Of a stretch of 49,692 nucleotides of DNA, positions 1 through 49,692 are shown piece by piece. Each line of letters opens with the position of its first letter. The first letter of the stretch is position 1. The notes beneath the pieces were generated by a model. The model did not search any database. It was not told the DNA's origin and saw only the letters and a list, made by a program, of their open reading frames with translations. The position numbers were made by a program, and so were the translations under genes. Origin of the DNA: an uncultured Elusimicrobia bacterium (lineage in GTDB: Bacteria > Elusimicrobiota > Elusimicrobia > UBA1565 > UBA9628); NCBI GenBank assembly GCA_964653765.1, contig CAZZGQ010000003.1, forward strand, positions 5,743-55,434, in the 5' to 3' direction.

Positions 1-194
1 GGATGGTCATCGTCCACAACGACTACGAGTTCTACCTGGACGAGGTGGACCCGCCGTTCTCCAAGATGCCGCGCGCCGACCGCATGTCCGCGGCCACGAT
101 CCACACCTCGAACAAGCCTTGGCGCGGCTCCGCGTCGGGCGTCACCCATCGCGACGTCGTCGCGATCCCCAAGAACGTCCCCGTCGACGAGTGA
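1..194 (+). CDS. 3' end of a hypothetical protein (partial, runs in from the left edge)
   Basis: Open frame with GC3-rich codons ending at TGA 192-194; no recognisable motif. Confidence 0.6.
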   Translation, partial: MVIVHNDYEFYLDEVDPPFSKMPRADRMSAATIHTSNKPWRGSASGVTHRDVVAIPKNVPVDE

Positions 195-198
195 TGAC

Positions 199-464
199 GG
201 CCGCCGGCCGATCCTAGGTCGCCGGGCACGCTCGCCTTGAGCTCGCTGCGGCGGTCGCTTCGCCGATCTGGCCAAGGGCTCGCTCCCACGCACCCGTCGA
301 CCTAGGATCGGCCGGCGGCCTTTGCGCGAGAGAGCGGACTGAGGCCGGCGGCCAAGCGTAGGTCGGCGGGTGCGTCGCGAGGCGACCTTTGGCCGATCGG
401 GAGCCGAGCGTGCGCAGCGAGCTCAAGGCGAGCGTGCCCGGCGACCTATGATCCGCCGCCGGCC
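199..464. repeat. Pair of ~122-bp palindromic elements in inverted orientation (REP/REPIN/MITE-like)
   Basis: Copy 1 (199-320) has perfect 23-bp terminal inverted repeats (ggccgccggccgatcctaggtcg / cgacctaggatcggccggcggcc). Copy 2 (343-464) is a diverged reverse complement; 210-250 matches revcomp of 413-453 with one mismatch. Lies between convergent genes. Confidence 0.8.
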
Positions 465-470
465 GTTAGG

Positions 471-1538
471 CTACTCGAAGCGCGGGGCGCTGAGGATGGC
501 GATGGGGTGGAAGTCGCGCGGCGAGCCCGCCACTGAAGGCGGCTGCGGCCGGGCGATCTGCTGGCGCAGCCAGGCCCGCCGCGCGTAGAGCTCGTCTCCG
601 GGGCAGTCCGTGGAGTGGTAGTCGCGGTGGCCCTTGATGTTGGGATCGATGTGGTAGCGGGCGACGAGGTAGCGGCCGATCTCGACGAGGGCGTCGAGCT
701 GCGCCTGGGTCACCGGGTCGTTCTTCGGCGCGTGATAAGTGCCGAGGAAGCAGACGCCGACGTTGTCCAGGTTCCACTCGTGATTGCCGGCGTGAGCCCC
801 CACGACGAGCTCCGGACGGCCTTCGATGATGTTGCCCGCGGCGTCGATCAGGTAGTGATAGGCGATGTCGCTCCAGCCGCGGCCGTGCATGTGGAAGTCT
901 TGGATGACCTTGACCTCCTGAAGCGAGTCGGCGAGCGCCGTCGTGTAGCGGCCGTCGCTGTGGTGGTAGGTCATGCGATCGGGGCGCTGGGGCTCGTAGT
1001 CGTCCTTGGGCGCCGCCGCGTGCCACTCGGCGCGCGGGTGCACGCCGGGAAGGCCGGCGGCGGGATGCGCCCCCTGGGCGGCAGTCCCCGTCTGCTCCTT
1101 GTCGTCGGAGGCGAAGGTCTCGACGGCGTAGATCTTGATCGAGCGCGAGCGTCCCGTGGCGGCGGTGGCGCGCAGGCGCAGGCTGCCCTTGCCCATCGGC
1201 ACCGTGGCCTTGCCCCAAAAGCGGCCGTCCGGATAGCGCTTGACGTAAGCGGGCGCCCAGAGCGTCCAGGAGCCGTCCGGGAGCTGGCGCGAGACCTCGA
1301 AGGAAGCCTCGCCGCTCATCTCGCCGTGAAAGAGGACCGTGTCGCTGTCCTCGGCCTGCGGGGCGCTGGGGCCGCTCTCGTAGACGATCCGCCCGGAGAG
1401 GCTGGGCGCGGCGTCGATCGAGAACTGGTCCGCGCCGTTGAACGTGGCGCTTTCGCCCACGTCGCCGGCCTCGGCGGGCCAAGCGGCGAAGACGGCGGCG
1501 GCGAGCAGCAGCGCGGATCCCAGGGCTCTAGCGCTCAC
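471..1538 (-). CDS. Secreted N-acetylmuramoyl-L-alanine amidase (Amidase_2/PGRP-like)
   Basis: Signal peptide; motifs YHHS, IQDFHM..RGWSDIAYHYLID, EGRP..VGAHA, KGHRD..TDCPG (Zn ligands H/H/C). Confidence 0.9.
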   Translation of the reverse strand: MSARALGSALLLAAAVFAAWPAEAGDVGESATFNGADQFSIDAAPSLSGRIVYESGPSAPQAEDSDTVLFHGEMSGEASFEVSRQLPDGSWTLWAPAYVKRYPDGRFWGKATVPMGKGSLRLRATAATGRSRSIKIYAVETFASDDKEQTGTAAQGAHPAAGLPGVHPRAEWHAAAPKDDYEPQRPDRMTYHHSDGRYTTALADSLQEVKVIQDFHMHGRGWSDIAYHYLIDAAGNIIEGRPELVVGAHAGNHEWNLDNVGVCFLGTYHAPKNDPVTQAQLDALVEIGRYLVARYHIDPNIKGHRDYHSTDCPGDELYARRAWLRQQIARPQPPSVAGSPRDFHPIAILSAPRFE

Positions 1539-2859
1539 AGGCGGCCTCCACGTCCGCGATCTCCTTGGGCACGTCCGTCAGATCGAGCGGCGGCCCCTCG
1601 GGCTGGATGACGACGTCGTCCTCGATGCGCACGCCTCCGAAGTCCAGGAACGTCTCGGCCTTGTCGAAGTCGATGGAGGCCTTGTGCTTGCGGCGCAGCG
1701 CCGGGTCCTTGAGCAGGGCCTCGATGAAGTAGACGCCGGGCTCCATCGTGATCACGAAGCCCGGCTCGAGCTTGGCGACGAAGCGCACGGGCACCTTCGT
1801 GGGGTTGGGCATGACGCGCTTCTTGCCGCCCGTGACGTCGTGCACGTCCAGGCCCAGCATGTGCGTGAGGCCGTGCGGGTAGAAGAGCCGCACGGCGCCC
1901 CCCTCCACGAGCCCGTCGGTGTCGCCGCGCAGCAGGCCGAGAGACTTGAGGCCCTCGGCGATGACGCGCATGGACAGGACGTGGAGGTCGGCCGAGACCA
2001 CGCCGGGACGGGCGGCCTCGATGCAGCGCTTTTGGGCCTCGAGCACGATCGAATAGACGTCGCGCTGGCGCCGCGTGAAGCGGCCGCTCACCGGGAAGGT
2101 GCGCGTGATGTCGGCGGCGTAGCCCTTGAATTCTGCGCCGGCGTCGATGAGCAGCATGTCCCCGTCGCGCAGCTCGGCGTTGTTGGCGTGGTAATGCAGC
2201 ACGGCGCCGTTGGCGCCCGCGGCCACGATCGAGGGATAGGCGAGGTGCTTGAGGCCGGCGCGCAGGCAGGCGCTTTCGAAGACGGACTGGACCTCGTACT
2301 CGCGCATGCCGGCTCGGGCGGCCTTCATGACCGCCTTGTGGGCGAGGCCGCTGACGTCGCTGGCCCGCCGCATGAGGCCGAGCTCCCCCTCCGTCTTGCA
2401 GGCGCGCAATTCGTCCAACGCATCGCGCAACGCGGCTGACTTGTTCGGCAGCTTCAGGGCGTCCTTGGCCTTCTTGTACGCCGCGTCGTCCGAGTATGCT
2501 CGTTTATAGCCCGCGCGCGCTTTCTTCAGTTCCCCAGCCAGTTGGTCCAAGTACATCACGCGCGAGAAGCCGTAGAGGCCCTTGGCCTCGTCGGCGCTGG
2601 GCACGTGCCCCAGCCAGACGCGGTGGTTATTGTCGATGCGGGGCATGAAGAGGGTGTGGCGCTTGCGCTTGGGATCGATCAGAAGGGCGCAGCCGGGCTC
2701 CTCGACGCCCGTGAGGTAGAGGAAGTCGGACTTCTGCCGGAAGACGTAGTCGACGTCGTGGTTGCGGGGCACGTAGCTGCCCCCCGACAGGAGGGTGAGG
2801 CCGTCGGGCAGCCGGCGGCCCAAGTTCTCGCGCAGACTCTGATAGTGGTTCTCTCTCAT
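1528..2859 (-). CDS. pepP: Xaa-Pro aminopeptidase (M24B)
   Basis: FRQKSDFLYLTG N-domain; VLHY, LIDAGAE..GYAADITRTFP, HGLTHMLGLDVHD, TMEPGVYF, GGVRIEDDV metal-binding motifs. Confidence 0.93.
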   Translation of the reverse strand: MRENHYQSLRENLGRRLPDGLTLLSGGSYVPRNHDVDYVFRQKSDFLYLTGVEEPGCALLIDPKRKRHTLFMPRIDNNHRVWLGHVPSADEAKGLYGFSRVMYLDQLAGELKKARAGYKRAYSDDAAYKKAKDALKLPNKSAALRDALDELRACKTEGELGLMRRASDVSGLAHKAVMKAARAGMREYEVQSVFESACLRAGLKHLAYPSIVAAGANGAVLHYHANNAELRDGDMLLIDAGAEFKGYAADITRTFPVSGRFTRRQRDVYSIVLEAQKRCIEAARPGVVSADLHVLSMRVIAEGLKSLGLLRGDTDGLVEGGAVRLFYPHGLTHMLGLDVHDVTGGKKRVMPNPTKVPVRFVAKLEPGFVITMEPGVYFIEALLKDPALRRKHKASIDFDKAETFLDFGGVRIEDDVVIQPEGPPLDLTDVPKEIADVEAACER

Positions 2860-2861
2860 GC

Positions 2862-2884
2862 TTGCGCGAATTTAATAAAATTCG
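2862..2884. promoter_or_regulatory. AT-rich palindrome CGAATTT-N4-AAATTCG, candidate operator/promoter, copy 1
   Basis: Palindrome 2867-2884 between divergent pepP and GT9; 20 bp (2862-2881) are identical to 5488-5507. Confidence 0.5.
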
Positions 2885-2929
2885 ACCCGGTAAACAATGG
2901 TGTCAGGCTCGATTGTTGACTAACTCGCC

Positions 2930-3823
2930 ATGGCCGAGATCCTGATCGTCAAGCTGGGCGCCCTCGGAGACGTTGTCCGGACTACGCCGCTGCTGCGGCG
3001 CCTGAGCGGGCGCGTGACTTGGGTCGCCTCCCGGGCGGCTCTCCCCCTCATCGAGGGACATCCTCGCGTGGCCCGCGCCGTCCCGATCGAGGAGGCCGGC
3101 TTCCTGGCGAGCCGCTCCTTCGACCTGGTCGTCAACTTCGACGAGGATAAGAGGGCCTGCCGTCTCGCCGGGCGCGCGCGCGCCCGACGCACGGTGGGAG
3201 CGGTACTCAAGGCCGGGCGTCTCGATTACTGCCGCGCCTCCGCGCCCTGGTTCGACATGGGGCTGATCTCCAAGCTGGGCAAGAAGTCGGCCGATCTCCT
3301 GAAGGCGCGCGCCCGACGCAGCTACCAGGACTATCTCTTCTCCGCCTGCGGCCTCTCTTTCCGCGGCGAGGAATATTGGCTGCCGTTGAGGCCGCGGGTC
3401 GGCGCGCTCTCCCGCGTAGCCCTCGAGGATCGCGTGGGCGAGCGTTGGCCGGCCAAGGCTTGGCCGGGCTTCGACGCCCTCGAGGAACGGCTGCGCTCGC
3501 TGGGGTTCGAGACGACGCGGTTGCGCCAGCGGCGGAGAGTGGCGGACTATCTCGAGGACATCAACGGCTGCGGCCTGGTCGTGGCGGGAGATACGCTGGC
3601 CATGCACGCCGGCCTGGCGCTGCGCAAGCGCGTGGTGGCGATCTTCAACTGCACGAGCCCTCACGAGATCCACGACTACGGCCGCCTGCACAAGATCGTC
3701 AACGCGAGGTTGAGCGACTACTTCTTCACCCGGCGCGCTCTGCCGCGCTCGGCGGCGGTCCCGCTGGTGCCGGTCGAGCGCGCCATCAGCGTTGCCGCCC
3801 GCGAGCTGATCGTTCCTCTTTAG
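2930..3823 (+). CDS. Glycosyltransferase family 9 (heptosyltransferase-like)
   Basis: ILIVKLGALGDVVRTTPLL; W-x-x-K-x-W; GDTLAMHAGLAL..VVAIF motifs. Confidence 0.88.
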   Translation: MAEILIVKLGALGDVVRTTPLLRRLSGRVTWVASRAALPLIEGHPRVARAVPIEEAGFLASRSFDLVVNFDEDKRACRLAGRARARRTVGAVLKAGRLDYCRASAPWFDMGLISKLGKKSADLLKARARRSYQDYLFSACGLSFRGEEYWLPLRPRVGALSRVALEDRVGERWPAKAWPGFDALEERLRSLGFETTRLRQRRRVADYLEDINGCGLVVAGDTLAMHAGLALRKRVVAIFNCTSPHEIHDYGRLHKIVNARLSDYFFTRRALPRSAAVPLVPVERAISVAARELIVPL

Positions 3824-5270
3824 ACGGCGCGCCGGCGCCGTGACGCTCCTCGAATCCGGCGTAGGCCGAGCGCGCGCGCTGGTAGTCCGGCGCGGCCTCC
3901 ATGGCCGAGCGCAGGTTCGCCCGGGCTTGCGCCAGATCCCCCGCGTTCTCCTCGATGAGAGCCAAACCCAGGCGCGCCCGCGGCACGTCGGGGTCGGAAG
4001 CCAGCACCGACTGAAGGAATCTTTCGTCGCTCTCGTAGAGCGGGTTGCGGCGGGCGATCTCCGCGGCTCCCAACAGCAGCAGCAGCCCCAGCGCGGCCAC
4101 GGCCGCGGGCCGCGCCCACGACCGCCGCGCTCGCCAGGCCGCGTCGAACGCGGCCGCGGCCGCCAGGCAGAAGCCGGCGGAGGGCACGTAGAGGTAGCGG
4201 TCCGCCTCGGGGTTGTAGAGGGCGATCAATCCCGACACGGGCAGCAACGCCGTCGCCGCCCAGAGCAGGCCATAGCTCGCCAGAGGGCGCCGCCGCAGAG
4301 CCCAGGCCGCCGCGAGCAGGAGCGCCCACGTCGCCCAGCCGCCGAGCACGTCCGCGCGCCAGGGCGAGCGCGCCACGCGCGGCGCGTAGTCGCCCTGCAA
4401 TCCCGACGGCCACGCCAGCCGGCGCAGCTCGCGGCCCAGGACGGCCGACATCGTGAAGACGCGCGCGCGGGCGTCCGTGTAGATCGCCGCCCAGGGAGGG
4501 TCATCGAAGACCGTCGCCGCGGTGCGCGGCGCGGCGGAGAAAAGCGAGCGATCGCGGATGGAGCTGAAGAGGTCCTCGCTCGAGCGCATGACGTAGCCAG
4601 AGCGCGGCATGCGAAAGGCGAGGTAGGCGGCCACGAGGGCGACGCCGACGGCGATGCCGGCGCGGGCCGCCCGCCGCCGGCGTTCGCCATCGACCGGCGC
4701 CAGCCGATGGCCCAGAAGCGCCAAGGCGGGCAGCACGACAGCCATCTCCTTCGATAAGAGCGCCGCGGCGGCGAAGGCCAGCGTCGCAGCCGCGCTCGCC
4801 GCGGCCTCCCCCCCGCGCGCCCTCAACCACTGGCGATAGCAGAGCAAGCTCAGGATCATGAAGACGAGGCACATCATGTCGCAGCGGAACGTGAGGATGT
4901 TCACGGCTTCCACGTGCGCGGGATGGGCGGCGAAGAGCAGCCCCGCCGCCGCGCAGGCGGGCACCGAGGCCGACAGCTCCCAGGCCAGCGCCGCCACCGC
5001 CCCCGCCCCGGCGGCGTGCCAGAAAAGATTGGACAGGCGGTAGGCCGCGCGGTGGCCGCCGCCGGCGCACGTATCCACCAGAATGGAGAAGAGCCAGGCC
5101 GGACGCGCCGAGGCGGCGACGGGCAGCGGCTTGATCCAAGCGCCGGGAGCGAGCACCTTGACGATGTTGCGGCAGTCGCGCAGGAAGGGCTGGCCGAAGA
5201 CGAAGGAGTGGTCATCCCAGATCGGCTGGTGCCCCAACGTGCCCGCGTAGAGCGCGCCGGCCAGCGCCAT
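3786..5270 (-). CDS. GT-C fold, TMTC-like membrane glycosyltransferase with C-terminal TPR
   Basis: IWDD, LFAAHPAHVEAV..R.D, LLSKE, DRYLYVP motifs; multiple TM segments; TPR-like C-terminus. Start uncertain. Confidence 0.8.
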   Translation of the reverse strand: MALAGALYAGTLGHQPIWDDHSFVFGQPFLRDCRNIVKVLAPGAWIKPLPVAASARPAWLFSILVDTCAGGGHRAAYRLSNLFWHAAGAGAVAALAWELSASVPACAAAGLLFAAHPAHVEAVNILTFRCDMMCLVFMILSLLCYRQWLRARGGEAAASAAATLAFAAAALLSKEMAVVLPALALLGHRLAPVDGERRRRAARAGIAVGVALVAAYLAFRMPRSGYVMRSSEDLFSSIRDRSLFSAAPRTAATVFDDPPWAAIYTDARARVFTMSAVLGRELRRLAWPSGLQGDYAPRVARSPWRADVLGGWATWALLLAAAWALRRRPLASYGLLWAATALLPVSGLIALYNPEADRYLYVPSAGFCLAAAAAFDAAWRARRSWARPAAVAALGLLLLLGAAEIARRNPLYESDERFLQSVLASDPDVPRARLGLALIEENAGDLAQARANLRSAMEAAPDYQRARSAYAGFEERHGAGAPSKEERSARGRQR

Positions 5271-5298
5271 CGCCGCCGCCGCCCAGGCCAGCCGCTGC

Positions 5299-5475
5299 TT
5301 AGAGGAGCTCGTCGTAGAGGTCTCCGAGGCGCGCCGCCAGCGCCTGCCAGCGCCGGACCATCAAGGTGAAACTCGACGTGAAGCAGCTCGAAGGCCCGTT
5401 CCCGCGCCAGCTCGGACAAGCGCCTGGCCAGGTTCCCGCTGTAGAAGCGGCGCGCATCCGACGGCAGACGCGGTG
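5299..5475 (-). pseudogene. Internally deleted remnant of a GT4 paralog
   Basis: Encodes RLPSDARRFYSGNLARRLSELARERAFELLHVEFHL, then after a frame change WQALAARLGDLYDELL*. These match RLPADARRFYSAALALRLAQLAASRAFDLLHVEFDL and WPTLAGRLGDLYDELF* of 5929..7131. Confidence 0.8.
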
Positions 5476-5487
5476 TCGCTCATGCTG

Positions 5488-5509
5488 TTGCGCGAATTTA
5501 ATAAAATCG
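5488..5509. promoter_or_regulatory. Second copy of the CGAATTT-N4-AAAT(T)CG element
   Basis: ttgcgcgaatttaataaaat is identical to 2862-2881; both copies lie just upstream of a minus-strand ATG (2859, 5483). Confidence 0.5.
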
Positions 5510-5614
5510 ACGCAGCCTTGGCCAGCGCTATCTGAGCTTTGCCCCCACGAGATCCACAGCTACGGGCGCTGTCCGTTGCGGGGGCCGAAGGCGATCTGCT
5601 ATCGTGAGAGCCTG

Positions 5615-5902
5615 ATGGCCAAGACGCCCGCCGAAGGAGCGCAGAGGTTCAAGCACGCCCCGGATACAGCCTGGCGGCGCATCGACGACGAGGCTGTCGT
5701 CCTCGACCTGCGGACGAGCGTCTACTACTCCCTCAACGACACGGCGGCCCTCATCTGGGAGTGCATCGGCGAGGGCCTGACGACCGAGGCCATCGTCGAG
5801 CGCCTGGCCGAGGACTTCGATCCCCCCCGCGAGGCGGCGCGGCGCGACGTCCAAGAACTGCTGCGCGACCTGAGCAAGAACGAGCTGATCGTCCCGGCCT
5901 AA
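5615..5902 (+). CDS. Stand-alone PqqD-family RiPP recognition element (RRE), 95 aa
   Basis: AWRRIDDEAVVLD...YYSLNDTAALIWE...IVERLAEDFD...ARRDVQELLRDL..NELI. Start reassigned from 5366 to ATG 5615, which follows a TGnTATCGT -10-like box. Confidence 0.92.
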   Translation: MAKTPAEGAQRFKHAPDTAWRRIDDEAVVLDLRTSVYYSLNDTAALIWECIGEGLTTEAIVERLAEDFDPPREAARRDVQELLRDLSKNELIVPA

Positions 5903-5928
5903 GAGCCTATCCCAATAACTACAGGGCC

Positions 5929-7131
5929 CTAGAAGAGCTCATCGTACAAGTCTCCCAGCCGGCCGGCGAGGGTAGGCCAGTCGTAGCGTTCCCGGGCGAA
6001 AGCCCGTCCGCTTTCCCCAAGGCGCAGGCGCAGAGCGGCATCGTCCAGGAGCCGGACGACAGCGCGCGCGAAGGCGCGGTCGCTGTCGGCGACGAGCAGC
6101 TCGCGCTCGTCTTTCGCTCCGAGGCCTTCCGCGGCGCGCGAGCTGGCGACGACGGGAACGCCCATGGCGAACGCCTCGAGGATCTTCCCCTTGATCCCTT
6201 CGCCGAGGCGAATGGGCGCGACGAAGACGGCGGCTTGCGCGAGGAAAGGCTTGACGTCCGGGACCGTGCCGGTGACGACGACCGTCGGATCCTCGGCGGC
6301 AGCCCGTCGCAGCGGCTCCGTCGGGTCGGAGCCGACAGCGTAGAAGCGGGCGTCCGGACGCCGAGCGCGGACGCGCGGCAGGATCGAGCGGCAGAACCGG
6401 ACAGCCGCCTCCTCGTTGGGATAATGCGGATAGTGGCCGACGTAGACCAGGCGCGCCGGAGTCGGCGCGCCTTCGGGCCGAAAGTGCTCGAGATCGACGC
6501 CTGTCGGAACGGCCTGGGCGCGGACCCCGGGCGAGAGCTTGCGCAACAGCGCCGCGTCTTTCTCGGTGACCGTGACGACGCGGTCGTAGAAGGCGCTGAC
6601 GCGCCGCGTGAAGCGCCGTCGCCGCAGCCATTCCGGCGCATGGCGCAGGCGACTCCATCCGGACATCTCGCGCAAGTACGAGCGCCACAGCGAAGCTCCC
6701 CCCATGTCGTGCTGCGTGAGCACCTTGGGCATCCCGGAGATCGGCGCGCCATACGCGGCCATCAGGTCGAACTCGACGTGCAGCAGATCAAAGGCGCGCG
6801 AGGCGGCGAGTTGCGCCAATCGGAGCGCGAGCGCTGCCGAGTAAAAGCGGCGCGCGTCCGCGGGCAGCCGCAAGCCTGCGACGCTCTCCGGCCCTGGTTC
6901 CCGAGGCGGCTCGACCCAGTGGATCTGCTCGAAGACCGGCCGCAGGACAGCGCGCTCTCGCGCGAGGTCGCCGGCGACGGCAGCCGGACCGTCGAGCCTT
7001 GGCCGGAACGTCAGAAGCGAGAAACGGAATCGCCGGCCCAGCAGCCGACACAACGAGTAGGCGCGCTTGGATCCCCCGTCTAATGGATACGGGGCCCACG
7101 GCATGAGCATGAGGACACGGCGATCATTCAT
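5929..7131 (-). CDS. Glycosyltransferase family 4
   Basis: PYPLDGG, VPTGVD, FVAPIRLGEGIKGKILEAFAMGVPVV, ERYDW. Confidence 0.9.
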   Translation of the reverse strand: MNDRRVLMLMPWAPYPLDGGSKRAYSLCRLLGRRFRFSLLTFRPRLDGPAAVAGDLARERAVLRPVFEQIHWVEPPREPGPESVAGLRLPADARRFYSAALALRLAQLAASRAFDLLHVEFDLMAAYGAPISGMPKVLTQHDMGGASLWRSYLREMSGWSRLRHAPEWLRRRRFTRRVSAFYDRVVTVTEKDAALLRKLSPGVRAQAVPTGVDLEHFRPEGAPTPARLVYVGHYPHYPNEEAAVRFCRSILPRVRARRPDARFYAVGSDPTEPLRRAAAEDPTVVVTGTVPDVKPFLAQAAVFVAPIRLGEGIKGKILEAFAMGVPVVASSRAAEGLGAKDERELLVADSDRAFARAVVRLLDDAALRLRLGESGRAFARERYDWPTLAGRLGDLYDELF

Positions 7132-7162
7132 CGGAGGACCAAATAACTATAATAGCTCATCA

Positions 7163-8902
7163 ATGCTTGGCCATAGCGGAGCGTGGGCGCTGCTTCTGCT
7201 CGCGCTGCTGGGCCGCCCGGGTCCCGTCCGGGCGGCCGACGCTTCCCGCGAGACGGTGCCGGACTTCAGGCTGGTCGACGAGCGCGGCGTGCCGCACGAG
7301 CTTTACCGCTACGCCGACCGGAAAGCCGTCGTCATCATCGCTCAGGTCAACGGCTGCCCGATCATCGAAAAATACTCCCCGGATATCCGCGCTCTGGGCG
7401 CGCGTTTCGCCGCGAGCGGCGTCTCCCTGTTTCTGCTCAACCCTTCCGACGACAGCGAAGCCGCCGCGCGCTATGCGAGGCGGTTCGAGCCCGGCGCCCC
7501 GATCCTGCTCGATGACTCAGGAAGCGTGGCTTCTCTCCTGAGGTTCGAGCGCACGGCGGAGGCTGTCGTGATCGACCCGCGCGGCTGGCGCATCGTCTAT
7601 CGCGGCGCCATCGACGACAGCCTCTACTATGGCGGCCAAAAGGCGGCGACGCATGCCTACTTGGCCGACGCCCTGGAAGCTTTTCTCGCGAACAGGCCTG
7701 TGCCGGCGACACAAACGCGGGCGATGGGATGTCTGCTCAACCTAGGTCGGCCGCGGGCCGTTTCCTACGTCCGGGAAGCAGCGCCCGTGCTGAGCGCGCA
7801 TTGCTTGCGTTGCCACGCGCGCGAAGACGGGCCCGCCCCGATGCGCCGCTACGAGGACGTCGTCAAATGGGGCCCCATGATCCGAGAGACGCTGTTGACG
7901 ATGAGCATGCCGCTCGCCGCCCCAGGCTGGAGATCCGGGCCCTTTCTGACCTCGGCCGGGCTCAGGCCGGAGGAGAGGCGCGCGCTCATCGGTTGGATCG
8001 AGGCGGGGACGCCGCGCGGCGAAGGCGCCGATCCGCTGCCGGCCGCGGTCGTCAGCGCGAACGATAGAGAGCGCAAAGGCGCAGCCCCGGATCTGGTTCT
8101 CTCGATGAAGCAGCCGGAGAGCCTCCGGGCCAGCGGCCTGGAGCCTTACCGCTACATCCTGCTCGCGGACGGTTTCCCCGACGACTTCGATGCCGCCGGC
8201 GTGGTCGTGCGACACGCCGACCCGAACTTGGTCCATCACGAGATCCTCTATGTCTTTCCTCCGGGCGTTGCCCTGCCGCGGCTCGGCGCGGCGGACTCCG
8301 ATCGCGTCGCTCGCGTGATGCCAGGGCAGGTCCCGAGCCTGACGCCGTGGGAGCCCTCTCCGTCGAGCGATCTCGTGCAGCGCATCCCGAAGGGCTCGCG
8401 GCTGGTCTTGGAAATTCATTACCGCACGCTGGGCCGGCCGGCCAGCGACCTAGCGCGCGTGGAGCTCTATCGCTACCGGGGCAAGCATCCGCATCGCCTG
8501 AGGACCTTGTTCGTGCAAAACACGCGGTTTCGGATCCCTCCCGGCGCCCCCGATTACGAAGTCCTCGCCCGCCGCAAGATCACGCGCCCCTGTCAAGCGC
8601 GAGGCTTCTTCATTCACATGCACGGGCGCGGCGACCACGCTACGATGAGCGCTCGCTACCCGGACGGGAGGGTCGAGACCCTCATATCGCTTCCCCGCTA
8701 CGATCCGATGCGCCCGATCATCTACGCGCTGAAGCAACCGAAGCCGCTTCCCGTCGGCACGGTGCTCGAGCTCGCGGGAGGCTTTGACAACTCGAGGGCC
8801 AACCCGGCCAACCCGGACCCGACCCGAGAGGCCGCCGTCGGCATGCGAGTCGACGACGAGATGCTTTTCTCGGCTTGCTACGTGACGGACGGGCTGCGCT
8901 AG
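7163..8902 (+). CDS. Secreted redoxin + c-type cytochrome + copper type II monooxygenase-like fusion protein
   Basis: Signal peptide; thioredoxin-like domain (PDFRLVD..GCP, YRGAIDD); CLRCH heme motif; HH, HMH and distal EM copper-ligand pattern. Start set at ATG 7163 after TATAAT 7148-7153. Confidence 0.78.
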   Translation: MLGHSGAWALLLLALLGRPGPVRAADASRETVPDFRLVDERGVPHELYRYADRKAVVIIAQVNGCPIIEKYSPDIRALGARFAASGVSLFLLNPSDDSEAAARYARRFEPGAPILLDDSGSVASLLRFERTAEAVVIDPRGWRIVYRGAIDDSLYYGGQKAATHAYLADALEAFLANRPVPATQTRAMGCLLNLGRPRAVSYVREAAPVLSAHCLRCHAREDGPAPMRRYEDVVKWGPMIRETLLTMSMPLAAPGWRSGPFLTSAGLRPEERRALIGWIEAGTPRGEGADPLPAAVVSANDRERKGAAPDLVLSMKQPESLRASGLEPYRYILLADGFPDDFDAAGVVVRHADPNLVHHEILYVFPPGVALPRLGAADSDRVARVMPGQVPSLTPWEPSPSSDLVQRIPKGSRLVLEIHYRTLGRPASDLARVELYRYRGKHPHRLRTLFVQNTRFRIPPGAPDYEVLARRKITRPCQARGFFIHMHGRGDHATMSARYPDGRVETLISLPRYDPMRPIIYALKQPKPLPVGTVLELAGGFDNSRANPANPDPTREAAVGMRVDDEMLFSACYVTDGLR

Positions 8903-8910
8903 CCCGCAAC

Positions 8911-9981
8911 CTAGCGGCCCGGAGACCGGGTGGGACTGCGCGCGGCTGAGGCGTCGGACCAGGCGGCCCCGCCCTCGCGCAGATTCTTGACGGCCTCTTG
9001 CAGCCGCGCGTCGTGGCCTTTGCGCTGCCGCTGGACGTCGAGCTGCCAGACGTGGGGACGCGCCAGATGCGCCTTCTGACGGTCTGCGACGGAGTAGCCC
9101 GCGTTGGCGAGGATCTCCTGGACGCGCTCGGAGAGCAGCCAATTCATGAACAAGCGCGCGGCGTACGGGTGCGGTGCCTTGGCGTTGACGAGAGCCAACT
9201 GGTACTGATAGGGCAGCTCATCCTCAGCGAAGCGCATCTTGACGTCTTGGGTCTCGGCCGTCTTCGGCACCGATAGCCATTCCACATCGCGCGCCACGGC
9301 AACGGAGCGCTCGCCGCGCTGGACGCTATTGAAGAGCTCCTTGAACGTGTCGGTGACGAGGGCGTGGTTGCGCCCGAGCTGGGTGTACCAGTCCAGGTTG
9401 CCGCGCGTTCCAAGGATGAACTCGACGAGGAAGGCGCCCGAGTTGCCCATCAGAGGGCTGCGCAGGGCGACCTTGTCTTTCCAGCGCGGCTCGACGAGTT
9501 CGGCGTAGGTCCTGGGCGCCCATTCGTCAGGTACGAGCCGAGAGTTATAGAGGAGGACGTGGGGGGCTCCGAGGAAGTAGACGTAGCGAGCGTCGTCCTC
9601 GAGATGGGCCGGCCGCTTCTTCCAGTTGGGGATGTCGTCGAGCCTCGCCAGCCAGGAACGGTCTACCCAATCGGCCAGGTGAGGCTCCTGGCAGCGCATG
9701 ACAACGTCGAACGACTTGTCTGGGTTCTGGGTCTTAAATCCGGCCTCCGCGGCATCAGTGTCGACAGGACCGAAAGTATCATGGCGGACTTGCAGCCACG
9801 GATATTCGCGGGCGAAGGACTCGACGAGAAGAGCGCCGTAGGCCAGCTGGTTGCTGCCGATGTTGAGGACCGTCTCCTGCCGCGCCTTCTCCACGAGCTC
9901 GGCTTCGGTCGCGCACCAAGCGGGAGCGGCGAGCGAGATGGCTGCGAAACCCAGCGCCGCGCGACTGAAAGTGCTGTTCAT
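8911..9981 (-). CDS. ABC transporter substrate-binding protein (AfuA/Fe3+/thiamine-like)
   Basis: Signal peptide, ELVEKARQE, LLYN..LV, P.T..EL..P.WK.KV, APHPYAARLFMNWLLS..Q; GGAGGAG RBS. Confidence 0.82.
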   Translation of the reverse strand: MNSTFSRAALGFAAISLAAPAWCATEAELVEKARQETVLNIGSNQLAYGALLVESFAREYPWLQVRHDTFGPVDTDAAEAGFKTQNPDKSFDVVMRCQEPHLADWVDRSWLARLDDIPNWKKRPAHLEDDARYVYFLGAPHVLLYNSRLVPDEWAPRTYAELVEPRWKDKVALRSPLMGNSGAFLVEFILGTRGNLDWYTQLGRNHALVTDTFKELFNSVQRGERSVAVARDVEWLSVPKTAETQDVKMRFAEDELPYQYQLALVNAKAPHPYAARLFMNWLLSERVQEILANAGYSVADRQKAHLARPHVWQLDVQRQRKGHDARLQEAVKNLREGGAAWSDASAARSPTRSPGR

Positions 9982-10001
9982 CGGGCTCCTCCGGAGCGTA
10001 T

Positions 10002-10030
10002 AGACTAGCGAGTCGTTCCGGCGTTGTCAA
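10002..10030 (-). promoter_or_regulatory. sigma70-type promoter for the SBP gene
   Basis: TTGACA-N17-TAGTCT on the minus strand. Confidence 0.6.
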
Positions 10031-10080
10031 GCTGACCCGTCGGGATCGGCCGAGATTCCGAGCAGATGGCGGGCAGGAGG

Positions 10081-10815
10081 CTACGCGACGACAGCGTCAA
10101 GCTGCTTTGCAAGCAGGCGCGTCAGCTCGCGGTAATAGCCAGCCAGCTCGGCTTCATGAGCGGCCACAGCGCTGGTCAGCTGCGGATGCTGGTCGCCGCA
10201 AAGCGCCGATACAGCGCGAGTGACCCAGCGGTCGTGATCTGGCTCGACTTCGCAATGAGCCTCGAGATAAGCGGCCTTGTAGCCGATACGGCCCCAGGCC
10301 TGGCGCATGAGCTCCATCTCGTCGATGGACAGGCGCTCGATGGCCCAGAAATACCCGAGGTTGAAGCGGGCCCGGTCTTCCGGCGAAGAGCCGCGGCAAG
10401 ACAGCGTGCGCGCCATCTTCCGGCACCAGCGCCGAGACGTCTGCAGCCACGGGCTGCTGCTCTCATCGTAGCGCTGCGGCATCGCGCGGCCAGCGACGGA
10501 CTGGTAGAACTCGGCGAAGAGTTGGCGGTGCGTGCGCAAGAGCGGCCGGTTCGCCTCTATCCCGTATTCGGAGCAGAACGGCAGCAGCAGGTGCTGCATC
10601 GCCTGGTAGCGCGCCGTGTAGTCGATGGCGTCCATGGCCATCTGGACGTTGGCCGCGATGCAGGCGAACATCCCATCGTAGAATTCGAAGTTGTACCCCA
10701 TGCCGTGCAGCAACGCGGGCCTTTCGGTGGTGGGGAGCTCGGGCAGGCGGGCGTAGTAGGCGGTCATGGCTCGCACCGCGTCCCCCCGCAGATAGCGCTC
10801 GATCGTGGCGACCAT
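10081..10815 (-). CDS. Heme-oxygenase-like diiron oxidase (HDO; iron-containing redox enzyme, PqqC/CADD-like fold)
   Basis: E..H (SEYG...THRQLF), WAIE, YLEAHCEVEPDH (HxxxExxH) ligand pattern; predicted all-helical. TATAAT lies 7 nt before the ATG. Confidence 0.7.
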   Translation of the reverse strand: MVATIERYLRGDAVRAMTAYYARLPELPTTERPALLHGMGYNFEFYDGMFACIAANVQMAMDAIDYTARYQAMQHLLLPFCSEYGIEANRPLLRTHRQLFAEFYQSVAGRAMPQRYDESSSPWLQTSRRWCRKMARTLSCRGSSPEDRARFNLGYFWAIERLSIDEMELMRQAWGRIGYKAAYLEAHCEVEPDHDRWVTRAVSALCGDQHPQLTSAVAAHEAELAGYYRELTRLLAKQLDAVVA

Positions 10816-10879
10816 CGGCGCAATTATAACTCACTCCTCCCCAGGCCGCAAGCTAAACAGCCATTCAAGGGTGTGTGAA

Positions 10880-11530
10880 TCAGGGCGTCGGCCCGTCGGG
10901 ATCGGCGGCGGTCTCCGTCGGCATCGGGAATGCGAACTTCACCGGCGCCTGAGGGCGGGTCTCGGCCTCGCGCAGCGATTGCCCAAAGAGCGCGCGGGCC
11001 TGGCGCCATGTCTTCTTGCCGGTGACGATGTCGTTGACCAGGTTCAAGGCCAGGATGTTCATCGTTTCCGTTTGGCAGTGAGAAGTGAGCTCACCGCGGG
11101 TGCGGCTGATCGTGATGCTGCCGTCGAAGCTCAGAACGTCGCTGACCTTGTCCAGGGGTACGCGGTAGCTGATCGTCTGGGCGAGCACGTCCGAGTGCTT
11201 GACCGGGAAGTCGTGAGGCGTTTCGCGCCGGACAACCATAATGCGTCGCCAGGCGCCGGCGTTGGTCCAGATCATCGTGTACTGCGCCGGGTCGTCCGGA
11301 AGTCCGTAGCGAGCGATCATATCCTGGGCTGCCGCCCGCGCCGCGGGCGGCCAATACCGGAGGATTGCTTGGATATCCTGACGCGCCGCCGCCTGGGCGG
11401 CTTGCGACTGCGCCAGGCGCTGCAGGGTCGGAGCGCCCGGTGTCATGGGAGCTTGAGCGGGAGCCGCCGTGGGGCCCAGCAGGACCAGCCCAAGGCCCAA
11501 GACCCACGCCCGGTGTTCGATGGTCGTCAT
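10880..11530 (-). CDS. Secreted hypothetical protein
   Basis: Signal peptide; globular region with WP..ARAAA..MI.RYG.PD, W...G.WRR..V, PHDFP..H.D.L; RBS GAGGTGG. Confidence 0.75.
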   Translation of the reverse strand: MTTIEHRAWVLGLGLVLLGPTAAPAQAPMTPGAPTLQRLAQSQAAQAAARQDIQAILRYWPPAARAAAQDMIARYGLPDDPAQYTMIWTNAGAWRRIMVVRRETPHDFPVKHSDVLAQTISYRVPLDKVSDVLSFDGSITISRTRGELTSHCQTETMNILALNLVNDIVTGKKTWRQARALFGQSLREAETRPQAPVKFAFPMPTETAADPDGPTP

Positions 11531-11616
11531 AATCCACCTCTCCCTTCAGGATAACGCCCCTTGGGGGGCGATCCCTATGCAGAAGCTGCAACAGAAGAGC
11601 CTGTTCGCGTTGACGG

Positions 11617-11802
11617 CTAAAATCCGACGTAGATGGCGGGCAGGACGTCGGGGCCGCCAGCGAGCTTCAAGAGCACGGCCACCATGACGAGCAGCAGCCA
11701 AAGGACCAGCAGCGCCCAGCGGCGCTTGGCAACGATGGCGCGCCACGTATAGCGCAAGAATTCCGGGATCGTGCGTGGCGCGTTTAGCGGCTCTTGGTCC
11801 AT
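11617..11802 (-). CDS. DUF5989-like small membrane protein
   Basis: W-x4-KRRWALL + one TM helix + C-terminal LPAIYVGF resembles the RKKWWL...APFIYTLF pattern; last gene of the SGNH operon. Confidence 0.7.
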   Translation of the reverse strand: MDQEPLNAPRTIPEFLRYTWRAIVAKRRWALLVLWLLLVMVAVLLKLAGGPDVLPAIYVGF

Positions 11803-12830
11803 GGCGGCATGGCTCCCAGCATGATATGCGCGACGGCAGCGTGGCCTCGTGGGGAGAAATGGATCGGATCGACGAACAACGAGGCGGCGTCCGGACGTCG
11901 AGCTAATGGCTCGAGATCAGCCACCGCCGCGCCTTCCCGTTTCGCCACGTCGCGCACGAGGTCATTGTAGCGCTTTAGGTCGCGCGCCAGGCGCTGCGTC
12001 TCAGCGCGGAGCGCCCCCTCGACCGCCAGGTCCGCGTAGCGGCTGGCGGTGGTGGCGAGCACGACAGCAGCGCCGTCGCCGCGCGCTTGGCGCACCAGGC
12101 GGACTAGGGCTGTCCTGAACAGCTCGGGGGGCACGCGCAACGGCGCCGACGCCGCGGCGCGCGCGCCCGCGCTCGCGAAACTCCGTCCGCAGGCCCATCT
12201 CGCCGCGTGCCGCGAGGCCAGCGCCAGCAACGGCACGCGCCTGAGGGCGTTGGCGAGCGCGACGATGCCCGGCGACCGGCCAGGGCCGAGAGCCGCGTCG
12301 TCGCTGCCTCCCTGGCCGAAAAAGAACCGGAAACGATCCACGTCGTTGGCGCCGTAGGCCACGAGGAGGACTTGGGGCTTGAGCTGTCTCAAGCCGCTCT
12401 CTTCGTAGAAACGCGCGCCCTGCCAGGCCGAGTAGCCGATCTCCCCGCCATTGACCACAGCCACCGATCCCGGCGTCCTGCGCGCGAGCGCGCGCTCGAG
12501 AAGACGCGCGTACACGACAGGCTCGGTAACCCCCCACCCGAAGGTCGACGACGGTCCCAAGATCAGGACCCGGCGATCGGCGGCGCGCACCCGGTCCAGC
12601 GCCTTCTCGCGCAGGCCGATCTCGTTGGTCTCAAGAGGCAGTCCCAAGAACGTCCCTCGCCAATACTCTCGCTGCCTCCAGCCCCAGCGCGCGTCCATGC
12701 GCAGCACGAGCCCCGCCTTGTCCAGGGGATCGCCCGAGCGATTGATCCACCACCGCGGGACGCTGTCCAAAGCCATAAACAGCGCCACGATCCAAACGGC
12801 GACGGCCACTGCCTGGGCGGCCGGCCTCAC
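11784..12830 (-). CDS. SGNH/GDSL hydrolase or acyltransferase, membrane-anchored
   Basis: TN..GLRE, LGPSSTFGWGV, NGGEIGYS, YGAND, DPIHFS. Confidence 0.88.
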   Translation of the reverse strand: MRPAAQAVAVAVWIVALFMALDSVPRWWINRSGDPLDKAGLVLRMDARWGWRQREYWRGTFLGLPLETNEIGLREKALDRVRAADRRVLILGPSSTFGWGVTEPVVYARLLERALARRTPGSVAVVNGGEIGYSAWQGARFYEESGLRQLKPQVLLVAYGANDVDRFRFFFGQGGSDDAALGPGRSPGIVALANALRRVPLLALASRHAARWACGRSFASAGARAAASAPLRVPPELFRTALVRLVRQARGDGAAVVLATTASRYADLAVEGALRAETQRLARDLKRYNDLVRDVAKREGAAVADLEPLARRPDAASLFVDPIHFSPRGHAAVAHIMLGAMPPWTKSR

Positions 12831-14017
12831 CGCTTGTCGCGAACCAGCCGTTCCACGACCGGCGCCAGCTGCTGGGCGATCAGGCGGTGGCCTTCGGCAT
12901 TGGGATGGAAGATATCGACGAAGTAGGGACGGGCCGCGGGAAACAATCCCTGGAAGCCGCGCATGTCCGTGAGCCAGCTGGGCTGAGCGTCGAAAGCGGC
13001 GAATCGCGAAGGAGAAGGCTTATGCATCAGGAGCGCATATCCAGAGGAGACGTACGCCACATCGGGTCCCGAGTCCGCCATCGCCTGGTAATAAGAGTGA
13101 AGGATGTATGAGCGCAATGGATGATCCAGCACGATCACGGGCACCCCCCGACGCCGGCACTCCGCAAGAGCCAAGTTCATGACGTCACGCCAGCGCTGGA
13201 TGCTTCTTCCGCGATAGCGCTCCCAGAACGCGCTGGCCAGCCAATGCGACACGTAGAGCCGGCCGAGGGGACCGCGGACTAGCGCCTGCAGCCAGCCCCG
13301 CCACGGCCCCGACAGCCTGTGCGCCGGAAAGCGCAGCTCGATGGGCATCAAGTCGTCGTCCATGATCGCCGCGTCGACGAACCCGTACTCCAGGATCACC
13401 AGGTCAGGCCGGTAACGAAAGAGATCTCCGCGCAAGCGCGCCAGACCCATGAGCGCCGTCGCCGCCTGAACGCCCCCATTCCAGACCTCGTAACGCCGCG
13501 CTCCGCGCGCGTCGCGGTTGAGAAGAGCTTCAAGCTGAGCGGGGTACGCGGCATCGTCGCCGACGCCCTGGCCGAAAGTCATGTACGCGCCCAAGCAGAT
13601 CACGCGATACACGCCTGGAGCTTTGGCCGCTGAACGCTCGGGGCCGCGAAACCCCAGCGAGTTGGAGGTGACCGAGAACTTGGAAGCGGCTTCCCGCGCG
13701 GGTCCCTGCAGAAAATCGGAGACCGTCCATCGCCGCGACGGCGGCAGCCGCGCGGCCGCGGCGGCCCGCGCCAGTCTCGCCGGGTCGCTGACGTCGCGAT
13801 TGGCGAACAGCGGAAACGGCGGGTATAAGGGCCGAGAAGGACTCCCGGCCAGCCAGAGCCGCCACAGGTTGGACTGCCAAAGGACGTGGGCTCGCGCCGC
13901 CGCGCCGCGCGAGCCCAACCGAAAAGCCGTCTCCGCCGCCAATAGAGTCAGCAAGCCCACGCCGACCGCGGCGGCCATGGCCCGCAGGCAAGCTGACAAC
14001 GTCCGACGCGCGCTCAT
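12827..14017 (-). CDS. SGNH/GDSL-like hydrolase, membrane-anchored; block I serine appears replaced
   Basis: SNSLGFRGPE, CLGAYMTFGQGV (Tyr where Ser is expected), NGGVQA, DIFHPN..GH; overlaps neighbours by 4 bp. Confidence 0.8.
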   Translation of the reverse strand: MSARRTLSACLRAMAAAVGVGLLTLLAAETAFRLGSRGAAARAHVLWQSNLWRLWLAGSPSRPLYPPFPLFANRDVSDPARLARAAAAARLPPSRRWTVSDFLQGPAREAASKFSVTSNSLGFRGPERSAAKAPGVYRVICLGAYMTFGQGVGDDAAYPAQLEALLNRDARGARRYEVWNGGVQAATALMGLARLRGDLFRYRPDLVILEYGFVDAAIMDDDLMPIELRFPAHRLSGPWRGWLQALVRGPLGRLYVSHWLASAFWERYRGRSIQRWRDVMNLALAECRRRGVPVIVLDHPLRSYILHSYYQAMADSGPDVAYVSSGYALLMHKPSPSRFAAFDAQPSWLTDMRGFQGLFPAARPYFVDIFHPNAEGHRLIAQQLAPVVERLVRDKR

Positions 14018-14841
14018 GCGAGGAGCCCGGCCAGCTCGCTGGCGGCGCCGTTGGCGCGGCGCGCGACGACCCAGGCGCGCGCCACGGAGATCTTTTCAGC
14101 CATGAGCGCTGTCATGCGCCGTTCGTAATCGGCCCGGTCGTGAAACGGAAGATACAGCCAGAAGGCGAATATATTGAACAGCACGAACGGATAGCAGTCA
14201 TGCTGCATCCGACGGTCGAACGCGGAGCCCTTCACGTTGGGATGGGGCAGCAACCCTTGCTCGAAGAGATAGGTCCCGGTCGTCTTCCTCGCGGGAGCGT
14301 CGCTCAGGGTCGCGTAGCCGTGGCGGTCGACGATCACGCGGTCGAGCAGCTCTTGCTGGGGAGGAACGTCCCAGCCGCGCACGGGATTCTCGTACTGCAC
14401 GCCGAATTCCGCGTAAAAATTCCTGAACAGCTCGAGCACGGGCTCCATATGCCCCGGAAAATGCACGAGCTCGCGCGTGACTCCGTCGGCGACGTCGGCG
14501 ATCCCGTTGTCGAGGCAGTAAACAAGGGTGCGCACGTGCCAGCTCAAAGAGCTGAAGCCCGGCGTCGCCAACATGAACAAGCCGTGCCGGGCCAGTCCTC
14601 TCAAATAGCGCTCGTAGGACAAGCGCCGCACCAGGGCGTCGACCGACAGCGACTGATGGACGAATCGGCTCGTCCCATGGCGTCGTCGCAGCGCGGCGAG
14701 GTTGCCCGCGGGCCTGGGCGAGCCGCGCGTGCCGCGCTCTTCAAAGGTCAGGAGATGGACGCGGTCAAACCGCTCGGCCTGAAGCGAGGCCACGCACGTC
14801 GAGTCCGTTCCGCCCGAGTAGAGCACGGCGCATTCAGCCAT
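14014..14841 (-). CDS. PP-loop (N-type ATP pyrophosphatase) family protein
   Basis: N-terminal VLYSGGTDS motif followed by VHLLTF. Confidence 0.75.
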   Translation of the reverse strand: MAECAVLYSGGTDSTCVASLQAERFDRVHLLTFEERGTRGSPRPAGNLAALRRRHGTSRFVHQSLSVDALVRRLSYERYLRGLARHGLFMLATPGFSSLSWHVRTLVYCLDNGIADVADGVTRELVHFPGHMEPVLELFRNFYAEFGVQYENPVRGWDVPPQQELLDRVIVDRHGYATLSDAPARKTTGTYLFEQGLLPHPNVKGSAFDRRMQHDCYPFVLFNIFAFWLYLPFHDRADYERRMTALMAEKISVARAWVVARRANGAASELAGLLA

Positions 14842-15031
14842 GGGGGGCTACCGGCGATTCGGCGAGAGCGCGCAGCAACGTCCGCGCTGCCCAGCCGAAC
14901 AGAAGAAATGGCGCGTGAGCCGCGCGCGCCAAGCCTCTCGCGTAAGCCACGCGGGCGCGATAAGGAAGGATCAGGCCGACCACACAAATCGGGATCGCTG
15001 CCGCTAGGAGCGGCCAGCGCATGAGACGCAT
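14834..15031 (-). CDS. Small hypothetical membrane protein
   Basis: Hydrophobic 65-aa ORF overlapping the PP-loop start; start uncertain (15031 or 15022). Confidence 0.5.
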   Translation of the reverse strand: MRLMRWPLLAAAIPICVVGLILPYRARVAYARGLARAAHAPFLLFGWAARTLLRALAESPVAPHG

Positions 15032-15072
15032 AATCGTTGCATTATGCAAAAAAAGCGCTTCTCTGAGTTTTC

Positions 15073-15101
15073 TTGACAGGAGCGAACGCGGCTGCTATAG
15101 T
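15073..15101 (+). promoter_or_regulatory. sigma70 promoter for wzm-wzt (near-leaderless)
   Basis: TTGACA-N17-TATAGT with extended TG; ATG 8 nt downstream. Confidence 0.75.
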
Positions 15102-15109
15102 CGCCGTGG

Positions 15110-15898
15110 ATGCGCCCCGCTCCGTCTCACCGGCCGTTCCCCTATCTCGAGCTGCTCTGGGAGCTGACGAGCGTCGAGTTCAGGCTGCGCGACCAAGGCA
15201 CGCTGCTGGGATTCTTCTGGACCTTGCTGCAGCCAGCCCTCATGTTCGCCGTGCTGTACGCGTTGTTCGTGCGCTGGCTTGGCCGCTTCGTCGATCAGTA
15301 CGCGGCCTACTTGCTCATCGGGCTTGTGCTGTGGAACTTCTTTCAAAAGGCGACCAGCGTGGGATTGACCAGTCTCAAACGTCGCGTGGCGCTCGTGCGC
15401 AACTACCGCTTCCCACGGGAGATCATCGTCATGTCCGCCGTCGGGGCTGTCTTCGCCTCGACGACGCTCGAGATCGTCGTTCTTACGCCCTTCTTGCTCG
15501 TCATGGGTCTTCGTCCGTCCTGGGCCTGGCTCATCTTGCCGCTGCTTTGCCTGCTATTGTTGGCGCTAGCGACAGCGGCGTCCATTGGGCTGGCGCTGCT
15601 GGCAGCGGAATTTCGCGATATCGAAAGAATCTGGGAGGTGGCGACAGCGGCCTTGTTCTATCTGACGCCCGTGTTTTATCCTCTCTCCATCGTCTCCGGG
15701 TGGCGGCGCCGCCTGCTCTCACTGAGCCCGCTGACCATGATCCTCTCGCAGACGCGCGGCTGCCTGATCGATGGCCAAGCTCCACACCCAATGCACCTGG
15801 CTGCCCTGGTCGCGCTCTGCGCGGCGCTCTTAGCCGCTAGTCTCTTGTGGTTGCGCCGCCGGGAGGATCGCCTTGGCGACACTCTCCTCTCTTATTGA
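15110..15898 (+). CDS. wzm: Polysaccharide ABC-2 exporter permease (Wzm/TagG-like)
   Basis: RDQGTLLGFFWTLLQP, FPREII, FRDI, FYLTPVFYP; six TM segments. Confidence 0.9.
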   Translation: MRPAPSHRPFPYLELLWELTSVEFRLRDQGTLLGFFWTLLQPALMFAVLYALFVRWLGRFVDQYAAYLLIGLVLWNFFQKATSVGLTSLKRRVALVRNYRFPREIIVMSAVGAVFASTTLEIVVLTPFLLVMGLRPSWAWLILPLLCLLLLALATAASIGLALLAAEFRDIERIWEVATAALFYLTPVFYPLSIVSGWRRRLLSLSPLTMILSQTRGCLIDGQAPHPMHLAALVALCAALLAASLLWLRRREDRLGDTLLSY

Positions 15899-17837
15899 AG
15901 CTCCGGCTGACGCCGACTGGGCTGTCCGTCTGGAGTCCATCGGCAAGCGCTTCGAGATCGGGGCGGCGCAACAGCGGCCCTCCCTGCTTCAGACGGCTCG
16001 GCGTTGGCTGACCGGCTCCGTCGAGAAACGCGAGCTCTGGGCGCTGCGCGGCGTCGATCTAGAGGTGCGCCGCGGTGAGATCCTGGGTCTCATCGGGCCT
16101 AACGGCGCCGGCAAAAGCACCATACTGCTGCTCACCGCGCGCATCTTGGTCCCGACTGAAGGCTCGATCAGCCTCCGCGGCCGCACCAATCCTTTTTTTC
16201 AGTTGTCGGCCGGCCTGCAGCCTGAACTGACGGTCCGGGAGAATTTCTCGCTCTGCGCGGCGTTGCTGGGCATCCCTCGCGCGGACTACCGACGCCACTT
16301 TGACAGGATCGTCGAGTTTGCCGAGTTGAGGCCGTACCTCAACGCCAGACTCGCCGAGTTATCCACGGGCTTGGCGGCGCGCGTGCCGTTCTCGACCGCC
16401 GTGCACGCCGACCTGGACATCCTTCTCGTCGACGAGATGCTCTCTGTCGGCGACGCGGCGTTTCAAGCCAAGTGCCGCGATGTCTTCATGCGCTTCAAGC
16501 GCCAGGGGAAGACGCTCCTGATCGTCTCGCACAACCTCGATCTCATTCGGACGCTCTGCGATCGATGCCTCTATTTGAGCGACGGCCGCGTCCGTTACCT
16601 GGGCGAGCCAGACGAAGCCGTCCGACGTCTTGCGAAGGACTTGCAGGTGGGCCATGAATCGCCGGCTGGCCCGCCGCAGGAGCGCCCCTCTCTCCCCATG
16701 GGGAACGACCGTCTCGATAAGGTCGAGTCCTCGCTCAGGAACATTGAAGCTCTGCTGCGGCAGCGATCTCTGGAAGGCATGCTCCCGCCTCAACTCAATC
16801 CGGCGCGGGTTTCTCCCACGCATTACGCCGAGACGCTGACGGTTGCCGCGGATCAATGGAAACGGACGCTGGGGCACGACGGGCCCTTGACCTTGGTGGA
16901 CAACTCGACGTCGGGCGCCTGGCTGGCGATGGCGCTTCTGGGCTCGAGCGCGATGGAGAGGCCTTTGGTTGAGGGCGACGAAATCATCACCAGCGCGATC
17001 GCTTATCCTGGCGTGGCTCAGGCGGCCGCTCTCCATGGCTGGCGTCTCATCGCCGCCGACGTCGACGCGTCGAGCTTCAATCTGACGCCTCAGGCCGTCG
17101 AGCGCGCCTTGACCCCTCGCACGCGAGCCGTCGTGGTCTGCCACTTGGCCGGCGGCTTCGCTGATATCGACGCGTTGCTGTCGCTCTGTCGGCGCAAGGG
17201 CCTCGTTCTCGTCGAGATGAGCGGGACGTTGGGCTCGACGCGGGACGGGCGCGTCCTGGGCTCGAGCGGCGATATCGGAGTCATTTCGATCCTGGAGGCT
17301 CCGAATTGGGCGATCGTGCAGGCCAAACGGCCCGAGTTCGGGACGCTCTTCTCCGAGATGATCGAGAGCGACCCGCGTTTCTGGAATCGGTGCCGGATTC
17401 TGGTCGAAAGCCTGGGAAGAAGGCCTTGGGCGAATCCCGTCGGCATCTCCGCGGCCCTTCAGGCGCTGCACCGCCGCGATCCGCGCGGGCGCGGCCCTCT
17501 GCTGCGAGCCTATGAGCAGGCGCTCGCCGAGATTCCGCGCTGGGGCCGGATATCCTTCTCGCCGGAATTGCGGACCTTCCCGCACCGTTGGAGCGCCGTT
17601 CTCCTGGAGGACAACCGCCCTGGAGGTCCCGAGGCTTTGATCGCGAGCTTGGCGCGCGAAGGCGTCAACGCTCATCGCTATGGCTCGCTGGCTTGGTGGA
17701 CGCCCTCTCGGGAGGCTGTTGGCCTCTACCCCCACGCGCGCGCCTTACTCGAGCGTGCGATCAAGATCCAGCTCCCGTCAGCTGATGAACTGGACCGCTG
17801 GTTGAAGGTCCTGCATGGACTCTCCGGGCCAAGCTAA
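15873..17837 (+). CDS. wzt: Wzt/TagH-like ABC ATPase fused to a degenerate DegT/RfbH-like PLP-fold domain
   Basis: GPNGAGKST, LSTG, LLVDE, VGDAAFQAKC, IVSH. C-terminal NSTSGAWLAM..GDEIITSA, DVD..SFN, TRAVVVCHLAG. Confidence 0.85.
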   Translation: MATLSSLIEAPADADWAVRLESIGKRFEIGAAQQRPSLLQTARRWLTGSVEKRELWALRGVDLEVRRGEILGLIGPNGAGKSTILLLTARILVPTEGSISLRGRTNPFFQLSAGLQPELTVRENFSLCAALLGIPRADYRRHFDRIVEFAELRPYLNARLAELSTGLAARVPFSTAVHADLDILLVDEMLSVGDAAFQAKCRDVFMRFKRQGKTLLIVSHNLDLIRTLCDRCLYLSDGRVRYLGEPDEAVRRLAKDLQVGHESPAGPPQERPSLPMGNDRLDKVESSLRNIEALLRQRSLEGMLPPQLNPARVSPTHYAETLTVAADQWKRTLGHDGPLTLVDNSTSGAWLAMALLGSSAMERPLVEGDEIITSAIAYPGVAQAAALHGWRLIAADVDASSFNLTPQAVERALTPRTRAVVVCHLAGGFADIDALLSLCRRKGLVLVEMSGTLGSTRDGRVLGSSGDIGVISILEAPNWAIVQAKRPEFGTLFSEMIESDPRFWNRCRILVESLGRRPWANPVGISAALQALHRRDPRGRGPLLRAYEQALAEIPRWGRISFSPELRTFPHRWSAVLLEDNRPGGPEALIASLAREGVNAHRYGSLAWWTPSREAVGLYPHARALLERAIKIQLPSADELDRWLKVLHGLSGPS

Positions 17838-20238
17838 GTTCTCCGATCCCGCCACCAGCGTCCCGCGATGGGCCCCGCTCTTAGAAGCGGCGTGTTTGTT
17901 CGTCATCCTGTTCCTCCTTTTGCAGCACCTGTTCGATCGCTCCGTCTTCGTCGTCTTCCAAGCCAGAGACCTCGACCGTGCCCAGCGGCTCGCTTCGGGC
18001 GAGGCGATTTTTTTCGGCCCGGAGACGACTGGCGGAGGGCACTTGCCAGGAAGCTTCTATTATCTCCTGCTCGCCCTTCCCCTGAAATTGGGACTGGGCT
18101 GGGTGGGAGCCTGGCGACTCGAAATGAGCATGGCGGCTGCCGGCGGCGCGGTCCTGTGGTGGTTTATGCGATCGCATTTCGGGATCGCCGCGGCCTGGAT
18201 CACCCTGGCGAGCGTCATGACCTCCGATTTCATGCATGCCAATCTCCTGATCTTTGAAAACTCGAGCTATATTCCGCTCTTCGTCGTGGCCTCGTTGATA
18301 TCGTTGTGCTGCGCCTTCGCGCAGGCGCCGGAAAGGAAGAAGGGAAGAGCATGGATTCTTGCCTGTCTCTCTTGCGGCTTGGGGGTGCAGGTTCACTTCA
18401 CCATCGCGTTCGTCCTCCTCGCTGGCATCGCTCTTCAGTTGGGCGCCGCTCGATTCGGCGTCCGGCCGATAAGCCGGAAAAGCTTCGCGTCCGGCATCCT
18501 GATATTTGCCGTCACGCTGCTGCCGTACGGATGCTGGCTCTCGCTCGAGAAATTATCGATCCCTATAGGGCAGGCTGCCTCGTCATTCACCGGTGAAAGC
18601 GCGCTGGGATGGATCGCGCTCCTCCATCTTGTAAAGAGGTTGCCTCGCCTCTACCTCGCGCGCGAATATCTCAGGAATGCCCTGCTGAGCCTGGTGCCGC
18701 TTGGAGCCTTTCTGGCGCTAGGACTTCTCGCCATCGTGGAGAGAGTCGACGGCGGCATGGCGCGCAAGGACGTCGAGACGCCCCGCGCCGATTTTATCGA
18801 GAGTTGTTCGGCGGTCCTGCTCGTCGTCTCGATCGTCGCGTTCGTTCCCTGCCTGTTCATCGTGCAGAGATCGTTCAATCGCTATGGAGTCGTCTTTATC
18901 CTGGCAGCAAGCCTTCTTGTCGGAGTCCGCGTCGGCCGATACGAGCGCTCGATGGGCCGATCCTTCGGCGTTCCAGCGGCAGCGGGGATCATCGCCTTCC
19001 TGGCGTGGGATTTGATCTGGTTTGGCCCCCCCGGGGCGCAGGTTCTGAAGGCGCCGGCCATTCTCTTCGTTGGGATCACCGGCCTCCTTTTCGCCTCTTT
19101 GGTCCGCCGCGCTTCTCCAGAGAAGCCGCCGCTCGCGTTGCTTCTCGCTATAGGCGTTCTTCCCGGCCTGATCTCGCTGAGGTGCTACGACGAGCGCGTC
19201 GCTTTCGGGCGCTTCGTGGAAGGACGAGAGAAGAACCTCGCGACGACCTTCGGGGAATTTGAAGCGATGTCGCGCGAAATTTACTTGAGCACGGGGTGGA
19301 GCTACGCCGAGGCGAAGCGGAGGATCTTTTACGTCAATATCCGCAAGCACGCTTCCCCCGCCTATATCTACAATGGCCTTGCGAGCGCGGAGGGCGCCGG
19401 CCTTCGCGGCAATCGGAGCGGGTCAAAGAGGATCGACGGCTTCTTCGTTGGTCGCTTCGTCAACGACGACCCCTGGCGAGGCTTCTCGTCCGGCAAGTCG
19501 TGGCTGCTGGGTCAGGATATCGAAGCCACGCTGAAAACGGGGATAAGACAGGGAGCGATCGCCTTGGGCCCGGCGTCATCCCAGGGGAGCCTCCTCATCG
19601 TGCCGTACGAAATCAAGGATCGCGATCGCTTCCCGCCCTATTTCCATAATCTCGGAGAGGGCTATGCGCAGGAATCTCCAATGGAGAACAAGGCTCCAGT
19701 CGCTGGAAGCAGGAGCTTCCGGTTCGTCTTCAATGACTCGCCGTCGAAGCGGCCGATCTACGATATTCGGGCCGACGTCCAACTCATTTCGGCCGGCCGG
19801 GGACGATGGGAAGTCGGCGTGGGCCTATCGGGCGAGCCGATATCCCAGGCCTCCTTTTGGATCAGCCCGGATTGGACCCAAGAGATCGCTCGCCCTTATT
19901 TTTCCTACTCCTGCGAAGGGAGAGAGCGCGACATACAGCTGGCCGACTCGATCGGGTTCACGTTCGGGAAAAATGAGAATTTCATCGAAGGAAGCTCGTT
20001 TCTCGCCCCCTATGAAAGAAGATTCCGTATCAGCTGCCCAAAGCCGATCGAGCGACTCGCGGTGGGCTACCGATCGTCCGTGGCCTATGAAGGCGGAAGG
20101 GCCGGTCGGCCTCTAATCGGACAGCAGCGGTCCCAGCGCTTGCAGCAGCCGCTCGGCCACGACTTCGGCGCCGTTGGTTCGCGGGGTCGGGTTGTCGCGC
20201 GACGGCTTGCCGGTGACCTGCTCCAGCCGCGCCACTAG
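17815..20238 (+). CDS. Large polytopic membrane protein, ArnT/PMT-like GT-C glycosyltransferase candidate
   Basis: N-terminal QARD...FFGP...HLPG.FYY loop, ~12 TM segments, soluble C-terminal domain; overlaps the convergent gene by 126 bp. Confidence 0.65.
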   Translation: MDSPGQAKFSDPATSVPRWAPLLEAACLFVILFLLLQHLFDRSVFVVFQARDLDRAQRLASGEAIFFGPETTGGGHLPGSFYYLLLALPLKLGLGWVGAWRLEMSMAAAGGAVLWWFMRSHFGIAAAWITLASVMTSDFMHANLLIFENSSYIPLFVVASLISLCCAFAQAPERKKGRAWILACLSCGLGVQVHFTIAFVLLAGIALQLGAARFGVRPISRKSFASGILIFAVTLLPYGCWLSLEKLSIPIGQAASSFTGESALGWIALLHLVKRLPRLYLAREYLRNALLSLVPLGAFLALGLLAIVERVDGGMARKDVETPRADFIESCSAVLLVVSIVAFVPCLFIVQRSFNRYGVVFILAASLLVGVRVGRYERSMGRSFGVPAAAGIIAFLAWDLIWFGPPGAQVLKAPAILFVGITGLLFASLVRRASPEKPPLALLLAIGVLPGLISLRCYDERVAFGRFVEGREKNLATTFGEFEAMSREIYLSTGWSYAEAKRRIFYVNIRKHASPAYIYNGLASAEGAGLRGNRSGSKRIDGFFVGRFVNDDPWRGFSSGKSWLLGQDIEATLKTGIRQGAIALGPASSQGSLLIVPYEIKDRDRFPPYFHNLGEGYAQESPMENKAPVAGSRSFRFVFNDSPSKRPIYDIRADVQLISAGRGRWEVGVGLSGEPISQASFWISPDWTQEIARPYFSYSCEGRERDIQLADSIGFTFGKNENFIEGSSFLAPYERRFRISCPKPIERLAVGYRSSVAYEGGRAGRPLIGQQRSQRLQQPLGHDFGAVGSRGRVVARRLAGDLLQPRH

Positions 20239-21192
20239 TTCCGGTAGAGGGGCAAGCTTGGAGACGAGGATTCCTTGACCGCACCGCTCAACCTCCAAGG
20301 CGTTGGCCAGCTGCTCGCCGTGCTTTTCCATCGGCAAGATGATCATCTTCTTGCCCCGCGCCAGGCATTCGGAGATCGAGCTGAGTCCTCCCTGAAGGAG
20401 GACGACCTGAGATTCGTCGATGCAGGGGGTGCCGCGGGCGTCGAGAGCTGACGAGGGGTCCTCGTTCCCCCCGATGACCGGCAGGCCGTAGCGGCGCGCG
20501 TAGGCGAGCAGCGGCTCCGCGCCGATCCCGGAGCCGCTCAGGAGCACGTGAATACGGCCGCCGTGCGTCTTTCGTTGAGGAAGAGTGAATTCTTGGCGCA
20601 CGATCAAGGGCACGGTTTCCAGGCGCGAGGTCATCGGACCGACGGGCCCAAAGGAAGGCACGAGGATAATCCGGCTCACCAGACGCTGGAAGAAGAAGTC
20701 CAGCCTCTCGATGAGCATGCTCGAGCGCGGAATCGGAGAGCGCGGCCCGCTCAGCTCAAATCGGCGCAGGACGTCCCAGGCTTGTCCGAGCGCGATGATG
20801 GGGAGTCGAAAAAGAAGAAGCGGCAGGCAGTGATAATCGGAATCGATGAGAGCTAGGTCGGCGCGATCGGCTTTGAGAAAAGAGAAAATCCGCCAGGTGT
20901 TGATCCAGTAAGTCCAGGCGCTCGTCGGCCGTAAAAAGGCAAGCCAGCGAATCCCAGACTCTTCGGCTCCTACTCGCAAAGGATACGGCGCAAGAGGCAG
21001 CACCTCGGCGAATACCGCTGGCCCATTCCTTTTCCAGAATTCAACCGCGCGCCCATTCGTGCAAACGATGACCCGCAACTCATCCGGCGGAACCTTGAAT
21101 CGTCGGCGGATCGCCTGCACGACGCCGAGCAGCCGCGTGGAATTGCCCAAACCTAAGCCGCTGCAGAGCACGAGCAGCGTCTTTCTCTTCAT
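20113..21192 (-). CDS. GT-B glycosyltransferase (GT1/GT28-like)
   Basis: GLGLGNSTR N-terminal loop; QGGLSSISECL..GK, HGEQLANA C-terminal motif. Confidence 0.72.
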   Translation of the reverse strand: MKRKTLLVLCSGLGLGNSTRLLGVVQAIRRRFKVPPDELRVIVCTNGRAVEFWKRNGPAVFAEVLPLAPYPLRVGAEESGIRWLAFLRPTSAWTYWINTWRIFSFLKADRADLALIDSDYHCLPLLLFRLPIIALGQAWDVLRRFELSGPRSPIPRSSMLIERLDFFFQRLVSRIILVPSFGPVGPMTSRLETVPLIVRQEFTLPQRKTHGGRIHVLLSGSGIGAEPLLAYARRYGLPVIGGNEDPSSALDARGTPCIDESQVVLLQGGLSSISECLARGKKMIILPMEKHGEQLANALEVERCGQGILVSKLAPLPELVARLEQVTGKPSRDNPTPRTNGAEVVAERLLQALGPLLSD

Positions 21193-21800
21193 CGGGGAAG
21201 GCTCCCGGCCGGACGCAGGACGAAGGCTGAACTCAAGAAAGCGGCGCGGGCGTGGTCCGTGGCCTGAAACCCATGCTTTGCGGCGAGCCTAAAATAGTCT
21301 TCAGCGTCCCTGACGAACGTCGGGCATGATCCGAGCTCATGAACAGCGCCATAAATCCACCCGACGAGGCCTCGATTCGGAATCAAGCAGACGATCCTCC
21401 CGGAGTCGTTCAATAGGTCCGGCAGCCTTTGAAAGACCCTCTCGGGATGCTCCACGAATTCCAGCAGTCCCGCGATCAGGACCCTGTCGAATTTTCGCGG
21501 GCTCGTGAACGTCTCGACTGGGCAGCATGCGCCATCGAAACCCAGAGCCCGATAGGCCCGCATCATCCCCTCCGAGGCGTCGACGCCATAAACCCGGACG
21601 CCTCGGACGCCGCGCAGGCGCAAGGAGTAATACCCGGCGCCGCACCCGAGGTCCAAGACGTCGAGACCTTCCGACAAGACTAGGCGCGTTTCAAGCGCTC
21701 TCCATTCGACCGCTCGCAGGCTCTTCCAAGGGACGCGTTCGCTCCGGGCCAGGTAGCGCGAGGCGCGGCGATCAAAATACCCAGGGCAGCTCGGCGTCAT
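21189..21800 (-). CDS. Class I SAM-dependent methyltransferase
   Basis: VLDLGCGAGYY, GVDAS..M, FD.V...LEFV. Start reassigned to ATG 21800, overlapping the upstream stop. Confidence 0.85.
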   Translation of the reverse strand: MTPSCPGYFDRRASRYLARSERVPWKSLRAVEWRALETRLVLSEGLDVLDLGCGAGYYSLRLRGVRGVRVYGVDASEGMMRAYRALGFDGACCPVETFTSPRKFDRVLIAGLLEFVEHPERVFQRLPDLLNDSGRIVCLIPNRGLVGWIYGAVHELGSCPTFVRDAEDYFRLAAKHGFQATDHARAAFLSSAFVLRPAGSLPR

Positions 21801-22441
21801 ATCTTTGCCGCGAGTACCAGGCAGGCCGGCCCCAGCAATGGCGAACGAAACAGCTCGACGGGGCGATATCCGGCGAGGTCGAGCCATCCGACGACTGTGG
21901 CTTCATCCAAGCTGCGCGGCCGATAATCGCTATCCGTAGCGCTTCGATAACAGCTATACACCCGGCTGAAGAACCCCGTCGACTCCGTGAATGAGAAGAG
22001 CAGGCGCTCCTCTCTGCGCCTCAGAAAGAATTCCCTGGACTCGGCCGCGGTAAGCCAATCCAGGAGACCGAGGAATACCGCCAAGTCCGCTCCCGTGCGG
22101 GAGACCCCCAGCGCGTCGGCGCATTCGAACTGGACGCGATCGGAGCACCACTCGAATCTCTCTCGCGCCGCCTCGATCGCCACCCGCGAGATATCGACCC
22201 CCCTGTATTTTCGCCGAGGATCGTTCAGGATCGCCTGCGCCAACAATCCGCTGCCGCATCCGATGTCCAAGAGGCTCGAGCACGTCTTGAGCTCGTTTTC
22301 GAGCAGACTCGCGGCAAGAGCCATCCTCTTTCTGACGGTCCATGAAAAAGGGTTGGCCCAAGCAAAACGAGAATAGCGCGCGCTCTCCCATCGCAAGATC
22401 CTGCGATCCCAAAACGCGGCCCTCGAGCTGATGTCATCCAC
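21797..22441 (-). CDS. Class I SAM-dependent methyltransferase
   Basis: LLDIGCGSG, YRGVDIS, LGLLDW. Confidence 0.85.
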   Translation of the reverse strand: MDDISSRAAFWDRRILRWESARYSRFAWANPFSWTVRKRMALAASLLENELKTCSSLLDIGCGSGLLAQAILNDPRRKYRGVDISRVAIEAARERFEWCSDRVQFECADALGVSRTGADLAVFLGLLDWLTAAESREFFLRRREERLLFSFTESTGFFSRVYSCYRSATDSDYRPRSLDEATVVGWLDLAGYRPVELFRSPLLGPACLVLAAKI

Positions 22442-23237
22442 GGGGAGGCAGGCGCGACCAGGCCAACAGACGCCGGTATTCCACGACTCGCTGCTGTCGA
22501 AGGGGGTCAGGATAGGTCATCGGCATCCCGTCGTCGTATTTGGCGGGATGGACGATGACAGCGCGTCGCGAATCGAGCAGCTTCCTTTGGCCGCGGTTCC
22601 AGCAGCGGTAGTCTCGGCCGCGCAGGTAGAGCGTCGGAGCGTTCTGATAGAGGCGGACGGGTTGAAGACGGCTGCGTCCGAGATAAATCAGACCGAGGAA
22701 GAAACTCGGGATGTGGCTCGGGTCCACTGGAACCCGCAGCCACTTGATTCCTTCTTCGATGAGGACTTGCCCCACGGCTTCAATGACGCCGGGGATCAGA
22801 TGCACGTGATGGTGCCCTTCGACGCCCGTGACCGGGACACCCAAGGCCTTCAGACGACGTATCTGGCGTCTCGTCTCAAGGGCCATCTCGTCAGCCGACA
22901 CCCGGCCTCCGATCATCCCCAGCAAAAGGCCGGGCAGCCCTCTGAATCTTCCGCCGCTGCACAGAGAGCGGACTTCTTCGGGAGGAGATGCCGGCCTGCC
23001 GTAGGTAAAGTTCAGATGGACGCTCAAGCGAAGGTGCGTCATCCTCAAGAGCTCCTTTAGAAGGTGATCGACGCTCGCAAGATTCGCCAACAGAGAGACG
23101 CCCTGGACGACGCCGCGTTCGCAAAGCTCCAGAATACCCTCGTTGATGCCGGGTGTCATCCCCCAATCGTCGGCGACGCAATTGGCGATCCCTGGAGGGC
23201 CCATTGTACGAGAATCTCCCTGACTCGAAGGCTTCAT
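22434..23237 (-). CDS. YdjC/ChbG/HpnK-family carbohydrate deacetylase
   Basis: ADDWG..PGINEGI, VHLNFT.G.P, EGHHHVH, VHP motifs. Confidence 0.88.
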   Translation of the reverse strand: MKPSSQGDSRTMGPPGIANCVADDWGMTPGINEGILELCERGVVQGVSLLANLASVDHLLKELLRMTHLRLSVHLNFTYGRPASPPEEVRSLCSGGRFRGLPGLLLGMIGGRVSADEMALETRRQIRRLKALGVPVTGVEGHHHVHLIPGVIEAVGQVLIEEGIKWLRVPVDPSHIPSFFLGLIYLGRSRLQPVRLYQNAPTLYLRGRDYRCWNRGQRKLLDSRRAVIVHPAKYDDGMPMTYPDPLRQQRVVEYRRLLAWSRLPPRG

Positions 23238-23302
23238 CGCAGCTTACAGAAAGTCGGAGGCCGTCTGCCAGCTAGCGATCCAAACAATTATAATACCTGT
23301 CC

Positions 23303-23368
23303 ATGGCGTGTCCTGCAAAGTCGTCGTCAGCCAGCGGGTGCAAGTCCAAGCCGGAGCCCAAGCGATGA
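23303..23368 (+). CDS. Candidate 21-aa peptide MACPAKSSSASGCKSKPEPKR
   Basis: ATG 8 nt after TATAAT (23289-23294); its TGA overlaps the next ATG (ATGA at 23365-23368). Could be chance. Confidence 0.3.
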   Translation: MACPAKSSSASGCKSKPEPKR

Positions 23369-25200
23369 GCCGGCTGTGCGGGGCCTGGGCGCTTGACGGA
23401 CGTCCGATCGAGGCGCTCCTCGAAGAGGCCGAGGCGCGGTCCATGAAGGGGCAACTCGGCGGCCCCGGGGACGCCCTCGAGGAAATGAGGCGGGGACCGC
23501 TGTGGCTCGTCAGCGCGCCCGGACGTACCCTCGCCGATCAGGCCGGCGCCCTCGCCGTCGAAGGTTTCGTCGACTCCTCGTCGTGGCGGCCCGATCTGCT
23601 GGCGAACGCGCGGCGACGGAGCGAGTCGCTGCTCGACGTGGAGGGCCATTGCGTGGCCGCCTTCGCAGATTGGCAGGCCGGCAGCCTGACGCTGGCTCGC
23701 GACCCGAGCGGCGGCGAGAGGCTATACTACGCGCGCCTGGGAAAGCTCTTGCTGTTTTCGGCCTCGGTGCGGCCGCTGCTCGCTCATGGCGGGATATCCC
23801 GTCAGGCCGATCCCGACATGGTCCGCGAGTACCTCGTCAACGGCGCGTTGTTCTCGCAGGCGCGGACGCTATTCCCGGGCGTCGACGAGCTGGAGCCGGA
23901 CGAGGCGATCACCTTCCAGTCCAACCAGCAACGCGCGCACCGTCCAGCCCGTTACCCTCCCCCCGAGGAGCTCGCCGAGGAGACCTGCCGTCGTCTGCTG
24001 CGCGACGGCCTCACCCAGGCGACGGCCGCGATGATCGGGTCGCGGAAGGCCATCGCCGTGGCCCTGTCGGGAGGCGTCGATTCAGCGACCATCGCTGCGC
24101 TCGCTCGCGACGTCGTTGGCGCCGAGAATGTCCACGCCTTCACGTACGAGTTCCCCGACTCTGGCCTGGGCTCCGAAGCGCCCTACGCCAAGTCCGTCTG
24201 CCGGCACCTCGGCCTGCGCGATCCCGAGATCGTGTCCATCCGATACCGAGATCATTTGGAGGCGCTGCCGGAGGCCGTCTGGCGTTGCGAAGAGACCGGA
24301 TCCACGCGCGGCAACCCGACGACGATGCTGCTGTCCAAGGCCGTCGCCGCGGCAGGCTTCGACCGCCTGCTGACAGGGAATCTGATGGAGGTGCTGCTTT
24401 GGACGGGTCTTTCGCGGCACAAGAGGCTTGAGGATTTCGCCCGGCTCGCGCCGCGCCTGCCGGCGCCGCAGTGGACGCTCGCTCATTGGCGCTGGCGCAA
24501 GAGGCTGGGGCGGCCCGGACGCTCCCTGCTCGAGGCGGCCGTTCCAGGATTTTCGGCGCCAGAGGAGCCGTATTACTTCATCGTGCTCGCCATCTTGGCC
24601 GCCAACGGCGTCATCGACGACATCGCGCCCTTCTTTCCTTCCGAGCTGGGCGCCGCCGCGCGCCGGACGCTCGAGGGGCCGGGCATCCAAGCGCGGTTGC
24701 GCCACCTTAGGCACGCGCCGCTGACGGATCAGTTGCGCTACGGCTGCTTCGTGGGCCACGATCAAGGCCGTCTGCTGCTCAAGAAGCTCAAGCTGACGCG
24801 CGAGGCGGGAGCGCCCGTTCTCGCTCCCGCCGCCATGCCCGCTGCCACCATCCACAACAGGCACTTCCGCTGGCACGCGCTGCGCCAGGGAAGCCGTCCC
24901 TCCAAGTTCCTCCTCAAGGAGGCGATGCGCGGTCGGCTGCCCGACGAAGTCATCGATCGCCCGAAGATCGAAGACTCGATGATCGTTCCGCAGCGCTGGT
25001 TCTCCGCCTCCATCGAGACGCTTCGGCCGGCGCTGGAGCCTTCGGCTCGCCTGCTGCTGGACACGTTGCCCGAAGGCCCGCCGCTGCGCCCTCACGTGGA
25101 GGACAACCTGCTGCGGCTGGCCCTTTGGCACCGGCTGCTCGTCGCCAGGCCGCTGCGCGCCGATCCTCCTTCGCTGTCGGAGCTGGAGGAGGGCTCTTGA
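23365..25200 (+). CDS. Asparagine-synthetase/lasso-cyclase-like protein 1
   Basis: MSRLCGAW, RDPSGGERLYY, LSGGVDS, KFLLKEAMRGRLP..V.DRPK; no N-terminal Cys nucleophile. Start chosen by alignment with the paralogs. Confidence 0.85.
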   Translation: MSRLCGAWALDGRPIEALLEEAEARSMKGQLGGPGDALEEMRRGPLWLVSAPGRTLADQAGALAVEGFVDSSSWRPDLLANARRRSESLLDVEGHCVAAFADWQAGSLTLARDPSGGERLYYARLGKLLLFSASVRPLLAHGGISRQADPDMVREYLVNGALFSQARTLFPGVDELEPDEAITFQSNQQRAHRPARYPPPEELAEETCRRLLRDGLTQATAAMIGSRKAIAVALSGGVDSATIAALARDVVGAENVHAFTYEFPDSGLGSEAPYAKSVCRHLGLRDPEIVSIRYRDHLEALPEAVWRCEETGSTRGNPTTMLLSKAVAAAGFDRLLTGNLMEVLLWTGLSRHKRLEDFARLAPRLPAPQWTLAHWRWRKRLGRPGRSLLEAAVPGFSAPEEPYYFIVLAILAANGVIDDIAPFFPSELGAAARRTLEGPGIQARLRHLRHAPLTDQLRYGCFVGHDQGRLLLKKLKLTREAGAPVLAPAAMPAATIHNRHFRWHALRQGSRPSKFLLKEAMRGRLPDEVIDRPKIEDSMIVPQRWFSASIETLRPALEPSARLLLDTLPEGPPLRPHVEDNLLRLALWHRLLVARPLRADPPSLSELEEGS

Positions 25201-26972
25201 TGGCGCTCTCGGGAGCGTGGTCCATCTCGGGAAGGCCGCTCGAAGCGATCCTCACGGCGCGTGAGACGCAGGCCCTCGGCGGCGCGGCCGCGCTCGACCT
25301 CGGCCCTTTGCGCTTGCTGGCCGATCCCGCGAGGACAGCGCGCGTGGCGAGCGGGTGCGCGGCGTTCCATGGAATCCTCGCTGTCGCCGACTCGTCCGAA
25401 GCCTTGCGCGGCTGGTTGTCGCGTTCGGGAGAAGGCCCTCCTCTCTTTGAGGGCCACTACGCGGCGCTCAAGATGGACGCGCAGCGGCGGCGTCTAGCGC
25501 TTTGGCGCGATCCGACCGGGGACGTCCGCCTCTACTACGCGCGGCGCGGCGAAGTCCTGTTCTTCTCCACGTCGCTCCGGACGCTGCTTTCCTGCGGCTG
25601 GTCGCTCGAGCTGGAGGCGCAAGCCGTGGCGCAGCGCGCGCTCAACGAGCTGCCGGCCTTTGGCAATGGCACGCCGCTGCGCGGCGTTGAGGAGGTGCTG
25701 GCGGGCTACGAGCTGCGCGCCTCGCCCGACGGGATCTTCCACCGTTGGGCTTGGTCGAGCCTGCTCGAGCCGGCGACCGCGCCATCGCCCGAAGCCGAGG
25801 CGGCGCAGTTGCGCGCGGGACTGGAGGAAGCGGTGGGCCGATCGATCCGCCGCGGCGGCGACGTGGCCGTGGCCCTGTCCGGAGGCATCGACTCCTCGGC
25901 GATCGCGGCCGCGGCGGCGGCCCTAGCGGGCCCGGACCGCCTGCACGCCTTCACCTACGAGTTCGAGGACGCCAGTCACCCTTCGGAGGTCCCCTATGCG
26001 GCCGCCGTCTGCCGGCACCTGGGCGTCCGGCGCCATACGGTGGTGAGCATCTCGGCTCAAGAGTATCGTCGCGGCGTGGCTCCCGCGATCCGAGCCTCGG
26101 AGGACGCCGTCTATTGGCGAAGACCCTACGTGAGCGCTTTCGTGCGCCGTATCCGGGACAGCGGCTTCACCTCTTATCTCACGGGCTACGGCTTCGGCAG
26201 CCATCTCGCCGCGATCCAGGATGTCGCAGACCTGCTCGAGTGGCTGCCGGCATTGGGACTCACGCTGCGTCACTGGCGAGCCCCTCCCCCTTCGGCGGCG
26301 CCGGACCGCTTCTTGATCGAGCTCGGCGCGCCTTCCTGGCAGTCACGGCTTCATCCGGGCCTCGCCCGCCCTTTTCCGCGCCTCCTTCTGCCGATCGCGG
26401 CGGTGCTGGCCCACCGTGGACGCCGCGACGCCGTGGCGGCCCTCTATCCGAAAGAGTTGCGGCCTCTCGTCGACCGCGCTCTAGGATCCCAAGCCTTCGC
26501 GCGGAGCCTAGCTGAGCTCGACGGTCTGAGTCTCGCGGCGGCGCTGACCCGGCTCTGCTTTGTCCGCCTCAACTCGAGCGTCGACGCCACGCGCCACGCC
26601 ACCTCCTCCTCGGCCGAGGGCGTCTGGGCTGTATCGCCGGCGTCGTTCCCGAGCCTGCTGCAACTGACCCACCTGCCCCATCGTCGCGTCGCGGCGGACA
26701 GAACATCGCGCGCGCGCCCGGGCAAGAGCGCGTTGAGGAGGGCGATGCGCGGCATCCTGCCGAACGACATCATCGAGCGCAAGAAGTACTGGCCGCATCC
26801 CGGAGGCCCTATGTCCTGGCGGACGCGGGCTTTGGCCGAGATGAACGAAGGCTCGTCCCGAGCCTTTGAGGACTTGCGCGGCGTCCTGGGGCGCGACTTC
26901 CATGCCGCCCAAGGATATTTCCCGGCGCACCTCGCGCCGCTAGCGCTCTGGCGCGATCTCTTCCCTTCCTAA
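25200..26972 (+). CDS. Asparagine-synthetase/lasso-cyclase-like protein 2
   Basis: MALSGAW, RDPTGDVRLYY, LSGGIDS, HAFTYEF, RPGKSALRRAMRGILP; TGATG coupling to paralog 1. Confidence 0.85.
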   Translation: MALSGAWSISGRPLEAILTARETQALGGAAALDLGPLRLLADPARTARVASGCAAFHGILAVADSSEALRGWLSRSGEGPPLFEGHYAALKMDAQRRRLALWRDPTGDVRLYYARRGEVLFFSTSLRTLLSCGWSLELEAQAVAQRALNELPAFGNGTPLRGVEEVLAGYELRASPDGIFHRWAWSSLLEPATAPSPEAEAAQLRAGLEEAVGRSIRRGGDVAVALSGGIDSSAIAAAAAALAGPDRLHAFTYEFEDASHPSEVPYAAAVCRHLGVRRHTVVSISAQEYRRGVAPAIRASEDAVYWRRPYVSAFVRRIRDSGFTSYLTGYGFGSHLAAIQDVADLLEWLPALGLTLRHWRAPPPSAAPDRFLIELGAPSWQSRLHPGLARPFPRLLLPIAAVLAHRGRRDAVAALYPKELRPLVDRALGSQAFARSLAELDGLSLAAALTRLCFVRLNSSVDATRHATSSSAEGVWAVSPASFPSLLQLTHLPHRRVAADRTSRARPGKSALRRAMRGILPNDIIERKKYWPHPGGPMSWRTRALAEMNEGSSRAFEDLRGVLGRDFHAAQGYFPAHLAPLALWRDLFPS

Positions 26973-28382
26973 GGCTGGGTCAGGCCAGCGCTGCGCCCAG
27001 GGCCGGGCTTGCTCGAGCTGCGCCGCCAAGCGCAGCAGCGTCGCTTCGCCGCCGAAGCGGCCCGTGAAGTGGCTGCCGAGGGGCAGTCCCTCGGCGCTCC
27101 AGTACAAAGGCACGCTCATCGCCGGCTGTCCCGTGAGGCTTGAGACCATCGTGTAGGGCGCGAAGGCCCTCGCGGCCTCCAGGAGAGCTTCGTCGACCGT
27201 CTGGGACGCGAACGCCCCGAGCCGGGGCGCGACGGTCGCTGTCGTCGGAGTCAGGTACGCGTCGATGGACTCGAAGTGACCGGCAATCCGGCGGGCCAGG
27301 CCTTGAACATCCTGCCACGCCCTAAGGTACTCGGCGGCCGTCACGCGCCGACCTCGCTCGTAGAGGTCCCAGGTCAGCGGCTCAAGCTCCGACGGCTCGG
27401 GGGCTCGTCCGAGCCGCCGCGTCCAGGAGTCGATCTGCCAGGCGCATTCCGCAGCGCGGATCTTCAGGATCACCTCGGAAAGCCCTTCGCCCTTTGGCGG
27501 CGGCGGAGCTTCCACCATCTCGTGGCCCAGGTCGAGGCACAAGGAAACGGTCTGCTCGAGCGCTTGGGCGGCCTCTGCGCCAAGTCTCCAGCCGTGGTCG
27601 CCGAAGGCGATCCTCAACCTGCCAGGAGGCGTCTTGACCTCCTTGGCGTAGGGGCGCTGGATGGCGGGAGCGCAATAAGGGTCGCCGACGTCGGGCCCCG
27701 CCGTGGCATCCAGAAACGCCGCCGCGTCGCGAACAGAGCGGGTGATCATGCCCTCCCGCGCGAGACCGCTCGCGAAGTCGCCGTAGTGAGGGCCCCACGG
27801 CGTGCGGCCGCGCGTCGGGTTGAGCGCGAAAACGCCGCAGCAGGACGCAGGGATGCGCAGGGAGCCCCCTCCGTCGTTGCCGTGGGCCGCCGGCACCAGT
27901 CCGGCCGCCACGGCGGCGGCGGCGCCCCCGCTCGACCCGCCAGGGCTGCGCCGCCGGTCCCAGGGGTTGAGCGTCGGGCCAAAGGCCGCGGGCTCGGTCG
28001 TCGGAAGGACCCCGAACTCCGACGCGTTCGTCTTGCCGACCACGACGACGCCCGCCGACCTCAACCGCCGGACGAACGTGCTGTCTCGCTCGCAGCGGTA
28101 CTTGCGCAAAAAACGGGAGCCGTTGGACAGCGGCGTCCCCGCCATCTCCGTGGCTAGGTCCTTCAAGCCGACAGGCACTCCGCTCAAGGGAGCCGACGTC
28201 GGACACTGGCGAGCGTCCTGCCTCGCCGGCTCCTCCAGAAGGTGGATGACAGCGTTGAGGGCGGGATCGCGCGCGATGCGGGCGATCGCCGCCTCCGCAA
28301 GGTCGACCGCGGCCAGCTCCTTGCGCTGGACGAGCTCGGCCTGTCCGACGGCGTCATACCGCGCCAACTCATCCGCAGTCAT
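26940..28382 (-). CDS. Amidase-signature family enzyme
   Basis: [19 protein letters not shown]...[21 protein letters not shown] (Lys-cisSer-Ser triad). Confidence 0.92.
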
Positions 28383-28433
28383 CGACCTTCGGAGCGTAGC
28401 ATATCGCGCGATGAGATCGAGACTCGTTTCGAG

Positions 28434-28462
28434 TTGACACTGCCGGCCTCGAGCGCTAGACT
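28434..28462 (+). promoter_or_regulatory. sigma70 promoter for the paralog 3/4-rSAM-oxygenase operon
   Basis: TTGACA-N17-TAGACT. Confidence 0.65.
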
Positions 28463-28474
28463 ACGAAAGCCCTC

Positions 28475-30247
28475 ATGTCCGACCTCTGCGGCGCTTGGAC
28501 GTTGGACGGCTCGGCAGTCGACAGGGCGCTCCCCGAGCCCATCCGCCGCCGCATGGCCGCGCGGCTTCCCAAACGCTCCGCGGACGCCATCGAGACCGTC
28601 GATGGGCGGCTTTGGCTCATCGGCCCAAGTCAACGGCAGGCGGCCGCGGAACGCTGTTGCTTGGCCAGCGTCGGCTTTGTCGCGGCGCTAGCTCCCGGTT
28701 CCTCCGGTCTCGAGGACGCCTGGCGCCGGGCGCTGGCCGGAGAGCTGGACGGCCACTGCGTCCTCGTCCGCGCTGATCTCGGGACAGGAGTCCTCTCGCT
28801 CTACCGCGACCCGACCGGCGAGGAGCGCCTGCATTACGCCCGCCTTGGGAACCTCCTACTGTTTAGCTCCTCGATCAAGCCGCTGCTCGCTCATCCGGAA
28901 CTGCCGGCGCGGCTGGATCCCGGCGTCTTCGCGCAACGCGCTCTGGCCCGCGTGACGTGCTTCGGCGAAGATACCTTGCTGGCCGGAGTCGCCGAGGTCA
29001 AGGCAGGTCACCGGCTTGTGGTCGAAGGCGCGCGGTGGCTCCAAGAAGAGATCGGCGGCGATCGCCTGCGCGCCGGCCAAGAAGCTTCGGTGGCGGACGA
29101 CAACCTAAAGGCCATGCTTGCCCGCGGCGTCCGCGCCAGCCTCGACGGCGCCGCGCGCGCGGCCGTCAGCCTCTCGGGCGGCGTGGACTCGGCCGCCGTT
29201 GCCGCGATGGCGGTCGACATCGTGGGGGCGAGCAACGTCCACGCTTTCACCTACGAGTTCGACGAGGCTAGCCATCCCAACGAGACGGCGCACGCCGCGG
29301 CGGTCTGCCGGAGCCTCGGTATCGTCCAGCACCATGTCTTGAGGGTCGAGAGACGGCGCTGGCTGGACGCCCGGCTCGCCATGCTTTGGTGGTCGGAGGA
29401 TTTCAGGAACGTCGACAAGGCCTTCTTGCTCGAGCAGGACGAGCAGCTCAAGCAGCTAGGCTTCGACACGATCCTGACCGGGGACGGCGTCGGAAGCCGG
29501 CTCGAATGGCTCGACAGCGTCGCTCGCTGGCTGCCGCGCGGCGCGCCGCTCGATTGGCTGGCGCCGTATTGGCGCGCCTTCTGGGGACGGTCCCGCTTGC
29601 CGTCGGCCTGGCTTGGCGCGAGGCTTCCGTCGGCGACGCCCCCCTATCACTACCTTCACTTTCCGCTCGTCGGCGTACTGCATGGATGCCGCTTGATCCG
29701 AGAGCCCTCCCTGTTCTTCCCGGAGCCTGTGCGAGAAGCGGCGGCCCGCGCGCTGGCGTCCCCGCGCGTGCGCGCCGCGCTCGAGGAAACAGCCGCGTTG
29801 CCGCTCGACGAACGGTTGCGGCGCCTCGTCTACGGCCAAGCCCTCGCCTCTCCGGATCTGGCGCGCCCCGCGGCCATGTCGCGGCGGCGCGGCGTCCGCA
29901 GGCTGGCGCCGACGGCTTTTGCGAGCTGCATGCCGGCGCTCTTGCGCCAGCGGTTCGGCAAGCCGGCGCTGCGGCGGCTGCTTCGTGGCCGGATACCCGA
30001 GGCCCTGCTGCGACGGCCTAAGGAGATGACCCAGGCGGTCGCGCCCCTGGCTTGGCATTTCTCGTACGCGCGGCCGCTGAAGCTGAGGGGCCTGCCGGCG
30101 CCTTTCGATCAGGAGCGGGCGGCCCTCGCGGCGCCGTTCGTCACCGGAAACCTCCATCACCTCACGCTCTGGCGCGACGTCTTCCTCCAGGAACGCCGCG
30201 GCGGCGAGCCGCCGCGCTGGGATGAATTGGACGGCGCAGCGCCATGA
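28475..30247 (+). CDS. Asparagine-synthetase/lasso-cyclase-like protein 3
   Basis: MSDLCGAW, RDPTGEERLHY, LSGGVDS, HAFTYEF, GKPALRRLLRGRIP..RRPK. Confidence 0.85.
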   Translation: MSDLCGAWTLDGSAVDRALPEPIRRRMAARLPKRSADAIETVDGRLWLIGPSQRQAAAERCCLASVGFVAALAPGSSGLEDAWRRALAGELDGHCVLVRADLGTGVLSLYRDPTGEERLHYARLGNLLLFSSSIKPLLAHPELPARLDPGVFAQRALARVTCFGEDTLLAGVAEVKAGHRLVVEGARWLQEEIGGDRLRAGQEASVADDNLKAMLARGVRASLDGAARAAVSLSGGVDSAAVAAMAVDIVGASNVHAFTYEFDEASHPNETAHAAAVCRSLGIVQHHVLRVERRRWLDARLAMLWWSEDFRNVDKAFLLEQDEQLKQLGFDTILTGDGVGSRLEWLDSVARWLPRGAPLDWLAPYWRAFWGRSRLPSAWLGARLPSATPPYHYLHFPLVGVLHGCRLIREPSLFFPEPVREAAARALASPRVRAALEETAALPLDERLRRLVYGQALASPDLARPAAMSRRRGVRRLAPTAFASCMPALLRQRFGKPALRRLLRGRIPEALLRRPKEMTQAVAPLAWHFSYARPLKLRGLPAPFDQERAALAAPFVTGNLHHLTLWRDVFLQERRGGEPPRWDELDGAAP

Positions 30248-32034
30248 GCTTCTGCGGCGCCTGGTCCCTCGATGGCCGGCCTATCGCCGAGATCCTCGGC
30301 GAGCCGGAGCGTGCCTCGATGCGCGGGCTGCTGATGCCGACGACCGGCGAGCCCGTTGAGGTCGAAGAGGGCCCGCTTTGGCTGGCGGGCTCGACGGGCT
30401 CGATCGTGCGCGACGGCAGCGGTTGGCTGGGCCTGGAGGGTTTTGTGGCGGGAGCCGGCGACGGCGACGCGCTACGAAAGACGGCCGGCGAGGCCTGCGC
30501 GGCTGGGCGCTGCCGCCTAGACGGCCACTACATCCTGCTCCACGCCGACCCGGTCGGCCGGGCGCTAAGGGCCTGGAGAGACCCTTCGGGAGGGCAACGA
30601 CTTTTTTTCGCTTGCCGCGGACGAGGGCTCCTATTCTCCACGTCAATCCGGCCGCTCCTGGCTCTGCTCGGGAGCCAACTTAACGAGGGACTTCTTTTCG
30701 AGACGGGTTATACGGACCTGGTCCACTTCGGCGACGAGACTCTCTGGCGGGGCGTCCACGAGATCCTGGCCGGCTACCGTCTGTCGGTCGTCCACGGGCG
30801 ACTGGAACACCGCTGGCACTGGGACGACCTTCAAGGCCGCGCGGGAGAGCCGCGCGCGCTGGCGAGCGAGCTCAAGGTCCGCCTGGGAGAGGCCGTCGCC
30901 GCGTCGATCGGGCGCGATGGCGCTGCCGTCGTGACCTTGTCCGGCGGCATCGACTCGGCCTCGGTGGCCGCGCTCGCGGCAGAGGCGGTCGGCGCCCATC
31001 GCGTCCATGCCATCACCTTCGAGTTCGACGATCCATCATGCCGCTCAGAGGTGGAGAGGGCCAGCCTGGTCTGCAAGCACTTGGGCTTGGGCCGGCACAG
31101 CGTTGTTCGCATCTCACGCCGGGATTACGAGCAGTCGATCCCGGAGATCCTCTGGCGCAGCGAACATTTCAACGAGTGGACGCGTTGCGACGGCTTGATC
31201 GTCTCTCGCCGGTTGCGTGAATGGGGCGTCGGCAAGTGCTTGACGGGCGGCGGCATCGGCAGTCACATGGCCTACTTCGAGGACGTGGACGCGGTCCTAC
31301 GCGCGCTGCCCCGGGGCCTGGAGCCTTGGCGGTATTGGCGGGCGGCGCACTTCGGAGGGAGGCCGGGAGACTGGCTGGGGCGCGTTTTCCCGGGTCTGGA
31401 GGCTCCAGCCGGCCGTCAACGATTCCGCCTCTATCTCCCTTTGGCGTACGCGCTCCACCACCGCGGCCTAGCGGATTTGGGCCGCTTCTTTCCCCCGACG
31501 CTTCTCGAACCCGCCCTTCGGACGGCGCAGTCGCCCAGGGTGCGGCAGGCGCTCGAGGAGCACTCGGCGCTGCCGCTGGCGGTTCAATGGCAGCGCCTGG
31601 CGCTCTCCCACCTCGGGGGCCAGATCGACTTCAGCCGCACGGAGCGCGCTGCGCAGGGGGTGGGGGTGCACAAGATATCCCCCGCCTTCTTCGCCTCGTG
31701 CCTGCCGTGGACTTATTTTCCGTTTCGGCCCAAGCCGGCGGCTTGGAGCCCAAGACGCGCGCTGCGTCCGGGCAAGCTGCTGCTGGCGTTGGCCATGCGC
31801 GGGCGGCTGCCCGATGCCGTGATCGACCAGCGAAAGGACTGGTCGACCGGCGACCTCCCCATGAGCTGGCACGAGCGGACCCTGGCGCTGGCCGAGCCCG
31901 TCGAGATCCCTTTCACGCATGCCCGCGGCCGGAGTGTGTTTCTGGCCTATCAATCGCTTTGGCGTCGCATATTCCTCGAACGCCCGCCCGGCCGCGAGCC
32001 GCCGGCCTGGGAGGAGCTCGAGAAGACCGTATGA
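30244..32034 (+). CDS. Asparagine-synthetase/lasso-cyclase-like protein 4
   Basis: MSFCGAW, RDPSGGQRLFF, LSGGIDS, RPGKLLLALAMRGRLP; ATGA overlaps at both ends. Confidence 0.85.
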   Translation: MSFCGAWSLDGRPIAEILGEPERASMRGLLMPTTGEPVEVEEGPLWLAGSTGSIVRDGSGWLGLEGFVAGAGDGDALRKTAGEACAAGRCRLDGHYILLHADPVGRALRAWRDPSGGQRLFFACRGRGLLFSTSIRPLLALLGSQLNEGLLFETGYTDLVHFGDETLWRGVHEILAGYRLSVVHGRLEHRWHWDDLQGRAGEPRALASELKVRLGEAVAASIGRDGAAVVTLSGGIDSASVAALAAEAVGAHRVHAITFEFDDPSCRSEVERASLVCKHLGLGRHSVVRISRRDYEQSIPEILWRSEHFNEWTRCDGLIVSRRLREWGVGKCLTGGGIGSHMAYFEDVDAVLRALPRGLEPWRYWRAAHFGGRPGDWLGRVFPGLEAPAGRQRFRLYLPLAYALHHRGLADLGRFFPPTLLEPALRTAQSPRVRQALEEHSALPLAVQWQRLALSHLGGQIDFSRTERAAQGVGVHKISPAFFASCLPWTYFPFRPKPAAWSPRRALRPGKLLLALAMRGRLPDAVIDQRKDWSTGDLPMSWHERTLALAEPVEIPFTHARGRSVFLAYQSLWRRIFLERPPGREPPAWEELEKTV

Positions 32035-33599
32035 GCGTCGCGGACATCGTCCTGCTGTCGGACTGCACGGGATATGGAGACCTCATCTTCTCCCGTTACA
32101 GCGCTCCTTACGTCCTGGCCACGCGCCTGCGCGCGGCCGGCTTCGGAGTCCGAGTGATCGACTACTTCACGCGCCACCCCGACTTTTTCCCCTATCTGCG
32201 GGGCTTCCTCGGGTCCGAGACGCTTTTCATCGGTCTCTCCTCCACTTTCCTCTCGCAAGGCCGCGAGGCGCACCATGCGCCTATCTCCAAGACGGACCAG
32301 ACCAGGCTCTATCACGAGAGCCTGCTCTGGCACGCCAGCGACGAAGAGACGCAGGCCTGGCTGGCGCGATTGAAGGCGACGCTGGCCGAGGCGAGTCCGG
32401 CAGCCGCTCTCGTCCTCGGCGGCGTCAAGGCGGCGCAGACCCATCGCAAGCCGCAGACGTACGCGGGCGTCCTCGACTATGTCGTATTGGGCCCCGCCGA
32501 CGACGCAATCGTCGAGCTCGCGCGGGCGCTGCGGGCCGGCCGCGCGCCGCCCCACAGCCTCAAGGAGGGAGTGCGCTTCGTCTCAGAAAGCGAGTCGCCC
32601 GCGATCTGCCCCGCCACCGTGCTGAAGGAAGCCGACGCCATCCAGCCGGCCGAGGCCCTGCCCGTCGAGATCAGCCGAGGCTGCCTCTACGACTGCAAGT
32701 TCTGCTACTACGACAAGAAGCGGAGCGTGCGCAAGGACCTGGCCTTGCTGCGCGAGGAGCTGCTTCGCAACTACGAGGGCTTCGGAACCACGGTCTATCA
32801 CTTCTGCGACGACTGCTTCAACGACACGCCGGACAAGGTCGAGGCCGTCTGCGGCATGCTCAGGAAGCTGCCGTTCGAGATAGAGTGGGTCAGCTACGCG
32901 CGTCCCGACGTCCACGTCAAGCGCCCGGAGCTGCTCGACCTGATGATCGAGGCGGGCTGCCGCGGCCTCTACTACGGCCTGGAGACCTTCAATCACGCCG
33001 CCGGCAAAGCCGCGGGCAAGGCCGTGCCGCCCGAGGCGATCAAGCGCTTCTTTTCCCAAGCGTACCCGAAGCACCGCCACCGCGCCTTGTTCGACGCCTC
33101 CTTCGTGATCGGGCTGCCGCACGAGACGGCGGAGAGCCAGCGGCAAACGACGCGATGGCTCATCGAGAACAAGGTCTTCGATCATGTCCACTGCGCGACC
33201 TTGGCGCACGCGCCTTACGACAGCGCGCTCGACAAATTGGCCGTCGACTACGCCGACCATGTGCGCCATCCCGATCGCTACGGCTTCTCGATGCTGCCGA
33301 GCCGCTCCTCTGGGTATTGGCGGCACGCGACGATGGACCTGCCTCAGGCCGCGGCGCTGCAGGAGGAGATGCGCGCGCGCCTCGATGAGGCCTACGGCGT
33401 CCCGGTGGTGCGGAGCTGCTTCATGTACCCGGCGATGCGGACGCTGGGCTTCACCCCTGAGGAGACGTTGCTCATGGCGCGCGAGGGCGCGCTCGACCGG
33501 AGTCAAGCCTGGCTGGCCGAGGCACAGCGCCGGACCCGCGGCTGGCTGACGCGTTACTGGGACGCCTTGGCGGCAACGAGACCGGGGGCCCTCCGATGA
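32031..33599 (+). CDS. B12-binding-domain radical SAM protein
   Basis: N-terminal Rossmann/B12-like domain (LATRLRAAGF.V.VIDY, IGLSST, LVLGG); EISRGCLYDCKFC; DDCFN, YGLET, FVIGLPHET. True start is ATG 32031, not 31221. Confidence 0.88.
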   Translation: MSVADIVLLSDCTGYGDLIFSRYSAPYVLATRLRAAGFGVRVIDYFTRHPDFFPYLRGFLGSETLFIGLSSTFLSQGREAHHAPISKTDQTRLYHESLLWHASDEETQAWLARLKATLAEASPAAALVLGGVKAAQTHRKPQTYAGVLDYVVLGPADDAIVELARALRAGRAPPHSLKEGVRFVSESESPAICPATVLKEADAIQPAEALPVEISRGCLYDCKFCYYDKKRSVRKDLALLREELLRNYEGFGTTVYHFCDDCFNDTPDKVEAVCGMLRKLPFEIEWVSYARPDVHVKRPELLDLMIEAGCRGLYYGLETFNHAAGKAAGKAVPPEAIKRFFSQAYPKHRHRALFDASFVIGLPHETAESQRQTTRWLIENKVFDHVHCATLAHAPYDSALDKLAVDYADHVRHPDRYGFSMLPSRSSGYWRHATMDLPQAAALQEEMRARLDEAYGVPVVRSCFMYPAMRTLGFTPEETLLMAREGALDRSQAWLAEAQRRTRGWLTRYWDALAATRPGALR

Positions 33600-34384
33600 C
33601 TCTCGACGAGCGCTATCTGTTCGCCACGGAGTTCCTTGCCGAGCCGGCCGTCCAAGTCCGCCTGATCGAGGCCGTGCGCGAGAGCGGCGAGCTCTCGAGC
33701 GGCTCCTTCGACAACGCCGGCGCGCCCTATTGGCGGTGGAAGAGCCTGACGCTGCCCGTGCCCGAGAGCCTTCCCTCCGGCGTCCGCGCTTTCCTGGACC
33801 GTCGCCCCGCGGCCGATTTCGACCGCTGGTCCTATTTCTCGCGGCTCGATCCATCCCTGGAATGGCGTTGGACGGAGGGCCGGGCGAGCGATCTCGTGCG
33901 CGCTATCTTGGCTCCCGTTGAGCGCCTCTTCCGTAAGCTCACGCGCGTCAAAGTCGACCTGCAGATACCGGGACAGGCCTTGCCTGCCCACCGCGACCTC
34001 GTCCCGGGCTCCCATTACGACACGCTGCAGTCGGAGTATTCTCACGCTTGGGGCGAGCGCCGTCTGATGTATAGGGCGCAGCCGTGGCTCTGGGAGGCCG
34101 GCCCGTTGCGTAATATCGAGCACCGCGACAACCGCTATCTATCGATGAAAATCCCTCTCTCCGAGAAGGCGGACGATCCTGGCCAGCCCTACGTCGTCAT
34201 CGGCGCGCAACGGCACTATTACACCTCGCGCAACCGCCTTTTTTTCCTCAACGAGGCCGAGATGTTCCACGGCGCCGACCCGGCGGACCATTGGCGCGGC
34301 GTCGTATTCGTCAACGGCCTCTGGGACCTGGACGCGCTCGACGGCTACACGAAGCGTCCGATCGAGGTCCTGCGTACGCTGTGA
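33596..34384 (+). CDS. AspH-like 2OG-Fe(II) oxygenase (cupin fold)
   Basis: TRV...PG..LPAHRD (HxD) and distal F.LN...FHGA His; ATGA coupled to the rSAM gene. Confidence 0.68.
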   Translation: MTLDERYLFATEFLAEPAVQVRLIEAVRESGELSSGSFDNAGAPYWRWKSLTLPVPESLPSGVRAFLDRRPAADFDRWSYFSRLDPSLEWRWTEGRASDLVRAILAPVERLFRKLTRVKVDLQIPGQALPAHRDLVPGSHYDTLQSEYSHAWGERRLMYRAQPWLWEAGPLRNIEHRDNRYLSMKIPLSEKADDPGQPYVVIGAQRHYYTSRNRLFFLNEAEMFHGADPADHWRGVVFVNGLWDLDALDGYTKRPIEVLRTL

Positions 34385-34433
34385 TCCGCGGACCGCGGCA
34401 CTGCCGCTGCCTGCGGGCGCGCAGAAAAACTCC

Positions 34434-34462
34434 TTGACACCCCCTAGGGTTGCTGCTATAGT
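34434..34462 (+). promoter_or_regulatory. sigma70 promoter for the dctP-like pair
   Basis: TTGACA-N17-TATAGT with extended TG; GAGGAG RBS before ATG 34503. Confidence 0.75.
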
Positions 34463-34502
34463 CGTCTGAATTACATTTCGAGAGGCCCTCCGAGGAGCCA
34501 CG

Positions 34503-35480
34503 ATGAGCGATTCAAGCGCGCTGTCGCACGTCGATCCCGCGGTTCAAGATCCCTCCTTCGTCGTTCGCTGGGTTCTGGCGCACGAGCCCGTTGCTGTCTT
34601 CGAGAAAGCCTCGCGCCGCTTCGGCGAGCTGATCCGAGAGCGTACAGGCCGCAGGATGGACGTCCGCGTGCTGACGTGCAGCGAGTTCGGCAAGGGCACG
34701 CCAGTCTCCCCTCTCAACGTCGCCGGCGCCTTGATGCAGGGCAAGCTGGAGATGACGCAGACGTACACGCCGCTGCTCGGCCTCTACGCCTTCGACCTCT
34801 GGGCTCTTGACCTGCCGTTCCTTTTTCGCGATCATGCCCACGCCGCGCGCGTGCTCGATGGCGCCGTGGGCCAGCGGCTGATGCGTGGCCTGCGCCGCTT
34901 CGGTGTCCGGGGCCTGGCGTTCACCTACAGCGGCGGCTATCGGCTCATCGCCGCCAAGGACCGCCAGATCCGCCGCTGGGAGGACTTCGCCGGTTTGCGC
35001 CTGCGCACCTCGCACAGCCCCGTGGCCGTGCGCCTCATCGAAAGCCTGGGAGCCGAGCCTATCCCGAGCCCGGCGGAGTCCATCGTGGCCTTGGCGCAGA
35101 GCGGCGAGATCGACTCCGCCGAGACCACTTACCCCCGCTATTGGGCGCTCGACCAAGGCTCGACGCTGCGCACGCTCAACGAGACCTGGCACAGCTTGTT
35201 CTTGACGGTCATGGCCGTCAGCGACCGCTTCTATGCCTCGTTGCCGCCGGCTTATCAGCAGGCGCTGGAGTCCGCCGCCCGCGAGGTTGCTGTCATGGAG
35301 CGCGCCCAATCAGTCGCCGACGGCGAGATGGCTCGCCGCGGCGCGCTCGAGCGCGGAATGACCGTCGTCACGATGTCCGAGGACGAGCGCCGCCGCTTCG
35401 CCCGCCGGACGGAACCGTTGTACGAGCAGTTCGCGCCGCTGTTCGGCCGGGACCTGCTCGACGCCCTGCGCCAGGGATGA
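34503..35480 (+). CDS. dctP: TRAP DctP-family substrate-binding protein lacking a signal peptide
   Basis: LDLPFLFRD..HA..VLDG.VG, YSGGYR, GLRLRT, ET.HSLFLT; hydrophilic N-terminus. Confidence 0.85.
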   Translation: MSDSSALSHVDPAVQDPSFVVRWVLAHEPVAVFEKASRRFGELIRERTGRRMDVRVLTCSEFGKGTPVSPLNVAGALMQGKLEMTQTYTPLLGLYAFDLWALDLPFLFRDHAHAARVLDGAVGQRLMRGLRRFGVRGLAFTYSGGYRLIAAKDRQIRRWEDFAGLRLRTSHSPVAVRLIESLGAEPIPSPAESIVALAQSGEIDSAETTYPRYWALDQGSTLRTLNETWHSLFLTVMAVSDRFYASLPPAYQQALESAAREVAVMERAQSVADGEMARRGALERGMTVVTMSEDERRRFARRTEPLYEQFAPLFGRDLLDALRQG

Positions 35481-35490
35481 TGAGGAGACC

Positions 35491-36468
35491 ATGACCACTA
35501 AGAGCTCGCGTCGCGCCTCCGCCTCCGTCGCACGCCAGACGCCCATGCGCTTGACGTGGGTGCTTGCCCACGAGCCGGTCTCGGTCTTCGAGGCGGCCGC
35601 GCGGCGCTTCGCGGAGATCCTGCGCGGAGAAAGCGACGGCCGCCTCGAGGTCGACGTGATCTCGGCGACCCAGCACAACGGCGGCCGCCGGATGACCCCG
35701 GCGGAGGTGATCCAAGAGGTCGCCTCGGGGCGCATCCAGATGTGCCAGACGTATACCACCGCTTTCGGCGAGCGGCATGAGCCGCTGCGCGCCCTCGATC
35801 TGCCGTTCCTGTTCGAGAGCCACGAGCACGCGGCGCGCGCGCTCGACGGCGCCGTCGGGCAGCGCCTGATGGACGGCCTGCGGCCGCAAGGCCTTCGCGG
35901 CCTCGGCTTCACCTACAGCGGCGGCTACCGCGTGCTGTCGTCGGCGTCTCGGCAGATCCGGTGTCCGGAGGATCTGGCCGGCCTGCGCGTGCGCACGGCG
36001 CCCAGCCCTGTGGCCCAGGCTGTCTTCGAGACCTGGGGCGCCGTCGCTGTCCCGGCGCCGCTTCATGAGACCCCGGCCTTGGCCCGGGCCGGCCGCATCG
36101 ACGCCGCCGAGACGACTTACCCGCGCTACTGGGATCAAGGGCAGAGCGAGGCGCACCGCGTCGTCAGCGAGACGCGCCACAGCTTGCTGCTGACGATGAT
36201 GGTCCTCAACGAGGACTTCTACCAAGGCCTCTCGGCCCGCGAGCGCGAGGCCGTCCGCCACGCGGCTGCCGAGGCCGCACGCCTCGAGCGCGCCACGTCG
36301 ATCGAGCAAGGCGAGGACGTCAAACGCCGCTGTCCGGAGCGCGGCATCGCTGTCGTCGACGTCGCCGAGGCGCAACGCGAGCGCTTCCGCGCGCTGGCGC
36401 GGCCGGTCTATGAGCGGTTCATCCCGGTCGTCGGAGCCGGTCTCGTCAAAGAGCTCCAAGACGCTTAG
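35491..36468 (+). CDS. dctP: Second DctP-family protein (tandem paralog), also lacking a signal peptide
   Basis: Same motifs (WVLAHEP, LDLPFLF, FTYSGGYR, AETTYPRYW, HSL); GAGGAG RBS. Confidence 0.85.
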   Translation: MTTKSSRRASASVARQTPMRLTWVLAHEPVSVFEAAARRFAEILRGESDGRLEVDVISATQHNGGRRMTPAEVIQEVASGRIQMCQTYTTAFGERHEPLRALDLPFLFESHEHAARALDGAVGQRLMDGLRPQGLRGLGFTYSGGYRVLSSASRQIRCPEDLAGLRVRTAPSPVAQAVFETWGAVAVPAPLHETPALARAGRIDAAETTYPRYWDQGQSEAHRVVSETRHSLLLTMMVLNEDFYQGLSAREREAVRHAAAEAARLERATSIEQGEDVKRRCPERGIAVVDVAEAQRERFRALARPVYERFIPVVGAGLVKELQDA

Positions 36469-36499
36469 CGACGCGACCGACGAGACCGACGCCGCGCGA

Positions 36500-37288
36500 C
36501 TACCAACGCGGCGCGGAGACGACCATGCCGGCGAAAAAAGGACCTTGCGGGATGATCTCGACCGTGTCCGGGTATCCTCGGGGGATTTTGACGACCGATC
36601 TCGGCGACGCGGTGTAAGTTGAAGCGCCGGCTTGGACGAGCGCCGAGCCAGAGAGAGGGACAAGCAGCGTCTCCGAGAGGATCGGGCCCTCCCAGCGCTC
36701 TTGGGTCTTGGTCGCTAGGAGCTCGGCCTTCAGCCCGCCGGCCTCGAAAAGGAGCACGCGCATCGGCCCCTGAATCTTCCCACGCAGTCGATTGATGTCA
36801 GCGAAGACGTTTTTCGTCGGAAAAGGCTCGCTGTTGGAAGCGCGAGCTTCCTTGGCGCTCACGACCGAATCGGCCGATCCTGGCGCCCTGAAGCCAAGGG
36901 AGTAATGCGGCTTTTGTCCGGAAGGTCCCCGTCCGAGACGGACCGAGCCAGGCTCTATCAGGAACAGATCGCCGCGCCGCACGGGATACCCCTTCCGGGC
37001 TCCTTGATGAGGGGTCACAAGCTCGCTATCGTCGAGGCTTAAGAACAGCTCAGGCAAGTTCGCGCGCAATCCCGAGGGCCTGGCGCCTCCTGGCCTATTC
37101 TCGGAGACCCACGCCAGGCAATCCCCCTCGAACAGGGAATAGAACGTCCTCGAGCCATGGCGCTCGGAAGGAAGATTCGCAAGGTTGGAGTAGTCCGCCA
37201 CTTGGACGCTGATCTGTCCGGGGCAACGTAGAGGCAAGGCGGCGAGGGCAACGAGCGACCAGGCGCTGATCCAGAACACACGCATCAT
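36500..37288 (-). CDS. Secreted hypothetical protein with cupin-like beta segments
   Basis: N-terminal signal peptide; GDLFLIEPG and SVVKIPRG.P cupin-like motifs; preceded by TTGACG-N17-TATAGT. Confidence 0.65.
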   Translation of the reverse strand: MMRVFWISAWSLVALAALPLRCPGQISVQVADYSNLANLPSERHGSRTFYSLFEGDCLAWVSENRPGGARPSGLRANLPELFLSLDDSELVTPHQGARKGYPVRRGDLFLIEPGSVRLGRGPSGQKPHYSLGFRAPGSADSVVSAKEARASNSEPFPTKNVFADINRLRGKIQGPMRVLLFEAGGLKAELLATKTQERWEGPILSETLLVPLSGSALVQAGASTYTASPRSVVKIPRGYPDTVEIIPQGPFFAGMVVSAPRW

Positions 37289-37356
37289 TTGCCACTATAA
37301 CAGCCGTCGCTCCGGGCGTCAAGCAACAGTCCGCCAAGAGGCGCATATATTTGGGC

Positions 37357-37385
37357 TTGAACTGCCCAGCTTGATGAGCCATAAT
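37357..37385 (+). promoter_or_regulatory. sigma70 promoter for the precursor-GT4-GT2-kinase operon
   Basis: TTGAAC (37357-37362)-N17-CATAAT (37380-37385); ATG 19 nt downstream. Confidence 0.65.
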
Positions 37386-37404
37386 ACCCCAGTTCGGCCG
37401 AGCG

Positions 37405-37518
37405 ATGACGAAGAAGAGCCCGACGGGCAAGAACGACAAGAAGCGGCGCAAGTACGTCAAGCCGCGCCTCACCCGGCACGGCGAGCTGTCCCAAACGGCG
37501 CTCGCGAAGAGCTACTGA
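37405..37518 (+). CDS. Putative RiPP precursor peptide, 37 aa, with lasso-type RRE-binding leader
   Basis: MTKKSPTGKNDKKRRKYVKPRLTRHGELSQTALAKSY*; YxxPxLxxxG motif; almost all codons end in G/C; own promoter; first gene of the operon. Below the ORF-track length cutoff. Confidence 0.8.
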   Translation: MTKKSPTGKNDKKRRKYVKPRLTRHGELSQTALAKSY

Positions 37519-37539
37519 TCGCCGCCGGCCCGCCCGATC

Positions 37540-38544
37540 ATGATCCGGCGCGTCGCCTTGCTTCCCGCCACGACGCTGTCCGATCCGACTTACGCCCGCG
37601 CGCTGCCGAGCTTGGCCGCCGCCCTGCGGCGCCGCGGCTGGACCTCGAAGGTTTTCCGCTCCCGGCGAGGGGACGCCGCCGCGCTCGACCGCTTCCGCCC
37701 TTCGGTCGCCAACCTGCACTGCGCCGGCCACGTCGACGCGGCGGCCCTGCGTCTGGCGCGGCGCGCGCTGCGCGCCGGCGCGGCCTTGGTCGTCACCCTG
37801 CAGGACCTGGGCCATCCGGAGCTCGCGGCCGCCGAGCGCGCCAGCGCCAGCCGGCTGTCCTTCTTGATGGAGCGAGCGTCGGCTGTCGTCGCGCTGACGC
37901 CGTCCCTCGCGCGTCAGGCGGCCCGGCGCTTCGGCGGACGGCGGCCTCTCGCGATCGGCAACGGCGTCGACGCGCGCTGGTTCCAAGGCTGGACAGAGCG
38001 CCGCGGCCCGGTCACGGCGGTCGGCCGCCTCTGCCCCTATAAAGGGATCGACGTGCTGCTCTGGGCCTTCGCCCGCTGGGCGGAGGGACGGCCCGAGGCG
38101 CGCCTGCGGATCTACGGACGAGACTTCCATCGGGGGCACTATCAACGCCTGGCTCGGCGGCTCGGCCTGGGCGATCGCGTCCGATTCATGGGCTGCGTCG
38201 GCCGGCGCGGCCTGCAAGCGGCGCTCGGCCGTGCCTCGATCGTGGTCAGCGCCTCGCGGCGGGAGACCTACGGCATGGCTCTTCTGGAGGCGATGGCGAG
38301 CGGAGCCCCTCTGGTCGCGACGCGCGTCGGCGTCGCGGCGGAGCTCTTGCGTCATCGCCGCTCGGCCTGGCTCGTCGCGCCCGGAGACCCCGACGGCCTG
38401 GCTCGAGGCCTTGAGTTCGTCGGGGCCGACCGCGCGCTGCGCGAGCGCCTCGGCCGCGAGGCGCGGCGCGCGGCGCGCGGCCAGACCTGGGCCGATCGAG
38501 CGCGCCGCTACGACGCCGTGTTCCGCGAGGCCCTCGATGGCTGA
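37540..38544 (+). CDS. Glycosyltransferase family 4
   Basis: IGNGVD, VGRL..YKG.D, SRRETYGMALLEAMASGAPLVATRVG. Confidence 0.9.
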   Translation: MIRRVALLPATTLSDPTYARALPSLAAALRRRGWTSKVFRSRRGDAAALDRFRPSVANLHCAGHVDAAALRLARRALRAGAALVVTLQDLGHPELAAAERASASRLSFLMERASAVVALTPSLARQAARRFGGRRPLAIGNGVDARWFQGWTERRGPVTAVGRLCPYKGIDVLLWAFARWAEGRPEARLRIYGRDFHRGHYQRLARRLGLGDRVRFMGCVGRRGLQAALGRASIVVSASRRETYGMALLEAMASGAPLVATRVGVAAELLRHRRSAWLVAPGDPDGLARGLEFVGADRALRERLGREARRAARGQTWADRARRYDAVFREALDG

Positions 38545-39580
38545 CCCGGTCCCGGCCGTCACGGTCGTGATCCTGACGCATCGCAGAGCGGCTACCCTGC
38601 GCCGCTGCCTGGACAGCCTGCCCGCTGCGGCGCTGGACTGCGAGGGCCTGCTGCTCGTCAACGGCCCCGAGCCGGGCGAAGCCGAAGGCCTGGAGAGAGA
38701 GGCGACGCTGCGGTGGCCCTGGCTGCGGGTGGTCGCCATCCCCGCGATACCGAGGGGCGCCGCGCGCAACCGAGCCACACGGCTTGCCCGCGGCGAGCTT
38801 GTCCATTTCCTCGACGACGACACCGTCCTTCCCGAGGGGTTCTTCGAGCGCCTGGTCGCCGCAGCGCGGCGCCACCGCGGAGCGCCCGCCCTCGGGGGGC
38901 CGAACGTGTCCACCATCGGAGCGACGGCGTTCCAGCGCGCCGCGGACTTCCTGTTGCGCTCGCCCGTCGGCGCGGGGCCGATGCGCGCCCGCTATCGCGC
39001 CGCGGGAGCGGACAGGCCGGCGCGGGGCTCGGCCTTGATGCTCTGCAACCTGGGAGTCCGCCGGGAGCTGTTTGAGCGACACGGACTGCGCTTCCCGGAT
39101 CGCTGCGCCAGCGCCGAGGAGAACCTGCTGCTCGCGCGCGTCGAGCGCGGCTTCGGCCGTCCGGTCTACTGCCCCTCCCTTCTCGTCCATCACGAGCGGC
39201 GCGGGTCGTTCGTTGCGTTCTGCGACCAGGTCTTCCGCAGCGGCCTCGGCCGCGCCCAGATCACGCGCCTCGACCCTCGCTCCTTCCAGCTCGCGACCCT
39301 GGCGCCGCTCGGGCTCGCTCTGTACGCGGCCGCCCTGCCCTGGCTGCGTCGCGCGTGGCCCCGGGCGGACGCGCCGCTCCTGGCTTACGCCGCGGCCTGG
39401 GCCTTCGAGACGGCGCGGCTGGCGGCGTCGGGGGACGCCGCGGCGGCGCTCTGGCACGCCGCGCTGCTGCCGACGGCTCACTTCTGCTACGCGATCGGCA
39501 TGGCTCGCGGCGTCGCCGAGGCCTTGATTGGGCGTCCCTCCGCGGCCAGCCTCGCCGGCGAGGCCTGCGCGCTGCCGTGA
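38537..39580 (+). CDS. Glycosyltransferase family 2 with C-terminal membrane segments
   Basis: VTVVILT, GAARN, FLDDD, CNL.VRR, AEE, VHHERR. Start reassigned to ATG 38537. Confidence 0.88.
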   Translation: MADPVPAVTVVILTHRRAATLRRCLDSLPAAALDCEGLLLVNGPEPGEAEGLEREATLRWPWLRVVAIPAIPRGAARNRATRLARGELVHFLDDDTVLPEGFFERLVAAARRHRGAPALGGPNVSTIGATAFQRAADFLLRSPVGAGPMRARYRAAGADRPARGSALMLCNLGVRRELFERHGLRFPDRCASAEENLLLARVERGFGRPVYCPSLLVHHERRGSFVAFCDQVFRSGLGRAQITRLDPRSFQLATLAPLGLALYAAALPWLRRAWPRADAPLLAYAAAWAFETARLAASGDAAAALWHAALLPTAHFCYAIGMARGVAEALIGRPSAASLAGEACALP

Positions 39581-40566
39581 GCGAGCTGCGCCTCGACGTC
39601 CACGGCGTCCGGGCGAGCCTTCGCTGCGACGACGAGGGCGTGCGCGAGGCCCTGCGCCGCGACTTCGAGTACTTCGAGGTCGAGCGGGACGGCGCTCCCG
39701 ACGTCGCGCTCGAGCTCAAGCGTCGGCCGCCGGAGCCTTTTCCTCTTTCGCCTTGGTCGTGGCGGGGACCGGGTTACGCCGCGCAGACGCGCGGGAGCGT
39801 GCGCCGGATCAGGTACGAGGATGACGCCACCGCTGTATACGATTACGCCTCGCGCCGCGGCGTCGTGACCTGCGGCCATGCGGAGCGGCTCCACGAGCTC
39901 GGCTATCTCGCGGCGCTCTCTCGCGTCGGTGAGGAGCTCGACCGCCGTGGCCTCCACCGCGCGCATGCGCTCGGCTTCGAGAGCGGCGGCCGCGGCGGGC
40001 TGCTCCTGCTGCCGTCGGGCGGCGGCAAGAGCACTCTCGCCCTGGAGCTGTTGCGCGCCGGGCGGCTGCGCCTCCTCTCCGACGACACCCCGATCGTCGC
40101 CGAGGACGGCGGCCTGCGCGCCCTCCCGCTCCGTCTGGGTTTGCGAAACGGCGCCGATCTAGCAGGCGTGCCCGCGGCCTGCGTCCGTCCGTTCGAGCGC
40201 CGGCGCCACGGGCCCAAGATGCTCGTCGAGCTGGACTTCTTCCGCGAGCGCGTGGCGGCCGCGGCCGCGCCAAGGTGGTTGCTGGTCGGCAGCCGGCGCG
40301 CCGGCAAGGCGAGGCTTTGGTCTGCCTCGGCGGCGGAGGCGGCCGCGGGACTCGGGCTCAATCTCGTCGTCGGCTGGGGCGTGGCGCAGATGAGCGAGTA
40401 CATGCTGCGCGGCTCGCCGGCCGGCGCGGCCTTTCTGGCTTCCATCGCGGCCCGCAGGACGCGCGCCGCGGCGGCTCTGGTGCGTCGATGCGAGATCTTG
40501 CGCTTCGAGCTGGGCGACGATCCCAGGCGCGCGGCGGCCGCGTTAGCCGAGCTGGCCCAGCGCTGA
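39577..40566 (+). CDS. HPr-kinase-like P-loop protein
   Basis: HRAHALG, LLLPSGGGKSTL (Walker A), LLSDD; GTGA coupled to GT2; start GTG 39577. Confidence 0.78.
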   Translation: MSELRLDVHGVRASLRCDDEGVREALRRDFEYFEVERDGAPDVALELKRRPPEPFPLSPWSWRGPGYAAQTRGSVRRIRYEDDATAVYDYASRRGVVTCGHAERLHELGYLAALSRVGEELDRRGLHRAHALGFESGGRGGLLLLPSGGGKSTLALELLRAGRLRLLSDDTPIVAEDGGLRALPLRLGLRNGADLAGVPAACVRPFERRRHGPKMLVELDFFRERVAAAAAPRWLLVGSRRAGKARLWSASAAEAAAGLGLNLVVGWGVAQMSEYMLRGSPAGAAFLASIAARRTRAAAALVRRCEILRFELGDDPRRAAAALAELAQR

Positions 40567-43500
40567 GAGCTGCGCCGTGCACCAAGCGCTCGCCGCCGAG
40601 AGGTCAGGGCTCTCGCTGCCCGCGCAGAGTTTGTGCCAGAGCGCCCGGAGGGCCGAGGCGCCTTCCGGGAACTCGCGGGCGTGCAGCTCGACGAGGAGGT
40701 CCAGCCCGAACGTCGGCGCGGACAGGCCGCGCTCAAGACGCAGGCGCAAGGTGAGGACGCGACTGAGCAGATAGTGGAGCGCGTAGCCGCGCGAAAGGCC
40801 GCTCGCCGGCGACGTCTGGAATCGCCACGTGCAGCGCAGCGTGGCGAGCGCCTCGCGCGAGAGGTCGAGCGAGAGCTCCTCGCCGGCCGGCGCGACAGCG
40901 AGAGCGGGAAGGTTCCAGGCATACTGCCAGACGCCGGGCAGCGCCTGCCCCGCCTCGTACAACGCGTCCTCCCCCGTCGTTCCCGGCTCCAGGAAGCGCA
41001 GGGGCGACTCGAGGTACGCCAGGCGCGACCAGGCGGCCCAGACCCCGCGCGTTACGAGCAGCGGCAGAGTGCTCGGCCGGTCCTCCGGCGGCAGGCCCGA
41101 GAGCGCCTCGAACGCGGCCGTCCAGGCTCCTGCCGGCGCCTCGTCCTCGAGGACGAGCCAGCTGCGGTAGACGTCGTCGCAGCAGCCGGCGACGAGAACG
41201 GGGCCGAGCGCCTGGGCAAGGCGCTCCCGCCACGCGCGTCGCCGAGCGAGCTCGATCGGGGCGGCGGGAGCGGCAGCGACCCTCGGAGGCTCGGGAGGCC
41301 GCGCGCCGGGGGCGGCGATCCGCCAGGCCGGCGCGGCCGCGGAGGCGAGCCCGTCGAGGGTCGCCAGGCCCGCGGCGCACAGCTCCGCCCTCGCCCGCGG
41401 GTCGTCGCGCCCCTCGGCCGCGGCGCGCGCCAGCGCCGACAGGGCGAGGCGGTACGGCCGCGCGGCGGAGCCGGCGGCGTCGAAAGCGGTCTCGCGAGAG
41501 AGGGCGAGAGGCTCGCCAGGCGGGGTCGCGCTGACGCGCAGGAGATCCCTGGCGGCCTTCTCCGCGTGGCTCGCCGCGACGGCGGGGGACGACGGCGGCC
41601 ACAGCGCCCACGCCATCAGCCGCGTGTAGGCATGAGCGGTCTCGCCGAGCGGCTCGAGCGCCTCCTTTGGAGAAACCGGCCGAGGCTGCTCCGACGGCGC
41701 GCGGCCCGAGAGGACGAAGAGCTGCCGCGAGAGATCGCGCGCGCGCAGGCCTCCCCATCGGGCGTAGGCCGCCCAGTCCGCAGGCGTGGCCGTCAGGCAT
41801 TCGCCCAGGAACGGAAAGGGTTTCTTGAGTCGCAGCCACCGCCGCCAATGCCGCGACAGCCAAGCGGGTCCCCCAGCTCCATCCAAATCCCTCGCCCCGA
41901 TGAGAAGATCCACGTCGCTCGTGCCGGGCTGCCAAACGCCGGCGGCCCAGCTACGGTGGGCCGCTAGGAAGGCGACGCGACGGTCCAAGGCGCAGGCGGC
42001 CTGGAAAATCCGAACAGGCAAGACGTAGATGAGGCGGTAGGCACGCCCCAGCACCGGCCAGCGCCGCGTCCGCAGCACGGCCGCCAGAATGCCGCGCCGC
42101 GCGGCCGCGGCCCAGAGCTCCGCCAGCCTCGGCGAGACGACCTCCTCCACGTCGGCGCCGGCGGCGGCGAAGACGCGGTCGACGCAGCCGCGGAACGTGA
42201 CGCTCTCGTAGCGGTGGCGGCCGGACTCGAAGCTCAGACCGACCCGGGAAGCCCGCGATACCGAGGAGGCGCGCAGGCGCGTCGTTCCCGCGGCGGCGGC
42301 CAGAGCGACGGCGCAGCGCTCGAAGCGGCAGCGCTCGAGGAACGCGCGGCCCGGGCCGGCGACGCGGACGGCCGCCGAGCCTACGTCCGTCCATACGCAG
42401 CCGGAGGCCGTTAGAGAGCCGCTCTCGAGTTCGACCGCCGGCCCCTCGACGCCGCCGATCGCCAAGCCCTCCAGCGTGGCCTGCGCGCCCGGCCCCAGGC
42501 GCAGTCCGCGCGCTCCGCCACGCGCCCCGCCAATCCGCCACGCCAGGCGGCCCTCATCGACGTCGATGACGGCTCGGCAGTCCTCGAACAGGGCGTCCGT
42601 CAGCCGGGCCTCGCCGTGGAGCGAGGCTCCCGAGCCGGCGCCGCGGACGTTCAATCGGCCGGCCTCCAAGTCTGCGCCGTGGGAGCGAAGAGCGCACTCC
42701 GCGATGCCTGAGAGGGTCACGTCGCCGAGCCGAGCGGCCCCTTCCTCGAAGGATAGGCCGCGCCCGCAACGCCGCGCCGACAGACGGATGAGCTCGACCG
42801 CGGTCCGCCGGGTGGATAGCGCGCCGCGCTCGCTGCCGTCCACGGAGACGCCCTCCAGCCTAGCCCGGCCTCCGTCTAGCACGACACCGTCGTCGCATCG
42901 GAGGACGTCCAGGCTCGTCACCTCCACCTCGGAATCCCGAGCGGAGAGCCCCACGACGCGGCAGTCGGCCAACGACAGGCCTCGCAGTCGAGCCTTCCCT
43001 CCGCGCAAGACCAGGCCACAGGTCCCTCCTGAAACCCTAAGCTCGGAGGCGTCCAGCTGCGAGGCCTCCGCGTCGACGCCAGCGTCTTGGCAGCCCTCGA
43101 TCCCCACCTCCTCGAGCTGCAACGGTCCCGAGCGAGCGCTGACTCCGACGCCGCAGCGCTCGACGCGGCACCGTCTCAGCGACAAGCCCTCGGCCTCGCG
43201 CGCCAAAACGCCGACGAGGGGCCAGCCCGTGATCAGGACATCCGAGGCCTCCAAGCGCGCCCTATGGAGGTCGACGGCCTGGCCGCTGCCGTCGGCCAGC
43301 GTCACCTGCTCAAGCCGGCCGCGCGCGCCCTCGCCTAGGCGCACCCCGCCGCTCGAGCGCAGGGAGCCGTGGACCCACTGCAGGACGCCGGAGCGCGCTC
43401 CGACGCCGCCGGGGCAGCGCTCCACCTCCAACCTCCGCGCCCGGACCTCCCCGCCCAGGACGTCGATCGCCGCGCCGCAGCCCGCGACGCGCGCATCCGC

Positions 43501-45069
43501 TAATTCGAGCGAGCCCTCCACGCGAGCCGCCGTCACGCTCTGCCCTCTGAGGGCGACGTCAGCGAGAGCGAGCCGCCCGCCGGCGAGCTCGAGGCCGAGC
43601 CGTCCTCCTTCCACGGCGCCTCCCGTCCACACGACGCGCCCCCCTCTCTGCGCCAGACCGGTGTCGCAGCCGACGAGCGAGAGGGCGCGAGCCTCGAGGC
43701 TCTCCCCGGCGAAGCGGACGCCGCGCGCGCAATCGGCGACGGTGAACCGCTCGAGGACCTGGCGCCGGCCGTCGAGCTCCAGTCCCGCGTCGCTCATGCG
43801 CGCCACCCGGGTGTCGCCCAGCCGGGCCTCGCCCGCCCGAACACCGACTCCCAGTCTTCCATCGGAGATACGGCAGCGTTCTACGACAAGCTCGCCCCCG
43901 TCGGCGAAGACGCCGCAGTCCGCCTCGTCGATCGACGTGTCCTCGGCGGACAGCCGTCCTGCCACGACAGCGAGGCCGCGCTCGCGGCAGCGCTCAAGCC
44001 GGCAGCGCGCGAGCGCTGCCTGCGCGCCCGCCCCGCGCACGGCGAGCCCGGCGCCGCAGTCCCGCAGCGCGACGTCCTCGAGAGACGCCTGGGCGGAGTC
44101 CGTCACGACGACCGCTTCGCGCTCGCAGGCCGCGAGCTCCGCGTGCGCCAACCGCGAGCCGGCCGAGGCGCCCACGAAGTGGAGCCCCGCCCAAGGCGAG
44201 CCTCCGAAGCGGGCGGGCGCCTTCGGGGAGCCCTCGACGAGCAGCCGGCCCGCAACGACGAGCCGGCAGCGTCCGGCGGATCCGCCGCCCTCGCTCAGGC
44301 GCCAGCCGCGCGGCTCCGCCGTGCAGTCCCAGCGCGACTTCGCCGCCAGGCGCACGTCGGCGCCGGCTTCAACCCTCAAGGTGACTCCAGGGGGCACGAA
44401 GACGTCTCCCTCGACGTTGACGACACCGGACCAGGTACGATCCTCGTCGAGATAGCCGATCTCGGGACGCGGAGCGCGGGCCGCTGCCGGCGCGGGCACG
44501 ACAGCCCCGCAGGCCCACGCGGCAGCGCGGCGCTGGAGCGCTATGCCCGCCGCGGAGACCGCCCGATCGCGGGCGGTCATCGCAGACAGGAGCAGACGCT
44601 GGACGCCCCGCGCCCGAAGCGGACCCGGCAAGCGCGACCAAGCAAGCGAGAGGACCTCGCGCGAGGCACGGTCGAGAGCCGTCAACGCTCGATAGACCGG
44701 CGCTCCCGCCAGGCAGAGCAGCGCGGCGCGACCCAGGCTTGGCCGGCGGGCAGCGAGCCAGCGGCCGTGGAATTGAGCCGCCGCGGCGCGGCCGACGACG
44801 CTGGAGGCGGCTGTCGGGCGGTCCGGCCACAGGTTGGAGTCCCCCTTCGTCAGGGCGTACCGGATCCCCTTCCAGCGCACGGAGGCGAGCAGGCGGTGGA
44901 CGACGTAGGCGGGCTCGCTGTCCTTCCACTCCAGGAGCACAGCGAGATCGCCGGGCCGCAGGTCCTCGAGGCGGGCCCGCTCGACGAGGACAGCGTCGCC
45001 CGCCTTGAGCAGGAAGCGCATGGACTCGCCGCGCACGGAGAGCGTCCAGGCCCCGGCGGCCGGACTCAC
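40543..45069 (-). CDS. ~1508-aa fusion: S24/S26 peptidase + right-handed beta-helix + Pol-beta-like nucleotidyltransferase
   Basis: VRGESM, VVHRL, TKGDSN..D (Sec11/SipW type); long beta-helix-type repeats; SW..G.WQPGTSDVDL (DxD). Start GTG 45069. Confidence 0.75.
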   Translation of the reverse strand: MSPAAGAWTLSVRGESMRFLLKAGDAVLVERARLEDLRPGDLAVLLEWKDSEPAYVVHRLLASVRWKGIRYALTKGDSNLWPDRPTAASSVVGRAAAAQFHGRWLAARRPSLGRAALLCLAGAPVYRALTALDRASREVLSLAWSRLPGPLRARGVQRLLLSAMTARDRAVSAAGIALQRRAAAWACGAVVPAPAAARAPRPEIGYLDEDRTWSGVVNVEGDVFVPPGVTLRVEAGADVRLAAKSRWDCTAEPRGWRLSEGGGSAGRCRLVVAGRLLVEGSPKAPARFGGSPWAGLHFVGASAGSRLAHAELAACEREAVVVTDSAQASLEDVALRDCGAGLAVRGAGAQAALARCRLERCRERGLAVVAGRLSAEDTSIDEADCGVFADGGELVVERCRISDGRLGVGVRAGEARLGDTRVARMSDAGLELDGRRQVLERFTVADCARGVRFAGESLEARALSLVGCDTGLAQRGGRVVWTGGAVEGGRLGLELAGGRLALADVALRGQSVTAARVEGSLELADARVAGCGAAIDVLGGEVRARRLEVERCPGGVGARSGVLQWVHGSLRSSGGVRLGEGARGRLEQVTLADGSGQAVDLHRARLEASDVLITGWPLVGVLAREAEGLSLRRCRVERCGVGVSARSGPLQLEEVGIEGCQDAGVDAEASQLDASELRVSGGTCGLVLRGGKARLRGLSLADCRVVGLSARDSEVEVTSLDVLRCDDGVVLDGGRARLEGVSVDGSERGALSTRRTAVELIRLSARRCGRGLSFEEGAARLGDVTLSGIAECALRSHGADLEAGRLNVRGAGSGASLHGEARLTDALFEDCRAVIDVDEGRLAWRIGGARGGARGLRLGPGAQATLEGLAIGGVEGPAVELESGSLTASGCVWTDVGSAAVRVAGPGRAFLERCRFERCAVALAAAAGTTRLRASSVSRASRVGLSFESGRHRYESVTFRGCVDRVFAAAGADVEEVVSPRLAELWAAAARRGILAAVLRTRRWPVLGRAYRLIYVLPVRIFQAACALDRRVAFLAAHRSWAAGVWQPGTSDVDLLIGARDLDGAGGPAWLSRHWRRWLRLKKPFPFLGECLTATPADWAAYARWGGLRARDLSRQLFVLSGRAPSEQPRPVSPKEALEPLGETAHAYTRLMAWALWPPSSPAVAASHAEKAARDLLRVSATPPGEPLALSRETAFDAAGSAARPYRLALSALARAAAEGRDDPRARAELCAAGLATLDGLASAAAPAWRIAAPGARPPEPPRVAAAPAAPIELARRRAWRERLAQALGPVLVAGCCDDVYRSWLVLEDEAPAGAWTAAFEALSGLPPEDRPSTLPLLVTRGVWAAWSRLAYLESPLRFLEPGTTGEDALYEAGQALPGVWQYAWNLPALAVAPAGEELSLDLSREALATLRCTWRFQTSPASGLSRGYALHYLLSRVLTLRLRLERGLSAPTFGLDLLVELHAREFPEGASALRALWHKLCAGSESPDLSAASAWCTAQLSALGQLG

Positions 45070-45079
45070 GGCGGCGCCG

Positions 45080-46429
45080 TCAGGCGTTGGCCGCCTCCGG
45101 ATTGAGCTCGTCGAGGAAGCCCAGCGCCTGCTGGCACCACTTGTCGAGGAATATCTCGCGATTGATCTTAGCCCGCTCGGCCATGGCCTCGAAGCCCTGG
45201 AACGTCTTGTGGCCGTGATGGAGGACGAAGACGTCGCGCGCCACGACGACGTCGCAGCCGGCCTGCCGCAGCCGCAGGCAGTAGTCGAACTCCTCGTAGG
45301 TGCCCAGCCCGAAGCGCTCGTCCAAGTAGCCGACACGGTCGAGAGCCTCCCGTTTGATCATGAGGCAGAAGCCGGTGAGGCGGTGGACGCCCTCGGCCTG
45401 GCCCGCGTGCTTGAGCGCCCAGGCCTGCGAGAACATCGCAAGGTCGCGCGGCGTCTTGAAGGAGGGCGCCTCGACGCGTTGGAAGCCGACGGTCTCGTTG
45501 GTGCACGGACCCACAGCCGCGATCCAAGGAGCTCGCTCCGCGCAGTCGATCAGGCGCTCGAGCCAGCCAGGAGTGACAACGACGTCGTTGTTGAGCCAGA
45601 CGATGTACTTGCCGCGCGCGGCGCGCATGCCCTGGTTGATCGCCTTGGCAAAGCCGAGGTTGCTCTCATTGCGGATGACGCGCGCCCCCGCCCGCCGGGC
45701 CCAAGCCGCCGTGCCGTCCGATGAACTGTTATCGACGACTATGACCTCGTGAGCCGTCTTGGTGTGGGCCGCCACAGCTTCCAGACATTCCTTAGTGTAG
45801 GCGAGGCCGTTGAAGCAGGGAACGATGATCGTGGAGAGACCGCGCGGCGGCCGAGGACGTCCTACGGCCCGCAGCCGAGCGCTCATCCACCCGGCGTCGC
45901 AGCGGGGGCGGCGCGAGAAACGGCCGGCGTCGGCTCGCGGCCCCCCGAACGCCCAGATCTCGTCGGCGGCGCATGCCTGTCGCGCGGCCGCCTCTCGCGC
46001 GCGGCGCCGAGCCAAGAAGCCGTCGCCATCCAACGCGGCGCGCGGCCGCTCGAACCCCGGGCGCCGGTCGAGCATCGCCAGGACGACGGGCTTCTTACTG
46101 AAGCTCTTGAGCGGCTCGAGGGCAGCGCGGGTCCTCGGGTCATCGATGAGGACAGCAGCAGCGTAGTCGCGTGCGGCCAAAGCCTCGCGGCAGCGCGCCA
46201 GCAGCGCCGCCTCCGAGGCCGGGAAAGCCAGGGCCACACGAGGTCCAAGCGAGCGGAGCGCCGCCTGCTCGGCCGCCGACGGACCGGCCGCCAACACGTC
46301 GACGGACCAGCGCTTGGCGAGCTCAGACAGCAGCCTCTTGAGCTCGCGGTCCGCCTCCCCGCTCGGCAGGCGCGGCACGACAGCGAGCAGGCGTCCCAGC
46401 GCGGAGTCAGCGCGTTGCGAGGGTCTCAT
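45080..46429 (-). CDS. Glycosyltransferase family 2 with an extra N-terminal domain
   Basis: IIVPCFN, VVDNSSSDGT, NLGFAKAINQG, WLNND, GFC, LDERFGLGTYEEFDYC. Confidence 0.9.
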   Translation of the reverse strand: MRPSQRADSALGRLLAVVPRLPSGEADRELKRLLSELAKRWSVDVLAAGPSAAEQAALRSLGPRVALAFPASEAALLARCREALAARDYAAAVLIDDPRTRAALEPLKSFSKKPVVLAMLDRRPGFERPRAALDGDGFLARRRAREAAARQACAADEIWAFGGPRADAGRFSRRPRCDAGWMSARLRAVGRPRPPRGLSTIIVPCFNGLAYTKECLEAVAAHTKTAHEVIVVDNSSSDGTAAWARRAGARVIRNESNLGFAKAINQGMRAARGKYIVWLNNDVVVTPGWLERLIDCAERAPWIAAVGPCTNETVGFQRVEAPSFKTPRDLAMFSQAWALKHAGQAEGVHRLTGFCLMIKREALDRVGYLDERFGLGTYEEFDYCLRLRQAGCDVVVARDVFVLHHGHKTFQGFEAMAERAKINREIFLDKWCQQALGFLDELNPEAANA

Positions 46430-47558
46430 CGAAGCAGGCCTCCATGACTCGGTCGAGGATCGGATTGGCGATGCAATTGAGCCAACAGCGGCACTGGCAA
46501 GGAATAACCTCCGCGCGGAGTACGCTGGCGGAGGCTCCCTCCCAGAGCGCGTCGAATGGCGTGTCCCGCACGTTGCCGACAGTCTTGTGCTTGTTGACAG
46601 GGCAGAAGAACAAGTTTCCCTCGGGATCGAACATGGCGAAGCGCCGCCCCGCCATGCAGTCGTCGAAGAAGCGGCTCTCGGCGCGGCCGTGCTTGCGCAG
46701 GTAATACCAGAACAGCAGGCGGGTCCAGAGGCCGCGCGACTCTCCGCCCGGCAGGGTCGTCAGGCGCTCCAGCGCGCGCTGCGAGCGGCTGACGTCCAGG
46801 AGAACCAAGTCCACCTGCCGCTCCACCTCGTCCAAACGGTCCGCAGTCCAAGAAAAGCTCTGAGGCGCCTGGAAGCCCTCGTGATTAACGACGAGCTGGC
46901 AGCCGAAGCCAAGCCCGTGGCTCTTGCACCACTGATAGACGTTATGGAGCTGCCCGCAGTTCTCGGGAAGGATCGTGAAGTTGACGCTCAGCGGCAGGCG
47001 CGGGAAGTCGCGTCGCAGCATCTCCAGGCTGCGCTCGAAGCCGGCGAAGGCCCCCGCCTGACCGCGGATGCGGTCGTGCAGCTCGCCCAGGCCATCGAGC
47101 GACGTGCCCAGCCACAGTTCCTCCGCGCCGCGGTCGCGCAGCTCGGAGAGTTTGCGTTTGAGGAGGCCTGTGTTCCAGAAATTGGTCAGGATCCCCACGG
47201 AGGCGTCGCGGAAATGCGCGCGCAGGAAGGCCACGATCTCCACCGCCTCGGGGCGAACGAGAGGCTCGCCGCCCGTCACGGCCACGAATTGGATCGAGCG
47301 CAGAAGGCGCGAGTCCACAACGAACCGGCGGATCTCGTCGAGCGTAAGCTCGCGGCCCACCGACGCAGGATCGCGGCCGGGCATCTCCCAATGATGGCAC
47401 ATCACGCACTTCAGGTCGCAGCGGTGGCTGAGCTCGAGGTGCAGCTCTCGGATGGGCGTGTCGTTCTCGCGGCCGCGCAGCCGCTCCACGCCGCGCTCCA
47501 CCCAGCCCTCGAGCTGCTTGAGGACCAGGCGCAAGTCCTCGGGAGGGCGCGGCTTCAT
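46407..47558 (-). CDS. Radical SAM protein with SPASM/twitch domain
   Basis: CDLKCVMC, TGGEP, SLDG..HD.IRG, CMAG...DPEG....C, C-terminal CQCRCWLNC. TAGAAT lies 6 nt before the ATG. Confidence 0.9.
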   Translation of the reverse strand: MKPRPPEDLRLVLKQLEGWVERGVERLRGRENDTPIRELHLELSHRCDLKCVMCHHWEMPGRDPASVGRELTLDEIRRFVVDSRLLRSIQFVAVTGGEPLVRPEAVEIVAFLRAHFRDASVGILTNFWNTGLLKRKLSELRDRGAEELWLGTSLDGLGELHDRIRGQAGAFAGFERSLEMLRRDFPRLPLSVNFTILPENCGQLHNVYQWCKSHGLGFGCQLVVNHEGFQAPQSFSWTADRLDEVERQVDLVLLDVSRSQRALERLTTLPGGESRGLWTRLLFWYYLRKHGRAESRFFDDCMAGRRFAMFDPEGNLFFCPVNKHKTVGNVRDTPFDALWEGASASVLRAEVIPCQCRCWLNCIANPILDRVMEACFDETLATR

Positions 47559-47849
47559 GGGTTCATTCTATCACTTCTCTCGTTCGCAGAGCAGCGGCAC
47601 CACCAATCCGAGAAAGAGCAGGCGAGCGCGCCAGGCGCGCCAGCCCACGAGACTCTCCTGCCGCACGCCGCGATGTAGGAAACCATCCACGCTCGCGCTT
47701 GCGATTTGCTATTATAAGCGCCGAAGGCCACCACCCCCCAGCTTGTGGGACAACTCGAGGTGGCCTTCATCATTTTAGGTCGCTTGGTCCGCGCGGCTTG
47801 GGCCCTTTGGCTGGCGGGCCGTCCTCGCCCGCTTGTTATAATTTACATG

Positions 47850-49692
47850 ATGCGAATGCGCCTGACGCCTCTGCTTTGCTTTTCCCTCGCTGCCCATGCC
47901 TTGCCCGCGGAGGCTCTCGAGCACTCTGTCCCCGTCCCCGCTGTCGTCTCCGGCCGCGCCGTTCCGACGTTACCGCTTCCCGCCGTCGCCGTTCCTCCGC
48001 AAAGCGCAGAGGCCGCTCTCTTGATCCCTTCCGGCGAGGGAGCGCCTCAGGCTGGCGCTCCGGTAAGCGCGCAACAGCAGCTCGAGGTCGCTCGCGCCGC
48101 CCTGGCCCCGACGGGCGAGCGCGGCGCCGGCGATTCCGAGAACCGCCGCGCCGCCGCCGAGACGTTCTGGTCCGGAGAGCGCGCCCACCCCGCCGCAAGC
48201 GAGCCTGTCGCCGCAGCAGCGAGCCCGGCGCCCGCCGCGTTCGGACGGCTGAGCCGTTTCGCCGGACGCTCCGTGGTTGCCGCGGCCGCCGTGGCCGTCG
48301 CCATTCCTTCTCCGGCCGCCGCGGCCTCGCTGCCGTACTGGGCGCACCACGTCTGGGAGCAGGCCTCTCCCTATCTCGGCACGGCAGCCGGGCTGGGCGC
48401 CACCTACTATGCGGGCCGCCTGGCGAGCTGGGCCGTGACGACTCTGGGCAATCGCTGGGGCTGGGACCAGCATCGCATCGTGGCCGTCAGGCTGGCGGTC
48501 AGCGTGGCCACGTGGATGGCCGGGGCGAGCCTGACGTTGCACTTGGCCGGCGTCTCGACGCAGGTCCTCGTCTCGAGCCTGGGTCTGGGTGGCGTCACCC
48601 TGGCGGTGGGCGCCAAGGAGTTCCTGCGCCAGATGCTCGAGGGAGTGAAGGTCTTGGTCTACCGACCGTTCTTCCCTGGCGACCGTCTCATCATCGATAA
48701 GAAGCTCTACAAAGTCTCTGGCTTCACGCTGCGTTACCTTGAGCTCGGGCGCTACGGCAAGTCCATGACGCTGATGACCTACGCCATCTTGTCGGGGAAG
48801 ATGGTGACCATCCTGCGCCGCTACGCGCCGACCAGCGGCTACGCGATGCCACGGCCGCAAGGCTGGCGCGACTCCTGGAGCGCGGTTCGGGGCGAGGCGC
48901 AGCAAGACCTCTCGCTGCGCAAGACGACAGCCTGGATGGTCGCGGGCGTGGTCGCCCTGTTAGGCCTGCCGTATCTGAGAGGCCTCCTGCACACTCTGCC
49001 GTTCTTTGACCTTGTCTTCCCGTGGGTGGAAGGTGGGACGATCCTGTTCGCCACGCGTCTGGCCGATCACTGGGTCTACAGCTTCTTGGGCCGCATCGCC
49101 GACCGGGCCGAGTGGCGGCCGCAGACGACGATGTTCGTGCGCTTGGGCTCGCAGATCCTCGTCTACGCGATCGGCGGCACGCTGGCGCTGCACGCGCTAG
49201 GGGCCACTTGGACCACGGTGGCCGCCACGGTGGGCGTGACTTCCTTCGTGGTTGGCTGGGCCACCGGCGATCTCGTCAGCAACGTCATCCAGGGCTTCCT
49301 GATCCTCTACTCGCGGCCGTTCGGCGTCGGCGACGTCCTCGAGGTGGGCGACATCACTGGCCAGGTCGTGGACATGAATCTGCAGTACGTCGTGCTCCAG
49401 CACAGCGACAAGACGCACACCCTCGTCCCTTACTCTGTCCTGCGCGACAGTCAGTTCACCGTCCTCGATCCGTCCGAGGCCGACACGCGCCCGCCGCAGC
49501 CCGATCCCGACGCCAACACGCCGCCCGCCGCGCGCCCGCAGCCGCGCACGATCGCGCCGATCGACGCGCTGACCAAGCAGTGGCTGGCTCATTCCGCCCC
49601 TTTCTCGATCGGAGACAGCATCCGCGTCGGCGCCGAACACGGCGTCGTCGTGGAGCTCAACGCCGATCACGTCGTCCTCGAGCGCGAGGATT
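47850..49692 (+). CDS. MscS-family mechanosensitive channel protein with tandem MscS modules (partial, runs off the right edge)
   Basis: Frame open from ATG 47847/47850 to the window end; LGLGGVTLAVGAKEFL..YRPFFPGD and GWATGDLVSNVIQG..SRPFGVGD..GQVVDMNL; TATAAT 47837-47842. Confidence 0.82.
   Translation, partial: MRMRLTPLLCFSLAAHALPAEALEHSVPVPAVVSGRAVPTLPLPAVAVPPQSAEAALLIPSGEGAPQAGAPVSAQQQLEVARAALAPTGERGAGDSENRRAAAETFWSGERAHPAASEPVAAAASPAPAAFGRLSRFAGRSVVAAAAVAVAIPSPAAAASLPYWAHHVWEQASPYLGTAAGLGATYYAGRLASWAVTTLGNRWGWDQHRIVAVRLAVSVATWMAGASLTLHLAGVSTQVLVSSLGLGGVTLAVGAKEFLRQMLEGVKVLVYRPFFPGDRLIIDKKLYKVSGFTLRYLELGRYGKSMTLMTYAILSGKMVTILRRYAPTSGYAMPRPQGWRDSWSAVRGEAQQDLSLRKTTAWMVAGVVALLGLPYLRGLLHTLPFFDLVFPWVEGGTILFATRLADHWVYSFLGRIADRAEWRPQTTMFVRLGSQILVYAIGGTLALHALGATWTTVAATVGVTSFVVGWATGDLVSNVIQGFLILYSRPFGVGDVLEVGDITGQVVDMNLQYVVLQHSDKTHTLVPYSVLRDSQFTVLDPSEADTRPPQPDPDANTPPAARPQPRTIAPIDALTKQWLAHSAPFSIGDSIRVGAEHGVVVELNADHVVLERED

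Follow-up and report, generated by a model that had tools for sequence, protein, structure and literature searches.

Four paralogous genes (A to D) of an uncultured Elusimicrobia bacterium belong to a rare, well separated and undescribed clade of the AsnB (asparagine synthetase) superfamily. They are situated in a stretch of 49,692 nucleotides (assembly GCA_964653765.1, contig CAZZGQ010000003.1, positions 5,743 to 55,434), the whole of which is called the window here. The functional reading preferred here, tentative but a serious possibility, is that A to D are active, glutamine-independent and ATP-dependent carboxylate-amine ligases, multiplied for several steps on one product.

Organization and integrity of the gene array

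From 23365 to 36468 the genes abut or overlap and the ORFs are translationally coupled. The features of this region are:

23365-25200, plus strand: paralog A, start ATG at 23365, 611 aa (ORF open from a GTG at 23308)
25200-26972, plus strand: paralog B, start ATG at 25200, 590 aa (ORF open from a TTG at 25125)
26940-28382, minus strand: amidase-signature enzyme, 480 aa, between B and C (Pfam Amidase, E 1.9e-98)
28434-28462, plus strand: promoter-like site TTGACA-17-TAGACT, 13 bases upstream of the start of C (consensus match only)
28475-30247, plus strand: paralog C, 590 aa
30244-32034, plus strand: paralog D, 596 aa
32031-33599, plus strand: B12-binding radical SAM enzyme, 522 aa (Pfam Radical_SAM and a weak B12-binding match)
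33596-34384, plus strand: 262-aa protein with an HxD...H pattern and no assigned family, possibly an Fe(II) oxygenase
34434-34462: promoter-like site ahead of DctP-type protein 1 (consensus match only)
34503-35480, plus strand: DctP-type binding protein 1, 325 aa (Pfam DctP, E 1.6e-47)
35491-36468, plus strand: DctP-type binding protein 2, 325 aa (Pfam DctP, E 1.4e-55)

The start of B overlaps the stop of A (TGATG), ATGA overlaps join C to D, D to the radical SAM gene and the latter to the gene of the 262-aa protein, and the 3' end of the amidase gene overlaps that of B by 33 bases. This antisense amidase gene had been left out of the initial annotation of the interval. Promoter-like sites, as consensus matches only, number 7 compared to 0.7 expected in shuffles.

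Paralogs B, C and D are 33%, 33% and 35% identical to A, respectively, and the invariant columns of the four proteins include GAW, RDPxG, SGGxDS, HAxTxEF, VCxxLG and a C-terminal LW. The initial annotation had listed these motifs for four paralogs of about 590-610 aa, and indeed the ORFs lie where it had placed them and contain every motif. Two studies with soil metagenome runs yielded contigs in which the array was recovered piecewise, one contig record (X3 record 1) spanning 23365-29167. Since the pieces come from two studies and those longer than 150 bases exhibit 0 differences to the array, it is not an assembly artefact of one data set. A to D are all intact genes. Their host is an uncultivated soil bacterium.

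Phylogenetic position, distribution and neighbouring genes

Among 1.84 billion proteins, 69 representatives of the family were found, all of them metagenomic. The family is monophyletic with respect to generic AsnB (support of 100 in two trees) and all NCBIfam scores remain far below the cut-offs, which upholds the proposal of a distinct AsnB subfamily. For generic AsnB, 105.7, 105.5, 91.4 and 75.7 bits (TIGR01536, cut-off 267.1) and 17-36 bits (NF006949, cut-off 499) were obtained, for the lasso peptide cyclase 44.4, 49.5, 41.4 and 20.4 bits (NF033535, cut-off 525), for the albusnodin/ikarugamycin-family macrolactam cyclase 56-71 bits (NF033561, cut-off 300), for the XrtA/PEP-CTERM amidotransferase 34-64 bits (TIGR03108, cut-off 816.9), and for the NAGGN amidotransferase 25-78 bits (TIGR03104, cut-off 570.1).

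Within the family, A belongs to group I (the basal type), B to clade IIb, and C and D to clade IIa. In two trees each of the four pairs with a different copy of the related genus G012, the ortholog of A (locus L012, 11875-13743; 43% identity) being placed with a support of 97 and 99; B groups, again in two trees, with copies from G007, G027 and G012. The gene, single-copy elsewhere, has been multiplied into this array specifically in Elusimicrobiota: exactly one family member was found in each of the five genomes outside Elusimicrobiota that were searched whole. Heteromers are therefore not obligatory, contrary to what had been considered for these proteins.

Concerning the neighbouring genes, an ortholog of the amidase (56% identity) lies beside the AsnB-like genes of G012; of 24 loci, just 2 have the amidase and 22 lack it. 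The best NCBIfam match of the radical SAM enzyme is the PhpK family (82.8 bits, cut-off 600), with an ortholog of 52% identity in G012. The 262-aa protein, for which an ortholog of 59% identity exists in G012, has no Pfam or NCBIfam match; an Atlas lead only, at 0.93, points to 2OG/Asp_Arg_Hydrox clusters.

The commonest neighbour outside Elusimicrobiota is a DctP-type carboxylate-binding protein without signal peptide. DctP orthologs above 450 bits occur in 11 of the 24 loci, and in three of the five whole genomes the only such ortholog adjoins the AsnB-like gene; neither the loci nor the genomes of alphaproteobacteria have the protein. These proteins resemble the DctP solute-binding proteins of TRAP transporters in that Pfam DctP matches over its full length and the best solved relatives are found with E 2e-31. 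The Arg of the GLK[IV]R strand is kept, and GLRVRT of DctP-type protein 2 aligns with GLKIRT of solved TRAP binding proteins. Despite this similarity there are differences: judged by eye, a hydrophobic N-terminus is absent from 11 of the 12 copies listed and both proteins of the window are without signal peptide, no DctQ or DctM was found among the window ORFs scanned, and the proteins are tied genetically to a putative cytoplasmic ligase.

The conserved neighbours at 19 non-Elusimicrobiota loci comprise DctP-like proteins, NMT1-type and permease importer parts, DctM, CBS and unassigned proteins. The array of the window is flanked by genes for a YdjC deacetylase, a methyltransferase, a GT28-like and a PMT_2-like GT-C protein and an ABC-2/ABC ATPase, followed further out by GT2 and GT4, and a radical SAM/SPASM gene is situated 14 kb away. 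The copies of G012 are flanked by GT2, GT4 and ABC-2, those of G007 by ABC-2, a PMT_2 protein and an exosortase-like protein.

The two domains compared to known enzymes

The N-terminal half retains the fold but none of the glutamine-binding motifs. When 65 family rows were aligned with 16 rows of generic AsnB, nothing in the family corresponded to the motifs MCG, HRGPD, RLsIiD..QP, NGEiYN and DTE of the generic rows, and Pfam GATase_7 matches only with its last approximately 55 positions (19-26 bits). The glutaminase is dead, as had been supposed, because HRGPD, RLsIiD..QP, NGEiYN and DTE are all deleted. Concerning the cysteine, the N-termini (MSRLCGAW in A, MALSGAW in B, MSDLCGAW in C and MSFCGAW in D) agree with the observation that Cys is not residue 2. 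The further claim that the glutaminase Cys is lacking holds literally for B only, which has Ser4 instead, whereas A and C carry Cys at residue 5 and D at residue 4. Among the 42 family representatives with readable N-termini, 20 possess the Cys (at residue 2 in 0 of 20) and 22 another residue. In the model of C, this Cys begins the first beta strand (E5-9).

Concerning the C-terminal half, Pfam Asn_synthase matches all four proteins (E 9e-28 to 3e-16), the match covering only the first 127-170 of 354 profile positions. Conservation of the PP-loop columns SGGxDS amounts to 23-24 of 24 rows in group I and 36-37 of 39 in clade II; for the Lys at the K449 position of AsnB it is 20 of 24 and 37 of 39 rows, respectively. 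At the K429 position, 37 of 39 clade II rows keep Lys, and 17 of 24 rows of group I have Arg. The counterpart of the GxGxDE motif reads TGNLME in A, TGYGFGS in B, TGDGVGS in C and TGGGIGS in D. The second metal-binding Asp is thus Gly in B, C and D, as expected from the initial annotation, which had considered it lacking throughout; in A it is absent too, but replaced by Glu. At the Asp351 and Glu352 positions of AsnB, generic rows have D (16/16) and E (14/16), group I rows have E at the first (19/24), and clade II rows have Gly (38/39) and Ser (35/39). Paralog A also exhibits a loop of 7-8 residues along with its Glu. In clade II, the following loop, which bears the conserved Tyr, is lost in a deletion of 7 residues, and an Asp (37/39) and an Arg (36/39) are near-invariant and specific to this clade. 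For the AS-like enzyme PesC, the account in PMC13060819 describes a Glu363-Tyr368 pair conserved in five AS-like enzymes and an inactive Y368F variant; by spacing only, this pair maps onto the deleted loop of clade II. The loss of Asp351/Glu352 and of the Tyr loop suggests that canonical adenylation chemistry may be altered or lost in clade II.

An AF2 model of paralog C (pLDDT 90, pTM 0.92) is most similar in Foldseek to TsnB9, beta-lactam synthetase, AsnB, carbapenam synthetase and human ASNS (E 8e-18 to 3e-13, identity 13-17%). The TsnB9 hydroxyamidotransferase (7YLZ) is the best structural and sequence match among solved structures (15-16% identity). As described in PMC6133997, its nitrogen group comes from a glutamyl donor via the N-terminal domain, whereas the N-terminal domain of the family is stripped of binding motifs. 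With E. coli AsnB (1CT9, TIGR01536) the family shares the fold, the PP-loop and the motif GK..LR...LP....R.K with both lysines; it differs in the absence of Cys at residue 2, in the deleted glutamine-binding motifs and in LTGxGxGS or LTGxGxE in place of LSGEGSDE. Beta-lactam synthetase (1JGT) and carbapenam synthetase (1Q15) exhibit the same two-domain AsnB fold with a dead N-terminal scaffold, PP-loop and C-terminal Lys (Foldseek E about 1e-16 to 3e-15, sequence profile E 1.7e-12). However, identity is only 13-17%, and none of the four paralogs has the second metal-binding Asp, A having Glu at its position. In the HMM alignment, beta-lactam synthetase has an acidic residue after its TGY motif where B, C and D have Gly, and the residues of beta-lactam synthetase aligned there are ascribed catalytic roles. 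The family may work like these two synthetases, yet is not a member of their group.

AS homologues without the N-terminal Cys, e.g., PdmN of pradimicin biosynthesis, are described in PMC12636320 as ligating amino acids to carboxylates. They, like the proposed Tln4/TlnF, share with the family the AsnB architecture without N-terminal catalytic Cys, B having Ser at the Cys position, and in that description they join an amine-bearing co-substrate to a carboxyl without nitrogen transfer from glutamine. Compared by description only, the family differs by an N-terminal extension of 3-4 residues and, in clade II, by the missing Asp351/Glu352 and Tyr loop; furthermore, the family occurs with DctP-like proteins instead of polyketide genes.

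Possible functions of the array

If A to D are carboxylate-amine ligases, the N-terminal domain would serve as a scaffold only, incapable of glutamine hydrolysis, while the C-terminal domain would bind ATP via the PP-loop and adenylate a carboxyl group, which would then be attacked by an amine to yield an amide. Nitrogen would be donated by free ammonia or by a co-substrate that bears an amine, and the mode of action would be that of PdmN, beta-lactam synthetase and the lasso cyclases. Most likely, the copies would each take a step of their own in forming amides on a single carboxylate-rich product, and the co-transcribed B12 radical SAM enzyme and the 262-aa protein would tailor this product further. 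Binding or handing over the acid substrate may be the role of the two presumably cytoplasmic DctP-type proteins, and the amidase on the opposite strand may provide ammonia or take off an amide. The rarity of the amidase among the 24 loci and the lack of the DctP-like protein in the alphaproteobacteria speak against this reading. Given the glycan-type flanks in three Elusimicrobiota genomes (GT2, GT4, GT-C, ABC-2), a sugar-bound carboxylate would fit as well as a small acid.

These flanks, present at the array and likewise at the copies of G012 and G007, are also what would be expected if the enzymes amidated the carboxyls of uronic or other sugar acids of a surface glycan, with nitrogen from ammonia or the amidase and one paralog for each sugar position. 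Amidation of uronic-acid carboxyls has been proposed for WbpS-type enzymes. Such a role is rather unlikely here: no glycosyltransferase was recognised among the conserved neighbours of the 19 non-Elusimicrobiota loci, the co-transcribed genes encode a radical SAM enzyme, a possible oxygenase and carboxylate-binding proteins, and the glycan-associated model TIGR03108 reaches 34-64 bits compared to a cut-off of 817.

That at least one copy is a non-catalytic pseudo-enzyme, acting as a scaffold or regulator for the others, is doubtful. Candidates would be the clade II copies, from which Asp351 and the Glu-Tyr loop are gone, or A: its motif TGNLME has Leu for the second Gly, a Gly conserved elsewhere in the group, and 17 of 24 rows of group I show Arg in place of the K429-aligned Lys. 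The PP-loop is, however, essentially invariant in both group I and clade II, and in five of five other genomes a clade II enzyme is the sole member, such that clade II enzymes must function by themselves. A keeps 67 of 78 clade-conserved columns and B, C and D keep 54, 52 and 55 of 60, compared to medians of 71 (group I columns) and 58 (clade II columns) for other members. Judged by these conserved residues, none of the four looks like a pseudogene, and the suspicion raised initially that some copies are pseudo-enzymes does not agree with nearly all clade-conserved residues being kept in each and each having its own ortholog in G012.

Other PP-loop chemistry, e.g., turning an amide into a nitrile, transferring sulfur or another heteroatom, or using ATP to open an amide or lactam that the neighbouring transport-type proteins take up, is improbable. 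It would accommodate the lost canonical carboxylate-activating residues and the new Asp/Arg/Ser-His set of clade II, as well as the importer-type neighbours in several phyla, and PesC, as described in PMC13060819, exemplifies that AS-like enzymes can exceed amidation. Positive evidence is nevertheless missing and the overall architecture is still that of amide-forming enzymes; furthermore, B, C and D lack the cysteines that one subgroup conserves, which speaks against an Fe-S or persulfide mechanism.

Modification of a ribosomal peptide (macrolactam formation, C-terminal amidation or Lys acylation, as in lasso cyclases and TsrC/ScdTA/PesC-type enzymes) is highly improbable: glutaminase-dead AsnB homologues, which form the amide from the substrate's own amine in the NF033535 and NF033561 cyclases, are typical of lasso pathways, AS-like enzymes are described as amidating peptide C-termini (PMC13060819), similarity to both cyclase models exists but is weak (20-50 bits compared to 525 and 56-71 compared to 300), and a radical SAM/SPASM gene lies 14 kb off, yet the coupled operons leave no space for the precursor that had been proposed, a comparison of the window with four related loci (L011-L014) revealed no conserved small ORF, although short or fast-evolving precursors could escape, and no lasso B/RRE-type or protease gene was found among the ORFs, other than very short ones, scanned with Pfam.

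Returning to the carboxylate-amine ligases, a more specific pathway is conceivable, if quite unlikely in its entirety: a cytoplasmic TRAP-type binding protein would capture an organic acid and hand it to a glutamine-independent AsnB-type ligase with a rebuilt site, and the 4-6 specialised copies of Elusimicrobiota, together with B12 radical SAM enzymes, oxygenases and the amidase, would assemble a multiply amide-linked product. The rebuilt site in this hand-over would have neither Asp351/Glu352 nor the Tyr loop and would possess the new Asp/Arg/Ser-His set. If true, the pathway would be functionally analogous to the NRPS-independent siderophore synthetases, on an asparagine synthetase fold.

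The paralog array and its surroundings

The four AsnB-like paralogs of the window (A to D) are all situated on the forward strand, and B, C and D exhibit 33-35% identity to A.

Genes of the array and downstream of it (positions in the window, strand, product)
23365-25200, +, paralog A, 611 aa
25200-26972, +, paralog B, 590 aa
26940-28382, -, amidase-signature gene between B and C (Pfam Amidase, E 1.9e-98)
28475-30247, +, paralog C, 590 aa
30244-32034, +, paralog D, 596 aa
32031-33599, +, B12-type radical SAM gene
33596-34384, +, 262-aa gene that fits no recognised family and contains PAHRD...FHG (HxD...H)
34503-35480, +, DctP-type binding protein 1, no signal peptide
35491-36468, +, DctP-type binding protein 2, in tandem with copy 1, no signal peptide

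The stop codon of A overlaps the start codon of B (TGATG), and ATGA overlaps link C to D, D to the B12-type radical SAM gene, and the latter to the 262-aa gene. Promoter-like sites, defined by consensus matches only, lie upstream of A, of C and of the first DctP-type gene (7 observed vs. 0.7 expected in shuffles, likewise by consensus matches only). The array is covered piecewise by soil metagenome contigs of two studies, with 0 differences in the pieces longer than 150 bases, and inside the paralogs 0 differences are found in contigs from four DNA runs; the runs listed for this DNA include none of RNA. The 262-aa protein, which is 59% identical to a gene product of the related Elusimicrobiota genome G012 and whose translation is coupled to that of the radical SAM gene, may by its sequence be an Fe(II) oxygenase; its structure model has a pLDDT of 28.

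Further genes of the window outside the array
7067-8902, +, 611-aa protein with a twin-arginine-like N-terminus, a Redoxin domain and then about 400 residues of unknown family
10081-10815, -, 244-aa haem-oxygenase-like di-iron protein (Pfam Haem_oxygenas_2, 31 bits, cut-off 28.9)
14014-14841, -, extra PP-loop protein of 275 aa with an N-terminal SGGTDS, in a glycan-type gene block
15873-17837, +, ABC ATPase fused to a partial DegT/aminotransferase-like domain, in a Wzt-like position after an ABC-2 permease
46407-47558, -, radical SAM/SPASM gene some 14 kb away from the array, next to GT2

Homologs of the Redoxin-domain protein are found near AsnB-like genes, one in G007 and two in G027 (both related Elusimicrobiota genomes). 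The di-iron protein belongs to enzymes whose usual setting is small-molecule tailoring; its 56% ortholog adjoins ABC exporter genes in G012, where the ABC ATPase-DegT fusion is also kept (39% over 619 aa). The 275-aa PP-loop protein exhibits a faint similarity to QueC/DUF7411, and the radical SAM/SPASM gene could be part of a peptide-maturation system, although none of the analyses tied it to the paralogs.

Family placement and the two halves of the protein

The initial annotation described A to D as a distinct subfamily sharing GAW, RDPxG, SGGxDS, HAxTxEF, VCxxLG and a C-terminal LW, and both statements are borne out: all of these motifs are common to the four paralogs, none of which comes near the cut-off of any curated NCBIfam model (TIGR01536, 76-106 bits vs. 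267; lasso cyclase, 20-50 vs. 525; macrolactam cyclase, 56-71 vs. 300; TIGR03108, 34-64 vs. 817; TIGR03104, 25-78 vs. 570), and their family is separated from generic AsnB with a support of 100 in both trees. The first tree (FastTree) comprised 81 rows including 16 generic AsnB, with P-id fragments below 540 aa left out, and the second (IQ-TREE quick) 61 rows including 15 outgroups, with 20 partial, duplicate or long-branch rows left out. Within the family, clade II, which includes B, C and D, has a support of 96 and 99, respectively. Group I, which includes A, is supported with 84 by FastTree, yet it forms a basal grade in IQ-TREE and is therefore treated here as a type and not as a proven clade.

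Pfam Asn_synthase matches A to D only with its first third to half, and the match of GATase_7 is weak and confined to its last ~55 positions. A profile of A to D, run against 1.84 billion representatives, retrieved 69 proteins at 159-923 bits, three of which come from the window itself; family members of full length scored at least 264 bits, and generic AsnB followed at 147 bits or less. The sampled members are throughout of metagenome origin and named 'hypothetical' or 'asparagine synthase-related' only, and an Atlas search with B yielded generic 'asparagine synthase domain' clusters only. The clade is unnamed in databases, and a literature search, whose coverage did not extend to subscription journals, revealed no paper on it or on a pairing of AsnB with DctP. 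The AlphaFold model of C exhibits the two-domain AsnB architecture (pLDDT 90, pTM 0.92) and is about equally close to TsnB9, beta-lactam synthetase, AsnB, carbapenam synthetase and human ASNS, at 13-17% identity.

Concerning the N-terminal half, an alignment that combines 65 rows of the family with 16 of generic AsnB shows gaps or unrelated residues in the family at every element of the generic consensus (MCG, HRGPD, RLsIiD..QP, NGEiYN and DTE), so that this domain has the fold of a glutaminase but no glutamine site. The glutaminase Cys had been described as missing from all four paralogs. This holds for B, which possesses Ser instead, whereas A, C and D retain a Cys at residue 4-5, where the first strand of the C model begins. 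Of the 42 family representatives whose N-terminus can be read, 20 possess a Cys (in no case at residue 2), and the remaining 22 have Leu, Val, Phe, Met, Ser or another residue in its place.

In the C-terminal half, the positions of Asp351, Glu352, K429 and K449, which we take to be catalytic residues of AsnB, differ in their conservation. Residue numbers derive from an HMM alignment to 1CT9, in which LSGEG ends at residue 349.

Synthetase-half positions (generic AsnB; group I; clade II)
PP-loop columns: conserved; 23-24 of 24; 36-37 of 39
Lys aligned with K449: 16 of 16; 20 of 24; 37 of 39
Lys aligned with K429: 16 of 16; Arg in 17 of 24; 37 of 39
Position of Asp351: Asp in 16 of 16; Glu in 19 of 24; Gly in 38 of 39
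Position of Glu352: Glu in 14 of 16; variable; Ser in 35 of 39

In clade II, the loop that follows the Glu352 position and bears a conserved Tyr is deleted, and a near-invariant Asp (37/39) and Arg (36/39) of its own are situated further along. Passages of the work on PesC (PMC13060819) describe a Glu-Tyr pair of this spacing as conserved in five AS-like enzymes, with the Tyr essential in PesC. By its spacing, the Glu-Tyr pair of PesC would map onto the loop deleted in clade II. The family lacks residues thought to be necessary for carboxylate activation, and the main reservation about reading these proteins as ligases is that clade II has lost the Asp/Glu-Tyr site: clade II either performs the same chemistry with different residues or a different chemistry. 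An Fe-S or persulfide chemistry, prompted by cysteines invariant in the LLGAW subgroup, is out for the window, since B, C and D do not possess them.

Orthology, distribution and conserved neighbours

Neither the pairing in the trees nor the clade-conserved columns kept give any sign of decay in A to D. The tree partner of A is a copy from G012 (97 and 99 support in FastTree and IQ-TREE, respectively), C and D share one clade II subclade with G012 copies, and B falls into a separate one with copies of G007, G027 and G012. The duplications are therefore older than the split of two genera, and every copy has been retained. A keeps 67 of 78 group-conserved columns (median of other members 71), and B, C and D keep 54, 52 and 55 of 60 (median 58); the suggestion that some of the copies are pseudo-enzymes is therefore unsupported as a general feature. 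The closest orthologs are 38-48% identical at the protein level, such that synonymous sites are saturated, and no relatives above 50% identity were found in database searches including the 1.84 billion representatives.

In G012, an ORF (L011 5446-5976, -) opens with an AsnB-like MSGFCGAW and runs on as the C-terminal part of an amidase; it is 50% identical to the amidase of the window across 167 aa, adjoins an intact amidase, and is apparently a recombination scar. A family gene of G027 (L014 11539-13461) is seemingly interrupted: the first ~90 profile positions are missing from it, and one search reports a TGA. An alphaproteobacterial copy (L018 9752-11806) is split in two ORFs.

The window's own MAG contains only the four family copies, five further matches being generic (67 bits or less). 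Of 40 relatives, 3 contain matches at the level of the family (2 in G007, 6 on two contigs of G012, 3 in G027), and a phylum sample of 400 genomes, with three candidates scored per genome, contained 3 genomes with matches at E <1e-100. A scan of one genome per species yielded 21 loci, in MAGs labelled as Alphaproteobacteria, Planctomycetota, Myxococcota/delta-proteobacteria, Terriglobia, Dehalococcoidia, 'Enterobacterales' and Elusimicrobia; as the query was an 11-row subgroup alignment, these loci are centred on clade II genes, and may represent the group I genes of phyla other than Elusimicrobiota too sparsely. Setting aside those of G007 and G027, the remaining 19 loci possess one family gene apiece, one of them split. 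Both types occur together in 4/4 Elusimicrobiota genomes with context, whereas five genomes of other groups, searched whole, contain exactly one member each, always of clade II. An obligatory pair of group I and clade II is thus out as a general rule, and heteromers, as proposed initially, are equally unsupported as a general feature. The multi-copy array is accordingly a speciality of Elusimicrobiota, and clade II enzymes can work alone.

Clustering of neighbours across 24 loci revealed one recurrent specific partner, the DctP-type binding protein (related to TRAP-type carboxylate-binding proteins), with orthologs above 450 bits in 11 of the loci, from several phyla. In three genomes searched whole (G413, G414 and G415), the single ortholog above 450 bits adjoins the AsnB-like gene, and whole-genome searches of two alphaproteobacterial genomes found none. 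The hydrophobic N-terminus is missing in 11 of 12 listed copies, the domain beginning directly with RWVLAHEP, and the window's two copies have no DctQ/DctM partners. The Arg of their GLRxRT aligns to GLK[IV]R in solved TRAP binding proteins, where it is presumably the carboxylate-binding residue. The DctP-type proteins appear to be a branch of a periplasmic receptor family that stays inside the cell.

The remaining neighbours differ from lineage to lineage (an NMT1-type binding protein with permease, DctM, CBS-pair, zinc-ribbon membrane and unknown proteins). Common to the window's genome and G012 are the amidase (56%), B12 radical SAM genes (52%), the 262-aa protein (59%), the haem-oxygenase-like di-iron protein (56%), the ABC-2 permease, the ABC ATPase-DegT fusion, GT2 and GT4. 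An ABC ATPase that clustered across 10 loci was discounted as generic ABC similarity, its partners being exporter-type here and importer-type elsewhere. In G007, an exosortase (EpsH)-like domain is fused to a Rce1-like CAAX protease domain (L013 371-2005), a few kb from the AsnB-like genes.

Putative function and significance

The best-supported reading is that the family comprises putative glutamine-independent, ATP-dependent carboxylate-amine ligases, which would work like PdmN-type ligases, beta-lactam synthetase and lasso cyclases without being a member of any of these. In the window, such a ligase would have been multiplied for several steps on one product. Concerning the substrate, an acid sugar is suggested by the glycan-type genes flanking the copies of three Elusimicrobiota genomes; a small organic acid, which may be attached to a glycan later, is suggested by the tailoring genes co-transcribed here and by the partners seen in other phyla. 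A peptide, i.e., the Lys or C-terminus of a precursor as suggested initially, finds no support, no conserved small ORF having been found on comparing the window with four related loci (L011-L014).

Amide-forming members of the AsnB superfamily have repeatedly turned out to perform unusual chemistry, yielding beta-lactams, lasso knots, hydroxamates, nitriles and amino-acid-decorated polyketides. If the carboxylate-amine ligases of the window carried out plain glycan amidation, their interest would be modest. The loss of the Asp/Glu-Tyr site is, besides the main caveat, also the most interesting point: the clade, present in MAGs of at least six labelled bacterial lineages, would constitute either a second route for the carboxylate activation reaction or another function. 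The recurrent pairing with DctP, if functional, would mean that a transport receptor has, unusually, been recruited to partner an enzyme, and the four-gene array constitutes a natural set of diverged paralogs for work on specificity.

What the first reader, a model, noticed from the sequence alone, without database searches (positions are those of the whole stretch)
37405..37518. Unannotated RiPP precursor: lasso-type leader with a tiny acid-free core (TALAKSY)
Seen: a 37-aa ORF with its own TTGAAC-N17-CATAAT promoter, strong codon bias and YVKPRLTRHG, heading a GT4-GT2-HPr-kinase-like operon. Established: YxxPxLxxxG is the RRE-binding motif of lasso leaders, and lasso cores need an Asp/Glu at positions 7-9. 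Only 5-6 residues follow the Thr here and none is acidic, so this cannot be a lasso peptide. Inference: a different RiPP class. Either Thr(-2) cleavage gives LAKSY, or an S26-type cut after A-L-A gives K-S-Y. Ser/Tyr could be phosphorylated or glycosylated, or K-x-Y could be cross-linked by a radical SAM enzyme, by analogy to three-residue rSAM cyclophanes.
Basis: partly seen in the sequence, partly recalled or inferred. Interest (0 to 1): 0.92.

Follow-up and report, generated by a model that had tools for sequence, protein, structure and literature searches.

The report
Tiny lasso-leader precursor peptide family
A real, conserved 37-residue gene encodes a peptide with a lasso-type recognition motif but only a six-residue tail; it is most likely the substrate of a kinase, peptidase and glycosyltransferase pathway resembling the recently described linear phosphorylated peptides, here in a different bacterial phylum.

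Summary
The 37-codon ORF at 37405-37518 is real. GC at codon positions 1/2/3 is 0.47/0.47/0.95, relatives differ mostly at third positions, and homologues occur in 39 of 101 genomes of its order, in Elusimicrobiota. All have a Lys/Arg-rich N-terminus, a Y-x-K-P-x-L-x-x-H-G-x-L block and short, class-specific tails, here T-A-L-A-[KRH]-S-Y. The tail is too short and acid-free for a lasso.

Across genomes the peptide co-occurs with three partners:
- a lasso-type PqqD/RRE, in 39/39 peptide-positive versus 12/62 peptide-negative genomes;
- a single-copy HprK-like kinase, 37/39 versus 7/62;

A GT4 gene starts right after the peptide's stop codon in 23/42 loci. A complex model places residues 14-29 on the RRE (score 0.70, best control 0.02).

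This gene set and leader motif match the 'linear polyphosphorylated peptides' (LPP) reported in Bacillota in 2026 (PMC13381572). New here are the phylum, the 6-14-residue conserved tails, the radical-SAM partners, the GT4 coupling and a peptidase domain fused to a giant beta-helix protein. No NTP-transferase or MsbA-type exporter was found. The chemistry is untested.

The parts
37357..37385 (+). Sigma-70-like promoter match TTGAAC-N17-CATAAT, ending about 19 nt before the ATG
   Evidence: 9/12 consensus matches; 2 sites found in 4.6 kb against 0.1 in shuffles. Pattern match only.
37405..37518 (+). 37-aa precursor-like peptide, tail class A
   Evidence: (GC3 0.95). One copy in its own genome.
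37453..37488 (+). Codons for Y17-L28, the Y-x-K-P-x-L-x-x-H-G-x-L block (predicted RRE-binding leader motif)
   Evidence: P20, H25, G26 and L28 are invariant and Y17 nearly so in 29 sequences. Residues 14-29 form the modelled interface with PqqD.
37495..37515 (+). Codons for T31-Y37 (TALAKSY), the short class-specific tail and presumed site of modification
   Evidence: T31, A32, L33, A34, S36 and Y37 are invariant in 9 class-A sequences; residue 35 is K/R/H. The tail is not in the modelled RRE interface.
37540..38544 (+). GT4 glycosyltransferase, starting 21 nt after the peptide's stop codon
   Evidence: Pfam Glycos_transf_1 2e-31. A GT4 homologue starts within -60..+200 nt of the peptide stop, on the same strand, in 23 of 42 loci.
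38537..39580 (+). GT2 glycosyltransferase; its start overlaps the GT4 stop
   Evidence: Pfam Glycos_transf_2 3e-12. Best NCBIfam hit is MftF, 58.6 bits, far below the cut-off of 280. Start.
39577..40566 (+). HprK/PEPCK-fold P-loop kinase (HprK-like)
   Evidence: Weak TIGR04352/TIGR04355 matches. Invariant LPSGGGKS...SDD block in 7 homologues. Model pLDDT 91. Foldseek hits PEP carboxykinases and HPr kinase/phosphatase 1ko7 and 1kkl. Single copy in 44 of 101 genomes, 37 of them peptide-positive.
40543..45069 (-). About 1,500-aa protein: N-terminal archaeal-type signal-peptidase-I (S26) domain (about 44707-45045), then a right-handed beta-helix
   Evidence: TIGR02228 2.9e-10, 40 bits against a cut-off of 51.85; Beta_helix 4.6e-15. 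It is the only such domain found in the genome. SM..GD, HR and TKGD blocks are conserved in 9 homologues. Start.
45080..46429 (-). GT2 glycosyltransferase with a 198-aa N-terminal extension that has no family match
   Evidence: Pfam Glycos_transf_2 3e-33. Best NCBIfam hit is MftF, 84.8 bits, below the cut-off of 280.
46407..47558 (-). Radical SAM/SPASM enzyme
   Evidence: Radical_SAM 9e-15 and SPASM 1e-5. No equivalog reached. Homologues lie in 11 of 42 peptide loci, and in L021 one lies directly after a PqqD gene.
5615..5902 (+). Discrete PqqD-family RRE of the lasso B1 type, 31.5 kb upstream of the peptide
   Evidence: Pfam PqqD 3e-19. Best NCBIfam hit is the lasso PqqD chaperone, 60 bits against a cut-off of 70. 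Best solved relatives are TbiB1 at 7e-17 and TfuB1. It is the only PqqD over cut-off in the genome. Complex model.
32031..33599 (+). B12-binding radical SAM enzyme (possible further member)
   Evidence: Homologues lie in 27 of 42 peptide loci, mostly tail class C, where the order is PqqD, B12-rSAM, DegT, peptide, GT4.

Best explanation
The ORF encodes the substrate (precursor) peptide of a non-lasso, RRE-dependent peptide-modification pathway. The pathway is built like the linear polyphosphorylated peptides (LPP) of Bacillota but occurs in Elusimicrobiota and sits inside a polysaccharide-type locus.

Proposed course:
1. The discrete PqqD protein binds the leader block Y17-L28 as an added beta-strand (modelled).
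2. Held in this way, the free tail T31-Y37 is presented to the single-copy HprK-like kinase. The kinase phosphorylates a Ser, with invariant Ser36 the best candidate (inferred by analogy).
3. The S26-type peptidase domain of the giant beta-helix protein removes the leader, most likely after Thr31, giving A-L-A-K-S-Y (inferred by analogy).
4. The translationally coupled GT4, the GT2 enzymes and the radical SAM/SPASM enzyme decorate the tail further, with sugars on the phosphate or on Ser/Tyr and possibly radical chemistry at the C-terminal Tyr (speculative).

Shown: the gene is real and under purifying selection; the peptide, RRE, kinase and peptidase domain co-occur across genomes; the peptide is physically coupled to a GT4 gene. 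Inferred: every chemical step.
For: Coding signal and conservation.

Separate ORF, not a broken GT4 start: stops are TGA, TAA or TAG, and the frame relative to the next gene varies over 0, 1 and 2 in 17 loci.

Leader: Y, P, L and G of the lasso motif YxxPxLxxxG are present (for the motif). His at Y+8 and a hydrophobic residue at Y+11 match the LPP consensus YxxPxVLxHQxI.

RRE: best relatives are lasso B1 proteins.

Complex model: score 0.70 against a best control of 0.02. That mark was reached by 58 of 80 solved complexes and 2 of 110 mismatched pairs. The runs agree in at least 94% of contacts and the partner's pLDDT is 61. Peptide residues 14-29 lie on PqqD residues 34-44 and 78-91.

Genome-level co-occurrence in 101 genomes of the order: PqqD 39/39 against 12/62, HprK-like 37/39 against 7/62, S26-like 30/39 against 9/62. 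The pattern is patchy within one genus: g16 has the peptide in 9, the kinase in 10 and PqqD in 11 of 38 species.

Physical linkage: PqqD lies within 10 kb in 28/42 loci. A GT4 lies directly downstream in 23/42. The S26 domain lies 97 and 260 nt from the peptide in L091 and L106.

Own genome: one peptide, one PqqD over cut-off, one kinase and one S26-like domain, all on this contig.

Precedent (PMC13381572; sections 6 and 12 and passages read): RRE-dependent cleavage after a Thr by an SipW-like peptidase, polyphosphorylation of a core Ser by an HprK-like kinase, and clusters embedded in glycosyltransferase-rich capsule loci.
Against: - No modification, cleavage, binding or expression was observed.
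- The complex model may pass from memory of solved lasso RRE-leader complexes.
- Two of the five LPP core genes were not found in the window: an NTP transferase (PF14907 gives only a sub-threshold hit on another contig) and an MsbA-like exporter (only an ABC-2 pair).
- The S26 domain scores below its curated cut-off (40-46 bits against 51.85) and is fused to a giant protein that may serve polysaccharide biology instead.
- Thr31 lies at Y+14, not at Y+15 as in LPP, nor at the G+6 spacing of lasso leaders.
- Tail classes B and C have no Thr there, and class C has no C-terminal Ser or Tyr, although those genomes carry the same kinase.
- The kinase lies within 10 kb of the peptide in only 10 of 42 loci.
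- In this genome the RRE is 31.5 kb away.
- Related genomes are not independent, so the co-occurrence counts overstate the support.
Confidence: 0.6

Rival explanations
1. Mycofactocin-like scaffold. The peptide only carries its C-terminal residues. The radical SAM/SPASM enzyme, guided by the PqqD protein, oxidatively decarboxylates or cross-links the C-terminal Ser-Tyr. A peptidase then releases a small tyrosine-derived molecule, which the MftF-like GT2 enzymes glycosylate.
For: C-terminal Tyr is invariant in classes A, B and D. PqqD is directly followed by the rSAM/SPASM gene in L021. For both GT2 proteins the best NCBIfam hit is the mycofactocin glycosyltransferase MftF. The rSAM matches the mycofactocin maturase at 1e-16. 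Strong conservation of the tail fits a cofactor-like product better than an antibiotic.
Against: All these matches are far below cut-off: MftF 59 and 85 bits against 280, MftC 61 against 265, and MftC is not the best rSAM hit. No MftD-like or MftE-like family appeared in the Pfam scans of the window's ORFs. The tail ends in Ser-Tyr, not Val-Tyr. Class C tails end in Gly-Asp. The rSAM/SPASM enzyme lies in only 11 of 42 loci, whereas the kinase is almost universal at genome level.
Confidence: 0.1
2. Ribosomal primer or anchor for a glycan. The tail's Ser or Tyr, possibly after phosphorylation, is the acceptor on which the coupled GT4 and the many other transferases of the locus build a sugar chain. 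The product is a peptide-linked polysaccharide exported by the ABC-2 transporter.
For: A GT4 is translationally coupled to the peptide in 23/42 loci. Of the 42 loci, 34 hold GT2, 30 GT4, 20 DegT aminotransferase, 10 sulfatase-family and 7 ABC-2 genes within 10 kb. The window as a whole is a polysaccharide-type locus. Tails are conserved rather than hypervariable. In pseudomycoidin, hexoses are added to a phospho-Ser (passages of PMC8498205). LPP clusters lie in capsule loci.
Against: Neighbourhood is not proof of action on the peptide. No GT4-peptide contact was tested. Polysaccharide genes can surround a RiPP cluster without acting on it, as the LPP authors caution. No peptide-primed polysaccharide of this kind came up in the six literature searches made here.
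Confidence: 0.12
3. Regulatory upstream ORF. Translation of the small ORF only controls expression of the GT4-GT2-kinase operon, and the peptide has no function of its own.
For: The ORF sits at the head of the operon, 21 nt before the GT4 gene, and a short gap or overlap is common in relatives.
Against: The amino-acid sequence is conserved with mostly third-position changes. The conserved block is a known RRE-binding motif. The peptide co-occurs with PqqD in 39/39 genomes. In L022, L061, L063 and others the peptide is not followed by a GT4 gene, and in L022 it lies at the end of the operon.
Confidence: 0.04
4. Decayed lasso precursor or chance ORF. It is a truncated remnant of a lasso gene, or the broken 5' end of the GT4 gene, with which it is in frame.
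For: The leader is lasso-like. Four asparagine-synthase homologues lie at 23308-32034. In this window the ORF is in the same frame as the GT4 gene.
Against: The same short tails end at a stop codon in dozens of genomes, with TGA, TAA and TAG and all three relative frames. Divergence is dominated by third positions, as expected under purifying selection. No lasso B2 peptidase domain scores over cut-off in the genome, which is 87.7% complete. The AsnS homologues score 20-49 bits against a lasso-cyclase cut-off of 525, and they were detected by tblastn (E<=1e-5) in none of the 11 relatives' loci tested.
Confidence: 0.02

Closest known systems
Linear polyphosphorylated peptides (LPP; LppA/B/K/S/N/D) of Bacillota, Popov et al., Nat Commun 2026, PMC13381572 (outline, sections 6 and 12, and passages read)
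   Same: - Linear, non-lasso peptide with a lasso-type YxxPx[V/L] leader, plus His at Y+8.
- Discrete lasso-type RRE.
- HprK-like kinase.
- Archaeal-type signal-peptidase-I-like leader peptidase.
- Location inside glycosyltransferase-rich polysaccharide loci.
- No macrolactam cyclase or B2 peptidase.
   Different: - The phylum is Elusimicrobiota, whereas the paper calls LPP restricted to Bacillota.
- Tails have 6-14 residues and are conserved within classes. LppA has a 45-residue core, and LPP C-termini are described as highly variable.
- The leader has a Lys/Arg-rich N-terminus and H-G-x-L instead of H-Q-x-I-x-F-E-T.
- No NTP transferase or MsbA-type exporter was found in the window.
- The peptidase domain is fused to a beta-helix protein of about 1,500 aa.
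- There are extra partners: radical SAM/SPASM or B12-radical SAM enzymes, and a GT4 coupled to the peptide.
- Homology to LppB, LppK and LppS could not be measured, because their sequences were not at hand.
Phosphorylated and phosphoglycosylated lasso peptides (paeninodin, pseudomycoidin); review PMC8498205, passages read
   Same: An HPr-kinase homologue acts on the linear precursor at a Ser at or near the C-terminus. Sugars can then be added to the phosphate. The leader and RRE are of the same type.
   Different: Those are true lassos with a cyclase, a B2 peptidase and a C-terminal Ser. Here the tail is too short, has no acidic residue and ends in Tyr, and no B2 peptidase was found.
Lasso peptide precursors (leader YxxPxLxxxGxxxxxTx; PMC6856326, passages read)
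   Same: Y17, P20, L22 and G26 fit the leader motif. The RRE's best solved relatives are TbiB1 and TfuB1.
   Different: Thr31 lies at G+5, not G+6. The core would have 5-6 residues without Asp/Glu, against 14-24 residues with Asp/Glu at positions 7-9.
Mycofactocin (MftA-F); knowledge recalled, family models from NCBIfam
   Same: Small peptide with C-terminal Tyr, a PqqD-type chaperone, a radical SAM/SPASM enzyme and a GT2 whose best family hit is MftF.
   Different: All matches are far below the equivalog cut-offs. There is no MftD or MftE. The peptide ends in Ser-Tyr, not Val-Tyr. A kinase and an S26 domain are present instead.
NCBIfam 'HPr-rel-A system' (TIGR04352 kinase, TIGR04353 PqqD chaperone)
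   Same: Pairing of an HprK-related kinase with a PqqD-family peptide chaperone.
   Different: Both window proteins score far below the cut-offs: 20 against 200 bits and 23.6 against 35 bits.

Membership tests
Lasso peptide precursor | Leader motif YxxPxLxxxG with a Thr near the leader end | tested here: met
   Y17, P20, L22, G26 and T31 are read directly. The motif is from PMC6856326. The Thr is one residue closer to the Gly than in the motif.
Lasso peptide precursor | Core of 14-24 residues with Asp/Glu at position 7, 8 or 9 | tested here: not met
   Six residues (ALAKSY) follow T31 and none is acidic.
Lasso peptide precursor | B2 leader peptidase (PF13471) and lasso cyclase in the genome | tested here: not met
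   PF13471: the best hit is 19.4 bits, below the cut-off of 26, in a genome that is 87.7% complete. The AsnS homologues score 20-49 bits against a cut-off of 525 for NF033535.
LPP (Popov et al. 2026) | Precursor with the conserved leader YxxPxVLxHQxIxFETxxS | tested here: inconclusive
   Y, P, [V/L] at +5, H at +8 and [I/L] at +11 are shared. Q, F-E-T and the S at +18 are not (one search compared with the consensus quoted).
LPP (Popov et al. 2026) | Discrete lasso-type RRE | tested here: met
   It is 31.5 kb from the peptide here and within 10 kb in 28/42 loci.
LPP (Popov et al. 2026) | HprK-like kinase | tested here: met
   for motif and fold. Co-occurrence is 37/39 against 7/62. Direct homology to LppK was not measured.
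LPP (Popov et al. 2026) | Archaeal-type signal peptidase I (SipW-like) leader peptidase | tested here: inconclusive
   The domain is present with SM..GD, HR and TKGD blocks. It scores below the TIGR02228 cut-off and is fused to a giant beta-helix protein. That these blocks are the catalytic ones is recalled, not tested.
LPP (Popov et al. 2026) | NTP transferase (LppN) | tested here: not met
   None was found in the Pfam scans of the window's ORFs. PF14907 in the own genome gives 29.4 bits, below 31.2, on contig C40. That PF14907 is the relevant family is recalled.
LPP (Popov et al. 2026) | MsbA-like exporter (LppD) | tested here: not met
   The only transporters in the window are an ABC-2 permease and an ABC ATPase fused to DegT.
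LPP (Popov et al. 2026) | Polyphosphorylation of a core Ser and RRE-dependent cleavage after Thr | not testable with these tools
   Needs expression and mass spectrometry.
Mycofactocin system | MftC, MftF and MftB equivalogs, a C-terminal Val-Tyr, and MftD and MftE | tested here: not met
   MftC 61 bits against 265, MftF 59 and 85 against 280. The tail ends in Ser-Tyr. No MftD or MftE family appeared.
NCBIfam HPr-rel-A system | TIGR04352 kinase and TIGR04353 PqqD over their cut-offs | tested here: not met
   20.1 against 200 bits and 23.6 against 35 bits.
   Residue 35 is K, R or H in 9 class-A sequences.

The most novel reading that the evidence does not exclude
These mini-peptides may be ribosomally made primers or anchors for a glycoconjugate. 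After RRE-guided phosphorylation and trimming, the six-residue tail would be the acceptor on which the translationally coupled GT4 and the surrounding transferases build a phospho-sugar chain. Part of the cell's polysaccharide would then be peptide-primed, and the tail class (…SY, …LY, …EGD) would specify which glycan or which radical-SAM chemistry is attached.
Probability: 0.15. Interest if true: 0.85.

Novelty: new variant of a known kind. Interest (0 to 1): 0.62.

Why it matters
The biological role and final product of the LPP family are unknown, and its authors regard it as confined to Bacillota. This finding suggests that the same logic (lasso-type leader, discrete RRE, HprK-like kinase, SipW-like peptidase, no cyclase) exists in soil and groundwater Elusimicrobiota, a phylum with little natural-product biology on record.

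Here the tail is reduced to 6-14 residues and conserved within classes, and it is tightly coupled to a glycosyltransferase. Such a minimal substrate would be a convenient handle for three tasks:
- working out what the kinase, peptidase and sugar transferases actually make;
- testing whether these peptides are linked to capsule or exopolysaccharide biology;
- improving genome-mining rules, which miss 35-40-codon genes.

Tried and rejected
Family scans of the peptide: Pfam and NCBIfam gave no match at E<=0.01. The peptide profile found nothing among solved structures at E<=10.

ESM Atlas: the nearest clusters are unnamed 'hypothetical protein' clusters. The nearest named one is a lasso leader family (DUF5972) at 0.77, which is only a lead.

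The kinase against PDB sequences gave nothing meaningful. The fold search was needed instead.

The rSAM/SPASM enzyme against PDB gave only generic hits: MoaA, SkfB, cytosylglucuronate decarboxylase and PqqE.

Expression: no RNA holder was listed. The four runs laid were DNA contigs and only show that the stretch is identical there.

Broken or read-through GT4 start: rejected.

Cut after A-L-A by a secretory signal peptidase: rejected as the leading option. There is no hydrophobic core, the motif is absent from other tail classes, and the LPP peptidase cuts after Thr.

K-x-Y cross-link: rejected as the conserved chemistry.

The four AsnS homologues as lasso cyclases: rejected.

Ser at Y+12 (Ser29) as a universal phosphorylation site: considered, because class B often has Asp/Glu there. 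Other members have P, K, N, A or T at that position, so it was dropped.

Literature: six searches found no paper on this Elusimicrobiota family. The LPP paper came up. Its supplementary files, which give the taxonomic spread of the SpI homologues, could not be read and may list non-Bacillota members.

Rows dropped: the neighbourhood analysis used 42 of the 45 peptide hits. G081:C438, G066:C138 and G012:C284 were left out because their contigs are short. Many of the 42 loci are cut by contig ends, so the counts are lower bounds.
Full report
**Observation.** The ORF at 37405-37518 (+) reads MTKKSPTGKNDKKRRKYVKPRLTRHGELSQTALAKSY. GC content at codon positions 1/2/3 is 0.47/0.47/0.95 in a window of about 68% GC. 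A promoter-like TTGAAC-N17-CATAAT lies at 37357-37385. It is one of two matches in 4.6 kb, against 0.1 expected from shuffles, and the other serves the divergent gene. Downstream on the same strand lie a GT4 gene (37540-38544), a GT2 gene (38537-39580) and an HprK-like gene (39577-40566). The latter two junctions overlap. Convergent to them lie three genes on the minus strand:
- a roughly 1,500-aa protein with an N-terminal archaeal-type signal-peptidase-I domain and a beta-helix (40543-45069);
- a second GT2 gene (45080-46429);
- a radical SAM/SPASM gene (46407-47558).

The window is G000:C3:5743-55434 of a 4.0-Mb, 87.7%-complete assembly, and it holds the only copy of the peptide gene. Contigs of four soil-metagenome runs from two studies carry 37250-37700 without any difference, although some of them may be the source of this DNA.

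**The ORF is a gene, and a separate one.**
- A single-sequence search of 41 related genomes found three strong small-ORF matches (E 1e-9 to 1e-10) and many weaker ones.
- Reading the loci showed one family with a Lys/Arg-rich N-terminus, a Y-x-K-P-x-L-x-x-H-G-x-L block and short tails.
- A profile of 12 sequences found the family in 39 of 101 genomes of the order.
- A profile of 29 sequences found it in 37 of 401 sampled genomes of the phylum, mostly in the same order with weaker hits in a few other families.
- Record titles name the organisms as Elusimicrobia/Elusimicrobiota MAGs.
- Among 1.84 billion cluster representatives, 43 proteins match at E<=1e-3. Forty-one of these are 34-77 aa long; the two longer ones, P0013 and P0020, carry repeats of the motif.
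- In 29 aligned sequences P20, H25, G26 and L28 are invariant and Y17 nearly so.
- Between class-A relatives, codon differences number 363 at third positions against 159 and 140 at the first two.
- In this window the ORF happens to be in frame with the GT4 gene. In 17 loci, however, the stops are TGA, TAA or TAG and the relative frame is 0, 1 or 2, so it is not a broken GT4 start.

**Tail classes.** The tails fall into classes:
- A: …T-A-L-A-[KRH]-S-Y, as here;
- B: …A-A-F-S-x-L-Y;
- C: …V-L-S-I-[VI]-E-G-D;
- D: …A-Y-Y;
- others.

In nine class-A sequences T31, A32, L33, A34, S36 and Y37 are invariant, and residue 35 is K, R or H. Some genomes carry two classes.

**Not a lasso.** Lasso cores have 14-24 residues and close a ring on Asp/Glu at positions 7-9, and their leaders carry YxxPxLxxxGxxxxxTx (passages of PMC6856326). 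Here the leader motif is present, but only six residues follow Thr31 and none is acidic. No B2 peptidase domain passes its cut-off in the genome. The four tandem asparagine-synthase homologues at 23308-32034 score 20-49 bits against a lasso-cyclase cut-off of 525. They were detected by tblastn (E<=1e-5) in none of the 11 relatives' loci tested.

**Partners.**
- *RRE.* The only PqqD domain over cut-off in the genome lies at 5615-5902, 31.5 kb upstream. Its best family match is the lasso PqqD chaperone (60 bits, cut-off 70). Its best solved relatives are the lasso RREs TbiB1 (7e-17) and TfuB1, well ahead of PqqD itself.
- *Kinase.* It has no Pfam match and only weak NCBIfam matches. Seven homologues share an invariant LPSGGGKS…SDD block. 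The model has pLDDT 91. Foldseek returns PEP carboxykinases (TM about 0.54) and HPr kinase/phosphatase, with 20-21% identity over the core. In public data the listed homologues that carry a name are 'hypothetical protein' of Elusimicrobia.
- *Peptidase.* The S26-type domain is the only one found in the genome. It keeps SM..GD, HR and TKGD blocks in nine homologues. That these are the catalytic blocks of SipW-type peptidases is my recollection, not a test.

**Co-occurrence.** Counts in the 101 genomes of the order (tabulated):

| Partner | Peptide-positive genomes | Peptide-negative genomes |
|---|---|---|
| PqqD homologue | 39/39 | 12/62 |
| HprK-like kinase (one copy per genome) | 37/39 | 7/62 |
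| S26-like domain | 30/39 | 9/62 |

The two peptide-positive genomes without the kinase are 79% and 84% complete. All four elements occur together in 29 genomes, and every kinase-positive genome is PqqD-positive. The distribution is patchy within a single genus: g16 has the peptide in 9, the kinase in 10 and PqqD in 11 of 38 species. The 99%-complete genome of the window's own genus lacks all four. This argues for a module that is gained and lost together. Related genomes are not independent, so these counts are not statistics.

**Neighbourhoods.** I analysed up to 10 kb on either side of the peptide for 42 of the 45 peptide hits, by class A 9, B 7, C 15 and other 11. The other three hits were dropped because their contigs are short. 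Many loci are cut by contig ends, so counts are lower bounds.
- A PqqD homologue lies within 10 kb in 28/42 loci: C 14/15, other 8/11, A 3/9, B 3/7.
- A GT4 gene starts within -60..+200 nt of the peptide's stop, on the same strand, in 23/42 loci: B 7/7, C 8/15, A 5/9, other 3/11.
- Clustering of neighbouring ORFs gave these locus counts: GT2 34, GT4 30, B12-radical SAM 27, DegT aminotransferase 20, TPR 12, rSAM/SPASM 11, HprK-like 10, sulfatase family 10, a small radical SAM enzyme 7 and ABC-2 permease 7.
- The enzyme sets differ by tail class. Class C has the operon PqqD, B12-rSAM, DegT, peptide, GT4. Class A has peptide, GT4, GT2 and kinase facing S26/GT2 and rSAM/SPASM, with PqqD directly before the rSAM gene in L021.
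- The S26 domain lies within 10 kb in the window and 8 other loci. It lies 97 and 260 nt from the peptide in L091 and L106.

**Complex model.** PqqD (alignment of 8 sequences) with the peptide (alignment of 29) scored 0.70, against 0.02 for the best of three controls. That mark was reached by 58 of 80 solved complexes and 2 of 110 mismatched pairs. The runs agree in at least 94% of contacts, and the partner's pLDDT is 61. Peptide residues 14-29 lie against PqqD residues 34-44 and 78-91, and the tail is left free. Lasso RRE-leader complexes have been solved, so the pass may come from memory. It shows likeness, not binding.

**Comparison with what is known.** Popov et al. (Nat Commun 2026, PMC13381572; outline, sections 6 and 12 and passages read) describe 'linear polyphosphorylated peptides' in Bacillota:
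- The clusters are embedded in capsular, glycosyltransferase-rich loci.
- The precursors have 35-200 aa with the leader YxxPxVLxHQxIxFETxxS.
- Cleavage follows a Thr and requires the RRE, and core Ser3 is polyphosphorylated.
- The final product and the role are unknown.
- The family is said to be restricted to Bacillota.

The present family shares the leader positions Y, P, [V/L], H at Y+8 and [I/L] at Y+11. It also shares the RRE type, the kinase type, the peptidase type, the kind of locus and the lack of a cyclase. It differs in phylum, in its tiny class-conserved tails, in its basic N-terminus and in lacking an NTP transferase and an MsbA-type pump. It further differs in having the peptidase fused to a beta-helix giant, in its radical-SAM partners and in the GT4 coupling. 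Earlier work showed that HPr-kinase homologues phosphorylate the C-terminal Ser of linear lasso precursors, and that hexoses are added to that phosphate in pseudomycoidin (passages of PMC8498205).

**Mechanism proposed (inference).**
1. PqqD binds Y17-L28.
2. The kinase phosphorylates a Ser of the exposed tail. Invariant Ser36, preceded by a basic residue, is the best guess.
3. The S26 domain cuts, probably after Thr31.
4. GT4 and GT2 add sugars, and the rSAM/SPASM enzyme may act on the C-terminal Tyr.

Several points weaken this. Classes B and C lack a Thr at that place. Class C lacks a Ser or Tyr at its C-terminus, although those genomes carry the same kinase. The S26 giant and the transferases may serve only the polysaccharide.

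**Rivals kept open:** a mycofactocin-like scaffold (0.10), a glycan primer (0.12), a regulatory upstream ORF (0.04) and a decayed lasso gene or chance ORF (0.02).

**Verdict.** The core of the interpretation (a non-lasso RiPP-type precursor) is supported by conservation, linkage and modelling. The details are untested, and the K-x-Y idea is disfavoured. Novelty is rated as a new variant of a known kind, and interest as 0.62.

Noticed in passing
Relatives: L031, L087, L098, L101, L102, L104 (e.g. L087:4764-7600): Tail class C (…VLSI[VI]EGD) sits in a compact operon ordered PqqD, B12-binding radical SAM, DegT/DnrJ aminotransferase, peptide, GT4, often with a methyltransferase nearby. This enzyme set differs from the window's class A. 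From recall, an aminotransferase plus methyltransferase acting on a peptide C-terminus resembles daptide biosynthesis.
   Followed up: partly
window 23308-32034 (with 26940-28382 on the minus strand): Four tandem asparagine-synthase homologues (630, 615, 590 and 596 aa), interrupted by an amidase gene and followed by a B12-radical SAM gene. Their matches to lasso and albusnodin macrolactam cyclases are weak and far below cut-off.
   Followed up: partly
window 15873-17837 (+): A single ORF fuses an ABC-transporter ATPase domain to a DegT/DnrJ sugar-aminotransferase domain, next to an ABC-2 permease. The same fusion recurs in relatives L022 and L023.
   Followed up: no
P0013 (382 aa), P0034 (69 aa), L014:1474-1902: The leader-like block (P-Y-x-x-P-x-L-x-x-H-G) also occurs as four to five repeats in a 382-aa protein and twice in a 69-aa Cys-rich peptide. 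It also occurs at the start of a 142-aa ORF with a longer C-terminal domain. These may be multi-unit precursors.
   Followed up: no
L091:1027-1323 (G067:C115): The S26-like domain encoded directly after the peptide gene has Cys where the other eight homologues have the Ser of the S-M block.
   Followed up: no
window 37294-37385: Two divergent promoter-like sites share the 116-nt intergenic region. The minus-strand site (TTGACG-N17-TATAGT, 10/12 matches) faces a 262-aa protein with a signal-peptide-like N-terminus and no family match. That gene is not conserved next to the peptide in relatives.
   Followed up: partly
window 45836-46429 (minus strand; N-terminal 198 aa of the GT2 at 45080-46429): The GT2 has a 198-aa N-terminal extension without any Pfam match. 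It is conserved in L021 (alignment from residue 33) but absent from the L022 homologue, where a PqqD gene follows instead.
   Followed up: no
window 2930-7131: GT9-like, TPR, PqqD and PEP-CTERM/XrtA-type GT4 (TIGR03087, 220 bits, below cut-off 317) genes sit together. In relative L022 the PqqD and GT9 genes lie beside the kinase operon. This suggests that the window's system is split over two sites of one large polysaccharide locus.
   Followed up: partly
window 47745-49691: The mechanosensitive-channel gene runs off the end of the window, which is also the end of contig C3. Anything downstream of the rSAM side of the cluster is therefore unseen.
   Followed up: no
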